Assembly (NCBI GenBank): GCA_964548125.1
Contig: CAZJQN010000001.1
Location: 34,303-98,302, forward strand
Length of the DNA stretch: 64,000 nt
Origin: an uncultured Bacteroidales bacterium
GTDB lineage: Bacteria > Bacteroidota > Bacteroidia > Bacteroidales > JAAYUG01
Reading direction: 5' to 3'
In this document: positions 1 through 64,000 of the stretch, in pieces
How the letters are laid out: each line of letters opens with the position of its first letter
Position numbering within the stretch: the stretch's first letter is position 1
The notes under the pieces: generated by a model
The model's input: the letters and a program-made list of their open reading frames with translations, nothing else
Databases searched by the model: none
Told to the model about the DNA's origin: nothing
Position numbers and translations under genes: made by a program

Positions 1-2
1 TG

Positions 3-245
3 GAAAAATACGGTGAAAATCCTGCACCTCTAACACAGGTTAATATTCAGCTGGAATATTTCAATACAAGTTCCTCCAAATGCATTCTAGATGTTTTCAA
101 AAAACTGGAAGCTATTTTTAAGGCAAAACATGACGTAATAATCAATTGGTATTATGAGGAGGATGATGAAGATATGCTGGAAGCAGGAGAGGACTATGAA
201 TCCATCATCCGGGTACCATTTAAAATGGTTGAAATAGTCGATTAA
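3..245 (+). CDS. DUF1987 / SiaC-like regulatory protein, C-terminal fragment (5' end outside window)
   Basis: The frame is open from the window edge to TAA at 243-245. It has no in-window start, so it is absent from the ORF track. Translation EKYGENPAPLTQVNIQLEYFNTSSSKCILDVFKKLEAIFKAKHDVIINWYYEEDDEDMLEAGEDYESIIRVPFKMVEIVD resembles the FNTSS..K / W.YEEDDEDM C-terminal half I associate with DUF1987 (SiaC) proteins. Confidence 0.55.
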   Translation, partial: EKYGENPAPLTQVNIQLEYFNTSSSKCILDVFKKLEAIFKAKHDVIINWYYEEDDEDMLEAGEDYESIIRVPFKMVEIVD

Positions 246-279
246 TGAATCATTATCCCTGGGTTTTACTTCCCGGGGT

Positions 280-3200
280 TTATTCTGTCTGAGAGAATCG
301 CAGGCTAAGATTTTCAATACTGTCAAGCAGTTTTTTAAGGAGCCTGAAATAAAGCATAAGGTAAAGGATTATTGTCATAAACCAGATTACCCCGATATTC
401 ACCCAGATAGTATCTATGTATCGCCCGAAAACCATTTTGCGGGGAGCATAGAAATGAGCTTTGATAAAGCGAGATTCAGGATCAAGGTATATAGGATTGA
501 TTTTCTGGTACAGTTGATTTTTGTATTCCAGTATTCGATCCGTTTCATTTTTGTTGGTCACAAATTCTTCTAATGCTTCGTTGGCGTGTCTTCTCTTTAA
601 CCACTGGAAGGCTTCTTTCATTTCCGGTGTGCGTTGTAACGAGTTGATCAGTTTATCCTTTTCTTCGTTTGCTTTATTCGACAACCTGATGTAATATGTA
701 TTAAGTAGACGAAGGTAATTCCGGGTTTCTTCGATGATATAGGGCGTAACATGCCCGGGAACCAGACTATCTATGAATGCAAAAGCAACCTGTTTGTTTC
801 GCTGGTTTTCCTTTCCTATTTCATTGCGAAGAAGCTGAAGATCATTTTCAACCTTTTGTTTTGAATCAGATTTATCAATGCTGGTCTCAATCTCGTCTAA
901 TTTTCTGTTTAAATGGTTAATCCAGTAATTTTTTCTAAAATCTGCCATACTCATAATCTTATTCCACTGGTAGAACTGCCGGTCGTATTTATTTTCCTTG
1001 AACTGATAGACCGCAAGTGCTTCATAACCCCATCGGGCTGTCATGAGTTCTCCATAAAAAGGGATACTGGTCGGGGAAGAAATGGCCGGGTTAAGTTTTT
1101 CGTACTTTACAAGAACCCCGCTCAAAATAATCTGAGGGATTACCAGGAATGGAATAAGTATATAAATGGTCACAACAGTTTTAAAGCTATCGGAAATCAT
1201 CAATCCCATCATATTAGATGAAGCCCAGATACTAAACAACACTAGCCAGTATTGCCAGTACATTCCTTTGATTTCCATGATACTATTTCCGACTAGCACG
1301 AATGTCAATGCCTGAATAGCGGAAAGGCCGAATTGAACGCCAACTTTTGAAAGAAGATAACTCGACCAGCTCAGATCGAGGAATGCTTCCCGTTTGAGAA
1401 TTTTCCGGTCCTTAATAATCTCTTCGGCACTTACTGTGAGTCCAACGAAGATGGCTACAATAACTGACATAAATAGATAAACGGGAAGATTGCTGTTGCC
1501 GAACAGAGTATAGCCGTATTGATTGGTTACATTAACGTTATAGTACTTGATAATGTAAGCCATAATCAGAGCCAGTACAGGTGCCTCCAGAAAGTTAATG
1601 ATAAGGTACTGGGTATTAGCTAGTTTGGAAAGAATGTCCCGTTTTGCAAAAATAAGGAACTGCTTTACCCGATTAGGAGTTTTGAATGAAATCTTTGGAA
1701 GAGTGTTTCCAGACTGCTTTTTTTGATCGGTCTCTTTGGAATACTCCTTATAGTAAAAATACCATTCCTGAGGAGATATTTTCCGGGTGCGGGTTTGTTT
1801 TCCATATTCATCCAATACTGCCAGCTCAACTATATTGAATATTTGTTCAGGATTAACATTTCCACAAGCATGGCATTCACTTTCATTCCAGTTTGCATGG
1901 TGTACTCTTTCCTTAAAATAGATAATGGAATCAATGGGATCGCCGTTGTAAATAAGATACCCGCCGGTATCAAGGATAAGAAGACGATCAAACATTTTAA
2001 AGATTTCCGAACTCGGCTGATGAATCACTACAAAGACCAGTTTCCCTTTTAATGACAATTCCTTGAGGAGGTCCATAATATTTACCGAATCGCGTGACGA
2101 CAGGCCAGAAGTAGGTTCATCAAGAAAAAGTACGGATGGTTCCCGGATCAGTTCAAGAGCGATGTTGAGTCGCTTTCGCTGACCTCCGCTAATTTTCTTA
2201 TTCAGTGGTGAACCAACCTGAATATCCTTTATTTCATAAAGTCCTAGATTTTCAAGTGTTCTGTTAACAGTTTCAATCAGTTCCTCTTCAGTGTAATTAT
2301 CGAAACATAATTTTGCATTGTAGTAAAGATTTTGAAATACTGTCAGTTCCTCAATCAGTAGGTCATCTTGCGATACATAACCAATCAATCCTTTCAGTTT
2401 TTCTTTTTCCTTATGGATATCGTACCCGTTGATTCTTACTGATCCCGAGGTAGGAGGTGCTGTGCCATTCAGAACGTTCAACAGGGTTGATTTACCCGCC
2501 CCGCTGGCACCCATAATTCCCACGAGTCTCCCTGATTCTTCTGAAAAACTCATCTCGTGCAGTCCGATCTTGCCTCCGCTGAAATGGTACTCTATCCTTT
2601 CAGCCTCAAATACAATCTTTTCCTTCATCAGATCCCTGTGAAAACTACTGACTACATCGCTGTAATAGATAGGTTTTATCTGTGGATTTCTTATGGAAGA
2701 GCCAGTGGTAAATACGTGAACCTTATCGTGCTGCAGCAGTTGTCCATTAAGGTACATTTCCTTTTCTCCCACATACCTTAACAAGTATATGTTCGAAGAG
2801 GGTAAATAAAGAATACGGATCTGACCCTCCATCCCTTCCACCACATTGTGCTTTACAGTTGGATGCTGAAAGTCCTTTCTGCTGTCAATCAGCAGAACAT
2901 ATTCATTTTCAGGGAATTGTTCAAAATTAGTCAGAACAAACTGTTTTATGCCTTCATACTCGTCTGCCTGGAAATTAAATATACTGGCAACTGTGTTGAT
3001 AAATTCCATCTCCTGATGCGAGACTTCATTTCCGTCTGACTTAACAAATTCCAATAACTGGAAAAGAACTATTACTTTTTGCTGTTGGGTAAGTTCTTCA
3101 TTAACATCGGTACAAATTTTAAGAACACGTACCGAAATGGAGGATATTATTCGGGTAAGCTTGTCTTTTTCTTTCTGTTTTTCCTGATGCTCGCTGTAAT

Positions 3201-3357
3201 AATCATCGAAGACTTTAAGATATTTTGGAGCGAGTTCCCTGTTTAGCTGTCTGATCAGAAAAGACTCTACTACCGTTCTCCGGTCACTGAGTTTGCTTTC
3301 GGGTCTTGAAATGATCGCAAAAAGCTGCATCAGAGCATTTAAAATCTTTTCACTCAT
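280..3357 (-). CDS. Fused ABC transporter ATP-binding/permease protein (ABC-2/ABCG-like) with long N- and C-terminal extensions
   Basis: 1025-aa ORF. Walker A GASGAGKS (aa 283-290), ABC signature ISGGQRKRLNIALEL and Walker B VLFLDEPTSGLS are followed by a multi-helix ABC-2 type membrane domain. About 280 aa precede the ATPase. A ~190-aa charged, coiled-coil-like tail ends in one more hydrophobic helix. Confidence 0.9.
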   Translation of the reverse strand: MSEKILNALMQLFAIISRPESKLSDRRTVVESFLIRQLNRELAPKYLKVFDDYYSEHQEKQKEKDKLTRIISSISVRVLKICTDVNEELTQQQKVIVLFQLLEFVKSDGNEVSHQEMEFINTVASIFNFQADEYEGIKQFVLTNFEQFPENEYVLLIDSRKDFQHPTVKHNVVEGMEGQIRILYLPSSNIYLLRYVGEKEMYLNGQLLQHDKVHVFTTGSSIRNPQIKPIYYSDVVSSFHRDLMKEKIVFEAERIEYHFSGGKIGLHEMSFSEESGRLVGIMGASGAGKSTLLNVLNGTAPPTSGSVRINGYDIHKEKEKLKGLIGYVSQDDLLIEELTVFQNLYYNAKLCFDNYTEEELIETVNRTLENLGLYEIKDIQVGSPLNKKISGGQRKRLNIALELIREPSVLFLDEPTSGLSSRDSVNIMDLLKELSLKGKLVFVVIHQPSSEIFKMFDRLLILDTGGYLIYNGDPIDSIIYFKERVHHANWNESECHACGNVNPEQIFNIVELAVLDEYGKQTRTRKISPQEWYFYYKEYSKETDQKKQSGNTLPKISFKTPNRVKQFLIFAKRDILSKLANTQYLIINFLEAPVLALIMAYIIKYYNVNVTNQYGYTLFGNSNLPVYLFMSVIVAIFVGLTVSAEEIIKDRKILKREAFLDLSWSSYLLSKVGVQFGLSAIQALTFVLVGNSIMEIKGMYWQYWLVLFSIWASSNMMGLMISDSFKTVVTIYILIPFLVIPQIILSGVLVKYEKLNPAISSPTSIPFYGELMTARWGYEALAVYQFKENKYDRQFYQWNKIMSMADFRKNYWINHLNRKLDEIETSIDKSDSKQKVENDLQLLRNEIGKENQRNKQVAFAFIDSLVPGHVTPYIIEETRNYLRLLNTYYIRLSNKANEEKDKLINSLQRTPEMKEAFQWLKRRHANEALEEFVTNKNETDRILEYKNQLYQKINPIYLDPESRFIKAHFYAPRKMVFGRYIDTIWVNIGVIWFMTIILYLMLYFRLLKKLLDSIENLSLRFSQTE

Positions 3358-3612
3358 GGATCACTAATCTAAATATTAGTACTGCTGGTCCTTTTCACCC
3401 GTTCAAGTTGGGAGGTGAATCACTTATCAACTCCGACCTGTTTCGTAACACCTGTCTAAAGATAAAAGGAAAAAATCATTTTTCTTATACTCTTTTATTC
3501 TTTAGGGTAAAAAATCCATATAATTAGCAAAAAGTAACATTCTTGTATTATCGTTAGAAAGGATAAGTCTGAAAATTAATTTGATTACTTATAAATGAAA
3601 CGCTTCTTTATT

Positions 3613-4170
3613 CTACCAGAAATAAAGTACCAAAAACAGGAGGGGAATTGCCATACCCAATGCCGTAAGCCATGCTCCTCTGCCTTTGATGCCGTTTTTG
3701 CCCCGGAGGATAAAAAGGCCCGAGATGGAAAGAAAAATTAATGAGAGGGCGAAGAGATCGGCAAACCAGGTCCAGAGTTTCTTAATGTTGTTGTAATGTA
3801 AAAAATTAATTTCTCTGAACAATGGCCTTTTTCTGATCGTTTCAATTATTCCTTTTCCGGAGGTGATATCAACCGTTATGGTGCCATATTCAATAAAAAT
3901 GCGCAAGTTCTCGGGTGAGGGGAAATAGTATTTCTTAAAAGAATTAGCGAGATTCAGGCTTGATAGAAGATTTTTTACGTAATTATCTGATATTGAATCT
4001 TTCGAAATACTTTCCGGCACGGTAAATGTCGTCTGTCGAATAATATAATTAGGATTCCACTGATGACGATGGTTAAGGGCTATTCCGGAAAGCCCATAAA
4101 TTATGCACATTCCTGCAAAGAAGTATCCCAGATCACGATGCAGGTTACGGTTCCACTTTCTGAGGCTCAT
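3613..4170 (-). CDS. PepSY-associated TM-helix family membrane protein
   Basis: 185 aa. The N-terminal LRKWNRNLHRDLGYFFAGMCIIYGLSGIALNH motif plus C-terminal hydrophobic helices are typical of PepSY-TM proteins. It lies 2 nt downstream of the preceding lipoprotein gene. Confidence 0.7.
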   Translation of the reverse strand: MSLRKWNRNLHRDLGYFFAGMCIIYGLSGIALNHRHQWNPNYIIRQTTFTVPESISKDSISDNYVKNLLSSLNLANSFKKYYFPSPENLRIFIEYGTITVDITSGKGIIETIRKRPLFREINFLHYNNIKKLWTWFADLFALSLIFLSISGLFILRGKNGIKGRGAWLTALGMAIPLLFLVLYFW

Positions 4171-4172
4171 GC

Positions 4173-4703
4173 TTAGTTTTGAACAGGAAGAACTGTATAG
4201 GATTCGGTTTCAATCCATTGATCGGTAATATATCCCGACTTGCTTGCAGCAATGCGCTCGCGCAGACGCTGTATATTTCCCGGAACAGGTTCATTCTTAT
4301 GAACGGATGGGTTTTCACTATTATGTTCTTTGTTGTTCATTTGCCCCTTCTCCAGTTCAGCAAGGTAAGCTTCGTCTATCTTTAGTTGTTTGAATGTTCC
4401 GGTTATCTGAATCTGTTTTCCTTCCAAATCAATTGCAAATTCAGTAATTGCCGGTCCTGTGACGACCCGTATCAAACTGTCAGGGTGATTCTGGTAAATA
4501 AACATCTTTTGCCCGCCTTCCCGGCAGACGTGACTCACAGTTCCTGTTACGGTAATCTTTTTACCAATGTAATCGGTTGGATTTGCTGTTAACTGTAGAA
4601 GAGTAACACTTTTGGGAGGATCAACTGCCTTCTTTTGGTTGCAGGAAAATAGAGATAAAACTATAAAAATAATGAACAAACTTTTCAATCCGTATCTATT
4701 CAT
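4173..4703 (-). CDS. Hypothetical lipoprotein
   Basis: 176 aa. It has a signal peptide with a lipobox-like LSLFSC (Cys21). No recognisable catalytic motif. Confidence 0.65.
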   Translation of the reverse strand: MNRYGLKSLFIIFIVLSLFSCNQKKAVDPPKSVTLLQLTANPTDYIGKKITVTGTVSHVCREGGQKMFIYQNHPDSLIRVVTGPAITEFAIDLEGKQIQITGTFKQLKIDEAYLAELEKGQMNNKEHNSENPSVHKNEPVPGNIQRLRERIAASKSGYITDQWIETESYTVLPVQN

Positions 4704-4737
4704 AAAATCATATATTTATTATTCAAGACATGTTTTT

Positions 4738-5076
4738 TTAACGGAAACTTTTTATACAATCTTCTTTGGTTGAATAAATTTCAAAAACATTGTGCAATTG
4801 GAGTAATTTAAAGAGTTCCATCACTTCAGGCGCTATGTTGCAGATCTTAAACTGACCGTAACTGTTATTGGCTGTTTTCATAACCGAAAGAAAAACACCA
4901 AAACCGGAACTGTCAATAAAAGTAACTCCTTCAAGATTCAGAACCAGTTTCATATTGGGTTTGCTGAAGAAGCTGTTCAGTTCGGTTTTAACCTGATCAG
5001 CTATCAGTGCATTTAACCTGGTTACATTCTGGAATGAAACCACGGTGATATTGTCAACAACTTCTGCTTTCAGCAT
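4738..5076 (-). CDS. STAS domain protein (anti-sigma factor antagonist, SpoIIAA/RsbV-like)
   Basis: 112 aa. The pattern is STAS-like, including FIDSSGFGVFLSV with the usual phosphorylatable Ser position. Confidence 0.85.
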   Translation of the reverse strand: MLKAEVVDNITVVSFQNVTRLNALIADQVKTELNSFFSKPNMKLVLNLEGVTFIDSSGFGVFLSVMKTANNSYGQFKICNIAPEVMELFKLLQLHNVFEIYSTKEDCIKSFR

Positions 5077-5077
5077 A

Positions 5078-5434
5078 TTAAGGGTTTTTTAGTGATATGT
5101 CAGGTATCAGTTCGCGAAGTTCAGCTATTGCCTGCTGGCTGGAGCTCAGGAAAGCAGAAACACATTCGGCATAGAGATCTTCATCTTTCCGGCTCAGAAT
5201 ATCAAGTTCCAATTGTTTTAGCTTTTGCGCCAGGCTGTGTAATCCCATGATAGCAACCGTTGTTTTTGCTTTATGCGCCTGTTTGGCCAGCTGATCCCAA
5301 TCACGGAGCCTCAGGCTTTCCTGCATACTTTGGGCAAGTTCCTGCACTTGAGAAATAAATATTCCGGCCAGTTCCCTGAGTACATCAGGGTCATTTCCGG
5401 TATTTTCCCGAAGGTAGGAAAGGTCAACTATCAT
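5078..5434 (-). CDS. Hpt (histidine phosphotransfer) domain protein
   Basis: 118 aa and helical. The candidate phospho-His context is QAHKAKTTVAIMGL (compare HxxKG....G). Its stop codon lies 1 nt from the STAS start. Confidence 0.75.
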   Translation of the reverse strand: MIVDLSYLRENTGNDPDVLRELAGIFISQVQELAQSMQESLRLRDWDQLAKQAHKAKTTVAIMGLHSLAQKLKQLELDILSRKDEDLYAECVSAFLSSSQQAIAELRELIPDISLKNP

Positions 5435-5509
5435 TTTGTCCCAATTTCAAGGCTAAAATAATATAAAGATTTTAAGTTTCTAACCGGGAGAGCAACTTTT
5501 GAACAAATC

Positions 5510-5673
5510 CTGCAGATTAACCCTGATTACGCATAAGGAATTATACGAACTGATGCGTAGTGGGATGGCTTGGGATGCTGGCATCAGGGTTAACCCTGAT
5601 TACGCATAAGGAGTTATACGAACTGATGCGTAGTGGGATGGCTTGAGAAGCTGGCATCAGGGTTAACCCCGAT
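5510..5673. repeat. 73-bp tandem repeat (2 full copies plus an 11-nt start of a third) with 18-bp palindromic junctions
   Basis: Copy A is 5517-5589 and copy B is 5590-5662 (70/73 identical). A partial copy C is 5663-5673. The A/B junction forms the perfect palindrome ATCAGGGTTAACCCTGAT (5583-5600). The B/C junction (5656-5673) matches it at 17/18. Each unit also has an inner inverted repeat, TACGCAT (5528-5534) / ATGCGTA (5553-5559). Confidence 0.95.
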
Positions 5674-5909
5674 GGAACGAAGTGAAATATGCTTTTTGGG
5701 GACGATACGCATCAAGTAATGCATATCGTGGGTAAATCGCAATGCATTAAAGTTTTTCTAATGCAATGTTAGGGATTAAATCAACCATCTCGACAAATTG
5801 AGTATTTTCAACTGGATTATTCGGGTTAACCAAATTTTTTTTACCTTTCGTACCAATAAACCCTTATATGGATGGGTGTATTCGATTCATCAATGAAAAA
5901 CTTGAACAT

Positions 5910-6968
5910 ATGAGCAGGCTTTTGGTGTGTATCCTGATGTTATTTCTGTTTTCAGCAGGAGAGCTCACTTCCCAGACGATTTCAGCCGATCCGGTTGCAA
6001 AGCTCAGAAATCAGAGGAATTATGCTCAGGCATACAATCAGGCGATTGAGGCGATAAAGTCAGGGGATTATTCTCAGGCTGCAGTATTTCTTGACAAAGC
6101 CCTCGAATTTTCTCCAAACGCTCCTGAAGCACTGCTTCAAAGGTCCAAAATCTTCTTCACTTATCAGGATTATGATGCTTCACTTCAGGATCTTGAGACA
6201 CTTCTGAAAAACAAACCCGAAACCGGAGAAGCTTGGTATCTGGAAGGTGTTATATGGATGCTTCACGATTCCCTTCCACGGGCCTTGCAATGTTTGAATG
6301 AAGCCATCCGAAGGAACTACACTACGGAGGAAGCTTTTTTTTACCGGGGGGTCCTGAAAAACTCTCAGGGTGATTATAATGGAGCGATTTATGATTTTAC
6401 GATGGCTATTGACAAGAATCCCAATCATGCTGTAGCTTTTCATGAACGTGCTTCTGTACGCCGTATGGTTAAAGATCTTCAAGGGGCTCTCTATGACTAC
6501 AGAATGGCTGTTGGACTGGATAGTATGTTTCTGACGGCCTATAATAATATGGGTCAGTTAAAGATGATTCTGGGGGATTATCAGGGAGCTGTGGAAGATT
6601 TTTCCAGGGCCGTCAGGCTTGATCCTGCAAATCATCAGGCTTTTAATAACCGGGGTCAGGCCTATTACCTGATGGGTGAATATCCTAAAGCGGTTGAGGA
6701 TTTTTATGCAGCGGTTGTAATTGATTCAGCCTATGCAGCAGCATGGAATAACCTCGGAAATGCCTATGCCAAAATGGAGAAATATGAAGAGGCAGCATCC
6801 TATTACACAAAGGCATTGCAGATAGATTCCGGTTTTGCCATTGCCTATCTTAACCGCGGATTTGTCAACGAACTGCTGGGAAAGCTGGAAAATGCCTGTG
6901 CCGACTGGAAAATGGCCCTTTCCCTTGGTAGAAAAGAAGCCGAAAAGTATCTCAAGGAATGTAAGTAG
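5910..6968 (+). CDS. TPR repeat protein, secreted
   Basis: The ORF track gives 5868-6968. The internal ATG at 5910 gives a signal-peptide-like N-terminus, MSRLLVCILMLFLFSAGELTSQ. There are many 34-aa TPR-like units (A..YN.G......GDY..A..D...A..LDP). Confidence 0.85.
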   Translation: MSRLLVCILMLFLFSAGELTSQTISADPVAKLRNQRNYAQAYNQAIEAIKSGDYSQAAVFLDKALEFSPNAPEALLQRSKIFFTYQDYDASLQDLETLLKNKPETGEAWYLEGVIWMLHDSLPRALQCLNEAIRRNYTTEEAFFYRGVLKNSQGDYNGAIYDFTMAIDKNPNHAVAFHERASVRRMVKDLQGALYDYRMAVGLDSMFLTAYNNMGQLKMILGDYQGAVEDFSRAVRLDPANHQAFNNRGQAYYLMGEYPKAVEDFYAAVVIDSAYAAAWNNLGNAYAKMEKYEEAASYYTKALQIDSGFAIAYLNRGFVNELLGKLENACADWKMALSLGRKEAEKYLKECK

Positions 6969-7007
6969 AAATATATCGTGTTAATTTCGATGGTAAGAAC
7001 TGATACT

Positions 7008-9080
7008 ATGAAGAAATTATTTTTACTTTTCCTGATTGCTTCCCTGGTTTATCCAGTTCATGCGCAATCGGATCCCAAAATCAAACGAAATAAATTCTTT
7101 GCGGGTAAGGAAGGGTTCAGAGAAGCATGGAAATGCATAAAAAAGGGCAATGAATTTTACAAGAAAGGTAAGGGGTATTTTCAGGATGCCCGGCAATTAT
7201 ACCTGGAGGCATATAATTATAATCCTTTAGTTCCGGAACTTAATTACAAACTTGGTATCTGCTATCTTTTTACAGATGATAAATTTCAGGCAATCGAATA
7301 CTTACGTTCCGCTTGGAGCCTTAAACCGGCTGTAACTAAAGATATTCTATTTTATGTAGGAAGAGCCTATCACCAGGTGTTGAATTTTGACTCCGCCATT
7401 GTTTCATATCAAAATTACTTTGCACGGCTGCCCAATAAGGAAAAGGTCCTTGCAAAGGCTATGGTTGACAAATTAATTCAAGAATGTTATGACGGAAAAA
7501 AACTGGTTGCAAATCCAGTACGGGTTATAATATCAGATTTGGGGGAAGGGCTTAACAGCGAATATGATGACTATGGTTCTGTGTTAGCGCCAAATGACAG
7601 CCTGATGTATTTTACATCCCGCAGGCCAATAAGCAAAAAAGCGGAACGAAATCCCTATGACAACAAATATTATGAAGACATTTATGTTGCCAGAAGAGAG
7701 GGAACAGGGTGGACAGATGTGAAACCTGTCGGGAAGCCACTTAATACTCGTCACAATGACGCTGTGGTTGGGATCACCCCCTCCGGAGATGCTCTTTTTA
7801 TTTATCGTGGAAAAATGGGAGGAGGAGATATTCTTCAAGCCTGGCACCGCCGTAAAAAGGATAAATTCACAGCCCCTTTTCCGGTAAATGAGAAATTTTT
7901 ATCCCGGTACAGAGAGACTTCCATCTGCATGACCAATGATTCAACAGCAGTTTATTTTGTAAGTGACAATCCTTCCCAGAGTATGGGAGGTAAAGATATC
8001 TTTATGAGTACCAACCGGAAGAAGGGTACGGAACGTTGGAAAAAGCCTGTAAATATCGGTCCTGTTATCAATACTCCCTATGATGAAGAGGGCGTTTATA
8101 TCACCCCTGATGGAAAAACCCTCTATTTCAGTTCGAAAGGACATAATACCATGGGAGGGTATGATGTCTTCCGGTCTGTGAAGCTGGATGACGGCGGTTG
8201 GTCAACCCCTGAAAACCTGGGTTACCCGATCAATACCCCTGATGATGAATTGTTCTATCGCCCCGATGTATTAAATCCTAAATACGCGTACTACTCGACC
8301 GTGCGTGAAGGAGGACGCGGGGGAAAAGATATTTTCCGGATTGCGTTTCTGGGAGAGGAAAAAGAACTGATTCTTGTTTCTGATACGAATTTGTTTGCCT
8401 GGAGGCAGGCTTTCCCGCCAAAAGCATTTACCAGGATCCCGGATTACCTTAGCATTGATTCAACCCTCGTTATTACGGGAAAAGTTACCGATGCCTCGAC
8501 CGGCAAAGGGTTAATGGCACGAATTGAATTTATCGATGTCGGTGCCAGCAAAACTGTTGCTACAGTTGTATCGGATACTTCAGGTAATTACCGGGCATCA
8601 TTACCGGCAAAAACGAAATACGGTGTGGAAATCATGGCAAAGGGCTATCTTTTCTTCCTCGAAATGATCAATCTGGCGGAGGATACTTCCGATGTACTTT
8701 TTGTCCGTAACTTCGCATTGAACAAAGTGGAAGTTGGTACCAAGGTTGTGCTCCGGAATATTTTCTTTGAAACAGGAAAAGCTACGCTGAAACCTGAGTC
8801 CTATGCTGAACTTTCCAATGTTCTTAGGTTTATGGAAGATAATCCTACTGTAAGACTCGAAATATCAGGGCATACCGATAATGTGGGTTCACGAAAGCTG
8901 AATGAGAAGCTTTCGAAAGACAGAGCCAAAGCAGTTGTTGATTATCTTGTTTCGAAGGGAATTGATAGCTCAAGGCTTGAGTCAAAAGGATATGCTGATA
9001 CCCAGCCTGTGGCAACAAATGCTACTGCTGAAGGGCGAGCGCTGAACCGGCGTGTTGAATTTAAGGTTATTGGCAAATAG
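7008..9080 (+). CDS. OmpA family outer-membrane/peptidoglycan-associated protein with TPR, TolB-like beta-propeller repeats and a CarboxypepD_reg-like domain
   Basis: The track ORF starts at GTG 6978. The ATG at 7008 gives the signal peptide MKKLFLLFLIASLVYPVHAQ. The C-terminal OmpA-like domain reads NIFFETGKATL...LEISGHTDNVGS...NEKLSKDRAKAV...NRRVEFKV. Confidence 0.9.
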   Translation: MKKLFLLFLIASLVYPVHAQSDPKIKRNKFFAGKEGFREAWKCIKKGNEFYKKGKGYFQDARQLYLEAYNYNPLVPELNYKLGICYLFTDDKFQAIEYLRSAWSLKPAVTKDILFYVGRAYHQVLNFDSAIVSYQNYFARLPNKEKVLAKAMVDKLIQECYDGKKLVANPVRVIISDLGEGLNSEYDDYGSVLAPNDSLMYFTSRRPISKKAERNPYDNKYYEDIYVARREGTGWTDVKPVGKPLNTRHNDAVVGITPSGDALFIYRGKMGGGDILQAWHRRKKDKFTAPFPVNEKFLSRYRETSICMTNDSTAVYFVSDNPSQSMGGKDIFMSTNRKKGTERWKKPVNIGPVINTPYDEEGVYITPDGKTLYFSSKGHNTMGGYDVFRSVKLDDGGWSTPENLGYPINTPDDELFYRPDVLNPKYAYYSTVREGGRGGKDIFRIAFLGEEKELILVSDTNLFAWRQAFPPKAFTRIPDYLSIDSTLVITGKVTDASTGKGLMARIEFIDVGASKTVATVVSDTSGNYRASLPAKTKYGVEIMAKGYLFFLEMINLAEDTSDVLFVRNFALNKVEVGTKVVLRNIFFETGKATLKPESYAELSNVLRFMEDNPTVRLEISGHTDNVGSRKLNEKLSKDRAKAVVDYLVSKGIDSSRLESKGYADTQPVATNATAEGRALNRRVEFKVIGK

Positions 9081-9323
9081 TGCACTGATGCGTAAAATTC
9101 CTGTTCCTGTTGCCCCTGGTCTGGTTAGCAAGAAGTAATGTAATACCAGTAAACAAAATAAACGCAATTGGTTTGCTTGCACAGTTCCTGTATTTGTATG
9201 GAACTGATTTCCTTTGAAGAATAAGATGAACAGATTGTCCAGAAGAAGAGAAGAAATTAGGTTAAAGAACATTCATGGTTTATCACGTAAAAATTATTTT
9301 TGTGCAAACAAAAACCGCAAATT

Positions 9324-10418
9324 ATGTCTGTAAAACAAACTGCATTTCATGATATCCATGTGAAACTTGGTGCCCGTATGGTTGAATTTGCGGGATTCAG
9401 GATGCCGCTGGAATATACGGGAGTAACTGATGAACATGTTACGGTGCGAACCGGTGTTGGTGTTTTTGATGTTTCCCATATGGGCGAAATCTGGGTCAGG
9501 GGACCTTATGCTCTTGATCTGATTCAGAGAATAACTACCAATGATGCCTCCGTTCTTACTCCTGGAAAAGTTCAATACTCCTGCATGCCAAACGGAAGAG
9601 GAGGAATTGTGGATGACCTTCTTGTATACTGCTTTAATGGTCAAACCTACCTTTTGGTTGTGAATGCCGCCAATATTGAAAAAGACTGGAATTGGATCGT
9701 ACAGCAGAATTCCATGGGGGCTGTTCTTGAAAATGCCTCCGACAACATATCCCAGCTGGCTGTTCAGGGCCCCAAGACAGCAGAGATTCTGCAGGAACTT
9801 ACGCCAGTTAACCTCTCAGAATTAAAATACTATACATTCACTACAGGAGAAATAGCAGGCGTACCTGAAGTTATTATATCAGCTACAGGTTATACAGGCG
9901 CTGGTGGATTTGAATTGTATTTTCCGAATGCATTTGCCGAAAAAATCTGGAATGCAGTATTCGAAGCCGGCAAAAAGGCAGGGATCAAACCGGCAGGACT
10001 GGCTGCACGTGATACCTTGCGACTGGAAATGGGATATTGTTTATACGGTAACGATATTGACGATACTACATCTCCTATCGAAGCTGGTCTCGGCTGGATT
10101 ACAAAATTCACCGAAGGAAAAAATTTTATTGACAAAGAGCTATTATTGCAACAGAAACAAAATGGTGTTACACGAAAACTCGTTGGTTTTGAGATGATAG
10201 AGAGAGGAATTCCAAGACAGCATTATGCCATTGCCGATGCCTCAGGCAACAAAGTAGGTGAAGTTACCTCAGGAACAATGTCTCCTATGCTGAAAAAGGG
10301 AATAGGAATGGGCTATGTAAAAACCGAACTTTCGACCCCCGGAACTGAAATCTCCATCATCATCAGAGAAAAACCTGTTAAGGCTGTTGTAGTAAAACCT
10401 CCTTTCTTCAAACCTTAG
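9324..10418 (+). CDS. gcvT: Glycine cleavage system aminomethyltransferase (T protein)
   Basis: [33 protein letters not shown]..., FDVSHMGEI and LAVQGPK are classic GcvT motifs. The start is placed at the internal ATG 9324. A TATTTTTG box sits at 9295-9302. Confidence 0.93.
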
Positions 10419-10439
10419 TTTCCATTATTTTGAAGTTAA

Positions 10440-11195
10440 ATGAGTGAGTTGCAGAACCAGGTTTCCGAAAGAACATTACGGATAGAAGTGTGTTTTTCCC
10501 CGGTAATGTATTCTGCTTTCCATAATTCAGAAGCGATTGTGGTTGTTACCGATGTTTTGAGGGCATCTTCTGCCATTGTTACGGCTCTGATGAACGGTGC
10601 ACAGTCGGTTATACCAGTGGAAACAATTCTGGAAGCAAAGAATTTGAAATCAAAGGGATTTCTTGTTGCGGCCGAAAGAGATGGTATCAAACTGGATTTT
10701 GCCGATCTTGGAAATAGTCCATTTAATTTTACAGCAGATAAAATTTCTGGTAAACAGATTGTCTATTCCACAACAAACGGAACACAGGCCATTCACATGG
10801 CAAGGGAAGCACACAGGGTGATTGTGGGAGCTTTTATTAATCTTTCGGCTATCTGTAGTTTTCTTACCAGAATGGACCGTGATATCATCATCTTATGTGC
10901 CGGATGGAAAAACAGGTTCAGTCTTGAAGATACAGTTCATGCCGGTGCTATTGTGGAAAAAGTTCTGCAGAACCAACGGTTCAGTACTATTTGTGATTCG
11001 GCACTTGCCGCGTTGGATTTGTGGAAGTTTGCAAAACCGGATCTCAGGGGATATCTTGAAAAATGTGCCCAGAGAAGTCGGCTGAGGAAGAATAATCTCG
11101 ATGATGTAATTGATTACTGCCTTACCCCTGACTTAACCGAGGTAATTCCTGTTTTTCATGAAGAGAAACTTATTGATATTCAACAAATAAGTTGA
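10440..11195 (+). CDS. 2-phosphosulfolactate phosphatase (ComB) family protein
   Basis: 251 aa. VVVTDVLRASSAIVTAL.NGA..VIPV and LVAAERDG....FADLGNSP match the ComB family pattern. Confidence 0.8.
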   Translation: MSELQNQVSERTLRIEVCFSPVMYSAFHNSEAIVVVTDVLRASSAIVTALMNGAQSVIPVETILEAKNLKSKGFLVAAERDGIKLDFADLGNSPFNFTADKISGKQIVYSTTNGTQAIHMAREAHRVIVGAFINLSAICSFLTRMDRDIIILCAGWKNRFSLEDTVHAGAIVEKVLQNQRFSTICDSALAALDLWKFAKPDLRGYLEKCAQRSRLRKNNLDDVIDYCLTPDLTEVIPVFHEEKLIDIQQIS

Positions 11196-11286
11196 AAGGA
11201 TCCCTGGTATTTATTCGCTACCGGGAATTGAATCAAAAAAATGAAGATATTTACACTGAAATTTAACCTTTAATACATTCACGCAA

Positions 11287-12363
11287 ATGAAAAAACACAA
11301 TTTTTCTGCAGGGCCCAGTATTTTGCCGCAGTATACATTTGAAGAAACGGCCAAGGCAGTATTGAATTTTAACAACATGGGCCTTTCCATTATGGAAATT
11401 TCCCACCGGAGCAAAGATTTTGAGGCAGTTGTCAATGAGGCTGTTGCGCTTTTTAAAGATCTTTTGTCCATTCCTGATGGATATTCTGTTATTTTTCTTG
11501 GAGGTGGTGCAAGTATGCAGTTTTGTATGGTTCCGTACAATCTTCTCGAGAAAAAGGCTGCTTATCTGAATACAGGAGTATGGGCATCAAAGGCTATCAA
11601 AGAGGCAAAATACTTTGGTGAAGTAGTGGAAGTTGCCTCGTCCAAAGATGCCAATTTCAATTACATTCCCCGCAATTTTACAATTCCGACAGATGTGGAT
11701 TATTTTCACATTACCACCAATAATACCATTTATGGAACAGAGCTTAAGGAAGATTTAACTTCACCTGTTCCACTGGTGGCAGACATGTCGTCTGATATTT
11801 TCAGCCGACCGGTGGATGTTAGCAAATATGGTCTTATTTACGGTGGAGCGCAGAAGAACCTGGGACCAGCCGGTGTTGCATTTGTGGTCATCCGAAACGA
11901 TATCCTTGGGAAAGTATCCCGACCGATTCCATCCATGCTCAATTATCAGCTTCACATTGAGAACAATTCATTGTACAACACCCCGCCTGTACTGCCCATT
12001 TATTCTTCCTTGCTGACGCTTCGCTGGCTGAAGGAGCAGGGTGGTGTTCATGTGATGCAGAAGAGAAACCAAGAAAAAGCGGCCATACTGTATGAAGAAA
12101 TTGAAAGGAACCGTTTGTTTAAACCTACCGTGCCGAAGAAGGAAGATCGTTCCATAATGAACGTTTGCTGGGTGATGGAAGAGCAATATAAAGATCTTGA
12201 GCAGGAGTTTCTTAGTTTTGCCCAGTCACGTGGGATGGTGGGTATAAAGGGCCATCGGTCTGTGGGTGGTTTCAGGGCTTCACTTTACAATGCCCTTCCG
12301 GTTGAAAGTGTTAAAGCATTGATTGAAACTATGCAGGAATTTGAAAAAATGAAGGCAAAATAA
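11287..12363 (+). CDS. serC: Phosphoserine aminotransferase
   Basis: 358 aa. [15 protein letters not shown], the SHRSKDF motif and [11 protein letters not shown] (PLP-Lys region) are present. Confidence 0.93.
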
Positions 12364-12495
12364 ATTCTTCAATACCTGTTATTCGATCCTTGAGGCAATG
12401 GAATTCTGTCAATGCAAGCAATTGTCAGCCGGTTAAAGATTCCGACAGACAAACATTCTTTTTTGTGATGAATAAATTTTAAACCCCCTGTTTCT

Positions 12496-13416
12496 ATGAA
12501 AAGAATTCTTTTGGCAACCGAAAAACCATTTGCTAAAGTTGCAGTGGATGGCATCAGGGAAATATTCAGCAAAGCAGGTTATGAACTGGTTTTGCTCGAA
12601 AAATATCCGTCAAAGGATGCGTTTATCAAGGCTGTTGCGAGTGTTGACGGCCTTATTGTCCGAAGTGATCAGGTAGATGCAGATATTGTTGAGGCGGCTC
12701 AGAAGCTAAAGATTGTTGTTCGCGCAGGAGCTGGTTACGATAATATTGATCTGAAGGCATGTTCTGCCCGTAATATTGTGGTAATGAATACCCCGGGACA
12801 GAATGCCAATGCCGTTGCTGAACTTGTAATGGGAATCATGGTTTACCTTGCCCGTAACGGTTTTAATGGCACTTCTGGTATTGAGCTTCGGGGAAAGAAG
12901 CTGGGTATTCATGGCTACGGGCATGTAGGTAGGATCGTCGGTATGATCGGGAAAGGCTTTGGAATGAAAGTATTTGCACACGATCCTTTTGTTGATCCTG
13001 TAATGATTGCCAATGACGGTGTGCAGCATGAACCCGATGTTCATGACCTGTACCGGAAATGTCAGTTTATATCACTGCATCTGCCGCTTACAGATAAAAC
13101 ACGCGAATCTATTACGTCTGAATTTCTATTTCTGATGCCTGAAGGTGCCATGTTGATCAATACAGCCCGTAAAGAAATTGTGCATGAGCCTTCCCTGCTG
13201 GAGATGTTTGAAAAAAGACCGGATTTCAAATACGGATCGGATATAATTCCTGATGTTGCGGAGACCCTATCTGCTAATTACCCTGGTCGTTTTTTCTTTA
13301 CTCCAAAAAAAATGGGCGCTCAGACCTTTGAAGCCAATGTGAATGCTGGTCTTGCAGCTGCCCGTCAAATTGTTGGTTTTTTTGAAAAAGGAGATTGTAT
13401 CTTTAAAGTAAACTGA
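12496..13416 (+). CDS. serA: D-3-phosphoglycerate dehydrogenase (short form, no ACT domain)
   Basis: 306 aa. This is a D-isomer 2-hydroxyacid dehydrogenase with the GIHGYGHVGR NAD-binding motif. It is adjacent to serC. Confidence 0.8.
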   Translation: MKRILLATEKPFAKVAVDGIREIFSKAGYELVLLEKYPSKDAFIKAVASVDGLIVRSDQVDADIVEAAQKLKIVVRAGAGYDNIDLKACSARNIVVMNTPGQNANAVAELVMGIMVYLARNGFNGTSGIELRGKKLGIHGYGHVGRIVGMIGKGFGMKVFAHDPFVDPVMIANDGVQHEPDVHDLYRKCQFISLHLPLTDKTRESITSEFLFLMPEGAMLINTARKEIVHEPSLLEMFEKRPDFKYGSDIIPDVAETLSANYPGRFFFTPKKMGAQTFEANVNAGLAAARQIVGFFEKGDCIFKVN

Positions 13417-13431
13417 TTAATTAAGATTTTT

Positions 13432-14679
13432 ATGGCAATAATTAAGCCTTTCAAAGGAATTAGACCTGTAAAGGACAAGGCATATCTGGTTGCTTCGCGG
13501 CCTTACGATGTACTGAACAAGGATGAAGCAAGGGAAGAGGCAAAAGGAAATCCATATTCGTTTCTACATGTAATTAAACCTGAAATTGACCTTCCGGATG
13601 ACGTTTATGAATATGATCCTTCGGTGTACCGCAAGGGGAGGGAATACTTTGATCAGTTGGTTCAGCAGGGAGTTTTCTTTCAGGACGCAAAGGAACTCCT
13701 TTATATTTACGCCCAGACCATGGAGGGAAGAACACAGTACGGGCTTGTTGCCTGTGCTGCTGTTAGTGATTATATAAATGGTATTGTACGTCGCCATGAG
13801 CTGACGAGACCCGATAAGGAAGAAGACCGGAAGAACCATATAAGGGTAAGCAAACTTCATTACGAACCGGTTTTCTTTGCCTATCAACCTGTACCTGAAA
13901 TCGATGAAATTATTGCCAGGATTGTCAGGGATAAACCTGAGTATGATTTTACAGCACCCGATGGATTCGGACATCATTTCTGGATTGTGAGAGACCAGTC
14001 TGATATAGAAAAGCTGGTACAACTTTTCAGGGATAAAGTACCTTATACCTATGTTGCCGACGGACATCACCGTACAGCTGCAGCTGCCCTTGTAGGGGAA
14101 GAAATGAAAAAAAATAATCCTTTTCATACCGGAAAGGAAGAATACAATTATTTTCTGGCAGTTCATTTTCCCGCAAATCAGTTGTCCATCATTGATTACA
14201 ATAGGGTGGTAAAGGATCTGAACGGTTTACTTCCGGATGAATTCCTGCGAAAAATTGAAGAATACTTTGTAGTTGGCCGCAAAGGATCAGGAATATACAA
14301 ACCAGAGCGCCCGCATACATTCAGTATGTATTTTGGAGGTGAATGGTACGAACTTGTCGCAAAGGAAGGGACGTATCGTGACGATGATCCTATTGCCTGC
14401 CTCGATGTAACGGTTCTTTCAGAATATATACTGAAACGGATACTGGGAATTGAAGATCTTCGGAAATCAAAAAGGATTGATTTTGTCGGGGGTATTCGTG
14501 GATTGGCTGAACTTCAAAGGCGTGTTGACAGTGGAGAGATGGCCGTGGCATTTGCTCTCTATCCTGTTTCAATGAAACAACTGATAGACATCGCTGACAC
14601 CGGCAATATCATGCCACCTAAAACAACCTGGTTCGAACCGAAGCTGCGAAGCGGGCTGGTTATTCACAGCCTTGAATAA
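13432..14679 (+). CDS. DUF1015 family protein
   Basis: 415 aa. The MAIIKPFKGIRP start, the RHELTRPDKEEDR motif and ADGHHR are, as I recall, hallmarks of DUF1015. Confidence 0.8.
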   Translation: MAIIKPFKGIRPVKDKAYLVASRPYDVLNKDEAREEAKGNPYSFLHVIKPEIDLPDDVYEYDPSVYRKGREYFDQLVQQGVFFQDAKELLYIYAQTMEGRTQYGLVACAAVSDYINGIVRRHELTRPDKEEDRKNHIRVSKLHYEPVFFAYQPVPEIDEIIARIVRDKPEYDFTAPDGFGHHFWIVRDQSDIEKLVQLFRDKVPYTYVADGHHRTAAAALVGEEMKKNNPFHTGKEEYNYFLAVHFPANQLSIIDYNRVVKDLNGLLPDEFLRKIEEYFVVGRKGSGIYKPERPHTFSMYFGGEWYELVAKEGTYRDDDPIACLDVTVLSEYILKRILGIEDLRKSKRIDFVGGIRGLAELQRRVDSGEMAVAFALYPVSMKQLIDIADTGNIMPPKTTWFEPKLRSGLVIHSLE

Positions 14680-14687
14680 TTGTTTCC

Positions 14688-15353
14688 ATGGACAAAGAAC
14701 AATTTCTTTCGGTTAAAAGGAGTCTGCCACCTCATGTAAAACTTGTGGCCGTAACCAAAACACATCCTCCTGAAACAATCATGGAGGCTTACCGTCTTGG
14801 CCATAAAATTTTTGGTGAAAACAAAGTTCAGGAACTTGTGGCCAAACAGCAGGTACTCCCGAAAGACATTGAATGGCACCTGATAGGACATCTGCAAACC
14901 AACAAGGTGAAGTACATTATTCCCTTCATCAGCATGATCCAATCGGTCGATAGTCTGAAACTACTAAAGGTTATTGATTCCGAGGCATCCAAAACCGGAA
15001 GAATCATCAATTGCTTGCTTGAGTTTCACATTGCGGGGGAGGAAACAAAATTCGGATTGGATCTGTGTGAGGCACGGAATATCCTGGAATCGGACGAATA
15101 CAGAGCCATGAGAAACATCAGGATATGCGGAGTGATGGGTATGGCAAGCTTTACACCCGACCGTGCCCAGATAAGGAAGGAATTCAGACAACTAACTGAA
15201 ATATTCCGGACCCTTCGCTCGGATTATTTCTTAGATTCAGATTGTTTTAGGGAGATTTCAATGGGTATGTCGGGCGACTACGACATTGCTATAGAGGAAG
15301 GTGCAACTATTGTGAGATTAGGGACAATTCTTTTCGGTGAGCGGATAAAATGA
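14688..15353 (+). CDS. yggS: YggS family pyridoxal-phosphate homeostasis protein
   Basis: 221 aa. LVAVTKTHP (PLP-Lys), FGENKVQEL, WHLIGHLQTNKVK and MGMSGDY are present. Confidence 0.92.
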   Translation: MDKEQFLSVKRSLPPHVKLVAVTKTHPPETIMEAYRLGHKIFGENKVQELVAKQQVLPKDIEWHLIGHLQTNKVKYIIPFISMIQSVDSLKLLKVIDSEASKTGRIINCLLEFHIAGEETKFGLDLCEARNILESDEYRAMRNIRICGVMGMASFTPDRAQIRKEFRQLTEIFRTLRSDYFLDSDCFREISMGMSGDYDIAIEEGATIVRLGTILFGERIK

Positions 15354-15401
15354 AACACGAGCAAGAAACTATTATTTTTACAGTGTTAAACTTTAAATAA
15401 A

Positions 15402-16379
15402 ATGGCTGATTTACATTCTGTTTATCTGGGGATAAGGCTTCGTAATCCTTTGATTATAAGTTCATCAGGTCTTACTGATCAGGTATCTAAAATCAAAAAA
15501 CTGGAAGAATGCGGTGCAGGCGCTGTCGTTCTGAAATCGCTTTTTGAAGAACAAATCCTCCATGAAGCAGGGAAGATGATGGATCAGGGTGATTATCCCG
15601 GTGCAGAAGATTATCTGAAGATGTACGCGCGCAATCATACTGTTTCTGAGTACCTTAAACTCATTGAGGATGCAAAAAGAGAAACGCAGATACCTGTTAT
15701 TGCCAGCATAAATTGTGTTTCCACCAGTGAATGGATTGATTTTGCAAAAAACATAGAGCAGGCAGGTGCCGATGCTCTCGAATTGAATATTTTTTATTTG
15801 CCTCTGAATACGGGTAAGAGCAGTGCCGATTACGAAGCCATCTACCTTGATCTTGCTTCACGGGTCAAGGAAACTATTACCATTCCTCTGGCGGTAAAGC
15901 TGGGGCAGAATTTTACCCATCCAGCGGGTATGGTTGAGAAGCTATACCACCGCGGTATAAAAGGAGTTGTTTTGTTCAACCGCTTCTACGAGCCCGATAT
16001 TGATCTGGAGCATATGCATTTCAAGGCTGCCGACGTGTTCAGTACCCCCTCAGAACTGAGCCATACGCTCAGGTGGGTTGGAATTGTCAGTAGTCTGGTT
16101 GAAAAGATTGATGTAGCCGCCTCAACCGGTGTACATACTTCGGAAGGGGTTCTAAAAATGATTCTTGCCGGGGCTAAGGCAGTTATGATGTGCTCAGCTG
16201 TTTATAAAAACGGTCCTGAATACATAAAAAAGGTTGTTGGAGAGGTGAATCAGTGGCTGGATAAAAACAATATAAAAAGAATTGAAGAATTGCGGGGCCG
16301 ATTGAGTTATGCCCGGTTGGAAAATCCTGCCGCCTACGAAAGAGCTCAGTTTATGAAGTATTTTTCAGCCCTGCATTGA
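15402..16379 (+). CDS. Dihydroorotate dehydrogenase-like protein (class 1 DHOD-like TIM barrel)
   Basis: 325 aa. The sequence is a DHOD/DHPD-like FMN barrel (LRNPLIISSSGLT, ELNIFYLP, VVLFNRF). Its true substrate is uncertain. Confidence 0.7.
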   Translation: MADLHSVYLGIRLRNPLIISSSGLTDQVSKIKKLEECGAGAVVLKSLFEEQILHEAGKMMDQGDYPGAEDYLKMYARNHTVSEYLKLIEDAKRETQIPVIASINCVSTSEWIDFAKNIEQAGADALELNIFYLPLNTGKSSADYEAIYLDLASRVKETITIPLAVKLGQNFTHPAGMVEKLYHRGIKGVVLFNRFYEPDIDLEHMHFKAADVFSTPSELSHTLRWVGIVSSLVEKIDVAASTGVHTSEGVLKMILAGAKAVMMCSAVYKNGPEYIKKVVGEVNQWLDKNNIKRIEELRGRLSYARLENPAAYERAQFMKYFSALH

Positions 16380-16401
16380 GTCTCTCCCTCTGTGGAAAAA
16401 A

Positions 16402-17610
16402 CTATTCAGTACACAACTGGAGTGATTGTTTGTAAGCATCCTTGTTTCCAAGTGTAGCCGCTTTTTTCAAATCATTACAGGCCCCTTCCGGGTCTCCGTT
16501 GTACATACGGGCCATACCTTTCTGATACCATGCCTCTGCGATTTCAGGATTCAAATCGAGTGCCTGTGCGAAGTCATGAATAGCATTTTTGTAATTTCTC
16601 ATTTCAAGGTGGCAGAGACCTCTTTGGTAAAAGAACTCGGGAACGGAACGATCTATGGTTATGCTGAGGTCGAGTGCTTTAATAGCATCCGCATAGTTGC
16701 GCATGGTGTATAGTATGAAGCCATGGTAGTAATGGGCACGGGGATCTTTGGGGAAAAGAGATAAATACAGTCTCATATCGTCAAGGGAACTACTGAATTT
16801 TCCCTCTGCTGCCAGTGCCCGGGCTCTTTCCTGGTACACTTCGAGCCGTGAGGGATCCAGCTTCAGCACTCTACTGAAATCTTCGGCTGCTTTACCATAC
16901 TTTCCGCTTTCAAGCAACAGAATTGCGCGTTGCCAAAAATATTCAGGCTGTCTTTTGTTCAGGTCAATGGCCTGGTTCAGATCTTTCAGTGCATTACTTT
17001 TGTTTCCGAGTAAATTATATGCCCTTGCTCTCAGAAAATACCACTCGTGCTTTTTGGGGAAACGTGTAATCCATTCGGAAAGCCGGGCAACTGCTTCCAC
17101 CGGGTTGCTGCTTTCAATAAGATATATGGCCTCTGCTGTATTCTGCTCGGCTTTAGTATACCAGTTATTTTTCCAAACCTCGTTCCATTCTTTGGTGTTT
17201 TCAATTAAGCGAAAGGATTTGTCAAGTTTAATTTTGGCTTCCGGCAACCGGTCAGAGGTCTGCAGATGTTTCCTCAGCCATTCCGCAGATTCGGCTGGTT
17301 TATTCATAAGAGCGTAACAGCATGCAATCTCATAACTTGCAACGCCATTTTTTCTTTTTTCAGCTGAAAGAAAATCAACTAACGCACTGTCATTCTTCCC
17401 AGCCATAAGAAAAGCCTTGCCTCTTCTGAAATAATAGTCGTAATTGGTTGAATCACTAAGTATGAGTTCGGTAAAATATGTTGCTGACTCAGAGTAATTA
17501 CCCTGACAGGTAGCAGCTACTCCTTTCATCCAGAGCAGATGCTGGGGTTCCTGTGCATAAACACAGGCAAAAAAAGCTAAGTTTACTAAAATAATCACAT
17601 GCCTGATCAT
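16402..17610 (-). CDS. TPR repeat protein, secreted
   Basis: The track ORF runs 16402-17679. The start at 17610 (MIRHVIILVNLAFFACVYAQ signal peptide) avoids a 59-nt overlap with the upstream gene. There are multiple TPR units. Confidence 0.8.
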   Translation of the reverse strand: MIRHVIILVNLAFFACVYAQEPQHLLWMKGVAATCQGNYSESATYFTELILSDSTNYDYYFRRGKAFLMAGKNDSALVDFLSAEKRKNGVASYEIACCYALMNKPAESAEWLRKHLQTSDRLPEAKIKLDKSFRLIENTKEWNEVWKNNWYTKAEQNTAEAIYLIESSNPVEAVARLSEWITRFPKKHEWYFLRARAYNLLGNKSNALKDLNQAIDLNKRQPEYFWQRAILLLESGKYGKAAEDFSRVLKLDPSRLEVYQERARALAAEGKFSSSLDDMRLYLSLFPKDPRAHYYHGFILYTMRNYADAIKALDLSITIDRSVPEFFYQRGLCHLEMRNYKNAIHDFAQALDLNPEIAEAWYQKGMARMYNGDPEGACNDLKKAATLGNKDAYKQSLQLCTE

Positions 17611-17620
17611 TGCAGATTGA

Positions 17621-20254
17621 CTATTTATCCTGAGGTTTGGCATTTTTTTCATTGCTGTATACATGAATAAATCCCACAAGATTCCGGACTTCTACACCGG
17701 TAAGGCGGGGTTCATAAACATCACAAACATAGTAGTAAACGCCCGATGGAACTATTTTTCCCCTCTGAATACTACGTCCGTCCCATTTTATATCAGGATC
17801 GGTAGTTTGAAATACCAGATTTCCCCAACGGTTATAAATTTTCATATCTACTTTCTGGACATAATGGTTTTTGTTTTTGGCAATATAGATGTCATTGATA
17901 CCATCACCATTGGGCGTAAAAACATTGGGAAGTTCATAAAAACTGCAAGCATCGACACATATAAGGACTGACCGTTTGCTCTCATTTCCGAAAGAATCAA
18001 CTGCGGTTACCTGATAACATCCGGCTAAATTCCCATCGGGATAATGCCTGTAGGTAGTATCCTGAGCAGAGGAAATCACAGTGAGAAATTCAGGAGTATT
18101 GCCAAAGACTGGTGAATAATAAATTTTATAGGAAACAACATCATCCGCACAGAAGTGGTTGGGATTAGTCCATTGCAAAAAATTATAGGCACTGTCGCAA
18201 ACATTGGTTACGTTAAGATCGGGTGGGCAGGGAGAAATACTATCAACTGGTGTTGTGCAGTTTTTATGCGAAAAATTGATGGTACTGGCTTGTCTGTTTT
18301 CAATGTCCCGGTAGCCGATGCTTTTTATTTTGTAACAATATTCATTTCCATTGGTAAGTTGGGTATCAATGAACCGGTTGGTACTACTTATTCCTATCGA
18401 ATCGTAGGTGCCGGAATTCTGATTGAACCGGTAAAATACATATTGTGTGTTGATCCAGGGAACATTCCGTATTGCATTGATCTCTATTTTGTTGTCGGTA
18501 CCTTTCAGTTGGGGGTAAAGGGTGGAGGCTACTTCTGGTGTTCCAATGAGGAATATATTGCCGGGAACATTGTTGTACAATTCAACTTTGTAGGAATATG
18601 GGAAAAGCAATGTGTTTAAAGGCTGATCATTATATGTAGTGTCATCAAGAGTGGCGGAAAAAATACTGTCGATGGGTTGGAACGATGAACCCCAGAGGTC
18701 AGGCGAGCGGTATATCACCAATTTATATGGACCTGTTCCTGTAAGCGAGTCAGGATTTGGTTTCAGCCAGGCCAGGAAAACCGAACCTGCTGAAGGATCA
18801 ATGCTTGTAACGCTGGCGTTTATCAGAGCTGGTAAGCCCGGTACTAATGACGCGCATACCTCATCGGAGGCCACACTGTATGAATCATTGAATACTGCAA
18901 CAATTCTGTAACAATACTGGATTCCCTTAATAAGTTCGCTGGTTGCGCCGTCATCAATAAACAATGTATCAGTTCCTGATGATGTTTGTCCTATTTTATG
19001 GAAACTGCTATAAGACGGAATACCGGTCTCACAACTGTCGGGTACAAAACCTGAGGGACCGTTTGAACGGTAGATTTCAAAAAACTTCACATTACTGCAA
19101 GGATACCTGTTCCATGTAAGACGGATAGAATTGGCTGATGCCTGCGCCGACAAGGCCTGTGGGGGAGGTCCTATTACCCGGATATTAAATACATCAAAGT
19201 CGTTTAATTGCAATTGTTTATTCAGATCAGTAGCTTTTATGGTAACGAGGTAAGGTCTTTGACGTACATGGGTACAATTGGTAAGCCATTGAAAGTGGTA
19301 GGTAGAATAACCTGTATCGGCCGCAATGGAATCAAAAGTAGCCTTGCCGGTTGGCATTTCAAACGGGCCACCTGAAGCTCTGACAAATAGTTTATCCCCA
19401 TCAGGATCGGTTGATGTCAGCTCAAAGGATACTTCGTCTCCTGCTACAACACAGTAATCGCGCAGGGGTGGGTTCACAGGAGGATTGTTGGTTGAGTTAT
19501 AGACGTTGATCTGCATGTCGCGTGTTACCGAACCAATAAGCATTCCGTTTCGCCATTTGTTCACCTTCATGGCAACATTGTAAATGCCGGTGTCAACAGG
19601 GCTATCCCAAACCAGATCGCCGGTGACAGGGTTTACATAGAAGGTATCGCTTGCCGCAGGGAATGTATAGTTCGCAATGGGTTTTCCATTTTCTTCGGTG
19701 CAAACGGTAAGTTCATACGACAGACTATCACCTTCCAGATCGAATGCTCCCGGGTTATGAATAAACAGCCTGCCCTTTGCAGCTTTGTCAATGGGCGGGT
19801 TCAACAGAACAGGTGCGCTGGCTCCTCCGGTTAAAGGACTGATTACCAGCTTTGTTTTAATAGAAAAGATCACATTAACCGAATTGGGTATATTCTTCAC
19901 CCCATAATTCCTGTTAGGATCCTGCACCACAATTTCATATACACCCGGGCCCGGAAAAGTGTGCTGTACAATATACGTATTATGAAAATAAAAATTTGGA
20001 AGGACAACTTTTCCAACACGGGGTGCTATGGATTTTGTATTGTCTCCCCATTGTACCTCCAGTTGTGGTCTGTCGGCTGCACTTAATGTATACGTAAAGG
20101 TATTAATGGTAATCTCATAAGTAAATCCCGAAATCAACCGGTAGGTAATTTCTCCTGCACGATTGTGTGTTGCCCATAACAAATGGCTAAATAACAGATA
20201 TACCAGAATACCTGTAATGCTCTTTCTCAGCTTATTGTGTCGGTAATGGTTCAT
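17621..20254 (-). CDS. T9SS type B sorting domain (gliding motility-associated C-terminal domain) cargo protein
   Basis: 877 aa. The C-terminus reads ELPNVFTPNGDGINDIY...IYNRWGNLVF...WDG...G..VPSGVYYY. The N-terminal signal is followed by THNRAGEITY. The remainder is long and beta-rich. Confidence 0.88.
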   Translation of the reverse strand: MNHYRHNKLRKSITGILVYLLFSHLLWATHNRAGEITYRLISGFTYEITINTFTYTLSAADRPQLEVQWGDNTKSIAPRVGKVVLPNFYFHNTYIVQHTFPGPGVYEIVVQDPNRNYGVKNIPNSVNVIFSIKTKLVISPLTGGASAPVLLNPPIDKAAKGRLFIHNPGAFDLEGDSLSYELTVCTEENGKPIANYTFPAASDTFYVNPVTGDLVWDSPVDTGIYNVAMKVNKWRNGMLIGSVTRDMQINVYNSTNNPPVNPPLRDYCVVAGDEVSFELTSTDPDGDKLFVRASGGPFEMPTGKATFDSIAADTGYSTYHFQWLTNCTHVRQRPYLVTIKATDLNKQLQLNDFDVFNIRVIGPPPQALSAQASANSIRLTWNRYPCSNVKFFEIYRSNGPSGFVPDSCETGIPSYSSFHKIGQTSSGTDTLFIDDGATSELIKGIQYCYRIVAVFNDSYSVASDEVCASLVPGLPALINASVTSIDPSAGSVFLAWLKPNPDSLTGTGPYKLVIYRSPDLWGSSFQPIDSIFSATLDDTTYNDQPLNTLLFPYSYKVELYNNVPGNIFLIGTPEVASTLYPQLKGTDNKIEINAIRNVPWINTQYVFYRFNQNSGTYDSIGISSTNRFIDTQLTNGNEYCYKIKSIGYRDIENRQASTINFSHKNCTTPVDSISPCPPDLNVTNVCDSAYNFLQWTNPNHFCADDVVSYKIYYSPVFGNTPEFLTVISSAQDTTYRHYPDGNLAGCYQVTAVDSFGNESKRSVLICVDACSFYELPNVFTPNGDGINDIYIAKNKNHYVQKVDMKIYNRWGNLVFQTTDPDIKWDGRSIQRGKIVPSGVYYYVCDVYEPRLTGVEVRNLVGFIHVYSNEKNAKPQDK

Positions 20255-20757
20255 ATGCCTGGTTCGATATCCAGCGTGCAGGTTGGCGATTCGTAGGTCA
20301 TCTGATACCCGTGCTCATTTCCATTGAAGGAAAAAATTATCAGATTGGTTTGGTCTGGAAAAACATCCATAAGAAGGTAGTTTGTCATATCTGCTCTCGA
20401 AAACTTTCTGGAGGGTTTTGCCTGGAGCTTGATCCACATTACATCCTCTGCAACAGTTCTTTCTGTAAGTTTGAACCTGACAGTATCTGAATGGTCAATG
20501 ATCAACCAGGCCATCGTATTGACATATCTTTCGATAAATGGGTTACTTTGTACGCTGTCCTGAAGGGCCTTTTCATTACATTGATCACCGTAATGATGAA
20601 AAGCCATAGTATAAAAGTCGTCCCTGAATATCTTCCACAGACAATGAAATGTATTATCCGGTTCACTGTATTCAATATTGAGAACAGAAAAGTGAACAGG
20701 ATGCAGCAACAGCGCACAGAACGCCGGAAATAACATATATCGGTAAAAATGCAGCAT
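20251..20757 (-). CDS. Hypothetical protein (possibly DUF6702-like)
   Basis: 168 aa. It has an N-terminal signal and then HPVHFSVLNIEYSEPDNTFHCLWKIFRDDF, which resembles the H.(F/Y)H.S....Y......L....K.F.DD start of DUF6702. It shares an ATGA 4-nt overlap with the downstream T9SS cargo gene. Confidence 0.55.
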   Translation of the reverse strand: MLHFYRYMLFPAFCALLLHPVHFSVLNIEYSEPDNTFHCLWKIFRDDFYTMAFHHYGDQCNEKALQDSVQSNPFIERYVNTMAWLIIDHSDTVRFKLTERTVAEDVMWIKLQAKPSRKFSRADMTNYLLMDVFPDQTNLIIFSFNGNEHGYQMTYESPTCTLDIEPGI

Positions 20758-21242
20758 GTTTGCCAGATCCTATTAGAATGAACAAAGGTAATATAATTAG
20801 GGTTGTTTTTTACCGATCTTATCAGACTTCAAAATATAATTTTCAGATTGCTCAAAACAAAAATTATGCCACCCTGTTATGTTTTTCGTGAATACTGAAT
20901 GTACACGGATGAAGGAGAAATTGAATAACGAAGGTGTCAATATTATGAGTTGAAACATTAATATGGTTGAAACACGTTGATAATTAGGCGTTAGGTGATT
21001 TTGCAACTCCTTACAAGTAATATTATTGCTTTAACCCCAATTAATTCATTAGTTTGCTCTTTTCAGGAGCTTCTAATGGATAAGTTGGGTCTATTTCTTT
21101 TATTTTGTCTGATCATAAATATTTTCTCATTTCAATTAAACCCAATTTAGCTGAATAAATATCTGAATAATTTTTTATTCGGAGCTGATAATAATAATCA
21201 GAAAGATTATGAATACATGGGCACAAGTAATAATTTTTGCTT

Positions 21243-21776
21243 TTACGAAAATGAATTAGAATCTTGTAATATTGCTTCTGAAATTACTGCATCCGGGTTA
21301 TATATTTTTTCTTTTTCTGTAATATCTAGTTGCAAGTCAGTAATTAATTTTTCTCTTGTAGGTCTTAAAATAATTAATATGCCTACAGTAATGCCGACAA
21401 GAATAACGAAAATATTACTTCCTGTTAATAAATATCCAATGACAGAAAAAAATCCGGGTGCTTCAATCAAAACATATCTAGTTATCAGGGTGGATCGGTA
21501 TTCAGCAGTTTTTGCCAATAAATCCTTCTTCTGTTCCTTAATTTGTTTTAATTTCTTATTAAATAACAATTGACTTCCTAATATACCGGCTGAAAGTAAA
21601 ACCAAAAGTATTATGGTAATTATTTTAACTGAGAATGCATCATCTGTAGCGAAACCATTTATCGAATTCAGGAATACCGCAATACTCATGAAAATCAAAA
21701 TTCCTGAAATAATTGCAAAATAAATAATGTTGATTCCTTTGAAGTACTCTTTGGAAGTTTGTTGCAATGTTCTCAT
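21243..21776 (-). CDS. Hypothetical integral membrane protein (about 4 TM helices)
   Basis: 177 aa with four hydrophobic segments. It sits inside a visibly AT-rich region. Confidence 0.55.
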   Translation of the reverse strand: MRTLQQTSKEYFKGINIIYFAIISGILIFMSIAVFLNSINGFATDDAFSVKIITIILLVLLSAGILGSQLLFNKKLKQIKEQKKDLLAKTAEYRSTLITRYVLIEAPGFFSVIGYLLTGSNIFVILVGITVGILIILRPTREKLITDLQLDITEKEKIYNPDAVISEAILQDSNSFS

Positions 21777-22242
21777 AGGCGATAAAGTTTAGTTCTTTTT
21801 GGTTCGACAAACTATTAGTTACGTAAATTTATTGTACCTGTTCAGGAGTTTATTAAGTCAATTCATTTGATCAAAGATAGCTATTGTTCGGATTCTTTTA
21901 AATAAAATGAATAAAGTTTTTACTTCCTGATACTATAGAATTGTTTTAAATCCTTGTTTTTATTAGTTACTTTCTTCATTCTTATTAAGTTTTAGTTTTA
22001 TTTTGCCCAAGATTATCTTTATAATGATTTCTGGTACACTGATTTTAAATTGGGCAATTATTATACGTTTTTCTTTTCAGCTATTTAGTGTTCAGAATAG
22101 TATTCTTTGGTATTTGTAGGATTACTGGTTTTATTGTTAATTTTGGATTTATTGAAAAAGTGCATGCATTACTTTTGAAATACGTTGCGATAAGTATATT
22201 GGGTTTTGAATGCTGATGCTTTAAACGGATAATTGCTGATTT

Positions 22243-23154
22243 ATGACCTGGGTAGAGGCTATAAAGGGATTTGAGTTTTATCTGCGGCTGGAGAAATCTC
22301 TTTCACAGAACAGTATTGAAGCGTATCTTACTGATGTACATAAGCTTTGTTCTTTTGCGGGAGGATTGGATGGTCCTCTGGCACCGGAAGAGGTTGATAC
22401 AGAGCTTATACGCGAAATGCTTCGTTTTTTTAGAGAAGCAGGATTAACGGAACGGACTCAGGCCCGTATTGTATCTGGAATCAAAGCCTTTTATCGCTAC
22501 CTTTTGCTCGAGGGGATTATAAAGGAAGATCCATCAGAACGGATAGAGTCTCCGAAAATCGGGCGAAAATTGCCTGAGGTTCTCACAATAAGCGAAATTG
22601 ATGCCATGGAGAATGCTGTGGATCTGAGCAAACCAGAAGGACACAGAAACCGTGCAATGATTGAGGTTATGTACAGTTGTGGTTTGAGGGTATCTGAACT
22701 GGTGAACCTCAGAATATCACATATCCACAGGAAGGATGAATACCTGAGAATACTGGGAAAAGGTAACAAGGAACGTCTGGTGCCAATCGGATCCCGTGCC
22801 CTGAAAGAAATAGATCTGTATCTTCCCTGGAGAAACCTTCTGCCTTCTATTGACCCGCGCAACTCGGACATTCTTTTTCTGAACCGAAACGGAAAAAAAC
22901 TTACACGGGTAATGGTTTTTCTCATTGTAAAAGACCTGGCTGAAAAAGCGGGCATCAGAAAGAAAATCAGCCCTCATACTCTCCGGCATTCCTTTGCCAC
23001 CCACCTTATTGAAGGAGGTGCCGACTTACGAGCGGTTCAGGAAATGCTTGGTCATGCTTCCATACTTACAACTGAAATTTATACCCATGTTGATAAAGAA
23101 TATCTTCGCGATGCCATACTGCGTTTCCACCCTCGATCAGGAAATCAGTCATAA
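22243..23154 (+). CDS. xerD: Site-specific tyrosine recombinase XerD
   Basis: 303 aa. The N-terminal SAM-like domain reads FYLRLEKSLSQNSIEAYLTDV. The catalytic region reads GLRVSEL...HTLRHSFATHLIEGGADLRAVQEMLGHASILTTEIYTHV. Confidence 0.88.
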   Translation: MTWVEAIKGFEFYLRLEKSLSQNSIEAYLTDVHKLCSFAGGLDGPLAPEEVDTELIREMLRFFREAGLTERTQARIVSGIKAFYRYLLLEGIIKEDPSERIESPKIGRKLPEVLTISEIDAMENAVDLSKPEGHRNRAMIEVMYSCGLRVSELVNLRISHIHRKDEYLRILGKGNKERLVPIGSRALKEIDLYLPWRNLLPSIDPRNSDILFLNRNGKKLTRVMVFLIVKDLAEKAGIRKKISPHTLRHSFATHLIEGGADLRAVQEMLGHASILTTEIYTHVDKEYLRDAILRFHPRSGNQS

Positions 23155-23174
23155 GACTCTGCCAAACAAGAAGG

Positions 23175-23214
23175 GAATTACAAATTTTTGTCTACCTTTG
23201 TAATTCAATTTTTT
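23175..23214 (+). terminator. Putative intrinsic terminator after xerD
   Basis: GAATTACAAA (23175-23184) and TTTGTAATTC (23197-23206) form a perfect 10-bp stem with a 12-nt loop, followed by AATTTTTT. Confidence 0.55.
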
Positions 23215-23267
23215 GTACTGAAAAGCATGTAAGTGCTTAATTGTTAAATCTTTATAATTGTTATGCT

Positions 23268-25982
23268 ATGAAGAAATACGTGTATTATTTTGGCGGGGGA
23301 AAGGCTGACGGCCAGGCCGACATGAAGGAACTCCTCGGAGGAAAAGGAGCTAATCTGGCTGAAATGGTGAATCTCGGATTGCCTGTACCTGCTGGTTTTA
23401 CTATTACCACGGAGGTTTGTACATACTATTACGACAACAACAAGCAGTATCCTCCCGAACTGAAAGATCAGGTGCTGGAAGCACTTGCCAAGGTGGAAAA
23501 AGAAATGGGGGCAAAGTTTGGTGATAAAGAAAATCCACTTCTTGTTTCAGTTCGTTCCGGAGCCCGTGCCTCTATGCCAGGTATGATGGAAACCGTGCTC
23601 AATGTGGGGTTAAATGACGTAACCCGTGAGGGGTTAATAAAGAAAACGGGGAATCCTCGTTTCGTTTACGATTCCCAGCGCCGCCTCATCCAGATGTATT
23701 CTGATGTTGTGATGGAAAAAGCAGCCGGTATTGAACCGGAAGAAGGAAAAGGTGTACGTGTACAACTGGAGCACGAACTCGAAAAAATGAAAAAAGCCCG
23801 CGGTGTTAAGAGCGATACTGAGCTTACTGCCGACGATCTGAAAGAACTTATTGTTATTTATAAAAACAAGGTAAAAGAAGTTCTAGGAAAACCCTTCCCT
23901 GAAGATGCTATGGAGCAGCTCTGGGGAGCAATATCTGCTGTATTTCAGAGCTGGAACGGAAAACGCGCCATTGCTTACAGGAGGATTGAAGGAATTCCCG
24001 ACTGGTGGGGAACCGCTGTAAACGTTCAGTCAATGGTGTTCGGAAATATGGGTGACACCTCCGCTACGGGAGTGGCTTTTACCCGTAATCCTGCCACTGG
24101 TGAGAACTATTTTTATGGTGAATGGCTGCCCAATGCTCAGGGTGAAGACGTTGTAGCAGGTATCCGTACTCCCAATCCTATTAATGAAGTTGGCAAGAGC
24201 TCACACAACCAGCATCTTCCTTCTCTGGAAACAGCAATGCCCGAAGCATACAAACAGCTTCATGAGATCCAGAAACGGCTCGAATCGCATTACAAAGATA
24301 TGCTCGACATCGAGTTTACCATCCAGGAAAAGAAACTGTATATGCTGCAGTGCCGTGTTGGTAAGAGGAACGGGACAGCCGCTGTACGGATGGCGCTGGA
24401 TATGATGAAGGAAGGATTAATTGATGAAAAGACAGCTGTGTTAAGAGTAAATCCTTCCCAGCTCGATGAACTTCTCCATCCTCTGCTTGATCCAAAAGCT
24501 GAAAAAAGCGCAGTAATTTTAGCCAAAGGTCTTCCTGCTGGTCCGGGTGGTGCCACCGGTCAGGTTGTGTTTACTGCTAATGATGCTGTAAATTGGGCTA
24601 AAGAAGGGAAAAAAGTGATTCTTATCCGTGAGGAAACCAATCCCGAAGATATTGAAGGAATGCGTGCAGCTCAGGCAATTCTTACAGCCCGTGGCGGAAT
24701 GACCAGTCATGCAGCTCTGGTTGCCCGCGGATGGGGTAAATGTTGTATTGTGGGTGCTGCCGATGTGAAGATCAACTTTGCCCAGAAAACCGTTTCCATG
24801 GGCAACAAAACCCTGAAGGAAGGTGACTGGATTTCACTCAACGGAACCAAAGGTCTTGTTTATGAAGGTAAACTTGATATGGTTGACGCTTCAGAAAACA
24901 AAGACTTTGTTGAGTTTATGAAGATCGTTGATAAATACAGAAAACTGAAGGTCCGTACCAATGCCGATACTCCTGAGGATGCTGCAAGAGCTCGCGAGTT
25001 TGGTGCCGAAGGAATCGGACTTTTCCGTACCGAACATATGTTTTACGGAAAAAACAGTGAACAGCCCCTCTTTAAGCTCCGGAAAATGATAATCTCGAAA
25101 ACGGAGAAAGAACGCAGAGCTGCTCTGGATGAACTCTTCCCGCATGTTAAGGAAGATGTAAAGGCTACGATGGCTGTAATGGATGGACTTCCTGTTACGT
25201 TCCGTACTCTTGACCCACCGCTGCATGAGTTTGTTCCTAACCGTCAGGATGAAAGAGAAAAGCTGGCAAAGAGCCTGAATATTTCTCTGGAAGAATTCAA
25301 CAAACGCGCTGATCTTTTGCACGAAAACAATCCGATGATGGGACATCGCGGAGTGCGCCTTGGAATTACCTATCCGGAAGTTACCGAAATGCAGGTAAGA
25401 GCTATTTTCGAAGCAGCTGCCGAGCTGATTAAGGAAGGCAAGAAAGCACATCCGGAAATTATGATTCCTGTTACCTGCGTAAATACTGAGCTGAAACATC
25501 AGTATGAGATCATTAAGAAAGTGTATGCCGAAGTTTGTCAGAAATTCGGCCTGAAGGAAATTCCGCACATGGTTGGGACCATGATTGAAATTCCGAGGGC
25601 TGCCATTACTGCCGACAAGATGGCCGAATATGCAGAATTTTTCTCCTTCGGTACCAATGACCTTACGCAGATGACGTACGGATTTTCAAGAGATGATATC
25701 GGAGCATTCCTGCCTCATTATCTGGAAGGCAAGATTTTGCCCTTTGATCCGTTCCAGCAGATTGACCGCGACAGCGTTGGTGAACTCATGAAAATTGCCT
25801 GCGAACGGGGTCGATCAAAGAGGCCCGATATTAAACTCGGAATCTGTGGTGAACATGGCGGTGAACCTAATTCTGTGGAGTTCTGCCACATGATTGGCTT
25901 AACCTACGTAAGTTGTTCACCATTCCGTGTTCCTATCGCTCGACTTGCTGCTGCTCAGGCTGCAATCAAACATTCCAAGTAA
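23268..25982 (+). CDS. ppdK: Pyruvate, phosphate dikinase
   Basis: MKKYVYYFGGGKADG..KELLGGKGANLAEM, the catalytic-His region GGMTSHAALVARGWGK and the C-terminal PEP-utilising domain are present. The start is at the internal ATG 23268. Confidence 0.95.
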   Translation: MKKYVYYFGGGKADGQADMKELLGGKGANLAEMVNLGLPVPAGFTITTEVCTYYYDNNKQYPPELKDQVLEALAKVEKEMGAKFGDKENPLLVSVRSGARASMPGMMETVLNVGLNDVTREGLIKKTGNPRFVYDSQRRLIQMYSDVVMEKAAGIEPEEGKGVRVQLEHELEKMKKARGVKSDTELTADDLKELIVIYKNKVKEVLGKPFPEDAMEQLWGAISAVFQSWNGKRAIAYRRIEGIPDWWGTAVNVQSMVFGNMGDTSATGVAFTRNPATGENYFYGEWLPNAQGEDVVAGIRTPNPINEVGKSSHNQHLPSLETAMPEAYKQLHEIQKRLESHYKDMLDIEFTIQEKKLYMLQCRVGKRNGTAAVRMALDMMKEGLIDEKTAVLRVNPSQLDELLHPLLDPKAEKSAVILAKGLPAGPGGATGQVVFTANDAVNWAKEGKKVILIREETNPEDIEGMRAAQAILTARGGMTSHAALVARGWGKCCIVGAADVKINFAQKTVSMGNKTLKEGDWISLNGTKGLVYEGKLDMVDASENKDFVEFMKIVDKYRKLKVRTNADTPEDAARAREFGAEGIGLFRTEHMFYGKNSEQPLFKLRKMIISKTEKERRAALDELFPHVKEDVKATMAVMDGLPVTFRTLDPPLHEFVPNRQDEREKLAKSLNISLEEFNKRADLLHENNPMMGHRGVRLGITYPEVTEMQVRAIFEAAAELIKEGKKAHPEIMIPVTCVNTELKHQYEIIKKVYAEVCQKFGLKEIPHMVGTMIEIPRAAITADKMAEYAEFFSFGTNDLTQMTYGFSRDDIGAFLPHYLEGKILPFDPFQQIDRDSVGELMKIACERGRSKRPDIKLGICGEHGGEPNSVEFCHMIGLTYVSCSPFRVPIARLAAAQAAIKHSK

Positions 25983-26009
25983 GCCGTCTTTAAAGGCTCA
26001 TAAAATGGT

Positions 26010-26041
26010 CAGGCGGTTCAAAAGAACCGCCTGAATTTTTT
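26010..26041 (+). terminator. Intrinsic terminator after ppdK
   Basis: CAGGCGGTTC (26010-26019), loop AAAA and GAACCGCCTG (26024-26033) form a perfect GC-rich 10-bp stem, followed by AATTTTTT. Confidence 0.85.
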
Positions 26042-26318
26042 AATACCGATCATGCATTGGTAGCACAATGCAATTATGTACTCGAATCAGTATCAGCACA
26101 CAGGTCAACCCCAATGAAACAGCTGATCACGATCATTAAAATACATTGCACATATTAAAACCGGTTGCGGGTATATAATCATTTTGTATTATCCGCCAGT
26201 ATGCACCTTTGAGAATGTATGTTTATGAAATTAAAATGAACATATATTTTGTATTTATGGAGTACTGAACTTTTTTGTTGTACAGATTGTGGCTAATATT
26301 GTGTTAAAATTCAGGTGT

Positions 26319-27935
26319 ATGATCAATCTCTCAGTTTATGGAATTCAATCCCCTGGAAAGATTTATTACAATGCTTCCTATGAAGAACTTTTCCGCTTTG
26401 AAACAGATCCTTCCCTTACTGGATGGGAGAAGGGATATGTAACCAGCCTGGGTGCCGTGGCTGTTGATACAGGAGAATTTACGGGGCGTTCACCAAAGGA
26501 CAAATATGTGGTAAAGGAACCACAGACTGAGCAAAACATATGGTGGCATGCAAAGGAAAAGAAAGGTTCTGATAATAAACCAATTTCTAAGGAAGCCTGG
26601 GAATACCTCAAAAAAATAAGTGCTCTTCAGCTTTCTGGAAAAAATCTATTCGTGGTTGATTGTTTTGCCGGAGCGAATAAAAAAACAAGGCTTTCAGTCA
26701 GGTTTATTACCGAAGTAGCCTGGCAGGCACATTTTGTTAAAAATATGTTTATCAGACCGGAACCTGAGGAATTGAAAGAATTCAAGCCCGATTTTGTGGT
26801 GCTGATGGCGTCAAAATGTCGCAATGACCGTTATAAAGAGTTCGGAATGAATAGTGATGTTTATGTGGCATTTCATCTCACTGAGCGGATGGCGCTTATT
26901 GGAGGCACCTGGTACGGCGGAGAAATGAAAAAGGGAATTTTTTCTGTAATGAATTATTTTCTTCCACTCCAGGGAATTGCCTGCATGCATTGTTCAGCTA
27001 ATATGGGGAAACAGGGAGATGTGGCTATTTTCTTCGGTTTATCAGGAACGGGAAAAACAACTCTTTCAGCCGACCCTGAACGGCTTCTGATAGGTGATGA
27101 TGAGCATGGATGGGATGATGATGGAATTTTCAACCTGGAAGGAGGGTGCTATGCCAAATGCATCAACCTCGATCCCTTGAAAGAACCGGATATTTACAGG
27201 GCTATTCGTCGCGATGCCTTGCTGGAAAATGTCGTTATTGATGAAAAAACGGGAGATGTGGATTTTTCCTCCGCTGCTAAAACGGAAAATACGCGTGTTT
27301 CCTATCCGATTTATCATATTTCCAATATTGTTAAACCTGTTTCAAAAGCAGGGCATCCACAAAAGGTTATATTTCTTACTGCCGATGCTTTTGGTGTGCT
27401 TCCTCCTGTGGCACTGCTGAATGAAGAACAGACTGCCTACTATTTTCTCAGTGGTTATACCTCAAAGCTCGCCGGAACAGAGAGGGGAATTGTTGAGCCA
27501 CAGCCTACTTTTTCTGCCTGCTTTGGTCAGGCATTTCTAATGCTTCATCCTTCGGTTTATGCCCATCAGCTGACGGAAAAAATGAAACAGCATGGGGCCA
27601 GGGCATATCTTGTAAATACCGGCTGGACGGGAGGCTCCTACGGAACAGGACACCGGATGGATATCACTGTAACCCGGAAAATAATTTCGACTATCTTGAA
27701 TGGATCAATCGAGAATGTACCCCTGAACCGGCTTCCTGTCTTTGGATTGGAAATACCTGCAGAGCTGCATGGCATTGACTCGTCTATTCTTGACCCTCGA
27801 AATGCCTGGCAGGATAAAAGAAAATGGCATGAAGCAGCGGAAAAGCTAGCCCGGAGTTTCTTGGCAAATTTTGCTAATTTTGCTGACACTCCTGAGGCTC
27901 GTAAAGTAATCAAAGGCGGGCCCGGGATTGAATAA
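26319..27935 (+). CDS. pckA: Phosphoenolpyruvate carboxykinase (ATP)
   Basis: [10 protein letters not shown] and the kinase-1a motif [11 protein letters not shown] are present, and the protein is PEPCK-ATP family throughout. The start is placed at ATG 26319 rather than GTG 26289. Confidence 0.93.
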
Positions 27936-27971
27936 GTGGATCGGTTTTCAAAATGGTAATTGCGTCCTATT

Positions 27972-28616
27972 ATGGTGGTTTTACTGTTGGTTATAGTATT
28001 GATTGCGGCTTATCTGTTGGGATCTGTTCCTACTTCCGTCTGGATAGGCAAATGGCTCAGGGGTATTGATATAAGGGATTACGGCAGCGGAAATGCAGGA
28101 GCTACTAATACAATGAGAGTCCTTGGGGTAGCGTTAGGCATTCCGGTTGTCATAATTGATATTGCTAAAGGATTTCTCGCGGTTCAGCTTTCCTTTATTC
28201 ATTCAGGTTTTCTTGAAATATTTCCCGATATTGTTGTCCTTCAGCTTATTCTCGGTGCTTTTGCTGTTCTCGGCCATATCTACCCGGTATTAGCAGGTTT
28301 CAGAGGAGGGAAAGGCGTAGCCACACTATTCGGGGTTATTCTTGCTATTCATCCTGTTATTACTCTCATGGCCATGGGAGTATTTCTGGTTGTTTTGTTG
28401 ATTGTAAAAATTGTTTCGGTAAGTTCAATGGTAGCCGGCATTTCTTTTCCGGTTTTTCTTTTCCTGTTTTATCCTGAGTCTCCGATTTCGATGAAAATTT
28501 TTTCTGTCGCGGTGGCGATTCTACTCATCTATACCCACAGAACCAATATCCGGCGGCTGTTAAGAAAGGAAGAGCCCAGGGCTACTTTCCTATTTGGTGA
28601 AAAAAAAAGGGATTAA
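27972..28616 (+). CDS. plsY: Glycerol-3-phosphate acyltransferase PlsY
   Basis: YLLGSVPTSVWIGK, GSGNAGATN and FRGGKGVAT are present. The track start at 27960 is TTG, so ATG 27972 is preferred. Confidence 0.9.
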   Translation: MVVLLLVIVLIAAYLLGSVPTSVWIGKWLRGIDIRDYGSGNAGATNTMRVLGVALGIPVVIIDIAKGFLAVQLSFIHSGFLEIFPDIVVLQLILGAFAVLGHIYPVLAGFRGGKGVATLFGVILAIHPVITLMAMGVFLVVLLIVKIVSVSSMVAGISFPVFLFLFYPESPISMKIFSVAVAILLIYTHRTNIRRLLRKEEPRATFLFGEKKRD

Positions 28617-28622
28617 GAAAAA

Positions 28623-29414
28623 CTATCCAAATAATACGTTTAATTGGTTGGTCAGATCTTTTGGATCAACATTTTCTTTTAGTTCTCCGTTCAGTGCATA
28701 AGAAATGCTACCGGTTTCTTCTGAAACAACAATAACGAAAGCATCCGTTTGTTCCGAAAGTCCTAGTGCGGCACGGTGGCGAAGGCCCAGATGCACCGGC
28801 ACATCAGGATTTTCAGTTAGAGGGAAAATACATCCGGCCGAAAATATCTTATCTCCTGTAATTATTAGTCCGCCATCATGCAGAGGATTGTTCTTAAAGA
28901 ATATACTCTCAATTAACCTTTCAGTAGTGTTGGCATTGATGATCTCTCCTGTTTCTGCATAGGTTTGAAGAGATGAATTCCGCGCGATGGCAATCAAAGC
29001 GCCTGTGCGGGTTTCTGATAGGGTTATGCAGGCACTTACTATTGCTTTAACCTGAACTTTATGCGCTGCTTCAATGTTCCATGAAAAGAGATTTTCCAGG
29101 CTAAAGCGCCGGGTCATATATCGTGTGCCAATCATAAGGAGAAATCTTCTTATTTCCTGCTGAAACACTATGATAAGCGCTATTACACCAACTCCCATCA
29201 CTTGCCCGAGAAGGGTGCTCATGAGTTGCATATTCAAAGCCTTGACGACCAGCCAGAAAAGATAAAGCACAAAAATGGCCACGAAAATATTAATAGCTAC
29301 TGTACCTTTCATTAGATGGTACAACTGGTACATCAGAAAAGCAACGAGCAGGATGTCGATAATATCGAGAACTCGAATTGTCAAAAAAAACGGTAAAATA
29401 AAATTCTCAATCAT
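28623..29414 (-). CDS. cdaA: Diadenylate cyclase CdaA (membrane-anchored DAC domain)
   Basis: 263 aa. Three N-terminal TM helices are followed by GALIAI, LHDGGLII and the RHRAALGLSEQTDAFVIVVSEETGSIS DAC motifs. Confidence 0.92.
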   Translation of the reverse strand: MIENFILPFFLTIRVLDIIDILLVAFLMYQLYHLMKGTVAINIFVAIFVLYLFWLVVKALNMQLMSTLLGQVMGVGVIALIIVFQQEIRRFLLMIGTRYMTRRFSLENLFSWNIEAAHKVQVKAIVSACITLSETRTGALIAIARNSSLQTYAETGEIINANTTERLIESIFFKNNPLHDGGLIITGDKIFSAGCIFPLTENPDVPVHLGLRHRAALGLSEQTDAFVIVVSEETGSISYALNGELKENVDPKDLTNQLNVLFG

Positions 29415-29431
29415 CTGGAATATAAAATGAA

Positions 29432-30322
29432 TTATTTCTTTTTCTGATCTGTATTGGCTTTTTCAAGGAAATTCATAAGGCGTATAGCTTCGCAGGCTGG
29501 TTTAACATCATGTACCCTTAATACCGACGCACCTCTGAGAAGGGCGTAGGTGTGTAGTACAGTAGTCCCGTTTAGCGCTTCCTCTGGTGTGCATTCAAGA
29601 ACTCTATGGATCATACTTTTGCGGGAAATTCCAACTACCACGGGAAACCCAAACATCCTGAATGCATCAAGATTTTCCAGCAAAATGTAATTATGCTCAA
29701 GGGTTTTACCGAAACCAAATCCCGGATCAATAAAAATATCATGAACATGGTACTCTCTGACAAGTTCTTCCGTCTTTTGTGCAAAAAAGGACAAAATATC
29801 CTGCACTACATCCTTATAAACAGGATTCTTCTGCATGGTTTGCGGAGTACCCTGCATATGCATCAAAAGATAGGGTACCTTGCATTCGGCAATTGTTTGA
29901 AACATGTCTGGGTCCATATTTCCAGCCGAAATATCATTGACCATGTCTGCCCCGTATTCATGAACCGCTTCCTTTGCAACGGATGCCCTCCACGTGTCAA
30001 TTGAAAGTATTGCATCAGGGAAATTTTTCCTTAAAACCTGAAGGGCAGGAAATAATCTTTTTCGCTCTGTGTCTTCATCTGGTTGTTCGGCACCAGGCCT
30101 TGTAGAACAGGCACCGATGTCCAGAATGTGCGCGCCTTCTGTCAGCATATTTCCGGCTCGCCTGACAAGTTCATCGTGATTGCTTACCCGACTGCCCTCA
30201 TAAAAGGAATCAGGGGTCAGATTAATGATTCCCATAATCAGCGGAAAATCAAAATGTATAAGATTTCCTCTGAAATTAAAGGTCTTTTTTACCGGAAAAA
30301 ATGTATTTTTATGCGTCATCAT
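29432..30322 (-). CDS. folP: Dihydropteroate synthase
   Basis: 296 aa. IMGIINLTPDSF, DIGACSTRPG, NDISAG and DPGFGFGK are present. Confidence 0.92.
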   Translation of the reverse strand: MMTHKNTFFPVKKTFNFRGNLIHFDFPLIMGIINLTPDSFYEGSRVSNHDELVRRAGNMLTEGAHILDIGACSTRPGAEQPDEDTERKRLFPALQVLRKNFPDAILSIDTWRASVAKEAVHEYGADMVNDISAGNMDPDMFQTIAECKVPYLLMHMQGTPQTMQKNPVYKDVVQDILSFFAQKTEELVREYHVHDIFIDPGFGFGKTLEHNYILLENLDAFRMFGFPVVVGISRKSMIHRVLECTPEEALNGTTVLHTYALLRGASVLRVHDVKPACEAIRLMNFLEKANTDQKKK

Positions 30323-30358
30323 ACGTTTTCAACCTCAAAAATACAATTTATTCAGGGA

Positions 30359-31075
30359 ATGAATACAGGATCAGAAAGGAAAGGGAAGTTCCTGGTTATT
30401 GAGGGCCTTGATGGTTCAGGAAAATCAACACAGGTACAATTACTCAGGGACTATTTTGAGGCAGAAAATATTGCGTACAGGTTTCTTCACTTCCCTCGCA
30501 CCGAAAGTCCTTATTTTGGAGAACTCATAGCAATGTTTCTGAGAGGAGATCTTGGATCACTTCACGAGGTGCATCCCAAGCTGGTTGCTATGTTATATGC
30601 CGGTGATCGTCACAACGCCTCCGAACAGATCAATGAATGGCTCGGTAACGGATATCTGGTTCTGGCTGACCGTTACATGCATTCCAACATAGCATACCAG
30701 TGCGCAAAGATCGATTCGTATGACGAACAGCAACACCTTGGTGAATGGATTAGAAAATTGGAATACGAATACTGGAAGATCCCCGTGCCTGATCAGGTTG
30801 TATATCTGGATGTGCCTTTCTATTTTATTGAGAAAAATCTTGCCAGAACACGTAATGGAAAAGACAGGGATTATCTTCAGGGGGGAGAAGACATACATGA
30901 AGCCGACCTGATGTTTCAGCGCAGGGTAGGAGAAGTTTACCTTCAGCAAGCTCACCTCGATCCTGCTTTCGTTGTTCTAAACTGTTCCGACGCAGATGGT
31001 GGAATGAAACTTCCGGAAGAGATATTTTCTGATCTGTTGCAATTACTTGTTAAGCAAAATATTTTAACAAAATAA
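30359..31075 (+). CDS. tmk: Thymidylate kinase (dTMP kinase)
   Basis: The track ORF 30083-31075 runs antisense through folP for its first 92 codons. The internal ATG 30359 gives MNTGSERKGKFLVIEGLDGSGKSTQ (P-loop) and a typical ~238-aa kinase. Confidence 0.85.
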   Translation: MNTGSERKGKFLVIEGLDGSGKSTQVQLLRDYFEAENIAYRFLHFPRTESPYFGELIAMFLRGDLGSLHEVHPKLVAMLYAGDRHNASEQINEWLGNGYLVLADRYMHSNIAYQCAKIDSYDEQQHLGEWIRKLEYEYWKIPVPDQVVYLDVPFYFIEKNLARTRNGKDRDYLQGGEDIHEADLMFQRRVGEVYLQQAHLDPAFVVLNCSDADGGMKLPEEIFSDLLQLLVKQNILTK

Positions 31076-31082
31076 TTATCAT

Positions 31083-32321
31083 ATGCGGGCGTTTCGATTC
31101 ATTTGCCGTATTCTGCTGGGCCTTGTGTTTATTTTTTCCGGATTTGTGAAAGGTATTGATCCCATGGGCTCAGCGATCAAATTCAATGAATATTTCTCTG
31201 CATTCCATCTGGGCTTTTTAAGTAACTTTTCCCTTGTTTTTTCGATTTTACTGGCATCAACCGAATTTATTATTGGCATTGCCCTTTTGCTGGGATTGAG
31301 AATGAAAATTGCTTCCTGGGCAGTGTTTCTTTTTATGTCATTTTTTACCATTCTCACCCTGATTCTTGCTCTTACCAACCCTGTATCCGATTGCGGATGT
31401 TTTGGCGATGCCATTAAACTTACAAACTGGCAAACATTTCTCAAGAATTTAATTTTGATGGTTCCTGTAATGGTTGTTTTCCTGGCGAGAAAAAAATTCC
31501 CTGTGCGATATAAGCCTGTCGGAGAATGGATTACGCTTGGAATTCTTTTTGCAGGAATATTGCTGGTTATCCGGTACTGTTACTTTTATCTTCCTATTAT
31601 TGATTTTCTCCCATACCGGACAGGAACCAACATTCCCAAGGCCATGGAAATTCCTGAAGGAGCCCCTCAGGATGAATATAACACCATACTGTATTATGAA
31701 AAAGATGGCGTAATAAAGGAATTTACATTGGATAATTACCCATGGCAGGATTCAAGCTGGAAATGGGTTGATACAAAAACCATCCTCGTAAAGAAAGGAT
31801 ATGAACCGCCCATTCATGATTTCCGATTCACCGATAAGGATGGAAATGATATAACTGATATGGTGCTTTATAGTTCAAATTATGTATTCCTGCTTATATC
31901 ACCCAATTTGCAAAAGGCAAATGCTGACGGAATTATGCAGGCAAAAGCCCTGGCTGATTTATGCAATGGTGGCAATTGTTCATTTTTTGCGTTGTCAGCT
32001 TCCCCTATATCAGAAATAAAAAATTTTACCGAAAAGCATGGACCTGGTTTCCCATTTTATCATGCTGATGAAACAACCCTTCAAACCATGATACGAAGTA
32101 ATCCAGGCCTCATGTTGATTAAGGATGGAACGATAATTGCAAAATGGAGCTACCGGGAATTCCCGGAAGCTGAACGGCTCAAAAATGATATTCTTGGGTA
32201 CGCAGTTACGTATTACAGGGAAAAACGTGAATCTCTTACCAAAACCATATTAATTCTCACCTTGCTTCTTACTCTTGCCATCATTAAAATCCTTCAGCTG
32301 TACTTTGACCGGCGTGATTAA
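31083..32321 (+). CDS. DoxX-like membrane protein with C-terminal soluble (thioredoxin-fold-like) domain
   Basis: 412 aa. The N-terminal ILLGLVFIFSGFVKGIDPMG DoxX-like helices and a CGCFG motif are followed by a ~200-aa non-membrane domain and a terminal TM helix. Confidence 0.6.
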   Translation: MRAFRFICRILLGLVFIFSGFVKGIDPMGSAIKFNEYFSAFHLGFLSNFSLVFSILLASTEFIIGIALLLGLRMKIASWAVFLFMSFFTILTLILALTNPVSDCGCFGDAIKLTNWQTFLKNLILMVPVMVVFLARKKFPVRYKPVGEWITLGILFAGILLVIRYCYFYLPIIDFLPYRTGTNIPKAMEIPEGAPQDEYNTILYYEKDGVIKEFTLDNYPWQDSSWKWVDTKTILVKKGYEPPIHDFRFTDKDGNDITDMVLYSSNYVFLLISPNLQKANADGIMQAKALADLCNGGNCSFFALSASPISEIKNFTEKHGPGFPFYHADETTLQTMIRSNPGLMLIKDGTIIAKWSYREFPEAERLKNDILGYAVTYYREKRESLTKTILILTLLLTLAIIKILQLYFDRRD

Positions 32322-32396
32322 TGATACAGTCAATGGTGATAGGTAGGTTAGTTTTTTTAATCATTGGCTGTTCACTACCGTAAAGCATACATAAGG

Positions 32397-33485
32397 ATGT
32401 TTCGTTTTATAATTCATCGTTTGTTGCAGGCCATTCCTGTTCTCTGGGGAGTAATAACCCTGATTTTTATTCTTTTTCAGATCATTCCGGGCGATCCTGC
32501 ACGCATGGTTTTGGGACAAAGAGCCGACAGTGCTTCGCTTGAAATGATACGGGCCGATCTGGGAACCAATCTGCCGATCGGAGTCAGATACCTGAAGTAC
32601 ATAAATGACCTGTCACCTATATCATATCATAATTCATTATCGCCGGAATCTCCCTGGTATCTCGATTCATCGCTTTACGCGCCTTTTGTCCGGCTGGTAA
32701 TTTTCCCTGGTAATGGTGTGCTGGTTTTAAAATACCCATATCTTCGGAGGTCTTACCAGTCGCGGAATGATGTCAGTTTTATGATCAGAAAAACCCTGCC
32801 TAATACTATCGCCCTTGCAACAGTTGCAATACTGTTTGCCACCTTTCTGGGTATTTTGCTGGGATTGTTGGCTTCATTGGCGAAGAATACCCTGGTCGAC
32901 CGATTTATTCTTTTTTTTACTGCTCTTGGCATTTCCCTCCCTTCTTTTTTTGCTGCCATTCTCATCGGCTGGTTATTTGCTTTTGTACTGGGTGATATTA
33001 CGGGATTGAACCTGACTGGAAACCTTTACGAAATCAGTGATACGGGTGAAGGAGTGAAACTGGTACTGAAAAACATCATTCTACCGGCACTTACGTTGGG
33101 TATCAGGCCCTTATCAGTTATTGTTCAGATGATGAGGGGAGCTATGTCGGAAGTGATGTCTGAAGATTATATACGCACGGCCCGTGCAAAAGGAATGTCA
33201 CAGTCGCGCATCATTATGGTGCATGCTTTCCGCAATGCATTGAATCCTGTTATTACATCGGTTTCCGGATGGTTTGCATCGATGCTGGCAGGGGTCGTTT
33301 TTGTAGAATATATTTTTGGCTGGAAAGGGTTGGGAAATCTTCTGGTTGAAGCCCTTAATAATTATGATCTTCCGGTTGTTATGGGCGTTGTGTTAACCAT
33401 TGCTTCCCTTTTTGTTTTGATCAATATTCTCACCGACCTGGCGTATATGTGGGCCGATCCGCGTATCAGGCTGAAGCAAAGCTAA
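32397..33485 (+). CDS. ABC transporter permease (DppB/OppB-type, BPD_transp_1)
   Basis: The N-terminus is MFRFIIHRLLQAIPVLWGVITLIFILFQIIPGDP and the EAA-like loop is EDYIRTARAKGMS. No partner ATPase or substrate-binding-protein gene is adjacent. Confidence 0.85.
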   Translation: MFRFIIHRLLQAIPVLWGVITLIFILFQIIPGDPARMVLGQRADSASLEMIRADLGTNLPIGVRYLKYINDLSPISYHNSLSPESPWYLDSSLYAPFVRLVIFPGNGVLVLKYPYLRRSYQSRNDVSFMIRKTLPNTIALATVAILFATFLGILLGLLASLAKNTLVDRFILFFTALGISLPSFFAAILIGWLFAFVLGDITGLNLTGNLYEISDTGEGVKLVLKNIILPALTLGIRPLSVIVQMMRGAMSEVMSEDYIRTARAKGMSQSRIIMVHAFRNALNPVITSVSGWFASMLAGVVFVEYIFGWKGLGNLLVEALNNYDLPVVMGVVLTIASLFVLINILTDLAYMWADPRIRLKQS

Positions 33486-33610
33486 TATGGCTGTGTAGTC
33501 AACTTTCTTTGGGTTAAAAGGTTTTTATCATAAATTTGAACATTTTCGGTACAGAATGATTTCTGCCTCCGGAATAGTTATTTTTTGTTTTACTGATAAA
33601 ACATTTTGAT

Positions 33611-34360
33611 ATGAGAAAAAAGATTGTTGCAGGAAACTGGAAAATGAACAAAACCTTACAGGAAGGAATTGCCCTTGCACAGGAAGTTGAAAAAATGGCC
33701 TCCGGTGTACCCGGTGACGTGGAACTCATCATCGCCCCTCCTTTTATTCATCTAACTGAAGTCAAAAAACTGCTCAACAGGGTGAAGCTGGGTGCTCAGA
33801 ACTGTGCATCTGAGGCTTCCGGAGCATTTACCGGAGAAGTCTCTGCCTCCATGTTGGCATCAACAGGAGTTCAGTTTGTCATTATCGGACATTCCGAAAG
33901 AAGAAGCTATTACGGTGAAACCAACAGTATAATTAATAAAAAAGTTAGGCTGGCATTGCAGAATAATTTGAATCCCATCTTCTGCTGTGGTGAAGTGCTG
34001 AGTGAACGTGAAAAAGGAAAGCATCTTGATGTGGTAAAGGAACAACTTGAAGAAGGCCTATTCAGTCTTTCCCCCGATGAATTCAGCAAAGTTATTATTG
34101 CCTATGAACCGGTATGGGCTATCGGAACAGGAGTAAATGCAACCCCTGCTCAGGCACAGGAAATGCATCAGTATATCCGATCCCTGATAGCAAGCAAATA
34201 TGATGAAACCATAGCAAGCAACACATCCATACTCTACGGAGGAAGTTGCAAACCATCCAATGCAGGAGAATTGTTTGCCAATCCCGACGTTGATGGCGGG
34301 TTGATCGGTGGCGCTTCTCTCAAGGCTGAGGATTTTATTGGTATTGCAAAAGCCTATTAA
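33611..34360 (+). CDS. tpiA: Triosephosphate isomerase
   Basis: [21 protein letters not shown] and [11 protein letters not shown] are present. Confidence 0.95.
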
Positions 34361-34373
34361 AAGAACAGTAAAA

Positions 34374-34406
34374 GGAGGCAGGGTTTTTCCCCGTCTCCTT
34401 TTTTTT
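34374..34406 (+). terminator. Intrinsic terminator after tpiA
   Basis: GGAGGCAGGG (34374-34383), loop TTTTT and CCCCGTCTCC (34389-34398) form a stem of 9/10 pairs including one G-U, followed by eight T. Confidence 0.75.
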
Positions 34407-34469
34407 GGGGTTATTTTGAAAGAATATGATGGGTAATAAAAATTAGCTCTGAAAAAAGCAAATTAACTA

Positions 34470-35309
34470 ATGTATATCAAGGCAGGCATACAGTTCAGCT
34501 CTGACGACATTTCTTTGCCTGACAGGATTATTGCTGTCCTTTTATTAACCGGTTGCGAAGGTATTGAAGAATCACCCTATCAGATTGATGCCTGGTTTCG
34601 TGCTGAAGTCTTCTCAGAAAAAAATTTGCGCAAAGCTCTAAATCATTTTTTTTATGAAGACAGATTTTTCAAACTCGAGATTGAATATGTACCTGAAGTA
34701 AACTGGAATGCAGAATGGGAGAAAAACTTTTCTCCAGTTATTGTCAATCAGGATTGCCGAATTCGGGCACCTTTTCATCATTTTCCGGATGCCTGTACTT
34801 ACGACATCGTCATTGAACCGAAGATGTCATTTGGTACCGGTCATCATGCAACTACCTTTCTCATGGTGGAAAAATTGCTAAAAACAGACGTTACCGGAAA
34901 GAAGATTTTAGACGCGGGTACAGGAACCGGTGTGCTTGCAATACTTGCTTCTATGCGTGGAGCTTCCATGGTGGTTGCGTGCGATATAGATAAGTATGCC
35001 ATCGATAATGCTGCAGAAAATTTCCGTCGCAATAAAATCTCCAATGTATTGCTCATTCATGGTTCTGTAGAGGAAGTTACTGAAACCGGATTTGATGGTA
35101 TTCTAGCCAATATTAATAAAAATGTATTGCTAAGCGAAATGCCTCTATATGCTCATCATATGAAAGAAGGCGGTTTCCTTTTGTGCAGCGGTTTTTTCAG
35201 CGAAGATGCTGATGAAATTAGTAAAAGGGCTGAAAAAGATTTCCTTGAAGTAAACCACATGTTTGTTAGGGATGGATGGGCAGCATTGCAATTCAGAAAA
35301 AAATCCTAA
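34470..35309 (+). CDS. prmA: Ribosomal protein L11 methyltransferase
   Basis: 279 aa. FGTGHHATT and the LDAGTGTGVLAI SAM-binding motif are present. Confidence 0.88.
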   Translation: MYIKAGIQFSSDDISLPDRIIAVLLLTGCEGIEESPYQIDAWFRAEVFSEKNLRKALNHFFYEDRFFKLEIEYVPEVNWNAEWEKNFSPVIVNQDCRIRAPFHHFPDACTYDIVIEPKMSFGTGHHATTFLMVEKLLKTDVTGKKILDAGTGTGVLAILASMRGASMVVACDIDKYAIDNAAENFRRNKISNVLLIHGSVEEVTETGFDGILANINKNVLLSEMPLYAHHMKEGGFLLCSGFFSEDADEISKRAEKDFLEVNHMFVRDGWAALQFRKKS

Positions 35310-35320
35310 ATCTGATATCT

Positions 35321-38300
35321 ATGCAGAAGTCCCGGATGTTGCTGGTTTTTTCAGGACTATTGCTGTCGGCCATGGTCCTGGGGCAGAAGCTTAAGGAATT
35401 TAGTCCGGCGCCTGAAAAATTTCCTGACGAACTGCAGGCATATTTTAAGGGTTCTTTATCGGATGACCAGAAAAACTTTGTTGACCAGTTTTTAACCATC
35501 TGGACTACAGATACTCTTTTTGAAGAAAATCAGAAACTGACTGTGATTGGGCATTTGAACGGAATGCTAAGGCAAAATGCCAGGAATAGTCATCTGATAA
35601 AATATCTTCAGATGATTCAGATGTTCCGTACTGATCGATCGAGGCAGGTTTATTTTGAAGGATGGAAATCTCAGCTAGAATTATTATTGGCCGAGAAAAA
35701 ACTTCTTGCCTCACGGCTTACGTATTTCCTGGAAAATACTGATGGATTGATAAAGAGAGGGGAGTTGTTCTCTTCAACGGCACTGGTATGGCGAGCAGAT
35801 TCCACCTTCCTTGATTTTGTCCCCGGTTCTTTTCACGTCAAGCTGGGTACCACCCGGCTGGTATGCCTTTCGGTGCGCGACAGTATTGTCATAGAAAATA
35901 CCCACGGTATTTATAACCCGGTTGAACAGAAATGGTATGGAGACGGGGGATTAGTTACCTGGGAAAGGGCAGGGTATGCCCGCGATTCGGTTTATGCCGA
36001 GCTGGAAACCTACACACTGGATCTGACAAAATCGGGATACAAAACTGATTCGGCAAAACTTATCCACAAACAGTTTTTTCATTCTCCCCTCTCAGGTGTT
36101 CTGACCGATCAGGTGAAAAAGAACACCTCACCTGAAATGGCAACCTATCCAGTTTTCGACTCCTATGAAAAAACGTTTGTTATCAGGAGTATTTTCCCCG
36201 GTTTTGACTTTTCCGGAGGTCTTTCCATGCGCGGAGCTCGATTGGTTGGCTCCGGCAACAATGTTCAGGAAGCTACTCTGAAAGTTTTCCGTAATGATAC
36301 CTTGTTTATGGTAGTGCGGTCAAACTACATTGCATTTCGTAAAGAACAAATTATTAGCAGAAATGCTGCTGTTCTTGTAATTATCAACCGCGATTCCCTT
36401 TATCATGGAAATATGAATTTCAGTTATCTGAATTCAACCCGAGAGATTTCTGTTACCCGTTCTGATGATATCGGAAGTCAAAGTCCATGGTATAACAGCT
36501 ATCATCAACTCGACATGCTTTTTGACCAGATGTACTTCAAACTGGGTTCAAAAGAAATTCTGTTCACAATGAACCGGGGAGCTTCCATAGGTAATGCCTC
36601 CTTTCAGAGTGTCAATTTTTTTAATGGGCGCCAGTACGAAGATTTACAGGGAGTCGATCCTATTCACCCCCTGGTGGCTGTGCGGAATTTTGTGCGGTAT
36701 TTTCAGTCACCTGAATTCCCGATAAATGATCTTGCTTCGTACCTGCGTCTTTCTACTGATCAGACCCAGAAGATGCTGTTTCGCCTTGCATCAATGGGGT
36801 TCCTTTTTTATAATCCTGAGGATGGAATGGTGAAGGTAAAACCTAAACTGAACAACTTCATCCAGGCCAGCATTGGAAGAATTGACTATGATGTAATTGA
36901 TCTTCGCTCTCGCACAGAAGCTCCAATGGAAAATGCCCGGCTTAATCTTCAGACTTTTGACCTAACGATCAACGGCATCCCTTCAATAGCTTTGTCCGAT
37001 TCTCAGAATGTTTTCATTTTACCCAGTCAGGGTTCAATCATAATGAAGAAGAACAGAAGCTTTCAGTTCAGCGGACGCATTGATGCAGGATTGTTTACCT
37101 TTTACGGAAGCAATTTCTTTTTCGATTACGAGCAGTTCAAAATCAATCTTCAGAAAGTTGATTCCCTGAGTATACGTGTGCAGACTGACGAACAGGATAA
37201 TTTCGGTTTTGCCAAACTGGCCGGTGTTAAAAATATTATTCAAAACCTTACAGGGGATCTCCTGATTGATGATCCTTCCAATAAATCGGGAGTGAAAGGA
37301 CTGAAACAATATCCAGTTTTTCAAAGCCGGGAGAATTCATATGTTTATTTTGACAATCCAAATATTCAGAAAGGTGTTTATACTCGAGAAAAGTTCTATT
37401 TTCAGGTATATCCTTTCGTTATTGATAGCCTCGACCGTTTCAGCAAAAACGATATGCAATTCAGGGGAAAATTTGTATCGGCGGGTATTTTCCCTGAAAT
37501 GGAACAGACACTGGTACTTCAGCCTGATTATTCTCTGGGATTCGATATCATTGCCCCGGCAGAAGGATTACCTATTTACTTAGGGAAAGGACGTTTTTAC
37601 CGTCAGGCAAATCTGAGTAACAAAGGGCTAATCGGAAACGGTTCATTTGAGTATCTCACGTCAACAGTTGAATCGGAAGCACTGTTTTTTTACCCCGATT
37701 CCCTGAATACAAAGGCAAAGAAATTCGCTATCAGAAAACAACCTGAAGGCGGATCCTTCCCGGAAACCATGGGCACCGATCTTGCTGTTCACTGGGAACC
37801 TTATCATGACCAGTTGTCTGTTTATCAGGGAAAGACTCCTTTTACAATGTATAACCAGCAGGCCACTCTGGCTGGGAACCTGAAACTTACACCATCAGGT
37901 CTTTCAGGAAACGGGACAGTTGATCTGACTTCTGCTGTGCTCGCTTCGAATCAGTACAACTTCAAATCAGACCGTTTCCTGGCCGATACGGCTGCCTTCA
38001 GTCTGCGGTCAGTCAAACCATCTGTATATACTTTGCTGGCCCAGAACCTGCGGACCGAAATTGACTTTGCCAAACGGCAGGGTACTTTCAGCTCAAATTC
38101 GGATAATACCCTTGCTTCCTTCCCGGAGAATCAGTATATAAGCTATATTGACCAGATGGTATGGCACATGGATCAGCAGAAAATTGATCTTCTGTCGGTC
38201 AAACCATTTGACATTAAGCAGGTGCCTGAAACTTATAAGGATGTTATTGATTCGGTTGATTTTACCCTTACGGGTGCCAGGTACATTTCTGTAAGGAAAG

Positions 38301-39835
38301 ATCAGGATTCACTCAGTTTTATTTCTCCCAAAGCTACATACGACTATAGTGTCAACGTGTTGAATGCCACTGGAGTTCGTTTTGTACGGGTGGCTGATGC
38401 ACTTGTTTATCCTGCGCATGAATTGCTTTCTGTGGCCGAAAAAGCCGATATGCTTCCTGTCGATAGTTCTGTGATCATAGCTGATGCAAAAAATAAATTT
38501 CACAGGATTCATACAGCGACGGTTAAAATAGCCGGACGAAACAAATATTCCGGAAACGGTTGGTACGACTATATAGACGAAAATAAATCCGTTCAGAGGA
38601 TTCACCTGACTGAAATTTCTGTTGATGACTCCATTCAAACAGTAGCCCGTGGAGAGATTGCAGAGACAGATCATTTTACATTAAGTCCTGACTACGCTTA
38701 CCAGGGTAGGGTTATGATGAATGCCCGCGACAAGCTTCTCAATTTCAAGGGAGCAGTTTTGCTCAATTATTCCTGTGAACCCTTATCCCGAAGCTGGCTT
38801 GCTTTTGAAACACGGATAAATCCAGACAGTATTCTGATTCCTGTATCAACCCAACCATTGGACGTGAACAGAAACAATCTGTATGCTGGTATGTTGATGA
38901 ACAACGACTCGATTCATGTGTATTCGGCATTTTTCCAGCCCAGAAAGAACTATAAAGACAGTTATATATCAACTGCCGAAGGATATCTTTACTTTTTCAA
39001 GGACTCTTCTACCTATCTGTTAGGTTCCCTTGCTAAAATGAAAAATCCTGCCTCTCAGGGGAATTTGATAGCACTGAATCGTAATACATGCCGTTTTCAT
39101 GGAGAAGGGAAGATGAACCTGAACATTGACCTGGGCCAGTTTCAACTTCAGGCTGCCGGCAATGGTTTTCATAACCTTGCGGCCAATATGCCATATCTGA
39201 ATCTCACTCTGATTGTTGATTTTCCTTTTATGGATAAGGCTTTACAACTTGCTGCAGCCGATTTTGACAGTCTTCCCGGAAAAGGAAATATCAGCCTTGG
39301 TGATCCGGCAATACGAAAAAATATCACGGAATTAATAGGAGAGGAGAAAACCAAAAAGCTCTACGATGAGATTGCACTCTATGGCCAGGTCCGTACCTTG
39401 CCGGTGGAACTGGCAAAAACCTTGGTGCTGGGCGATGTTCATTTGCTGTGGAACAACAGTACTAATTCTTACCAGAGTTACGGACTTATCGGTATACGTA
39501 ATATCAACGGCCGCGAAATCAACAAATATGTAGAAGGATATATCGAACTTTACCGAAAAAGAACCGGTGACATTTGCGATATCTTTCTGAAAGCTGATGA
39601 TAATACCTGGTACTATTTCGGGTACACAAGAGAGGTTATGCAGGCCATTTCCTCGAACCGAGATTTCAATAACATGCTTCGTGTGCTTAAACCAGAGCAA
39701 CGCCAGGTGAAACCGCCGAAAAAAGGAATGCCTGGTTATATTTATATGGTAGCAAGCGATACCAAGATCAATCAGTTTTTGCGCCATTATGAGGATGTAC
39801 TCGAAGAGAGAAGGGCCAGTAACCCATCAGAATAA
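35321..39835 (+). CDS. Very large secreted hypothetical protein (~1504 aa)
   Basis: The track ORF starts at 35276, overlapping prmA. ATG 35321 gives the signal peptide MQKSRMLLVFSGLLLSAMVLGQ. The frame is continuous for 4.5 kb. I found no recognisable domain or motif. Confidence 0.8.
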   Translation: MQKSRMLLVFSGLLLSAMVLGQKLKEFSPAPEKFPDELQAYFKGSLSDDQKNFVDQFLTIWTTDTLFEENQKLTVIGHLNGMLRQNARNSHLIKYLQMIQMFRTDRSRQVYFEGWKSQLELLLAEKKLLASRLTYFLENTDGLIKRGELFSSTALVWRADSTFLDFVPGSFHVKLGTTRLVCLSVRDSIVIENTHGIYNPVEQKWYGDGGLVTWERAGYARDSVYAELETYTLDLTKSGYKTDSAKLIHKQFFHSPLSGVLTDQVKKNTSPEMATYPVFDSYEKTFVIRSIFPGFDFSGGLSMRGARLVGSGNNVQEATLKVFRNDTLFMVVRSNYIAFRKEQIISRNAAVLVIINRDSLYHGNMNFSYLNSTREISVTRSDDIGSQSPWYNSYHQLDMLFDQMYFKLGSKEILFTMNRGASIGNASFQSVNFFNGRQYEDLQGVDPIHPLVAVRNFVRYFQSPEFPINDLASYLRLSTDQTQKMLFRLASMGFLFYNPEDGMVKVKPKLNNFIQASIGRIDYDVIDLRSRTEAPMENARLNLQTFDLTINGIPSIALSDSQNVFILPSQGSIIMKKNRSFQFSGRIDAGLFTFYGSNFFFDYEQFKINLQKVDSLSIRVQTDEQDNFGFAKLAGVKNIIQNLTGDLLIDDPSNKSGVKGLKQYPVFQSRENSYVYFDNPNIQKGVYTREKFYFQVYPFVIDSLDRFSKNDMQFRGKFVSAGIFPEMEQTLVLQPDYSLGFDIIAPAEGLPIYLGKGRFYRQANLSNKGLIGNGSFEYLTSTVESEALFFYPDSLNTKAKKFAIRKQPEGGSFPETMGTDLAVHWEPYHDQLSVYQGKTPFTMYNQQATLAGNLKLTPSGLSGNGTVDLTSAVLASNQYNFKSDRFLADTAAFSLRSVKPSVYTLLAQNLRTEIDFAKRQGTFSSNSDNTLASFPENQYISYIDQMVWHMDQQKIDLLSVKPFDIKQVPETYKDVIDSVDFTLTGARYISVRKDQDSLSFISPKATYDYSVNVLNATGVRFVRVADALVYPAHELLSVAEKADMLPVDSSVIIADAKNKFHRIHTATVKIAGRNKYSGNGWYDYIDENKSVQRIHLTEISVDDSIQTVARGEIAETDHFTLSPDYAYQGRVMMNARDKLLNFKGAVLLNYSCEPLSRSWLAFETRINPDSILIPVSTQPLDVNRNNLYAGMLMNNDSIHVYSAFFQPRKNYKDSYISTAEGYLYFFKDSSTYLLGSLAKMKNPASQGNLIALNRNTCRFHGEGKMNLNIDLGQFQLQAAGNGFHNLAANMPYLNLTLIVDFPFMDKALQLAAADFDSLPGKGNISLGDPAIRKNITELIGEEKTKKLYDEIALYGQVRTLPVELAKTLVLGDVHLLWNNSTNSYQSYGLIGIRNINGREINKYVEGYIELYRKRTGDICDIFLKADDNTWYYFGYTREVMQAISSNRDFNNMLRVLKPEQRQVKPPKKGMPGYIYMVASDTKINQFLRHYEDVLEERRASNPSE

Positions 39836-40360
39836 TTCGCTCTGCTTTTTTTCCCGATCAGAATTCCCTGTTCTCGGAAGTTCGAATACTTCAACATCCG
39901 AAATGCCGGAATCATCAAGTACAAGCCTGATGGCTGTGATGAAGCGATGCATACCATAAATCCCGGCTGCTCCGGGGTTAATGTGCAAATGGTCGTATTG
40001 TTTGTCGAACTGTATTTTCAGGATATGGGAATGTCCGCATACAACAATACCCGGACGATACAGCCCGATTCTTTCCTTCATTTCATGCGTATATCGGCCA
40101 GGATAACCTCCGATGTGCTGCATCAATACAGTGAAACCTTCTTCCTGAAAAACGTTGAATTCTTTAAACCGTAGGCGCAGATTATGATCATCGATATTTC
40201 CATACACCGCCCTCAGCGGTTTGAATTTTTCGAGTTCGTCTGCCAGCGTTGCAGATCCGATATCACCGGCATGCCATATTTCCTCCGTTATTTGAAGAAA
40301 ATCTCTGACCCTGGGATGCAGGTGCCCGTGGGTGTCAGAGATTATACCAATTCGCTTCAT
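39827..40360 (-). CDS. YfcE/MJ0936 family metallophosphoesterase
   Basis: The internal ATG 40360 gives MKRIGIISDTHGH. The GDIGS, GNID and VCGHSH metal-ligand motifs are present. Confidence 0.85.
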   Translation of the reverse strand: MKRIGIISDTHGHLHPRVRDFLQITEEIWHAGDIGSATLADELEKFKPLRAVYGNIDDHNLRLRFKEFNVFQEEGFTVLMQHIGGYPGRYTHEMKERIGLYRPGIVVCGHSHILKIQFDKQYDHLHINPGAAGIYGMHRFITAIRLVLDDSGISDVEVFELPRTGNSDREKKQSELF

Positions 40361-40490
40361 AAGGTTTGTTTCCCAAAAATACGATATAGAGATGGAATTG
40401 TAAAAATCAAAAACCATGCTGGTCTTTCTGAGTTTCACAGATTGAATGTACCTTTATGCGTCTGAATAATTGCAACCTTCATTTATTTTT

Positions 40491-41213
40491 ATGCATGTTT
40501 TCTATTATCCTGATCTTACCACCGGTCCGGCAATATTACCTGAACAGGAGGCCCGGCACGGAATAAAAGTGCTTCGTTTGCGACGGGGCGATGTGATTGG
40601 TATTTCCGATGGCTGTGGTACGTTTGCCAAAGCTGAAATATTGGACGATGAAGTTCAGCATTGTGTATTCCGTGTCCTGGAACAGCATACAGAGACAAAT
40701 CCTGACGGTCCTGTACTCCATATTGCCATTTCACCATTGCAGCAGCAGGAACGCTTTGAGTGGTTTCTGGAAAAAGCTACGGAACTGGGGATTACTATCA
40801 TCACTCCGATTTTATGTGAACGAACGGTTCGTTCGAAGGTCAGATATGATCGCATGCAGAAGATCATCGTTTCAGCCTTAAAGCAGTCAGGGAGATCATG
40901 GCTGCCAAGGTTGAACAATCCGGTGGCTTTTATGGAATTTATAAGTCAACCCTTACCTCCGCAGCGGTTTATTGCTCACTGTATGGATGAGGTAAAAGAA
41001 GATATGGTTACCTTAATGGAAGCCGGGAAAGATACCGTCATACTGATAGGGCCGGAGGGTGACTTTACCCCCTCTGAAGTCAGACATGCCACCGAGAATC
41101 ATTTCCTCCCGGTTAGCCTGGGGCCAGCTACCCTGCGCACCGAAACAGCCGGAATTGCTTCTTGCTGTGTGTTTAGATTCGTTCAGCTACCTGCAACAAA
41201 ATCCACTACCTGA
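40491..41213 (+). CDS. rsmE: 16S rRNA (uracil1498-N3)-methyltransferase RsmE
   Basis: MHVFYYPDL, ...HGIKVLRLRRGD... and the C-terminal LIGPEGDFTPSEV...SLGPATLRTETAG SPOUT motif are present. Confidence 0.88.
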   Translation: MHVFYYPDLTTGPAILPEQEARHGIKVLRLRRGDVIGISDGCGTFAKAEILDDEVQHCVFRVLEQHTETNPDGPVLHIAISPLQQQERFEWFLEKATELGITIITPILCERTVRSKVRYDRMQKIIVSALKQSGRSWLPRLNNPVAFMEFISQPLPPQRFIAHCMDEVKEDMVTLMEAGKDTVILIGPEGDFTPSEVRHATENHFLPVSLGPATLRTETAGIASCCVFRFVQLPATKSTT

Positions 41214-41398
41214 CCAAATTTGCTTACAGGACTATGGTATAGCTCAGTATACCGGCATTTCTTGCAGGTAATAGCTGTAAACTTGTTTACCTGCAGGTTG
41301 AATATTCTGGTCCAGAATTTTCCGGTTGTACTTATTTCCCTCAATTCATATAATCTGCCTGAACATTTTGGACATTCATAGGTAACAATTGATTTCAT
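41183..41398 (-). CDS. Small zinc-ribbon protein
   Basis: 71 aa from ATG 41398: MKSIVTYECPKCSG...ITCKKCRYTELY. The two CxxC pairs fit a Zn ribbon. Confidence 0.6.
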   Translation of the reverse strand: MKSIVTYECPKCSGRLYELREISTTGKFWTRIFNLQVNKFTAITCKKCRYTELYHSPVSKFGQVVDFVAGS

Positions 41399-41547
41399 TG
41401 TGGTAATGGTTTGGTTAATATCTTTCGTTCTATCTGTACTGCTTCCCCTGAAACTGGTAAAATGTATCAACACAAAGATGTGGCGCTAAAACCTTTTATG
41501 GATATTGCATTGAGGCGTTTGCTGACAGACTGAAATGGTCTGTTTTA

Positions 41548-41715
41548 TTATTCGTCTTTTTCTTTTGGTTTCCAGCGCCCTGTTTTTTTCAAGGCCTGAT
41601 CAAGAATCCATTCAATCTGCCCGTTGGTGCTTCGGAATTCATCAGCTGCCCACTTCTCAATAGCCGCCAGTTTCCGTGCATCGATGCGCAGCACAAATGC
41701 TTTCTTTTCCGACAT
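41548..41715 (-). CDS. Arc / ribbon-helix-helix family DNA-binding protein (55 aa, below ORF-track cutoff)
   Basis: Manual translation of the minus strand gives MSEKKAFVLRIDARKLAAIEKWAADEFRSTNGQIEWILDQALKKTGRWKPKEKDE-stop. It shows a basic N-terminal beta-strand (KAFVLRI) followed by two helices with the RS.N..IE..L pattern of Arc/MetJ-like proteins. The start is 13 nt after the SPFH stop. Confidence 0.7.
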   Translation of the reverse strand: MSEKKAFVLRIDARKLAAIEKWAADEFRSTNGQIEWILDQALKKTGRWKPKEKDE

Positions 41716-41728
41716 CCCTTTTAAAATA

Positions 41729-42583
41729 TTACTGGTTCAGCGTTCCTGCATTAACTACAGGTCGTGCCGACTCATCTGAACAAAGTACTACCATTAGGTT
41801 GCTTACCATGGCTGCTTTCTTTTCCTCATCCAGATCAACGATTTTTTTCCCGGCCAGCTGATTGAGCGCCATTTCAACCATTCCCACTGCACCTTCCACA
41901 ATTTTGCTCCGGGCTGCCACAACCGCGGTGGCTTGCTGACGTCTAAGCATTGCTCCTGCTATTTCAGACGCATAAGCTATATAATTAATGCGTGCTTCAA
42001 TTACGTGAATGCCGGCAATTTCAAGCCTTTCTGCTATTTCCTTTTCCAGCTGATGGTTCACCACATCTCCTGCGGAACGCAGAGTCACTTCGGCCGATTC
42101 GTCTTCAAAATTATCATACGGGTACGTTCCTGCTAGTTTGCGCAAAGCAGCTTCACTCTGAACAACGACAAAGTTTTCATACTCATCAACCGCAAAGGCA
42201 GCCTTGTACGTGTCTTCCACTTTCCACACCAGCACTAATCCAATCATAATAGGGTTTCCAACCTTATCGTTAACCTTAATTGGTTTGCTGTCAAAGTTCC
42301 GGGCCCGCAAGGATATTTTCTTCTTCACAAAAAAGGGATTAACCCAGAAGAAACCATTTTTTTTAATTGTTCCCCTGTAGTCGCCGAAAAGAACAAGAAC
42401 CCTTGATTCATTCGGGTTAACAACAACGAGCCCAGGTAAGATGAGAAAAAAAAGAAGCATAGTCGCCAAAAAGGGCCAGATCATCTCCTGAACCGCGGAG
42501 TATATTATCCCTGCCAGAAGCAGAGCAAGCACCAGTAATGCCAGGTATCCTGACCATGGCTGAAAGGATTTTTCTGTATTCAT
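41729..42583 (-). CDS. SPFH/Band 7 (stomatin-prohibitin-flotillin-HflK/C) domain membrane protein
   Basis: 284 aa. Two N-terminal TM helices are followed by VVVNPNESRVLVLFGDYRGT... and an SPFH-like core with a helical C-terminus. Confidence 0.85.
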   Translation of the reverse strand: MNTEKSFQPWSGYLALLVLALLLAGIIYSAVQEMIWPFLATMLLFFLILPGLVVVNPNESRVLVLFGDYRGTIKKNGFFWVNPFFVKKKISLRARNFDSKPIKVNDKVGNPIMIGLVLVWKVEDTYKAAFAVDEYENFVVVQSEAALRKLAGTYPYDNFEDESAEVTLRSAGDVVNHQLEKEIAERLEIAGIHVIEARINYIAYASEIAGAMLRRQQATAVVAARSKIVEGAVGMVEMALNQLAGKKIVDLDEEKKAAMVSNLMVVLCSDESARPVVNAGTLNQ

Positions 42584-42884
42584 AAGTCTGATATTAAAAT
42601 GATATCAAATATATATCATAATTTGAAATAAAATTATGTTATAAAACACATATTGCCGATCTGAGGATATTTATAAAAAAAATCACAGGCTGTCAAGCTA
42701 TAATGATTGGCAACACATTTTATGATTTCAGCTTGGCAATCAAAGGAGGTTCCCGAGTCTATTTCTAAATTTCCTGGATAAAAGTCTTAAGACGATTCAA
42801 CCCGTCTGATGCAAGAATCACAACAAAATAACAATTCATGCCATGACGGGTTATCTGGCACTAGCTCCTTTCAGTGGTTCAGAA

Positions 42885-43079
42885 CTATCTGTTCAGAAGA
42901 AGAGCTTTACGGAGCAGGTCTTCCACAACGGCTTGCCGTACATCAAATTCCGGAAGGACCTCATGGAGAAAAGCCGGATTCAATGCATTCAAAGCGATCT
43001 CGTCGGCATCCTCTGCTTTCATTTCTCCATCCTCTCCGTAAATATCTACCTTAATGATAAGAGTAGAGCATTGTTTCAT
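42885..43079 (-). CDS. Small acidic hypothetical protein
   Basis: 64 aa: MKQCSTLIIKVDIYGEDGEMKAEDADEIALNALNPAFLHEVLPEFDVRQAVVEDLLRK... It looks more protein-like than the two overlapping plus-strand ORFs. It is on the same strand as the flanking genes. Confidence 0.4.
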   Translation of the reverse strand: MKQCSTLIIKVDIYGEDGEMKAEDADEIALNALNPAFLHEVLPEFDVRQAVVEDLLRKALLLNR

Positions 43080-43360
43080 CGGCAGAATGTTTTAGTACTA
43101 TAGCTAACGATAAAAGGGTCAGAATAGTATTCTGATACGACTAAAAAAATATTTATAATGAACAACTTTATGGAATCAGTCCAACAGTTCATTTTTACTG
43201 CATACTTCAGGTCGGAGTCATTGAATAACCTGAGATAGTATAGGAAGAATGTTTCTCAAAACTACTACCAAAAAAGAACTGAATCTTCGGTTCCAGAAGA
43301 ATGCGGAACGTCAAAGAAAGAGCAATTCTGTAATGCACTTACGTACTTTTCTTTCTTTCT

Positions 43361-43951
43361 TTACATCGTAAGTATGAGATTTTTCTCGTTGATCAGTTTG
43401 CGCAGGTTAATCAGAGCGTATCGCATGCGTCCGAGAGCGGTGTTAATACTTACATTGGTAACTTCAGCTATTTCTTTAAAACTCATTCCTGCATAATGAC
43501 GCAACAAAACTACCTGTTTCTGATCTTCGGGCAGGTAATCGATCAGAGAGCGTACATCATTATGGATCTGGTCTCGGATAATGATTTCTTCGGTGGTTAC
43601 ATCCGAAAATTTTCTGGAATTGAATAACTGGCCCTCAAAGTCATCATTTGATACCGTGTTGAGTTGTCTTGACTTCCGGTAATAATCAATGATCAGGTTA
43701 TGGGCAATACGAATAACCCATGACAAAAACTTGCCGTGATCCTGGTAACGGGCTGTTTTTATGGAAGTTATAACTTTGATGAAAGTTTCCTGAAAAAGAT
43801 CTTCAGCAAGAGCCTGATTGCGCACCTGCATGAAAATGTAAGAATATACTTTTTTGCGGTGTCGGTTGATAAGAACTTCAAGTGCTGCCATATTTCCTGA
43901 TCCGAACAGCTCAACCAGCTGTTGGTCAGTTGCATTGGTTATTGTTTTCAC
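43361..43951 (-). CDS. RNA polymerase sigma-70 family (ECF-type) sigma factor
   Basis: 196 aa. The region 2 pattern is AEDLFQETFIKV...FLSWVIRIAHNLIIDYYRK. Region 4 is LPEDQKQVVLLRHYAGMSFKEIAEVTNVSINTALGRMRYA. Confidence 0.9.
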   Translation of the reverse strand: MKTITNATDQQLVELFGSGNMAALEVLINRHRKKVYSYIFMQVRNQALAEDLFQETFIKVITSIKTARYQDHGKFLSWVIRIAHNLIIDYYRKSRQLNTVSNDDFEGQLFNSRKFSDVTTEEIIIRDQIHNDVRSLIDYLPEDQKQVVLLRHYAGMSFKEIAEVTNVSINTALGRMRYALINLRKLINEKNLILTM

Positions 43952-44124
43952 AATTACCTCCCGTTTTTTGGTCCGGGTAACATTCAGTCAATAGGCAGCC
44001 CTCCTTGTTGTTTTTAGTTATACGATTATGACCTTGCTAAGTTACTTATTCTTTTAAATAGTATACTTTTGCTGATCTTAATTTTTGTTAAAGGTAAGAA
44101 TTTTTGAATAAAGATGCAAAAATA

Positions 44125-46947
44125 ATGCCAGAGGTTGCGTCGGAAGGAAAGATAGTAATCAAAGGAGCCAGGGTCAACAATCTGAAATCGGTAAACCTGA
44201 CCCTTGATCGTGACAGGCTTATTGTTATTACAGGGTTATCAGGTTCTGGAAAATCTTCATTGGCTTTTGATACGATATATGCCGAAGGTCAGCGGCGCTA
44301 TGTAGAGAGTCTCTCGGCCTATGCACGTCAGTTTCTCGGGCGCATTCAAAAGCCTGAGGTGGACGTAATCAGGGGTCTTCCGCCGGCTATTGCTATTTCT
44401 CAGAAGCAGGGTGCACATAATCCAAGATCAACTGTAGGAACCACAACCGAAATTTATGATTATCTGAAGCTGCTTTACGCACGTATAGGGAAAACCTATT
44501 CACCCGTGAGCGGAAAGCTGGTTAAAAAACATTCTGTTACGGATGTGGTTGATTTTATTCTTCAGCAACCGGAAGGAAGTAAGCTGATTCTGGCATGCCC
44601 TTTACCATCATATGGAGAGAAAGACCTGCCGCAGATGCTCCGTCTTCTTTTGCAACAAGGAATAACAAGACTTATCTGTGGCGATAAAGCTATGCTAATA
44701 GAGGAAATGGAAGAAGAAGACTTGCGAAAATTGCAGCCTTCCTGCACACGCATGGTTATCGACCGTTTTGTGGTAGGGCATGATGACGATTCAGTAACCC
44801 GTTACGGTGATTCAGTTCAGACAGCCTTTACCCTTGGGCATGGAGAGTGCTGGATCATGTCGGGTGGTGAGGGAAAACCAACTATCAATGAACACTTTTC
44901 CGATCGCTTTGAAGCCGATGGAATCAGTTTTGAAGAACCCAATGAACTTATGTTCAGTTTCAACAGCCCGGTTGGCGCCTGTCCTATGTGTGAAGGGTAC
45001 GGAAGCATAATTGGTATTGATGAAAATCTCGTAGTACCTGATAAAGGTCTTTCTATATATGAAGATGCGATTGCCTGCTGGAAGGGTGAAAAAATGAAGC
45101 GTTGGAAAGAAAAGCTGATCTTGCAGGCCGACAAATTTGGATTTCCAATTCATAAACCATATTATCAGCTTACAGAGGAGCAGAAAAGGGTTTTGTGGGA
45201 AGGGAATAAATATTTTCCTGGTATTAATGCTTTTTTTCAGCATGTTGAGGAAAAGAAATACAAAATACAATACAGGGTATTGCTTTCCAGGTACAGAGGA
45301 AGAACGGTATGTCCGGAATGCAAGGGTGTGCGGCTCAAGAAACAGGCTGGGTGGGTTAAAATAGGCGGGAAAAGTCTTCCGGAACTTGTCCAGCTTTCTT
45401 TAAATGAAGTGACAGACTTCTTTCGTTCCCTTCGCTTGTCAGCACACGAACGTGAAATCAGCTCACGACTGCTTGAAGAAATTATGAGTCGTTTGCAATA
45501 TCTCGAAGAGGTGGGGCTTGGGTATCTTACCCTTAATCGTTTGTCATCCACTCTTTCCGGAGGGGAATCACAGCGGATACGTCTGGCTACACAGCTGGGA
45601 AGTAATCTGACCGGCTCCTTGTATATACTTGACGAACCGAGCATCGGTCTGCACCCACGTGATACCGGATTGTTGATTCATGTGTTAAAGCATTTGCGTG
45701 ATTCGGGTAATACTGTTATGGTGGTTGAGCATGATGAGGAAATCATCAGGGCCGCTGATACGGTTGTTGATATAGGTCCTGGTGCCGGGAGGTTGGGTGG
45801 TGAGATTGTTTTCTGCGGAACGCATAAGGATCTGGAAAAGTCCAAAAACAGCCTTACTGCCGACTATCTTACGGGCAGGAAAGAGATTTCTATCCCTGAC
45901 AGGAGAAGAAAATGGAATAATTATATCGAAATCACAGGAGCCAGGGAGAACAATCTGAAGAACATCGACGTCAGGTTTCCTTTAAACATTCTGACCGTAG
46001 TTACAGGTGTCAGCGGTTCAGGAAAATCTTCTCTTGTATGCGATATTCTGTATCCTGCCCTGAAACGAATAATTCAGGATTCGGCTGAGAAAACGGGTCA
46101 ATTTGGAACTATCAAAGGAGATATCAAAACAATCAGGTCAGTTGAGATGGTTGACCAGAACCCAATCGGGCGTTCAAGCCGTTCCAATCCGGTTACCTAT
46201 ATTAAAGCCTGGGATGAAATCAGGAAATTATATGCATCTCAGCCTGTTGCTGAACATTACCGGTTGAATCCATCGCATTTTTCATTCAATGTAGAAGGAG
46301 GACGTTGCGAAGAATGCCAGGGGGAGGGAGTCATTCACATTGAAATGCAGTTCATGGCTGATGTAACGCTTGTGTGCGAAAGTTGCCAGGGAAAGCGTTT
46401 CAAAGAAGATGTTCTGGAAGTAACCTATCAGGGAGCCAATATATACGATGTGCTGGAAATGACGGTCGATGAAGCTATTGCATTTTTTGGCAAATCAGAG
46501 AATACTTTGAGCAGGCGAGTTGTGGAGAAACTTAGACCGCTTGCTGATGTAGGACTTGGATATATTAAGCTGGGACAGTCGTCCAGCACTCTGAGTGGTG
46601 GTGAAAGCCAGAGGGTAAAACTGGCGTCCTTCCTGAGTCATGAAAATGCGGAAGGAGGTACTGTTTTTATATTTGATGAACCCACTACAGGTCTTCACTT
46701 CCATGACATAAGAAAACTTCTGGATGCTTTTCAGGCTTTGATAGAACATGGCAATTCCATTATTGTGATAGAACACAACATGGAAGTCATCAAATGTGCC
46801 GATTGGATAATTGACCTTGGTCCGGAAAGCGGAAACAATGGTGGAAATTTAGTTTGTGAAGGCACCCCCGAAATGGTTGCTGCATGCGAACAATCGTATA
46901 CCGGGAAGTTTCTTCGGAAAAAGCTCAGGCAGTTTACTTCTCTTTGA
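44125..46947 (+). CDS. uvrA: Excinuclease ABC subunit A
   Basis: There are two ABC ATPase modules (GLSGSGKSSLAFDT and GVSGSGKSSLV), zinc-finger CxxC pairs and LSGGE(S)QR signatures. The track start at 44104 is TTG, so ATG 44125 is preferred. Confidence 0.95.
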   Translation: MPEVASEGKIVIKGARVNNLKSVNLTLDRDRLIVITGLSGSGKSSLAFDTIYAEGQRRYVESLSAYARQFLGRIQKPEVDVIRGLPPAIAISQKQGAHNPRSTVGTTTEIYDYLKLLYARIGKTYSPVSGKLVKKHSVTDVVDFILQQPEGSKLILACPLPSYGEKDLPQMLRLLLQQGITRLICGDKAMLIEEMEEEDLRKLQPSCTRMVIDRFVVGHDDDSVTRYGDSVQTAFTLGHGECWIMSGGEGKPTINEHFSDRFEADGISFEEPNELMFSFNSPVGACPMCEGYGSIIGIDENLVVPDKGLSIYEDAIACWKGEKMKRWKEKLILQADKFGFPIHKPYYQLTEEQKRVLWEGNKYFPGINAFFQHVEEKKYKIQYRVLLSRYRGRTVCPECKGVRLKKQAGWVKIGGKSLPELVQLSLNEVTDFFRSLRLSAHEREISSRLLEEIMSRLQYLEEVGLGYLTLNRLSSTLSGGESQRIRLATQLGSNLTGSLYILDEPSIGLHPRDTGLLIHVLKHLRDSGNTVMVVEHDEEIIRAADTVVDIGPGAGRLGGEIVFCGTHKDLEKSKNSLTADYLTGRKEISIPDRRRKWNNYIEITGARENNLKNIDVRFPLNILTVVTGVSGSGKSSLVCDILYPALKRIIQDSAEKTGQFGTIKGDIKTIRSVEMVDQNPIGRSSRSNPVTYIKAWDEIRKLYASQPVAEHYRLNPSHFSFNVEGGRCEECQGEGVIHIEMQFMADVTLVCESCQGKRFKEDVLEVTYQGANIYDVLEMTVDEAIAFFGKSENTLSRRVVEKLRPLADVGLGYIKLGQSSSTLSGGESQRVKLASFLSHENAEGGTVFIFDEPTTGLHFHDIRKLLDAFQALIEHGNSIIVIEHNMEVIKCADWIIDLGPESGNNGGNLVCEGTPEMVAACEQSYTGKFLRKKLRQFTSL

Positions 46948-47374
46948 ATCCAAACATAATAGCAACGCAACCTTGCTGAATTGCATCAGGACTCGACCCT
47001 GAAGAAGGAACTTTTACATAAATTTTTAGCTGCTGGCTTGACTCAAGCTTAAAATCCCAGGTCTTGGCATAGTTGTTTTTCTTGTTGTCGTACAGAACAT
47101 TTTTGTTGGCATCAATCACCTTGAATTCGATGGGAGGCAGAGCATCTGAACCGCAGATAGCAATACGATACTCCTGGTCAGAATAAAAGGTTTTGTAAAG
47201 TTCTGCTTCTTCACCTTCAACAAGAACAGCGGCGTGAAAATTGCCATCATGAATATAGGGAGTAAGTTCGAGTTTGCAGATTTTTTTGGCGAATCCTTTA
47301 CATTGAGCATTCCCGTAGAGGGGTACCATGACCAAAATTGCTATAGCAAGGGTTGCTTGTAAGACTCTTTTCAT
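46934..47374 (-). CDS. Hypothetical secreted protein
   Basis: 146 aa. The signal peptide is MKRVLQATLAIAILVMVPLYGNAQ. The 3' end overlaps the uvrA 3' end by 14 nt (convergent). Confidence 0.65.
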   Translation of the reverse strand: MKRVLQATLAIAILVMVPLYGNAQCKGFAKKICKLELTPYIHDGNFHAAVLVEGEEAELYKTFYSDQEYRIAICGSDALPPIEFKVIDANKNVLYDNKKNNYAKTWDFKLESSQQLKIYVKVPSSGSSPDAIQQGCVAIMFGFKEK

Positions 47375-47386
47375 ACGTCGCGGTAT

Positions 47387-48310
47387 TTATAATGTAAAGT
47401 TGGTTCTGATGTCTTTGGCCTTCTCGCGCAATTCATCAAATATTTCCTGAGTGATCTGAATTTCTGACTTGGATTTGAGGAGTGTTACATTAGTTTTAGG
47501 ATCTTCTACGGGTGTGATAGCAGAGGTTTTGATGGTAATCTTGTCAAAAGTTTTTTTCAGATCATTCATTTGCTCAAGAATGCTTTCAACATCAGGATTT
47601 TCTTTATTTTCTTCAAGAAGTCGCAGTACAATTTCAAGCGAAAACTTTTGCTCCACAATTCGTTCTACAAGTTTATTTCCTTTCACCGGACTTTTTCCCA
47701 CGAGTTGGGTGGCAATGTACAGGCCTTCAACCCATCCGCCGACCAATACGATACTAGCCACTGCCTTACGCTCGTTTTCCAGCAGGAAGGAGTTGGACGA
47801 CATGAGTGTTTCAGAAATAATATTCATCAGTTCGTCCCGGTTGTTCACGTTTTCTTCCAGCCGATCAATTGTAGTCTGGTCGATGGCATCAAGAATGCCC
47901 AGACCATCGGCCATCTTTTTAGCGGCCTGCATATAGTTTATAGAGGTCTGTGTCTGGTCAAAAAGGCTGGCAAAACTGAGGTCGGTTGAGAAGATTCCCA
48001 GATTCAACGCCATCTGTCTGTTGGTGGTATAGTTATTGGCGTTAGATAAGGGGTTGAGAAGGCTTTCGTTATACTTGGCTCCAGCTGACTTCAGCAGCAC
48101 TGCTGTTTCAAGCGGTGAGGGGAGTGAATAAAATACTTTTTTTGCTTCGTTTAAATCTTCAAATATCTCATCACCTGCAGTAAGATCTACGGTATTTTGT
48201 TCATTACTGGTATTCTTACTCCCTTCTGACCGGCATCCGTTTATTATGGCAAATGCGAGTAACAAGCCGAGAAAGGAAACGGTTTTGACAGAAATATTTC
48301 GCAGCCACAT
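47387..48310 (-). CDS. Hypothetical lipoprotein, predominantly helical
   Basis: 307 aa. It has a signal peptide with a lipobox-like AIINGC. It ends 12 nt upstream of the 146-aa gene on the same strand. Confidence 0.65.
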   Translation of the reverse strand: MWLRNISVKTVSFLGLLLAFAIINGCRSEGSKNTSNEQNTVDLTAGDEIFEDLNEAKKVFYSLPSPLETAVLLKSAGAKYNESLLNPLSNANNYTTNRQMALNLGIFSTDLSFASLFDQTQTSINYMQAAKKMADGLGILDAIDQTTIDRLEENVNNRDELMNIISETLMSSNSFLLENERKAVASIVLVGGWVEGLYIATQLVGKSPVKGNKLVERIVEQKFSLEIVLRLLEENKENPDVESILEQMNDLKKTFDKITIKTSAITPVEDPKTNVTLLKSKSEIQITQEIFDELREKAKDIRTNFTL

Positions 48311-48505
48311 AGGGTTAGGGTTTAATTGTCGTTGTTTGACTTATGTGAGTAAAAGTACAAATTTTTTAAATAAAAAAAATAATGGGTGATTAAATTTGAT
48401 TCAGGTTGATTACAAGTTCCGGAAAATGTTTTACTCGTAACAGAAGTATCTCTCTGGGTATAGATTGACATATTTTTAAATAACAATGATTGCAGAATCC
48501 CGCTG

Positions 48506-49384
48506 TCAGTATATTCGGTCAGTCAATAAGTCGTCATAGGAAGAGTCGAGCGAATCAGTCCACCCTATAAGATAACTGGTTAATGCGCCGATAGACATGC
48601 TTTCAATGTTTCGCCCGTATGGATCCTGCATAATATCGTCAGGGAACTCGTGCTGTGCCAGCCTGATTTTACTTTGACTTCTGCGGAATGGGGTTTTGTA
48701 CAGATCGGCTGCTCCGAAAAGATGCAGGATATTGTGCGCAATTTCTGAAGGGTATTTATAACTAATAATCCCAAACTCAACATCGTTAGTATCGAATGTG
48801 TTTACTTGAAGTGAGATGTCAACTCTATAATAATTATTTAGAAAAAACATGAGGGCAACACTTTCAACAGCATGGTCGTCGCGCAAAAAGGCTACTAATC
48901 TTTCCTTGTTCCTTGGATTTTTGATTTCGGGAATTCCGTCTTTTTCAGGCATTACATAAGCACTTCCAACCCTTTTGGCTATATTATCTCCCCATGTGTT
49001 TAGTTCTTCCAGTCCCTTTCTTAGTCCAAGTTTGTCAATGGTTTTGCTTACCGTACCATAGGTCAGGTTCCTGCTTATGGTTGAATATTCCTTACCTATA
49101 TAATAATCTGTTTTTATTCGCAAGGGAATTCCTGCTGATGCTGCCTGGTTGTGCAGCCATTTTACGGCTGTTGAAATAGAGTCGAGGGTGGTTCGGATAT
49201 CAAATTCAGTCCAGGGTGCTGATTCTTTGTTGTCAACGAAAACAAAGTAAATCAACACATCTCCTTTCAGAAACTTGCATACATTTTTGTTACGGCTTTC
49301 TCTGTAGTCGATCCGTTTCAGAGAAAAGGAAGAGGGGATCAAGGTAAGCCCTGCAACAATCAGAATCCCTGCAATGATTCGCAT
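48506..49384 (-). CDS. Membrane-anchored hypothetical protein with degenerate metzincin-like motif HNILHLFGAAD
   Basis: The track ORF (48506-49450) starts at a TTG overlapping the nth stop. The first ATG, 49384, gives MRIIAGILIVAGLTLIPSS (N-terminal anchor). The motif HNxxHxxGxxD lies at 48704-48736. Confidence 0.65.
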   Translation of the reverse strand: MRIIAGILIVAGLTLIPSSFSLKRIDYRESRNKNVCKFLKGDVLIYFVFVDNKESAPWTEFDIRTTLDSISTAVKWLHNQAASAGIPLRIKTDYYIGKEYSTISRNLTYGTVSKTIDKLGLRKGLEELNTWGDNIAKRVGSAYVMPEKDGIPEIKNPRNKERLVAFLRDDHAVESVALMFFLNNYYRVDISLQVNTFDTNDVEFGIISYKYPSEIAHNILHLFGAADLYKTPFRRSQSKIRLAQHEFPDDIMQDPYGRNIESMSIGALTSYLIGWTDSLDSSYDDLLTDRIY

Positions 49385-49446
49385 AACTATAAAAAAGCTT
49401 GCTGTCAAAAATAATAAAACATTTTGAGCATTGCATGCTGGCCTTA

Positions 49447-50103
49447 TCAAACTGGCTTATTGTGCTGGTTATAATATTTGCAAATCCCGGTAAGTCCGCA
49501 TTGATCGCATTTGGGTTTTCGTGCCTGACAAATGTAACGTCCGTGAAGTATTAACCAGTGATGGGCTTTGGGAATGAGGCTTTCGGGGATAAATTCCACC
49601 AACTGTTTTTCGGTCTGCAGTGGATTTTTTGCCCTGTACGTAAGTCCAAGACGGGCGGCTACCCTAAAAACATGTGTGTCTACGGCAAGTACCGGCCGGT
49701 TATATATTACAGAGGCCATAACATGGGCTGTTTTTCTCCCAACTCCCGGTATCTTTTGCAGTTCAGCCGTATCCTCCGGTATCATCCCGTTGAACTTTTC
49801 CACAACCGTTTTAGCCATTCCAACCAGATACCTGGCTTTACTGTTGGGATAGGAACAAGAACTGATAAGCGGGAATACCTCTTTTTCGGTCGCTTTGGCC
49901 AGAGTATAAACGTCGGGAAATCGTTTAAAAAATGCAGGAGTAATCAGATTAACTCTTTTATCGGTGCATTGGGCAGACAGAATTACAGCTACGAGCAATT
50001 CATATGGATTCTTATAGAGAAGTTCTGTCTCAGCTACCGGCATTTTTTCAGAAAAATAGGCAATGAACTTCTCAAAACGCTCCCTGCGTGTCATATTAAA
50101 CAT
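49447..50103 (-). CDS. nth: Endonuclease III
   Basis: 218 aa. The HhH-GPD motif is LQKIPGVGRKTAHVM and the C-terminal 4Fe-4S cluster motif is CQARKPKCDQCGLTGICKYY. Confidence 0.93.
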   Translation of the reverse strand: MFNMTRRERFEKFIAYFSEKMPVAETELLYKNPYELLVAVILSAQCTDKRVNLITPAFFKRFPDVYTLAKATEKEVFPLISSCSYPNSKARYLVGMAKTVVEKFNGMIPEDTAELQKIPGVGRKTAHVMASVIYNRPVLAVDTHVFRVAARLGLTYRAKNPLQTEKQLVEFIPESLIPKAHHWLILHGRYICQARKPKCDQCGLTGICKYYNQHNKPV

Positions 50104-50130
50104 ATGGTTATTTTACAAGTATAAATATTT

Positions 50131-50162
50131 TTTGCATTTCTCTTCACAAAATATTATATTTG
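50131..50162 (+). promoter_or_regulatory. Putative Bacteroidota-type promoter (-33 TTTG / -7 TATATTTG) for the aro/phe/tyr operon leader
   Basis: TTTG at 50131-50134 and TATATTTG at 50155-50162 lie 20 bp apart. This matches the TTTG / TAnnTTTG consensus and spacing reported for Bacteroides promoters. Confidence 0.5.
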
Positions 50163-50187
50163 TCGCTGAATAACCTTTTAAGCAATC

Positions 50188-50238
50188 ATGAGCAACATCA
50201 TATCAGGTTTTTATTTTTATTTTTTTGGAATAACGTGA
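50188..50238 (+). CDS. Putative Phe/Tyr-rich leader peptide MSNIISGFYFYFFGIT (16 aa)
   Basis: ATG is at 50188 and TGA at 50236-50238. There are six consecutive aromatic codons, TTT TAT TTT TAT TTT TTT (50209-50226). Alternative hairpins follow immediately downstream. Confidence 0.6.
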   Translation: MSNIISGFYFYFFGIT

Positions 50239-50239
50239 C

Positions 50240-50280
50240 GGGATTATCTGGACGCGCAGTAAGCGTTTTGTGATAATCCC
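50240..50280 (+). promoter_or_regulatory. Putative antiterminator hairpin of the leader
   Basis: GGGATTATC (50240-50248) is the perfect complement of GATAATCCC (50272-50280). An internal ACGC/GCGT mini-stem is also present. The 3' arm shares ATCCC with the terminator's 5' arm. Confidence 0.55.
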
Positions 50281-50305
50281 GGACAGTATCCGGGATTTTT
50301 TTTTT
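50276..50305 (+). terminator. Intrinsic terminator (attenuator) 4 nt upstream of pheA
   Basis: ATCCCGGA (50276-50283), loop CAGTA and TCCGGGAT (50289-50296) form a hairpin that runs into a T-tract ending at 50305. Confidence 0.75.
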
Positions 50306-50309
50306 AAAT

Positions 50310-51182
50310 ATGGTTACTATGGATTCATTAACAAAAAACAAAACATTACGGATTGCCATTCAGGGTGGCTTTGGAGCATTTCATGACATAGCTGCTCACC
50401 TGTATTTTGAAAACCAGCCGGTAGAAATCATACCCAATGATACGTTTAAGGATCTTTTTGCATCGCTTAAATCAAGGGAGGCTGACATGGGAATAATGGC
50501 CATCGAAAATTCCCTGGCCGGCAGTATTCTCCCCAATTATACCATTCTCAAGGAATCAGGAATGAAAATTATTGGAGAAATTTATCTTCAGATTACCTTA
50601 AACCTGGTAGCACTTCCGGGTCAGGCTATCAGCGATCTCAGGGAGGTTTATTCTCACCCGATGGCAATACTTCAGTCGCAGCAGTTTTTTGGCAATTATC
50701 CCCATATCAGGCTGGTAGATAGCATTGATACTGCTATCAGTGCAAGGGAAATAGCTGAAAAACAAATAAGGGGAGTTGGTGCGATTGCCAGTAAGTATGC
50801 TGCTGAGAAATATGGTCTGGAAATTTTAGCCGAGGGGATTGAAAGTAATAAAATGAATTACACGCGTTTCCTCATTGTTAAAGACACTAATGGTAACATT
50901 AAAGGAAATGGTCGAATCAACAAGTCATCGGTTTCTTTTTCGCTTGCACATGAAATCGGTGGCCTGTCGAAAATACTTTCTATTTTGTCGTACTATAACA
51001 TGAACCTGACCAAGATTCAGTCGATGCCTATACCGGGCAGAGACTGGGAATATCATTTTTATGTAGATATGATGTTTACTGACTATCGTTTATATCTTCA
51101 ATCACTTGAGGCTATAAGGCCTTTCACAAGTGATCTTACCATTCTTGGTGAATACGAAAAGGGCAAATCAGTTACAGGATAA
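50310..51182 (+). CDS. pheA: Prephenate dehydratase (PDT + ACT domains)
   Basis: 290 aa. RIAIQGGFGAFHD, the TRF motif (YTRFLIV) and a C-terminal ACT-like region (GGLSKILSIL) are present. Confidence 0.9.
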   Translation: MVTMDSLTKNKTLRIAIQGGFGAFHDIAAHLYFENQPVEIIPNDTFKDLFASLKSREADMGIMAIENSLAGSILPNYTILKESGMKIIGEIYLQITLNLVALPGQAISDLREVYSHPMAILQSQQFFGNYPHIRLVDSIDTAISAREIAEKQIRGVGAIASKYAAEKYGLEILAEGIESNKMNYTRFLIVKDTNGNIKGNGRINKSSVSFSLAHEIGGLSKILSILSYYNMNLTKIQSMPIPGRDWEYHFYVDMMFTDYRLYLQSLEAIRPFTSDLTILGEYEKGKSVTG

Positions 51183-51193
51183 AAAGTACAAAT

Positions 51194-52297
51194 ATGAAAA
51201 TTGATCCATTCAAGTTACCGGGGGTTTCAGAGGAGAGGCCTCTAATTATCGCCGGGCCGTGCAGTGCCGAATCAGAAGAACAGGTGCTTACGGTGGCACT
51301 TGCAATATCACAAATGGGCATACGGATTTTTAGGTCCGGATTGTGGAAACCCAGAACTCGTCCGAATGCATTTGAGGGGCATGGTTCAGCCGCTCTTCCC
51401 TGGCTCCGGCGTGTAAAAGAAGAGACAGGAATGTATATCGCTACTGAGGTCGCCAATGTAAAACATGTATACGAAGCCCTCAGGGGAGGAATTGATATCG
51501 TGTGGATTGGCGCCCGTACTTCTGCCAATCCTTTTGCTGTTCAGGAAATTGCTGATTCCCTGAAGGGAGTGGATATTCCGGTTCTCATTAAGAATCCGGT
51601 GAATCCGGACCTTGAGTTATGGATTGGTGCTATTGAGCGACTTTATCATTCAGGAATCCGCCGGCTGGGGGTCATTCACAGGGGCTTCTCAAAATACGAG
51701 CAGACGGCGTACCGAAACCACCCGCAATGGCAGATACCCATTGAACTGAAACGCAGATATCCGGAACTAACCATCATTACTGACCCCAGCCATATCTGCG
51801 GCAACAGAGAGAACCTCCTGCAGGTTTCTCAGCAAGCCATGGACCTCAACTTTGACGGACTGATTATTGAAACACACCACGATCCCGATAATGCCCTCAG
51901 TGATGCCAAACAGCAAATAACACCCGATCAACTAAAACACCTTCTTTCCAGGATAGTTTTACGTCACCAGGAAGTCGACGCAGTTGCCAGAGTGACCCTC
52001 GATGAACTCCGGGAACAAATTGATCAGTATGATGATCAGCTCATGAACCTCCTGGAAAAGAGAATGGGAATTTCTGAAAAAATCGGAGAGTATAAGCGGA
52101 AAAATAATATTACTATCTTACAAACCCGCCGATGGGATGAGATTATTACCAACCGTGTAAAGCAAGGACTGGAAAAAGGCCTTAGTATGGAGTTCGTAAC
52201 TAAAATTTTCGAAGCTATTCATCAGGAATCCATTAATCATCAGACAACCGTAATGAACAGACAGGATGAAACCGTTTCAGATACGACACAAAAGTGA
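51194..52297 (+). CDS. Bifunctional 3-deoxy-7-phosphoheptulonate (DAHP) synthase / chorismate mutase type II
   Basis: 367 aa. The N-terminal half is a type I-beta DAHPS/KDO8PS-like barrel (IIAGPCSAESEEQ, LWKPRT, DPSH). The C-terminal ~90 aa form a chorismate mutase helix bundle (LDELREQIDQYDDQLMNLLEKRMGISEKIGEYK). Confidence 0.88.
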   Translation: MKIDPFKLPGVSEERPLIIAGPCSAESEEQVLTVALAISQMGIRIFRSGLWKPRTRPNAFEGHGSAALPWLRRVKEETGMYIATEVANVKHVYEALRGGIDIVWIGARTSANPFAVQEIADSLKGVDIPVLIKNPVNPDLELWIGAIERLYHSGIRRLGVIHRGFSKYEQTAYRNHPQWQIPIELKRRYPELTIITDPSHICGNRENLLQVSQQAMDLNFDGLIIETHHDPDNALSDAKQQITPDQLKHLLSRIVLRHQEVDAVARVTLDELREQIDQYDDQLMNLLEKRMGISEKIGEYKRKNNITILQTRRWDEIITNRVKQGLEKGLSMEFVTKIFEAIHQESINHQTTVMNRQDETVSDTTQK

Positions 52298-52309
52298 GTT
52301 ACAAACATT

Positions 52310-53338
52310 ATGGAAACGTTGATTATTCGTACCGGGAATCACCAGTCACAGGTATTGATGGGCGAATCATATACCCGGGTTGGAAAGTACCTTCCTGATG
52401 CTAAAGTTATTGCAGTTACAGATAAAAATGTATACGCAAACTACAGGGAGTTTGTCAGTCAATGGCCTGTTATTGTTATAAAACCGGGGGAACAAAACAA
52501 GACATTTAATACTCTGGAATATATTATCGATAAACTGATCCGTCTGAGTGCTGACAGGAGTACCTTTGTTCTCGGTATAGGAGGCGGAATCGTTTGCGAT
52601 ATTACCGGCTTTGCAGCTTCGGTCTATATGCGCGGATTACGGTTTGGTTTTGTCTCCACTTCGTTGCTTTCGCAGGTAGATGCCAGTGTGGGAGGTAAAA
52701 ACGGTATCAATTTCAGAGGGTTTAAGAATATGGTTGGTGTTTTCCGTCAGCCCGACTTTGTTCTGTGTGATCACACCATGCTGAAAACGCTTGATAACCA
52801 TGAATTTATAACGGGTTTTGCTGAAGTAATTAAAGCTGCGGCTATTCGGGATGAAAATTTTTTTTCCTGGTTGGAAGCAAATTATAAGGCCGCTCTGAAT
52901 CATGATCCGGAAGTTTTGCAGGAAATGATATATCGTGCGGTAAAAATTAAAGCAGAGGTGGTTGAACAAGATGAAAAGGAGAAAAACCTTCGGAGAATTC
53001 TTAACTTTGGCCATACATTTGGTCATGCATTGGAGAAAGTTGCCGGAATATCTCATGGAGAAGCCGTCTCTGTTGGTATGGTGATGGCAGCAAAATTGTC
53101 TGAGAAAAAAGGAACTGCTCCCTCCGGAACAGCCCTGCGCCTTCAGCAGTTACTCAGCGGTGTAGGATTACCGTTGCTTTCTCCGGTCCCCCCTGATAAA
53201 CTGGCTGATGCAATGGCTCGCGATAAGAAAAAAGAAAAGGAACAAATGTTTCTTGTACTTTTACACCGCATAGGCGAAGCTATATCAATGCCGATACCCT
53301 TTACCGAATTAAAACAACATCTCCATGATTTGCGTTAG
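52310..53338 (+). CDS. aroB: 3-dehydroquinate synthase
   Basis: 342 aa. GIGGGIVCDITGFAAS, SQVDASVGGKNGIN and NFGHTFGHALE are present. Confidence 0.92.
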   Translation: METLIIRTGNHQSQVLMGESYTRVGKYLPDAKVIAVTDKNVYANYREFVSQWPVIVIKPGEQNKTFNTLEYIIDKLIRLSADRSTFVLGIGGGIVCDITGFAASVYMRGLRFGFVSTSLLSQVDASVGGKNGINFRGFKNMVGVFRQPDFVLCDHTMLKTLDNHEFITGFAEVIKAAAIRDENFFSWLEANYKAALNHDPEVLQEMIYRAVKIKAEVVEQDEKEKNLRRILNFGHTFGHALEKVAGISHGEAVSVGMVMAAKLSEKKGTAPSGTALRLQQLLSGVGLPLLSPVPPDKLADAMARDKKKEKEQMFLVLLHRIGEAISMPIPFTELKQHLHDLR

Positions 53339-53984
53339 TATTGCAGAATCATCGTTCGAAAACTGCCTTTCGGCAGTCCGCAGGGAACCTTTTAGCGAAA
53401 TCCGTCTTGATCAGGCTTTTTTCTCACCTGAACAGATTACTGAACTGTTTTCATCAGGAAACCGGATTATTGCCACATGTCGTCCCGGAAATCATAGTGA
53501 CGCAATGCGCAAAGAGATGCTTATGCATGCTATCGTATCAGGGGCTGCCTATGTTGACATCGAACTGGAGGCTCCGCCTGATTACCGGAACGAGATTATT
53601 AAAATGGCAAGAAAACACAACTGTCAGGTAATTATTTCATTTCACGACTATCTCGATACACCGGTCATGAGCCGGCTGGAAAAGAATCTTGAACTTTGTT
53701 ATTGCGCCGGAGCAGATATCGCCAAGATTGCCTGTATGGTTAATGACCGTGAAGCTTTGCTTCGTTTGTTTCAGCTCTATTATTATAAGGGAAGGAAGGT
53801 TATTGTGGGCATGGGGTTGTTTGGTCCATTATCAAGGATCGCGGCTCTATCTCTAGGTTCTGAATTTACCTTTGCATCGTTGGTAGGCGGTAAGCAAACT
53901 GCTCCCGGACAGCTGACAAGGCAGACAATGGAACAGATACTCTCCATTTTGGGAATACATACTGAGTTAAAGCAACCACAATGA
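53325..53984 (+). CDS. aroD: Type I 3-dehydroquinate dehydratase
   Basis: 219 aa. SEIRLDQ, the YVDIELE motif and ISFHDY are present. It overlaps aroB by 14 nt. Confidence 0.85.
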   Translation: MICVSIAESSFENCLSAVRREPFSEIRLDQAFFSPEQITELFSSGNRIIATCRPGNHSDAMRKEMLMHAIVSGAAYVDIELEAPPDYRNEIIKMARKHNCQVIISFHDYLDTPVMSRLEKNLELCYCAGADIAKIACMVNDREALLRLFQLYYYKGRKVIVGMGLFGPLSRIAALSLGSEFTFASLVGGKQTAPGQLTRQTMEQILSILGIHTELKQPQ

Positions 53985-53991
53985 TTTCTTT

Positions 53992-54996
53992 ATGAACAGT
54001 TTCGGAAGGCTTTTCAGAGTAAATATTTTCGGAGAATCACATGGCCCGTCTGTCGGTGTCGTCTTGGATGGTTGTCCTGCCGGAATTCCTCTGGGCACTG
54101 ATGATTTTATACCCGATCTTTCGCGACGGAAGTCCGGTTCATTGGGCACTACTCCCCGCCGGGAAGAAGATATTCCTGAACTGGTAAGCGGAATTTTCAA
54201 CGGCTTTACTACCGGTGCACCATTAACTGTAATTTTCAGAAATACCAATACCCGTTCACAGGATTATGTGAAACTCAGGGAAACTCCCCGTCCGGGCCAT
54301 GCTGATTATACGGCATCTGTCAAATTCGGAGGTTTTGAAGATTACAGGGGAGGCGGACATTTTTCCGGACGTCTCACCCTTGGGCTTGTGGCGGCAGGCG
54401 TGGTGGCAAAAAAAATCATTCATCCGGTTGCAATTAGTGCTTCTCTCATCGAAGCCGGAGGCAAAACCGACATCCAGAAAGCGATTGAAGAAGCTGTTGC
54501 CAGGAAAGACTCCATCGGAGGTATTGTGGAATGTAAGGTACAGAATCTTCCAGCCGGTTTAGGAGAACCTTTTTTTGATTCGGTGGAAAGCCTGATCAGC
54601 CATGCAGTTTTTGCCGTTCCGGCTATTAAGGGAATCGAATTTGGCTGTGGTTTCAGGGCGGCCCGTATGTGGGGTAGTGAACATAATGATGCTTTTATTG
54701 GTCAGGACGGTACTACCCGCACTAACAACGCAGGAGGAGTCAACGGGGGTATTACCAATGGTAATGAACTGATATTCAGGGTGGCCGTTAAACCAACATC
54801 CAGTACCGCTCAGGTTCAGCATACCCTGAATTTTAAGACAGGGGAAATGACTGATCTGAAAATTGAAGGAAGGCACGATACCTGTATCGCCCTCAGAGTG
54901 CCTGTTGTGATTGAAGCTGTTACTGCTGTTGTTCTGGCTGATTTGATGTTTCTCGAACAGAAGATCGATCGGATAATTGATACAAAAATAAATTGA
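53992..54996 (+). CDS. aroC: Chorismate synthase
   Basis: 334 aa. MNSFGRLFRVNIFGESHGPSVGVVLDGCPAG, RPGHADY and GRHDTC are present. Confidence 0.92.
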   Translation: MNSFGRLFRVNIFGESHGPSVGVVLDGCPAGIPLGTDDFIPDLSRRKSGSLGTTPRREEDIPELVSGIFNGFTTGAPLTVIFRNTNTRSQDYVKLRETPRPGHADYTASVKFGGFEDYRGGGHFSGRLTLGLVAAGVVAKKIIHPVAISASLIEAGGKTDIQKAIEEAVARKDSIGGIVECKVQNLPAGLGEPFFDSVESLISHAVFAVPAIKGIEFGCGFRAARMWGSEHNDAFIGQDGTTRTNNAGGVNGGITNGNELIFRVAVKPTSSTAQVQHTLNFKTGEMTDLKIEGRHDTCIALRVPVVIEAVTAVVLADLMFLEQKIDRIIDTKIN

Positions 54997-55009
54997 GAAT
55001 TTACGTTCT

Positions 55010-55789
55010 ATGAGAATTCTGATTACTGGTGCAGGAAGAATGGGATCGTGGTTGGTAGAGTCACTTTGTCTGGACCATGATGTGGCTGTTTATGATAAGG
55101 ACAAGACGAAACTGAAGTATCTTTTTCATGCGCACAGGTTTATTTCTGCCGATGAGATACAAGCCTTCAGGCCTGAACTATTGATCAATGCTGTGAGCCT
55201 TCAGCATACCGTTCCGGCCTTCCGGGAAGTCCTTCCATTATTACCTGATGATTGTATAATTTCCGATATCACTTCGGTAAAGAACGGACTGAAGAAATTC
55301 TATCAGAGTACAGGAAGGAGGTATGTTTCAACCCATCCTATGTTTGGTCCTACCTTTGCCAATGTTAAGGAATTAAAGCATGAAAATGCTATTATCATTT
55401 CGGAAGGAGACAGCGAGGGACAGGAGTTTTTCAAAAAGTTTTACAGTTCTTTCGGCCTGAAGATTCATTACTATTCATTCGAAGAACATGATCAGACCAT
55501 TGCATATTCCCTGTCAGTTCCATTTGCATCCACACTTGTATTTGCCGCCTGTATGAAACAACAGGATGCTCCGGGTACTACCTTTATGAAGCATATGGCC
55601 ATTGCCAAAGGGCTTCTTTCGGAAGATAATTATCTTTTATCAGAGATCCTTTTGAACCCTTATACGCTGGAGCAGGTAGAAAAAATCCATGGTCAGCTGG
55701 ATCAGCTCATTCAGATGATCCGCAGTAAAGATACGCCCGGATTGCATGCTTTTTTTGATGCACTGCGGTCCAATCTCGGTGTCAGATAA
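55010..55789 (+). CDS. tyrA: Prephenate dehydrogenase
   Basis: 259 aa. The Rossmann motif is MRILITGAGRMGSW. The STHPMFGP motif is characteristic of the TyrA family. Confidence 0.85.
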   Translation: MRILITGAGRMGSWLVESLCLDHDVAVYDKDKTKLKYLFHAHRFISADEIQAFRPELLINAVSLQHTVPAFREVLPLLPDDCIISDITSVKNGLKKFYQSTGRRYVSTHPMFGPTFANVKELKHENAIIISEGDSEGQEFFKKFYSSFGLKIHYYSFEEHDQTIAYSLSVPFASTLVFAACMKQQDAPGTTFMKHMAIAKGLLSEDNYLLSEILLNPYTLEQVEKIHGQLDQLIQMIRSKDTPGLHAFFDALRSNLGVR

Positions 55790-55796
55790 ATACCAT

Positions 55797-57395
55797 TTAC
55801 CAACCGGGATTTTGTTTCAGCATACCTTCCATTACATTGATTTCCGAAATCGGTATAGGCAGAAATTCTGAGCGTCCCGGTACAAAATTGGTAATATAAT
55901 CTTCAGGTTTTGCCCAGATTACGTTTTTCTCGTCAGGTTTTCCCCACCGGACAAGATCGAAAAAGCGCAGGCACTCGAAGGCGAGTTCCACGTCACGTTC
56001 ATGAATTATGGCTTCTTTGGTGAGCGAGGCCAGGGCTGGCATTCCTGCCCTTGCCCGAACCCGGTTCAGTGCAGCGAGGCCTTCTGCAGAAGCAGGATTA
56101 ATATGATATTCTGCTTCGGCGTACATCAGCAGAACATCAGAAAATCGGAGTGATCGCCAGTTATTGGGATCCTGAAAGGGAGCTGCCGGATTGGCTAGGT
56201 GAACAGGGTAGCAGTATTTTTTTAATCCGTAGCCCTGTGATATGGCTGTCAGATTATGAATCCCGATTTTGAACGGAACCAGATAATAATCAGATTTGTC
56301 AGGGTACCATTGATCGATTATATCACCGGGAGAAAAAATGCTTGCATAAAATCGGGGGTCTTTTTTCAGGCCGGCAGGGTGATTGGTTACCGATTCATAT
56401 TGCTCAGCCATTTTTTTGGTTGGCACCACATTGCGCCATCCATTAATTCCAAAATAGGCTGAGAACAAAGATCCGTCATTTTGCCAGCCTGGATTCCAGT
56501 AATGTCCCCAGGTGGTAAAACCATCGTTAAACTGGACAGAGAAGACAGATTCAATATTATTTTCAGCTTTGTAGGTTTTATGGGATGATTTGAGGTCAAA
56601 CGGGGAGAAGTTGCAAAGATAGGCATAAACATAGTCAACCGAATCAGCATTGGTTTCTGGTGGCATCATCAGGTCATGGGGTCCCTGATCAATAAGGATT
56701 TTAAGATAATGGGATGCAGAATCCCAAACCTGCTGGTATAGGTAGGTTTTTCCTAGCATAGCGAGGGCAGCGCCTCGTGTGGCCCGGCCGATATCTTCCG
56801 GTTTCGTCCAAAGCCATGGTAATTCATCAATAGCCTGCCGAAATTCATTTTCTACAAAATCGTAAATCTGATGTTGGGGTGTATTGCCGTATTTAATATT
56901 CGGATCTTCAGTTGCATAAGTTACCAGAGGCGGTGCATTAAAAGTGCTGGCCAGATAGAAATAATAGAATCCTCTCAAGAAATGCAGCTGTCCGTAATAA
57001 AGCTTTTTGGTTTCTTCAGCCATTGGTATATCGGGAAGGTGCTGAAGCAGAATATTGCACCGGTAAACACCCTTGAATAAATCGTAATAGAGGGAACCTA
57101 CACGTCCGTCATCGGCTTTGAATATGTAAAGTTCATATTGTGCGTTTTCGTGTATCAGCCTGTCATCTAACGAGTAAAATAGAAACTGAAAGGTGTTACC
57201 ATTAAACCCTCTCCAGCCAAGCGGAGAGTATGCAGCAATCAGGGCATCGGATGCATCGCGTTCCGTTCGGTAAAAATTGCCTGTTGTTACCGCATTTTTG
57301 TTTTCCAGATACAGATAGTCTTTGCCGCAACCGGCCAGAAGAAGCAATACGAAAATCAGCCGGGCTTTTATAAAGGAATATTGAAGTGTTTTCAT
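55797..57395 (-). CDS. SusD/RagB family nutrient-binding outer-membrane lipoprotein
   Basis: 532 aa. The lipoprotein signal is LLLLAGCGKD. SusD-like TPR-containing sequence includes the ERDVELAFE..RFFDL.RW C-terminal motif. It lies directly downstream of the SusC-like gene. Confidence 0.9.
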   Translation of the reverse strand: MKTLQYSFIKARLIFVLLLLAGCGKDYLYLENKNAVTTGNFYRTERDASDALIAAYSPLGWRGFNGNTFQFLFYSLDDRLIHENAQYELYIFKADDGRVGSLYYDLFKGVYRCNILLQHLPDIPMAEETKKLYYGQLHFLRGFYYFYLASTFNAPPLVTYATEDPNIKYGNTPQHQIYDFVENEFRQAIDELPWLWTKPEDIGRATRGAALAMLGKTYLYQQVWDSASHYLKILIDQGPHDLMMPPETNADSVDYVYAYLCNFSPFDLKSSHKTYKAENNIESVFSVQFNDGFTTWGHYWNPGWQNDGSLFSAYFGINGWRNVVPTKKMAEQYESVTNHPAGLKKDPRFYASIFSPGDIIDQWYPDKSDYYLVPFKIGIHNLTAISQGYGLKKYCYPVHLANPAAPFQDPNNWRSLRFSDVLLMYAEAEYHINPASAEGLAALNRVRARAGMPALASLTKEAIIHERDVELAFECLRFFDLVRWGKPDEKNVIWAKPEDYITNFVPGRSEFLPIPISEINVMEGMLKQNPGW

Positions 57396-57415
57396 AGTTT
57401 GTTTTGTTAACCTGG

Positions 57416-60400
57416 TTAAAAATCAATCTGCACGCCGCCCATAAATGTTCGGGGCAGCGGGTAGTTTCCATAGTCAATTCCGAAGTTCAGATTTTGTTTA
57501 CTTCCGATTTCAGGATCATATCCTGTGTACCTGGTGAAAGTATAAAGGTTGGATGCATTGACGTAAAGCCTGAGCGATCGGATACGCAGAAATGTAAGGA
57601 GCTTAGCAGGAAGTGTATAACCGACCTGCAGGTTTTTGATGCGGAGAAAGGATCCATTTTCGATAAAGAAACTTGAAATTCTGTTATTGTCGTTGGGATC
57701 AATAATACTTGCCCTGACCTGTTTGTTGGTGTGATGGGATGGTGACCAGAAATCCAGTGCTTCACGAAGCTTGTTATTGTCTTTTCCTTCCGGGTCTGTG
57801 GCCAGGCCGGCATTTGCTCTAAAATCATTGTATATATCAACATTTTGTACTCCATACAAAAAGACGGCCAGATCAAACTGTCCATAGCCAGCATCGAGGT
57901 TAAAACCGTAGGTAAAGTCGGGAACAGGTTTTCCTATGATTACCCTGTCCAGATCAGTTACTTTCCCGTCCCGGTTGATGTCACGGAATCGTATATCGCC
58001 CGGACTGGTCTTCTCATTCTGAAAAGCATGGTTATTAACATCTTCCCAGCTCTGAAAGATTCCGTCAGCAATATATCCGTAAAAACTGCTGATGGTGTGT
58101 CCTTTCATGGTAATACTGTGGCTTTCAATAATATTTCTTCCAGCCGGCAGATTAGTAACAGTATTTTTAATGGTTGTCAAGTTGCCGTTTAAAGAATATT
58201 TCCATTTCCCGGCTGATTTTCTGTAGGTCAAATTCAATTCAATTCCTTTGTTAATCATATTGGCCACATTCCCCCAGGGTTCAAATCCTTCGAGGCGTCC
58301 ATGGACACTTGAAATGGGGATTGTTGCCAGCATTTTTTGCTGATCCTTATAATAGTATTCGAAAGTGAATTCCAGCTGGTTGCGAAACAGAATCAAGTCC
58401 AGTCCAAGATTCGTCATAGAGGCTTCTTCCCATTGAATAGCAGCGTTTCCGAAATTGTAAAGCGGCCCGCGGCCAAAAACTGTTCGCCCTGGATCTCCCA
58501 TGGCAGTTACAAATTCAACTTTTGGTTCAATATAGCTTTCATACTGAAATGAACCTATGTTTTCATTTCCGGTAACTCCATATCCTATGCGGAGTTTACC
58601 TGATGTAATCCAGCTGTATTTTTGCAACAGGTCTTCACTGAATTTCCAGGCAGCGGAAAAGGAAGGGAAGGTGCCCCATTTGTGCTTGGGACCAAATTTG
58701 GAAGATCCGTCTTTTCTTATACTTGCGGTAAGAAAATATCTTCCGTTATAATCATAGATAATTCTTCCCAGGTAGGATTCCATTCGTTCCTGTCCGGCAT
58801 ATCCGCTGGCCGTGTAGGTAGTAGGGTCGGCCATAGCCAGAACATTGAGGTTCTCAAAATCAAAATTGGCGCCTTTACCGCTCAGGCTTTCCCCTTTCCC
58901 GTCTTCATTGGTGTGGACGAATGTCAGGGCAAGGTTATGTTTGCCAAACGTGTTTTCATAAATCAGCTGTTTATCCCAGAAGTATTTTCCTCCCTGGTCT
59001 CGGGACATGAAAAGGGTACTTACATAGCGTGAACGGCCTCCTATGGTTCCGAGTTCATACACAGGATTCCACTGTCTTACCTGATAAAAATTCATGTCGT
59101 ATCCGAAATTAGTTCTGAACCTGAACCCTTTAAAAATTTCTACCTCTCCATACAGACTTACTAAAAAACGGGTGCTCCTGTTTGTATTGTCATTCAGCAT
59201 TTGTTCAGCAACCGGATTGGTTCGTTCATTAACCGGAGTCACTTCAGGTGTTGGTCCCGCATATCCACCTTTATTGTTTTTATCATACACCGGCATAAGG
59301 GGTGAGGTTTTAGCAGCAATAATCCAGGGATTCCCATTGGTGTAATGGCTCTGGTCGTCAACGCCGATATTACTGAAATTGAAAGATTCTCCTATCTTAA
59401 TTCGCTTACCTATTGAAAAATCCGAATTTGCTTTCAGCGTATAACGGGTCATGGAGGTTCCAATCAATATGCCGTTTTCATTATAAAAATTTCCTGAAAT
59501 CATGTAGGTACTTTTCTCCCCACCACCCAGAATCCTCAGATCATAGTTTTGTCCTACTGCCGGTTGCGAAATTTCTTTCTGCCAGTCAGTATCAATATTT
59601 CCGTTAAGCGCTCTCACCGAATCGGAATATGCAACAGGAAATGGCATAGGAACGGTGGTGAAAGGGTCAGAATTGTAATACCGATAGGCTGAATCCATGA
59701 GAGCTACATACTCATCGGCATTCAGAATATCATACAACCGAGGAATTTTTGAATACGAAACATACGAAGAAAATGAGACCTGAGGTTCGCCTTTTTTGCC
59801 TCGCCTGGTGGTAATCATCACAACCCCGTTGGCTCCTCTTGCCCCATAAATAGCTGTTGCTGAAGCATCTTTCAGAATATTAACCGATTCGATATCGTTC
59901 GGGTTTAAATGATTAAGTCCCCCGGTAATAGGGAACCCATCGATCACGTACAGAGGCTCTGATTCCCTGTTTATTGAACCAATGCCTCTTATTTTTACCG
60001 ATACCTCCGAACCAGGCCGACCCGAAGTGTTTGTAACCCAAACACCTGCAGCTTTTCCCTGTATTGCCCTGTCAAAGCTCATGGAATTGGTCTTGGCAAT
60101 TTGCTCAGAACTCACTACTGATACGGCACCGGTCAAATCCTTTTTCTTTACGGTGCCATACCCGATGACCACAATTTCGTCAAGGATTTCGGCTTTAACC
60201 GATAGGGCAACATCAATTCTGTTTCTTCCTTCCACAGGAATTACCTGTGTTTCAAGTCCAACAAATGAGAACTGTAAGGTGTCTCGATCATTCCGGCAGG
60301 TGATTCTGTAACTTCCATCCGGGGCTGAAATTACACCGATGGAGGTACCTTTAATCGTTACATTAGCTCCCGGCAAAGGTTCAGATGTTGAAGCATCTGT

Positions 60401-60520
60401 TATCCGACCCTGCACTACAAATTCCTGGGCTGGCAAACTGGCCGTACTCAGCAGGATCAGAAAAGACAACAGATATAACAGGTTTGACCTGCTATTGCGT
60501 TTTTTTAATAAAAATACCAT
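57416..60520 (-). CDS. SusC/RagA family TonB-linked outer-membrane protein
   Basis: 1034 aa. The features are a signal peptide, a CarboxypepD_reg domain (VQGRITDASTSEPLPGANVTIKGT), a TonB-box/plug (DEIVVIGYGT, NILKDASATAIYGARGANGVVMITTRRGK) and a C-terminal beta-barrel ending in F. Confidence 0.93.
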   Translation of the reverse strand: MVFLLKKRNSRSNLLYLLSFLILLSTASLPAQEFVVQGRITDASTSEPLPGANVTIKGTSIGVISAPDGSYRITCRNDRDTLQFSFVGLETQVIPVEGRNRIDVALSVKAEILDEIVVIGYGTVKKKDLTGAVSVVSSEQIAKTNSMSFDRAIQGKAAGVWVTNTSGRPGSEVSVKIRGIGSINRESEPLYVIDGFPITGGLNHLNPNDIESVNILKDASATAIYGARGANGVVMITTRRGKKGEPQVSFSSYVSYSKIPRLYDILNADEYVALMDSAYRYYNSDPFTTVPMPFPVAYSDSVRALNGNIDTDWQKEISQPAVGQNYDLRILGGGEKSTYMISGNFYNENGILIGTSMTRYTLKANSDFSIGKRIKIGESFNFSNIGVDDQSHYTNGNPWIIAAKTSPLMPVYDKNNKGGYAGPTPEVTPVNERTNPVAEQMLNDNTNRSTRFLVSLYGEVEIFKGFRFRTNFGYDMNFYQVRQWNPVYELGTIGGRSRYVSTLFMSRDQGGKYFWDKQLIYENTFGKHNLALTFVHTNEDGKGESLSGKGANFDFENLNVLAMADPTTYTASGYAGQERMESYLGRIIYDYNGRYFLTASIRKDGSSKFGPKHKWGTFPSFSAAWKFSEDLLQKYSWITSGKLRIGYGVTGNENIGSFQYESYIEPKVEFVTAMGDPGRTVFGRGPLYNFGNAAIQWEEASMTNLGLDLILFRNQLEFTFEYYYKDQQKMLATIPISSVHGRLEGFEPWGNVANMINKGIELNLTYRKSAGKWKYSLNGNLTTIKNTVTNLPAGRNIIESHSITMKGHTISSFYGYIADGIFQSWEDVNNHAFQNEKTSPGDIRFRDINRDGKVTDLDRVIIGKPVPDFTYGFNLDAGYGQFDLAVFLYGVQNVDIYNDFRANAGLATDPEGKDNNKLREALDFWSPSHHTNKQVRASIIDPNDNNRISSFFIENGSFLRIKNLQVGYTLPAKLLTFLRIRSLRLYVNASNLYTFTRYTGYDPEIGSKQNLNFGIDYGNYPLPRTFMGGVQIDF

Positions 60521-60711
60521 ACAAGTGTCAGGTTTAGTTGGTAAAATTGTTTCTTAATAAAAAGAGAAATATACTGCAATTATGTATTAATTTTCTTTGT
60601 CAAAGTAGAAAAAAATACATGCCCGACAGGAAAATAAGGCATTTTCCTGCAAATATTTTGGATCATACTGCGTAATAAACAAATGTCCCGATAGCAAGGG
60701 GCAATTAATTA

Positions 60712-60894
60712 TTACATGTTCAGATGTTTCATGGCTTCATAAATGAGAAATGCAGGCCATACAATGGCTTTCAGAAAGCCAAGTACTCCCATCCAGAATC
60801 CGGTTGCATGGGAGATAAAATAAATAGCTGCGCCTATCAGGCCAAGTCCGTATACGGCTCCTGATGACGGGTTCGGATTGAAATTCTTGCTCAT
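60712..60894 (-). CDS. Small hypothetical membrane protein (2 TM)
   Basis: 60 aa. There are two hydrophobic helices, GAVYGLGLIGAAIYFI and FWMGVLGFLKAIVWPAFLI. Confidence 0.5.
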   Translation of the reverse strand: MSKNFNPNPSSGAVYGLGLIGAAIYFISHATGFWMGVLGFLKAIVWPAFLIYEAMKHLNM

Positions 60895-60969
60895 AATAGT
60901 GGTTTGTTTAATGAATGAATAAGGCCCGGTGCAGAATCCATATAATAAGAAGATTAAATAAAACCGGCT

Positions 60970-61479
60970 CTATAAAGCTTTTTTATTTTCCTTTTGATCA
61001 ATCAGTTCCTGAATCTCGCCGAAATGCAACTCAATATGATCCAGATATCCTTCTATCATCTGCCTGAGACTTACGGTTGTGTTTTCGAAATTTTGCCAGG
61101 AATTATCAAGCTTTAATTGATCAACCGACTTTATCACGTGAATCATATGAAGATTATAAAACTTCCAGAGTTGTATAATTGTATTCCAGTCTTCATTCTG
61201 GTAATCCTGAAGCGCAATCCATAAATCATTGTCCTGCTGATAATCCGGAAATACAAGTTTCTTATTGTACTGTAAACGCACTATGCGCTGATGATTATTT
61301 GCTGCCGAATCAATCAAATGTCCAAGAATCTGCTTGATCGTCCTATTTTGTTTGTTTCTTCTTCCTGTGATAGTATCCGCAGGTAATTCAGATAGTTTAT
61401 GTTCCCATGTGCTAATGTATGTCTGAATTCCGTTTGTAACATACGAAAAATCGCTCCTCATTTTCAGGTGATTTAACAT
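60970..61479 (-). CDS. DinB family protein
   Basis: 169 aa. It shows a DinB-like four-helix pattern with His-containing motifs (ILGHLIDSAANNHQRI, HIELHFGEI). Confidence 0.7.
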   Translation of the reverse strand: MLNHLKMRSDFSYVTNGIQTYISTWEHKLSELPADTITGRRNKQNRTIKQILGHLIDSAANNHQRIVRLQYNKKLVFPDYQQDNDLWIALQDYQNEDWNTIIQLWKFYNLHMIHVIKSVDQLKLDNSWQNFENTTVSLRQMIEGYLDHIELHFGEIQELIDQKENKKAL

Positions 61480-61869
61480 TCTTTGTATTCGTAACTAGTC
61501 AAATTCTTTGATTATACGGGCATTCTAAATAAGGGGTTTAGAATGTTTCCCATGCCATTCTTTTAATCAAAGATAACTTTAATTCGGATTATAACAAGGC
61601 TGTATAGAACAATGATGTTGATAATCCATTTTCAGAGGAATCAATGCCCTTGCCAAAATCTTCACTCACTGCTAAAGAGGGCAGAACAAAATGATATGGG
61701 GAATAAGCATGCAAATACTATGTCGCTTTTTTCTGCTCAGGTCATGCCGGCTTTTTGTAATATGCTATTACTTTCCGGATTGATTTTTTATGTTTCCCTA
61801 ATCTTACTTTGCTGTATTTTTTCGTTCTTCCTGTTTAAAAAATCCTGGATTTAGGGCAGTGGCAGGCGG

Positions 61870-62262
61870 TTAGTTATCAATTTGCTTTTTAATCGCTTCA
61901 ATAAAATCTTTAACCTGTTCAATTAATGGCTCAACAACTTCTTTGTCGAAGTAAAATAAATCGCCATAGTCCCCCTTTTGTCTTAAATCAAATAGTTTAG
62001 TGAAAAGTTTACCATACTTTTTATCAATTATACCAGTTTTTATAAAGAGAAGTCCAAATTGAATTCTTGCTCCATCATGACTTTGAGTGTCTATGTTATG
62101 CTTTAACAATAAAGATATTATAGCGTAAAAACAGGAATAATACAGTCTGTTTAAAACAGCATTCCATTTCTCCTTTTCGGCTAGAATTAAGGCTTCCTCA
62201 AAGGTTTCCTCTGAACGATGAAATCGATATTTAATATAATCATCTTTATTGCCAATAGTCAT
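61870..62262 (-). CDS. HEPN domain protein (toxin component of an MNT/HEPN pair)
   Basis: 130 aa. The HEPN-like pattern is AVLNRLYYSCFYA...LRQKGDYGD. It shares an ATGA 4-nt overlap with the upstream nucleotidyltransferase gene. Confidence 0.8.
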   Translation of the reverse strand: MTIGNKDDYIKYRFHRSEETFEEALILAEKEKWNAVLNRLYYSCFYAIISLLLKHNIDTQSHDGARIQFGLLFIKTGIIDKKYGKLFTKLFDLRQKGDYGDLFYFDKEVVEPLIEQVKDFIEAIKKQIDN

Positions 62263-62573
62263 AATTTTATTCCCTCTTCATTTACTATCTTATACATGGG
62301 TGAATAAACAAGAACTTTTTCCCAGTATTCTTTAGGGTAAATGAATACTGAAATTACTTGTCCTGAATCTAATTCAATATCAAATAGCTCTTCCCTGAAT
62401 TTGTCCTCAATTTCATTTGTAACTTGTTTTGAATCAATGAGTATAAGTATGTCCCAGTCTGAATCCGGACGATAGTCTCCTCTGGCATGGGAACCAAAAA
62501 GATAAGCAATAGCCTTCGGGTCCTTACCATGGATAGTCTTTTTAATTCTATCTCGTATCTGGTTTTGGTCCAT
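62259..62573 (-). CDS. Minimal nucleotidyltransferase (MNT) domain protein (antitoxin component)
   Basis: 104 aa. The polymerase-beta-type NTase motif is LFGSHARGDYRPDSDWDILIL. Confidence 0.85.
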   Translation of the reverse strand: MDQNQIRDRIKKTIHGKDPKAIAYLFGSHARGDYRPDSDWDILILIDSKQVTNEIEDKFREELFDIELDSGQVISVFIYPKEYWEKVLVYSPMYKIVNEEGIKL

Positions 62574-62753
62574 TATCTTTATTATTTGATATTCAAAGAT
62601 AAGAATTTTTTATTCAAGTCTGGGTGTATTCTTCATGTGTCACTTATCATTAAAGGTCCTCGTAAATGGCTTTACGGCAGGGTTTTTATTACGATTATTT
62701 TAAATTTAACCCTGAATAAGTTAAAAATTTAAGTTTCAAAAACACATTAAAGC

Positions 62754-62951
62754 CTAGCCATAAAACATATACTCTGTTTCAGTTCTTATCTTAATTCCTT
62801 TTCTTATCAATTCTTTTTTTTTCAATCTGTTCTTCTCGTTCCGATACTCAATAAACCATGTAGAATCAAGTATTTCTTCGAATTTATCTCTTGTAGAGAA
62901 AGCCAGGTTTAAATTTACAATTTCATTTGGTAAAATGTTCATATTCACCAA
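62754..62951 (-). CDS. Doubtful short ORF (hypothetical)
   Basis: 65 aa with a TTG start (first ATG at 62942). It is AT-rich, Lys-rich and has no recognisable motif. It is listed only because it is the sole ORF in this gap. Confidence 0.2.
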   Translation of the reverse strand: MVNMNILPNEIVNLNLAFSTRDKFEEILDSTWFIEYRNEKNRLKKKELIRKGIKIRTETEYMFYG

Positions 62952-63306
62952 ATTTTCTGCAGGGGTAGCGAATTGGCCAAATTTTCTTGTATTTTTATTT
63001 ATAAATCGTTCTATATTAACGCTTAGTATATTGATATTTATACAAATGTTTCTATCAATTTTCCGGGTACCCGGTTACTGAAATTTGTAGCAACCCCATT
63101 CATATTAGTTTGCCTGAGCTACCATTACGGGTAATCAGGGATTAACATTCCGGCAATAGGCTGAACATTGTTCATTCGGGAGTAGAAAAAAGAAAAGCAA
63201 AAAGTACTTTGATTACATTGAAACCTGGTACCGGAGTGTAAACAAATACTCTTCTGATCGTGTTTTTCTTTCTAATTTCTGATAACGACCTGATAATAGT
63301 AATTAT

Positions 63307-63352
63307 AAAAAAACAGGTCTGTATCATATTTAGCATACAGGCCTGTTTTTTT
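63307..63352. terminator. Bidirectional intrinsic terminator downstream of tRNA-Arg
   Basis: ACAGGTCTGTAT (63313-63324) and ATACAGGCCTGT (63335-63346) form a 12-bp stem with one G-U and a 10-nt loop. An A-run lies on the left and a T-run on the right, so either strand reads a hairpin plus U-tract. Confidence 0.75.
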
Positions 63353-63358
63353 CTTGCG

Positions 63359-63432
63359 TGATCCGGGCGGGATTCGAACCCACGACCCGCAGCTTAGAAG
63401 GCTGCTGCTCTATCCAGCTGAGCTACCGGACC
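63359..63432 (-). tRNA. tRNA-Arg (anticodon TCT)
   Basis: The reverse complement is GGTCCGGTAGCTCAGCTGGATAGAGCAGCAGCCTTCTAAGCTGCGGGTCGTGGGTTCGAATCCCGCCCGGATCA. It folds by hand into a 74-nt cloverleaf:
- 7-bp acceptor stem
- GCTC/GAGC D stem
- GCAGC/GCTGC anticodon stem with loop CTTCTAA
- GTGGG/CCCGC T stem with loop TTCGAAT
No CCA is encoded. Confidence 0.95.
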
Positions 63433-63518
63433 AGTTATATTATACCGATCAGGGCATCGGGCGTGCAAAAGTACAATTTCTCTTTTTATCTGCAAAAGGG
63501 TAATAACGCTCAAATGTT

Positions 63519-64000
63519 TCAATGGTTTTTGTAATACGCTACTAATCCCTTGTTTTTGACAATATCCATGAGTGTTTCAGGCAGAGGGGGAAATGTGAAG
63601 ATAGTGTCATTTAGAAGGATTTCTCCTTTTTCGGGCCGGATGGTGACCATATCACCCGGTTTATAGGCATTTACCAATTCGGGATTTACCAGAAGAAGCA
63701 GGCCCTGATTGATGCACGAACGATAAAAAATCCGGTTCACTGATTTGACGATCACTGCTTTCACTCCGGCATGGGCCAGACCTACGGCAGGGTGTTCGCG
63801 TGAACTGCCGCAGCCAAAGTTTTCTCCTGCAATGATGATGTCTCCTGCCTCCACTTTACCTGCGAAATTTTCATCAAATCCTTTGAAAAGATGGGGTCGT
63901 ATGGCATCAGCGTCCGAGCTGAGTATATTATAGGTCAGATTCCCGGCAAACATCTGGTCGGTATTGAGGTGATCAATATCAGCGTAGTTCCAGATATTTC
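63519..64000 (-). CDS. leuD: 3-isopropylmalate dehydratase small subunit (aconitase swivel domain), 5' end outside window
   Basis: FGCGSSREHPAVGLAHAGVKAVIVKSVNRIFYRSCINQGL is present. The frame stays open upstream of the Met at 63953 to the window edge (...NIWNYADIDHLNTDQMFAG), so the true start lies beyond 64000. Confidence 0.8.
   Translation of the reverse strand, partial: NIWNYADIDHLNTDQMFAGNLTYNILSSDADAIRPHLFKGFDENFAGKVEAGDIIIAGENFGCGSSREHPAVGLAHAGVKAVIVKSVNRIFYRSCINQGLLLLVNPELVNAYKPGDMVTIRPEKGEILLNDTIFTFPPLPETLMDIVKNKGLVAYYKNH

Follow-up and report, generated by a model that had tools for sequence, protein, structure and literature searches.

Phased palindromes between two divergent operons of an uncultured Bacteroidales bacterium are probably the by-product of a tandem duplication

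In an uncultured Bacteroidales bacterium, two near-identical 73-nt units lie head to tail in the spacer that separates two divergent operons. We conclude with high confidence that they are a tandem duplication of a non-coding hairpin element, which took place in the lineage of the window (the whole 64,000-nt stretch of contig CAZJQN010000001.1 that was analyzed). The 18-bp palindromes of this region are a by-product, because the 11-nt inverted-repeat ends of each unit share a TTAA with the next unit, and the palindromes are phased at 73 bp because the unit is 73 nt long. The account as a whole, in which a duplicated hairpin relic sits in a hypervariable spacer and has no dedicated function, is probably correct.

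The tandem repeat occupies positions 5517–5673 (period 73, 2.2 copies, 95% matches, score 286 in Tandem Repeats Finder) and is the only one with a period greater than 15 in the 64-kb window. Unit A (5517–5589) and unit B (5590–5662) are identical at 70 of 73 positions, with mismatches at 5613, 5646 and 5649. They are followed by the first 11 nt of a third unit, the half-site TTAACCCCGAT (5663–5673), which forms the right edge of the duplication. Both the program and a direct comparison of the units thus bear out the layout given in the first-pass annotation. Each unit starts with TTAACCCTGAT and ends with ATCAGGG, and the TTAA that comes next is common to the following unit. Together with the shared TTAA at 5590–5593, unit A makes up a hairpin element that is 77 nt long when both TTAAs are included, with perfect 11-nt terminal inverted repeats. 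Nested within the outer repeat is an inner stem-loop, at 5528–5559 in unit A (TACGCAT at 5528–5534, 18 nt, ATGCGTA at 5553–5559) and at 5601–5632 in unit B (TACGCAT at 5601–5607, ATGCGTA at 5626–5632). All five TTAACCCYGAT half-sites of the window fall inside the repeat, which has a GC content of 0.48, compared to 0.33–0.35 in the surrounding spacer.

At the A/B junction, A's right arm and B's left arm, with the shared TTAA in the middle, make up the perfect palindrome ATCAGGGTTAACCCTGAT (5583–5600), and a 17/18 version of it is formed at the junction between unit B and the third half-site (5656–5673). These palindromes had been noticed previously and are not a matter of chance: the 18-mer was found with no mismatch at 5583–5600 and with one at 5656–5673, while shuffled sequences give 0.06 matches. 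Their arrangement, on the other hand, requires nothing beyond the repeat itself. Any head-to-tail pair of such units brings ATCAGGG, TTAA and CCCTGAT together at the junction, with a junction spacing equal to the unit length. A third full, degenerate copy at 5663–5739 was considered and rejected, since without the shared 11 nt, 657/1000 and 203/1000 shuffles scored equally well. The open reading frames across the repeat are mechanical only (28–42 aa), and a period of 73 nt does not preserve the reading frame. A tRNA-like reading of the 73-nt unit found no support in ARAGORN, which gave only a tRNA-Arg at 63358–63432.

The genes on both sides are as previously described. To the left, the Hpt-domain gene (5078–5434, minus strand) is the first of a leftward operon, with STAS next; to the right, the TPR gene (5868–6968, plus strand) is the first of a rightward operon and is followed by an OmpA/PD40 protein gene. 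The TPR start codon that is kept in relatives aligns with window position 5910. The neighboring genes encode Hpt, STAS, PepSY_TM-like, ABC, TPR and OmpA proteins, and no DNA-binding domain is encoded by the genes neighboring the repeat. SusC/SusD and a CHU_C type IX secretion domain, also encoded in the window, mark it as Bacteroidota, and the OmpA protein is only 60% identical in the nearest GTDB species representative, a Bacteroidales MAG.

The repeat is not an assembly artefact. An identical 433-nt spacer is present on two JGI metagenome contigs. Three Logan contigs from independent runs, one of them with a flanking SNP, all terminate at window position 5570, which is the first 31-mer common to units A and B and the point where a de Bruijn assembler must branch. 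Since this is the branch expected of two near-identical units, the two-variant array must be present in those samples too. The array, broken at one same base, was found in five metagenome samples, including the strain with the flanking SNP. No branch interrupts the Logan contigs within the first 54 nt of unit A. Another identical copy of that segment would have made them end sooner, which suggests that these assemblies contain none. A further Logan contig, from the OmpA side, begins within the TPR gene and does not reach the repeat.

Corresponding loci in relatives were found by searching with the Hpt protein, at identities of 93% (L173), 91% (L168/L169), 89% (L171) and 71%. Hpt–STAS is divergent from TPR–OmpA in all of the relatives' loci that were fetched. 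The spacer up to the conserved TPR start (window 5910) is 475 nt long in the window, 307 in L173, 310 in L168/L169, 164 in L171 and 175 in L174, an outgroup. Within this spacer, the AT-rich segment beside the Hpt start (5435–5516, GC 0.33) is kept in close relatives: positions 5435–5512 are 86–91% identical among the window, L173, L168 and L171. In place of units A and B, L173 and L168 have one segment of 78–81 nt between the same flanks, which we denote E1. Unit A is identical to E1 at 53/88 positions in L173 and 55/92 in L168, and neither score was reached by any of 1000 shuffles. The half-sites of E1 are degenerate (TTAAAACCAGAT and ATTCGGCTTAA in L173; CTAAAAC..CTGAT and AACTGGTTTAA in L168), and the complete junction palindrome is absent from both loci.

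E1 is followed in L173 and L168 by a second TTAA-bounded segment of 73 nt, E2, whose core matches window positions 5770–5829 (local alignment scores of 27.5 and 22, respectively) and ends with ATTCGGGTTAA (5819–5829). Between the repeat and this core, the window has about 100 nt (5667–5769) that are found in its own lineage only and correspond to a gap in L173 and L168; they contain two small hairpins (5702–5729 and 5740–5768) and are marginally similar to the unit or E1 (p 0.04–0.2). We also considered E2 (5663–5829) as an older copy of the unit, but only 1 of 12 comparisons reached p 0.008. In L171 the whole block is missing, and just one TTAA joins the left flank to the right. This apparently empty site may be a deletion between TTAACC repeats, since L174 retains part of E2. 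Each unit has TTAA at either end, and so does the variable block as a whole. Because TTAA is palindromic, a target-site duplication would look the same as part of the inverted repeat. The gene order is the same in at least 10 less closely related Bacteroidales MAGs, whose spacers are AT-rich, 103–409 nt long, and contain neither the palindrome nor a similar repeat. The spacer is a hypervariable spot within an otherwise conserved gene arrangement.

Identity between units A and B is 96%, but either is only ≈60% identical to its homologs in the relatives. Given the single homolog in the relatives and the much greater likeness of the two units, the duplication must have occurred after the lineages split. 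It is not brand new either, because the units have accumulated 3/73 differences and the array is common to at least two strains. The possibility, raised in the first-pass annotation, that a unit unique to this locus would reflect a recent slippage duplication is therefore right about the event, which is essentially a duplication, but not about its circumstances: close relatives have diverged homologs of the single unit, and the event does not date from very recent times.

The ancestral spacer had one copy, consisting of TTAACCCTGAT, 55 nt, ATCAGGG and TTAA, with another TTAACCCYGAT-like edge behind it. We propose that units A and B then arose by replication slippage, or by unequal exchange, between the two 11-nt direct repeats of TTAACCCYGAT. 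The locus resembles other products of slippage or unequal exchange between short direct repeats in having head-to-tail units bounded by an 11-nt direct repeat, a single copy in sister lineages, and copies that are more alike than their orthologs; we noted no difference. The effect of the array is probably neutral, or at most an altered promoter spacing or local DNA structure. There is no indication that it regulates the flanking operons, although a regulatory or structural role may be compatible with the sequence alone. One feature is only moderately well explained: the termini are perfect in the window and decayed in the relatives, and we estimate that the probability of such a difference arising by chance on a short branch is low.

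Each unit is predicted to fold into a stable two-tier hairpin on either strand, with z-scores of −3.1 to −5.2 for RNA and −4.5 and −5.8 for DNA, in agreement with the nested inverted repeats reported previously. The E1 copies of the relatives fold no better than shuffled sequences (z = −0.9 and −1.4). A consensus fold retains 17 pairs, four of which have changed on both sides, but the relatives have lost several pairs of the outer stem. The inner stem survives in part, with both-side changes at two pairs.

Metagenomes were scanned with the pattern TTAACCCYGAT-N(40–70)-ATCRGGGTTAA, which gave at least 50 stretches; the contigs that carry the present array are not among the matches listed. (A few of the matches are long perfect palindromes that extend beyond the pattern and are probably artefacts or coincidences.) Most of the matches listed have the termini TTAACCCCGAT...ATCGGGGTTAA and a length of 65–91 nt. 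They include an AT-rich subfamily of ≈79 nt (TTAACCCCGATTATTCATA...TATGAATAATCGGGGTTAA) and another on GC-rich contigs (TTAACCCCGATCCGAAA...TTTCGGATCGGGGTTAA). The flanks of the members are unrelated, and the palindrome stops at the TTAA. The sequence CCCCGATT is ≈9-fold over-represented in the carrier loci. Of its 90 distinct occurrences, 67 come right after TTAA, which the search pattern imposed in many cases; where TTAA is lacking, a one-base variant of it is mostly found instead. Every member examined lies between genes, in several cases directly abutting a stop codon, and both orientations are found between co-directional genes. Copies at five or more distinct loci are identical at 73–79 of 79 positions; two of them, which are identical, lie on the same contig in opposite orientations. 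Short versions of ≈28 nt and TTAA-sharing tandem arrays also occur. The family is thus a dispersed repeat of the MITE or REP type that has recently spread in its hosts.

The contigs that host the family range in GC content from 0.31 to 0.70, and the AT-rich carriers that were characterized encode the flagellar export proteins FlhA, FlhB, FliR and FliP, and hence belong to another phylum than Bacteroidota. No Rfam match for the family was found in 12 carrier loci, whether thresholds were set at gathering level or permissively, and an all-against-all comparison of open reading frames in ≈340 kb of carrier loci gave no multi-copy ORF. No autonomous element was found between distant family ends in these loci; the intervals hold genes for RtcB, desulfoferrodoxin, MutL and others. 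Viral contigs were scanned with three patterns and gave either nothing or matches that lacked a partner arm and were due to chance or lay in coding sequence; plasmid collections searched with the repeat and the family consensus gave no match. A literature search for the sequence strings, and for TTAA-targeting bacterial insertion sequences or MITEs with this signature, returned nothing relevant.

Several features connect the window unit to this family. Its termini, TTAACCCTGAT...ATCAGGGTTAA, match those of the family at 10 of 11 positions per arm in the same outer register (a match that was forced by the scan pattern), and the single difference in each arm is compensatory, with T–A for C–G. 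The half-site at 5663–5673 matches the terminal signature exactly (11/11). The lengths are similar (77 nt versus 79 nt for the family), and beyond the termini, 6 of the next 8 nt match the family at the 5' end, but none at the other. The interior is not significantly similar to that of the family: 92/300 and 164/300 decoys scored equally well against the family, and a profile test gave p 0.03–0.06. No other copy, or paired half-site with up to one mismatch, was found in 73.7 kb of the genome, except for a chance match in an ORF. (This match, at 42339–42420, lies inside a Band_7 ORF, and shuffles give ≈0.3 such matches.) No copy was present in a 9.7-kb leftward extension of the window. In 715 kb of Bacteroidales relatives the half-site occurs once, which is the chance level, and it is not enriched in 33 kb of close relatives. 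None of the 51 ORFs of the window encodes a transposase, RAYT or Y1_Tnp protein; the only recombinase is a XerC/D-type integrase (22243–23154). The first-pass annotation had pointed to related sequences at 9084–9094 and 63131–63146. An 11-mer at 9084–9094 and a 10-mer at 63131–63140 are present, but at the level of chance, as two of about a dozen 10–11-nt matches to the unit across the window (E 0.8–3), and neither extends into a longer alignment or includes a half-site. The suggestion of a REP- or MITE-like repeat family thus fares better than the evidence cited for it: the termini, register and size fit a dispersed metagenomic family, but no second copy exists in 73.7 kb.

On balance, we find it plausible, at about even confidence, that the window unit belongs to the TTAACCCYGAT family, judging by its ends. 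A relic of a small, TTAA-bounded palindromic element of the MITE or REP type would be the most likely origin of the unit, and here, too, our confidence is evenly divided. The main alternative is a purely local origin, in which the unit is native palindromic spacer DNA, duplicated by slippage only, and its likeness to TTAACCCCGAT is coincidental. The interior similarity to the family, which is not significant, would be expected in that case, as would the lack of other copies in the genome sample, the half-site frequency in relatives, and the relatives' copies that lack the signature; in addition, a vast amount of sequence was searched, and the pattern itself imposed the termini. A coincidence does not readily account for the same outer register with a palindrome that ends at the TTAA, the compensatory terminal difference, the match to 6 of the next 8 nt at one end, the exact half-site at 5663 and the similar size class. 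Nor does native spacer DNA explain why the repeat is richer in GC than the spacer around it, or why the block is bounded by TTAA while one relative has a single TTAA there. We therefore consider a local origin possible, but doubtful. A bolder extension of the mobile-element relic, which we regard as somewhat speculative, is that the unit is a decayed Bacteroidales member of an undescribed, phylum-spanning superfamily of 65–91 nt with TTAA-CCCYGAT ends, found in hosts of 31–70% GC and moved by a TTAA-specific enzyme. Equally tentatively, this enzyme might be a piggyBac/IS1380-like cut-and-paste transposase or a hairpin-recognizing HUH enzyme, and could both create and precisely remove head-to-tail arrays.

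Bacterial MITEs, such as the Correia elements of Neisseria, RUP, ERIC and Nezha, are non-coding, ≈70–150 nt long and have terminal inverted repeats. Like these, the unit is small (<300 bp), non-coding, intergenic, hairpin-forming and flanked by TTAA as a putative short repeated target, and the metagenomic family is multi-copy and dispersed in both orientations; unlike them, no partner insertion sequence or transposase with these ends was found, and the window's genome has only one locus in 73.7 kb. REP and BIME elements are mobilized by RAYT (Y1/HUH) transposases, whose genes are typically flanked by REPs; the REPs are 20–40 nt long and have a conserved 5' GTAG. They share with the present elements the intergenic position of imperfect palindromes, often right after stop codons, and the metagenomic carriers contain ≈28-nt forms and arrays. 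The elements described here are longer (65–91 nt, 77 in the unit), have TTAA as the outer tetranucleotide and no GTAG at the base of the stem, and the window has no RAYT gene. TTAA-specific cut-and-paste elements include the eukaryotic piggyBac, with TTAA followed by ends that begin CCC, and the IS1380 family, which is said to be related. The TTAA directly outside ends beginning with CCC is the same here, and the single TTAA in L171 resembles a precise empty site; however, no such transposase occurs in the material examined, and L171 may be a deletion. Operator and iteron arrays likewise present phased palindromes between divergent operons, but in the present case relatives have not kept the sites, the duplication extends over entire units, and the neighboring genes include no cognate regulator.

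If the unit is mobile, the array might also have formed by two independent insertions of a TTAA-targeting element, the second into the TTAA flanking the first. Such a history would leave exactly one TTAA in common at each junction, as observed, and the metagenomic family, which is dispersed and recently spread, does contain TTAA-sharing tandem arrays. We nevertheless regard it as very improbable. The relatives already hold one homolog, so that at most one new insertion would be needed, and this would require a source nearly identical to the resident copy; none was found in 73.7 kb, and the Logan assembly graphs hint that no other identical copy exists. Furthermore, both units have the same orientation, and the third edge, CCCCGAT, is directly explained by a duplication between 11-nt direct repeats.

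A small structured RNA had also been suggested. As a cis-acting or small RNA, each unit would be transcribed, and its two-tier hairpin would serve in mRNA stabilization, attenuation or as an sRNA. The predicted folds are stable on both strands (z = −3.1 to −5.8), and inner-stem pairing is kept in relatives, with both-side changes at two pairs. The remaining evidence points the other way. Rfam 15 gave no match in the window at the gathering score, and at E-values up to 10 only two irrelevant eukaryotic models appeared, both outside the repeat. Neither a sigma-70 promoter motif nor a terminator-like site was found by scanning, and a scan for the Bacteroidetes −7/−33 motif gave only 5/6 matches to the −7 element, near genes and none of them inside the repeat. 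The homologs in relatives fold like shuffled sequences, members of the family lie in both orientations, and equal folding on both strands is what would be expected of a DNA palindrome. The decay of the hairpin and half-sites in sister lineages that keep the same operons is unlike a structured RNA, and equally unlike an operator. We thus consider an RNA function very unlikely.

The least probable reading is that of an operator array, with palindromes 73 bp (≈7 helical turns) apart binding a dimeric regulator of the divergent operons: the perfect and 17/18 palindromes, their divergent intergenic position, and arrays of a nearly identical palindrome, ATCGGGGTTAACCCCGAT, at ≈24-nt spacing in another organism (L041 and L055) would fit it, but 96% identity over whole 73-nt units is the signature of duplication rather than of selection on sites, close relatives that share these operons contain a single unit with degenerate half-sites and no complete palindrome, or in one case no unit at all, no DNA-binding protein is encoded beside the region, and in most family members the two half-sites point toward one another over a distance of ≈57 nt, and the 18-bp palindrome never arises.

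An apparently designed array of phased palindromes is thus explained by the geometry of duplicating a unit with inverted-repeat ends, and the locus itself is ordinary and of very little significance. The TTAACCCYGAT family, which spans phyla and has neither an Rfam entry nor a match in the literature searched, may be worth more than the locus that led to it, and if it is moved by a TTAA-specific prokaryotic enzyme, it would be of interest to mobile-element biologists.

The spacer to the left of the TPR gene includes a variable block, which contains the two tandem 73-bp hairpin units A and B and differs among close relatives. In the relative L171 (NCBI GCA_049700635.1, JBNAUW010000015.1; Hpt 89% identical), the spacer lies between positions 2836 and 3001 and lacks the entire variable block equivalent to window positions 5517–5825, with a single TTAA at the junction. 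The junction could be a precise empty site, or it could have arisen when a deletion joined two TTAACC repeats. In L172 (Logan SRR7799160_273; first 73 nt), a contig of the relative with 93% Hpt identity, the contig end coincides exactly with the left boundary of this block, at approximately window position 5508, and a contig ending there hints at strain heterogeneity at this edge in the sample.

Between unit B and the conserved core of E2, the second TTAA-bounded segment, lie ≈100 nt (5667–5769) that are exclusive to the lineage of the window. Two small hairpins in this segment (5702–5729 and 5740–5768) are built on ACGCAT/ATGCAT motifs and resemble the inner stem of the 73-bp unit; the segment itself shows only marginal similarity to the unit. 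For the TPR gene, the start is ambiguous, with candidate ATG codons at 5868 and 5910. The former falls in a 4-nt insertion that is absent from the relatives, and the latter is conserved in L168, L171 and L173, the loci of three close relatives (352-aa calls).

Elsewhere in the window, two minus-strand genes with a 4-nt overlap (61870–62573), one for a HEPN protein and one for a nucleotidyltransferase, lie next to tRNA-Arg(TCT) (63358–63432) and look like a toxin–antitoxin-type pair. Among proteins near the right end of the window, those looked up (57416–60520 and 63519–63953) had no identical counterpart in the assembly collection, whereas the left-end proteins did. No Pfam match was found for the 1519-aa plus-strand ORF at 35276–39835 (E ≤ 1e-6), or for the ORFs at 46934–47374, 47387–48310 and 48506–49384 (E ≤ 0.01).

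Among the metagenome loci with related palindromic elements, L041 (2555–2650) and L055 (1643–1821) carry tandem mini-palindrome arrays, in which copies of ATCGGGGTTAACCCCGAT are spaced by TATATA with periods of 21–32. Both arrays are located at contig ends. They appear to be one locus on two contigs from a single metagenome, and the assembly break seems to fall within the array.

Intergenic palindromic elements of 65–91 nt with the ends TTAACCCCGAT...ATCGGGGTTAA constitute one family, dispersed over metagenome contigs with a GC content of 0.31–0.70 and including near-identical copies at different loci. One type is AT-rich (L009, L012, L014, L019, L020, L022, L025, L027, L031, L043, L045, L053 and L056), and its carriers encode flagellar export genes; another occurs in GC-rich contigs (L011, L026, L032, L047 and L052). 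The family had no Rfam match, and no transposase was found near its elements. Possibly, it constitutes a hitherto undescribed MITE/REP-like superfamily.

Follow-up and report, generated by a model that had tools for sequence, protein, structure and literature searches.

The window, a 64,000-nt stretch of DNA from an uncultured Bacteroidales bacterium represented by a MAG, contains a six-gene operon for aromatic amino acid biosynthesis that opens with pheA. Upstream lies nth, which is divergent, and the gap between nth and pheA is 206 nt long. NCBIfam confirms the gene identities that had been given in the earlier note on this DNA, and every sequence feature listed there for the gap is found, by direct reading, where it had been placed. 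The elements of the locus are as follows.

50131-50134, forward strand: candidate -33 box, TTTG, of a Bacteroidota-type promoter, with a 20-nt spacer to the -7 box
50155-50162, forward strand: candidate -7 box, TATATTTG (consensus TAnnTTTG), read on the sequence
50188-50238, forward strand: leader ORF, 16 codons and TGA, MSNIISGFYFYFFGIT (ATG at 50188, TGA at 50236-50238)
50209-50226, forward strand: putative regulatory codons TTT TAT TTT TAT TTT TTT (F Y F Y F F), read on the sequence
50239-50248, forward strand: antiterminator 5' arm (segment 2, arm A), CGGGATTATC, directly 3' of the TGA
50250-50268, forward strand: small hairpin in the antiterminator loop, GGACGC-gcaguaa-GCGUUU, predicted by folding
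50272-50281, forward strand: antiterminator 3' arm (segment 3, arm B), GATAATCCCG, from predicted folding and duplex energy
50275-50297, forward strand: intrinsic terminator hairpin, AATCCCGGA-cagta-TCCGGGATT, -13.0 kcal/mol, from terminator scan and folding
50297-50305, forward strand: terminator U-tract, T9, read on the sequence
50319-51182, forward strand: pheA (prephenate dehydratase; NCBIfam), the first gene controlled
51194-52297, forward strand: DAHP synthase/chorismate mutase gene (NCBIfam)
52310-53338, forward strand: aroB (NCBIfam)
53325-53984, forward strand: aroD (NCBIfam)
53992-54996, forward strand: aroC (NCBIfam)
55010-55789, forward strand: prephenate dehydrogenase gene (tyrA, Tyr branch; NCBIfam), the last gene of an operon whose remainder after pheA spans 51194-55789

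Wherever the DNA of a related locus reaches far enough, the order pheA>DAHP synthase/chorismate mutase>aroB>aroD is kept, and the full six-gene order is seen in one such locus (L082). The proposal that the operon makes "exactly" Phe and Tyr is too strong, because the genes for four steps (aroE, aroK, aroA and an aminotransferase) are absent from it and because chorismate also supplies Trp. The pheA ORF opens at ATG 50310; the start is more likely ATG 50319, since M4 is nearly invariant in the alignment and a 96%-identical homologue is 287 aa long. The terminator hairpin (50276-50296) and T-tract (to 50305) ahead of pheA stand as originally described.

Of the two promoter boxes, TTTG and TATATTTG, the second is conserved: 49 of 76 related loci have an exact TAnnTTTG 5-70 nt 5' of their first leader ATG, as against 3.6% of background 65-nt windows. 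In related loci that likewise have a TTTG farther upstream, the spacer is mostly 19-20 nt long. The end of the -7 box is typically 18-20 nt from the leader ATG in the relatives and 25 nt from it in the window copy. The TAnnTTTG test was used in place of a sigma-70 promoter scan, which is uninformative for Bacteroidota and found promoter-like sites as frequently in shuffled sequence.

The leader ORF stands alone in the window: neither strand has another of 8-48 aa in which six or more of seven consecutive residues are aromatic. The leader has no Trp codon, and there is no trp gene downstream. Next to its stop codon, GGGATTATC (50240-50248) is complementary to GATAATCCC (50272-50280), the pairing already recognized in the earlier note, and an extra pair, C50239:G50281, extends this helix to 10 bp. 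The duplex of arms A and B is worth -16.9 kcal/mol (z -3.7 relative to dinucleotide shuffles), and its 5' arm begins 12 nt past the last Phe codon. The terminator core, ATCCCGGA-cagta-TCCGGGAT, occupies 50276-50296 (the terminator scan reports 50275-50297); it cannot be the terminator of nth, because nth is divergent. Seven nucleotides (50275-50281) are common to the antiterminator 3' arm and the terminator 5' arm. In the comparison of the two foldings that had been proposed as a check, the antiterminator (10 bp plus the inner hairpin) has approximately -21 kcal/mol, versus -13 for the terminator. The small hairpin in the antiterminator loop is probably incidental, since the alignment of relatives shows no conservation of it. 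When folding is repeated with the ribosome footprint masked (its size assumed from general knowledge), the antiterminator is predicted for free RNA or a stalled ribosome, and the terminator for a ribosome at the stop codon.

No significant 1:2 hairpin (the anti-antiterminator or pause hairpin) was detected in the window; the best duplex has -9.3 kcal/mol, with z -0.01 and p 0.47. A 1:2 hairpin is typical of the enterobacterial paradigm and is no requirement for the leader-peptide attenuator class; among pheA leader units it is optional, since of the 97 related units 31 have a significant one. The window copy is thus without the element that serves transcription-translation synchrony and default termination in the E. 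coli paradigm, and its untranslated RNA is predicted to read through.

These elements suggest the following scheme. Transcription would begin a few bases past the TAnnTTTG box and a ribosome would translate the 16-codon leader. With Phe-tRNA and Tyr-tRNA plentiful, that ribosome would reach the TGA at 50236-50238 and its footprint would cover CGGGAUUAUC (50239-50248). Masking of the 5' arm would leave GAUAAUCCCG unpaired, so that AAUCCCGGA could pair with UCCGGGAUU; the terminator hairpin and its U9 tract would then end transcription just before pheA. With charged tRNA-Phe or tRNA-Tyr scarce, the ribosome would stall on FYFYFF (50209-50226) and leave 50239-50248 free to pair with 50272-50281, the terminator would be blocked and the operon would be transcribed. 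The region has the ORF rich in end-product codons, the intrinsic terminator, the antiterminator sharing bases with it and the masking geometry of a leader-peptide attenuator, and it lacks the 1:2 hairpin of the E. coli trp/phe paradigm. As modelled, the switch is classical ribosome-mediated attenuation in a three-segment form without that hairpin, and the operon from pheA through the DAHP synthase/chorismate mutase gene, aroB, aroD and aroC to tyrA is very probably controlled by a transcription attenuator of the ribosome-mediated, leader-peptide type. Computation covers the anatomy of the sequence and its conservation, covariation, geometry and thermodynamics; the footprint sizes and the response in vivo, including any sensing of Tyr besides Phe, are inferred.

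For comparison, pheA relatives were collected from 80 Bacteroidales genomes, 77 of them with enough upstream DNA. Unit counts refer to 97 related leader units, to 96 units in the alignment and to 95 in the frame test. The only close syntenic leader compared is that of L082 (P0002, PheA 78% identical); the contig of P0001 reaches just 29 nt upstream and P0004 and P0005 have no DNA available, and these were left out. L085 (P0006) is another relative, with a PheA that is 72% identical. Related terminators were located by folding anchored on the T-run, an exact-stem detector having missed many with mismatches.

The 16-codon aromatic mini-ORF of the window has equivalents (F, Y or W at five or more of seven residues, no farther than 250 nt 5' of pheA) in 73 of 77 related loci; by the same measure, 30 of 3550 background windows (0.85%) have one. 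In 87 of 95 units the most aromatic frame has an ATG and is free of stops, as compared with 7 and 9 for the other two frames. In 58 of the 95 the stop of the most aromatic frame ends no more than 6 nt short of the GGG arm; counted from arm A, the stop codon lies 0-6 nt ahead in 60 of 97 and inside or past the arm in most others. In 84 of 97 units, pairing in arm A starts 9-16 nt past the last aromatic codon. The GGG/CCC/GGG core of the switch is invariant or nearly so in the 96 aligned units, and essentially all related units have T-runs 3' of the terminator hairpin.

Both competing helices, terminator and antiterminator, show compensatory changes in the aligned sequences, as the earlier note had asked of the upstream regions of relatives. 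RNAalifold, unaided, finds the terminator helix as the consensus structure of the 96 units; 86.6% of its cells are paired (76.7 +/- 0.8 in shuffles) and 115 cells are changed on both sides (46 +/- 5 in shuffles). For the antiterminator the corresponding figures are 70.3% paired (65.4 +/- 0.9 shuffled) and 106 cells changed on both sides (75 +/- 7 shuffled). These shuffle controls overstate independence, because the compared sequences are related to one another; controls with a slid partner, in which antiterminator pairing falls to 53% or less, mitigate this. The contiguous antiterminator helix averages 7.7 bp (6.24 +/- 0.15 with permuted partners), and its duplex is better than dinucleotide shuffles (p<=0.05) in 63 of 97 units. 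Outside the invariant GGG:CCC core, the antiterminator shows modest gapless covariation, pairs 46-51 being only ~50-60% paired. The choice by translation between an antiterminator and an overlapping terminator, the central proposal of the earlier note, is thus supported by frame, switch core, covariation and geometry, and also by masked folding and the promoter.

What the leader senses is a separate question. The supply of Phe and Tyr is the most likely signal. The same attenuator might instead respond effectively to Phe alone, with the Tyr codons tolerated or of minor effect, so that Tyr limitation would bring no derepression; we regard this as improbable, although it is the most serious of the alternatives. 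For aroR of Corynebacterium, a Phe-Tyr-Phe leader before aroF that has been tested, a response to Phe but none to Tyr was reported (PMC11802643), and Phe codons outnumber Tyr codons in the window leader (4 versus 2) and on average in the related leaders (5.3 F and 3.1 Y, with 0.35 W). Yet all 97 related leaders retain both, Tyr being interleaved with Phe; where a second, distal leader is present its codons are nearly half Tyr (3.05 Y versus 3.65 F); and the last gene of the operon serves the Tyr branch. A Trp codon is found in 34 of 97 related leaders, so the match of codon content to "exactly Phe and Tyr" had been overstated.

Terminator/antiterminator switches are common to several other mechanisms, and the choice might in principle be made in trans, by uncharged tRNA as in a T-box, by a TRAP- or PyrR-like protein or by the small-molecule ligand of a riboswitch, with the T-rich ORF incidental. 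Bacteroidota are mostly without Shine-Dalgarno sequences, and translation of the mini-ORF therefore cannot be deduced from a ribosome-binding site. Still, a trans-acting switch is very improbable. Two Rfam scans, one of 49800-50700 at E<=10 and one of the whole window at the gathering threshold, took in the leader families named in the earlier note and between them gave only chance terminator-like matches (MicC, Arrc14, anti-hemB) and one tRNA; in neither was there a match to a riboswitch, to the T-box leader (RF00230) or to any leader family, Phe_leader (RF01859), Bacteroid-trp (RF01692) and leu/phe leader (RF01743) included. In the 96-unit alignment the stretch between the antiterminator arms is conserved neither in length nor in sequence, so that no conserved, structured domain remains to bind a ligand or tRNA. 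The conserved features, the ATG-open aromatic frame and the position of its stop, can be explained only by a mechanism that depends on translation.

Translation might, however, serve another end. The ORF could encode a functional hydrophobic micropeptide or enhance reinitiation at pheA, the hairpin acting in RNA stability or as a constitutive terminator that leaks. Some leader peptides of other bacteria, such as peTrpL, do work in trans, and leader ORFs near structural genes have been proposed to aid reinitiation in several phyla, Bacteroidetes among them (PMC4833913). This is as improbable as a switch acting in trans: conservation in the related leaders is confined to the aromatic run, with flanks, length (12-47 aa) and termini varying freely, which is the pattern expected of regulatory codons, unlike that of a peptide that folds or is targeted; ~70-80 nt and a terminator separate the leader stop from the pheA start, too far for reinitiation; and the conserved overlap of two alternative helices would have no role. 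That a T-rich intergenic tract merely happens to read as Phe and Tyr beside an ordinary hairpin, as might be thought from the AT-richness of the region, from T-runs that read Phe in any frame and from the overall fold of the 148-nt stretch, with a z-score of only -2.2, is contradicted and already refuted by the comparisons (the uniqueness of the ORF in 64 kb, its recurrence in orthologous loci far above background, the kept frame and the nearly invariant switch bases) and has a negligible probability.

Among the side findings the most notable concerns duplication: roughly one in four of the related genomes has two attenuator units in tandem (L001, L019 and L039 are examples). The count is ~19-20, because the apparent distal unit of L044, at -137, is a hairpin within the leader ORF and was rejected. 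In this arrangement the distal leader is rich in Tyr, and the proximal one is rich in Phe and often has Trp.

Beyond the leader-peptide attenuator of the window, a broader reading may be offered tentatively, as the less probable extension: that these leaders constitute a phylum-wide family, absent from Rfam and marked by the GGG/CCC/GGG core, that gates the common and the Phe/Tyr pathway, that the tandem form is an AND-like two-input sensor of different aromatic amino acids, and that the window copy is "default-on". What would define the family comes from Bacteroidia and Flavobacteriia. If it is true, the single-unit window copy, lacking a 1:2 hairpin, would terminate only when actively translated. 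The more immediate use of the analysis is an annotation for an otherwise blank gap, through which Phe- and Tyr-tRNA charging is probably tied to six aromatic-pathway genes. Bacteroidota pheA leaders are currently without an Rfam model; the 97 units, with their switch core, spacing rules and tandem variants, could seed one, and such a family would better the annotation of operons and small ORFs in Bacteroidota genomes and MAGs.

An attenuator paper by Vitreschak et al. in 2004 is said to mention Bacteroidetes/Chlorobi. The textbook relative of the window element is E. coli pheL-pheA (PMC3082878, PMC11802643), in which a Phe-codon leader ORF and alternative hairpins likewise control prephenate dehydratase. 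The E. coli leader has only Phe codons, a single gene, pheA, and a four-segment (1:2, 2:3, 3:4) design, whereas the window has mixed Phe/Tyr codons, six genes including the common pathway and tyrA, and no detectable 1:2 hairpin; with Phe_leader RF01859 it matches in neither sequence nor structure. The aroR leader of Corynebacterium glutamicum precedes the operon of aroF, a DAHP synthase gene (Neshat et al. 2014, as presented in PMC11802643). Its Phe-Tyr-Phe run gates a common-pathway gene by ribosome stalling, an experimental precedent for dual codons (PMC11802643); it differs in belonging to another phylum, in having no sequence relation and only three regulatory codons, and in its reported response to Phe and not to Tyr.

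Closer in phylogeny is Bacteroid-trp (RF01692; Weinberg et al. 2010, PMC2864571), also a leader-peptide attenuator of an aromatic amino acid operon in Bacteroidota. It has Trp codons and stands before trp genes, unlike the window element. In Bacteroides thetaiotaomicron, Table 7 of Song et al. 2005 (PMC1173090) gives, from the Merino attenuator database, a putative attenuator before pheA>hisHb>aroA(I-beta)-aroQ>tyrA, that is, a predicted terminator/antiterminator at a pheA-first Bacteroidales operon with DAHP synthase/chorismate mutase and tyrA. The entry is a database prediction in which no leader peptide is described, compared here by description and not by sequence, and the operon has an aminotransferase gene and is without aroB, aroD and aroC, unlike that of the window. 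The B. thetaiotaomicron transcriptome of Ryan et al. 2020 refers to leader-like sORFs in general terms only, with pheA unmentioned.

The nearest counterpart is in Flavobacterium psychrophilum, where Guérin et al. 2021 (PMC9723704, SI D9, Table S7) give the pheA-aspC3 leader (THC0290_N_0195) the annotation "leader peptide attenuation element". It too lies 5' of pheA, in the same phylum, with a short ORF containing an interleaved F/Y(/W) run, MNTNNTFYSNNSFYFYWNIGRDCYMVI; ~10 nt past the run come GGGAUUGU, a spacer, ACAAUCCCG, CGGGAU and a U-run. The window has the same layout (GGGAUU.../...AUCCCG/CGGGA-U-run after an F/Y-run ORF 5' of pheA), and when the F. psychrophilum sequence is aligned with the window, L082, L004, L020, L005 and L007, GGGATT, TCCC, GGG and the T-run are invariant. 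This type of attenuator has no curated family, and the F. psychrophilum leader has no Rfam match either. There are differences. The F. psychrophilum leader passes through the antiterminator arm and has a Trp codon, whereas the window leader stops just before the arm; the operon is pheA-aspC3, with a DAHP synthase gene listed beside aspC3, as compared with six genes; and the F. psychrophilum element is backed by transcriptome data, which show a 5' transcribed region and read-through that varies with conditions, whereas that of the window is known from sequence alone. The earlier note knew of no Phe/Tyr-codon attenuator of this kind in the phylum; the F. psychrophilum leader, together with the B. 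thetaiotaomicron prediction, disposes of that claim to novelty. The understanding of attenuation is unchanged, the mechanism being a textbook one whose use at pheA in Bacteroidota had already been proposed, and the window attenuator is an ordinary example of it.

Between nth and pheA, the sequence from 49900 to 50500 contains every element that an earlier, sequence-only note had assigned to a Phe/Tyr leader-peptide attenuator, placed where that note had put them:

50131-50134 and 50155-50162, + strand, candidate promoter boxes TTTG and TATATTTG, with a 20-nt gap between them
50188 (ATG) to 50236-50238 (TGA), + strand, leader ORF, product MSNIISGFYFYFFGIT
50209-50226, + strand, regulatory codons TTT TAT TTT TAT TTT TTT within the leader ORF
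50240-50248 and 50272-50280, + strand, antiterminator, GGGATTATC (arm A) complementary to GATAATCCC (arm B)
50276-50296, + strand, terminator hairpin ATCCCGGA-cagta-TCCGGGAT, followed by T9 ending at 50305

The antiterminator helix reaches 10 bp through the flanking C50239:G50281 pair, and a generic terminator scan places the same terminator hairpin at 50275-50297. That hairpin lies between the promoter and pheA; it cannot be the nth terminator, as transcription of that gene leads out of the gap in the other direction.

Apart from the leader, no ORF of 8-48 codons on either strand of the 64-kb window reaches 6 aromatic residues in 7. A PheA-alignment scan with one genome per species yielded 80 loci (L001-L080), all from uncultured Bacteroidales/Bacteroidota, with PheA 62-69% identical and, as far as the fetched DNA reaches, with the order pheA>DAHPS/CM>aroB>aroD in 80/80; in L082, a closer syntenic relative (PheA 78% identity), the nth / pheA ... 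tyrA arrangement is complete. Where the upstream DNA is long enough (77 loci), 73 have a mini-ORF with at least 5 F/Y/W residues of 7 no more than 250 nt from pheA, against a background of 30 in 3550 windows of 250 nt (0.85%). Because a T-rich tract gives Phe in any frame, a frame test was run, anchored on the GGG of the antiterminator arm, a landmark that is independent of frame. In 87 of 95 units (each one leader ORF with its antiterminator and terminator), the most aromatic frame has an in-frame ATG upstream and is free of stops, as against 7 and 9 for the other two frames; in 58 of the 95 its stop ends no more than 6 nt ahead of the GGG. What is conserved is thus an open reading frame. Peptide conservation is confined to the aromatic run, which is the signature of regulatory codons. 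The leader stop, usually in the context TGA-A/C-GGG, is TGA in 52 of the 97 units of L001-L080, as it is in the window, compared with 9 of the 81 pheA genes of the same loci (66 of which end in TAA). This preference may reflect a constraint on the arm sequence, or selection for a slow-release stop that holds the ribosome on the antiterminator arm.

MAFFT alignment of 96 unit sequences, each starting at the last aromatic codons and ending with the T-run, reveals three invariant or near-invariant blocks: GGG in arm A, CCC in arm B, which doubles as the 5' arm of the terminator, and GGG in the terminator 3' arm, with the T-run after them. RNAalifold recovers the terminator helix unaided as its consensus structure; 86.6% of its cells are paired (76.7 ± 0.8 in shuffles), 115 cells have both sides changed (46 ± 5 in shuffles), and pairing with a slid partner drops to at most 58%. 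For the antiterminator helix the corresponding values are 70.3% (65.4 ± 0.9), 106 (75 ± 7) and at most 53%, with a covariation score of 0.245 (0.184 ± 0.012) that was matched by none of 500 shuffles. A test that needs no alignment gives a mean length of 7.7 bp for the contiguous helix through the GGG:CCC anchor, compared with 6.24 ± 0.15 when the partner arms come from other units. In 63 of 97 units the arm A:arm B duplex is better than its dinucleotide shuffles (p ≤ 0.05); the window's own duplex comes to -16.9 kcal/mol (z -3.7), and between the window and L082 pairing is kept although one pair has changed on both sides (T:A to C:G) and two U-A pairs have become U-G.

The geometry is constrained as well. 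Pairing of arm A begins 9-16 nt after the last aromatic codon in 84/97 units, and the leader stop is 0-6 nt upstream of arm A in 60/97, the ORF running into or through the arm in most others. This spacing is the requirement of a ribosome-masking switch: a ribosome whose A site holds an aromatic codon would end just short of arm A, and one finishing the leader would sit on it. When the window transcript is folded with a presumed ribosome footprint of ~31 nt masked, the free RNA folds as the antiterminator (-21.3 kcal/mol with its inner hairpin, vs -13.0 for the terminator), as it does when the ribosome is stalled on either the first or the last aromatic codon; with the ribosome at the TGA, the terminator forms. 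Pairing of the segment upstream of the aromatic run with arm A, the 1:2 hairpin of classical attenuators, is significant in 31/97 related units, with the regulatory codons in its loop (for example, L002, L005, L011, L026, L031, L044, L047, L051, L072 and L077). It is not found in the window copy (z -0.01), which is thus of the three-segment design that the note had drawn, so that untranslated RNA is expected to read through. The proposed promoter also gains support: 49/76 loci have an exact TAnnTTTG between 5 and 70 nt upstream of their first leader ATG, vs 3.6% of background windows. From the end of the box to the ATG the distance is mostly 18-20 nt; in the window it is 25 nt.

Computation establishes the anatomy, conservation, covariation, spacing and energetics of the element, and bears out the note's structural reading and mechanism; in vivo, the leader would be expected to sense Tyr beside Phe. 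That the same attenuator acts as a sensor of Phe only is somewhat doubtful. Switching of the hairpins by a trans factor, be it a T-box, a protein or a riboswitch, is unlikely: nothing is conserved between the arms, and the conserved features all concern translation. A role for the mini-ORF as a micropeptide or reinitiation element would leave the conserved overlapping helices unexplained, and 70-80 nt, the terminator among them, separate the leader stop from the pheA start. Chance arrangement is excluded by the comparative data.

The attenuator is a single unit in the window. Two complete units stand in tandem, 126-162 nt apart, between promoter and pheA (in the 300 nt upstream of pheA) in approximately 19-20 of 77 related genomes (L001, L003, L009, L013, L014, L019, L022, L035, L037-L043, L045, L049, L063 and L079). 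Of the two leaders, the distal one is short and rich in Tyr (F 3.65, Y 3.05 and W 0.10 per leader), and the proximal one longer and Phe-rich, with a Trp codon in 11/20. In one leader subfamily (…SYAGNFFGFWFYFFY…CFRD; L024, L026, L031, L044, L051 and L071, approximately -140 to -115 from pheA) a hairpin, GCCGGAAACU…GGUUUUUGG, is conserved inside the leader ORF, where it overlaps the first aromatic codons. Its detection as a terminator is a mis-call; it may act as a pause or 1:2-type element.

Downstream, the NCBIfam matches are to prephenate dehydratase, a DAHP synthase/chorismate mutase fusion, aroB, aroD, aroC and prephenate dehydrogenase; the divergent ORF on the upstream side matches endonuclease III (nth). 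The pheA start is probably ATG 50319 and not the ORF-opening ATG 50310 of the earlier note, because M4 is nearly invariant in homologues and the closest of these (96% identical) has 287 aa. The description of the operon as making exactly Phe and Tyr was too strong: aroE, aroK, aroA and an aminotransferase are missing, and the common-pathway enzymes also supply Trp. Three ORFs of 146, 307 and 314 aa (46934-49450, - strand) adjoin nth and have counterparts in syntenic order in L082 and L085 (PheA 78% and 72% identical), with no Pfam match on record; the 314-aa ORF, the one scanned, has no NCBIfam match. At the other end, a SusD-like gene (55797-57395, - strand) and a 1034-aa ORF (57416-60520, - strand), probably its SusC partner, converge on the end of tyrA; the terminator scan detected no terminator-like site in the tyrA-susD interval. 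A tRNA gene (63359-63432, - strand) is the sole Rfam family at gathering score across the window.

The scan against Rfam leader families that had been suggested gave no match to Phe_leader, Bacteroid-trp, Leu/phe leader or T-box even at E ≤ 10; since no Rfam family matches, the element stands outside every curated family. The window leader is a correct, well-supported annotation, and what is less described belongs more to the family than to this locus: the lack of a curated model, the invariant GGG/CCC/GGG switch core, the tandem units and the TGA leader stops. The mechanism is the textbook one, already proposed for pheA in this phylum. Vitreschak and colleagues are said to have mentioned attenuators in Bacteroidetes/Chlorobi in 2004. 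The note's claim of novelty is not supported. For mixed Phe/Tyr leader control of a common-pathway gene, an experimental precedent is Corynebacterium glutamicum aroR-aroF, which is reported to respond to Phe, not Tyr (PMC11802643). In Table 7 of Song et al. (2005; PMC1173090), a putative attenuator is entered for the B. thetaiotaomicron pheA>hisHb>aroA-aroQ>tyrA operon. Guérin et al. (2021; PMC9723704) annotate a Flavobacterium psychrophilum pheA leader as a leader peptide attenuation element, with condition-dependent read-through, conserved in Flavobacteriaceae and with no Rfam match; the switch bases of their sequence (GGGATT, TCCC(G), (C)GGG and the T-run) all line up with those of the window element, and the ~10-nt spacing after the aromatic run is shared.
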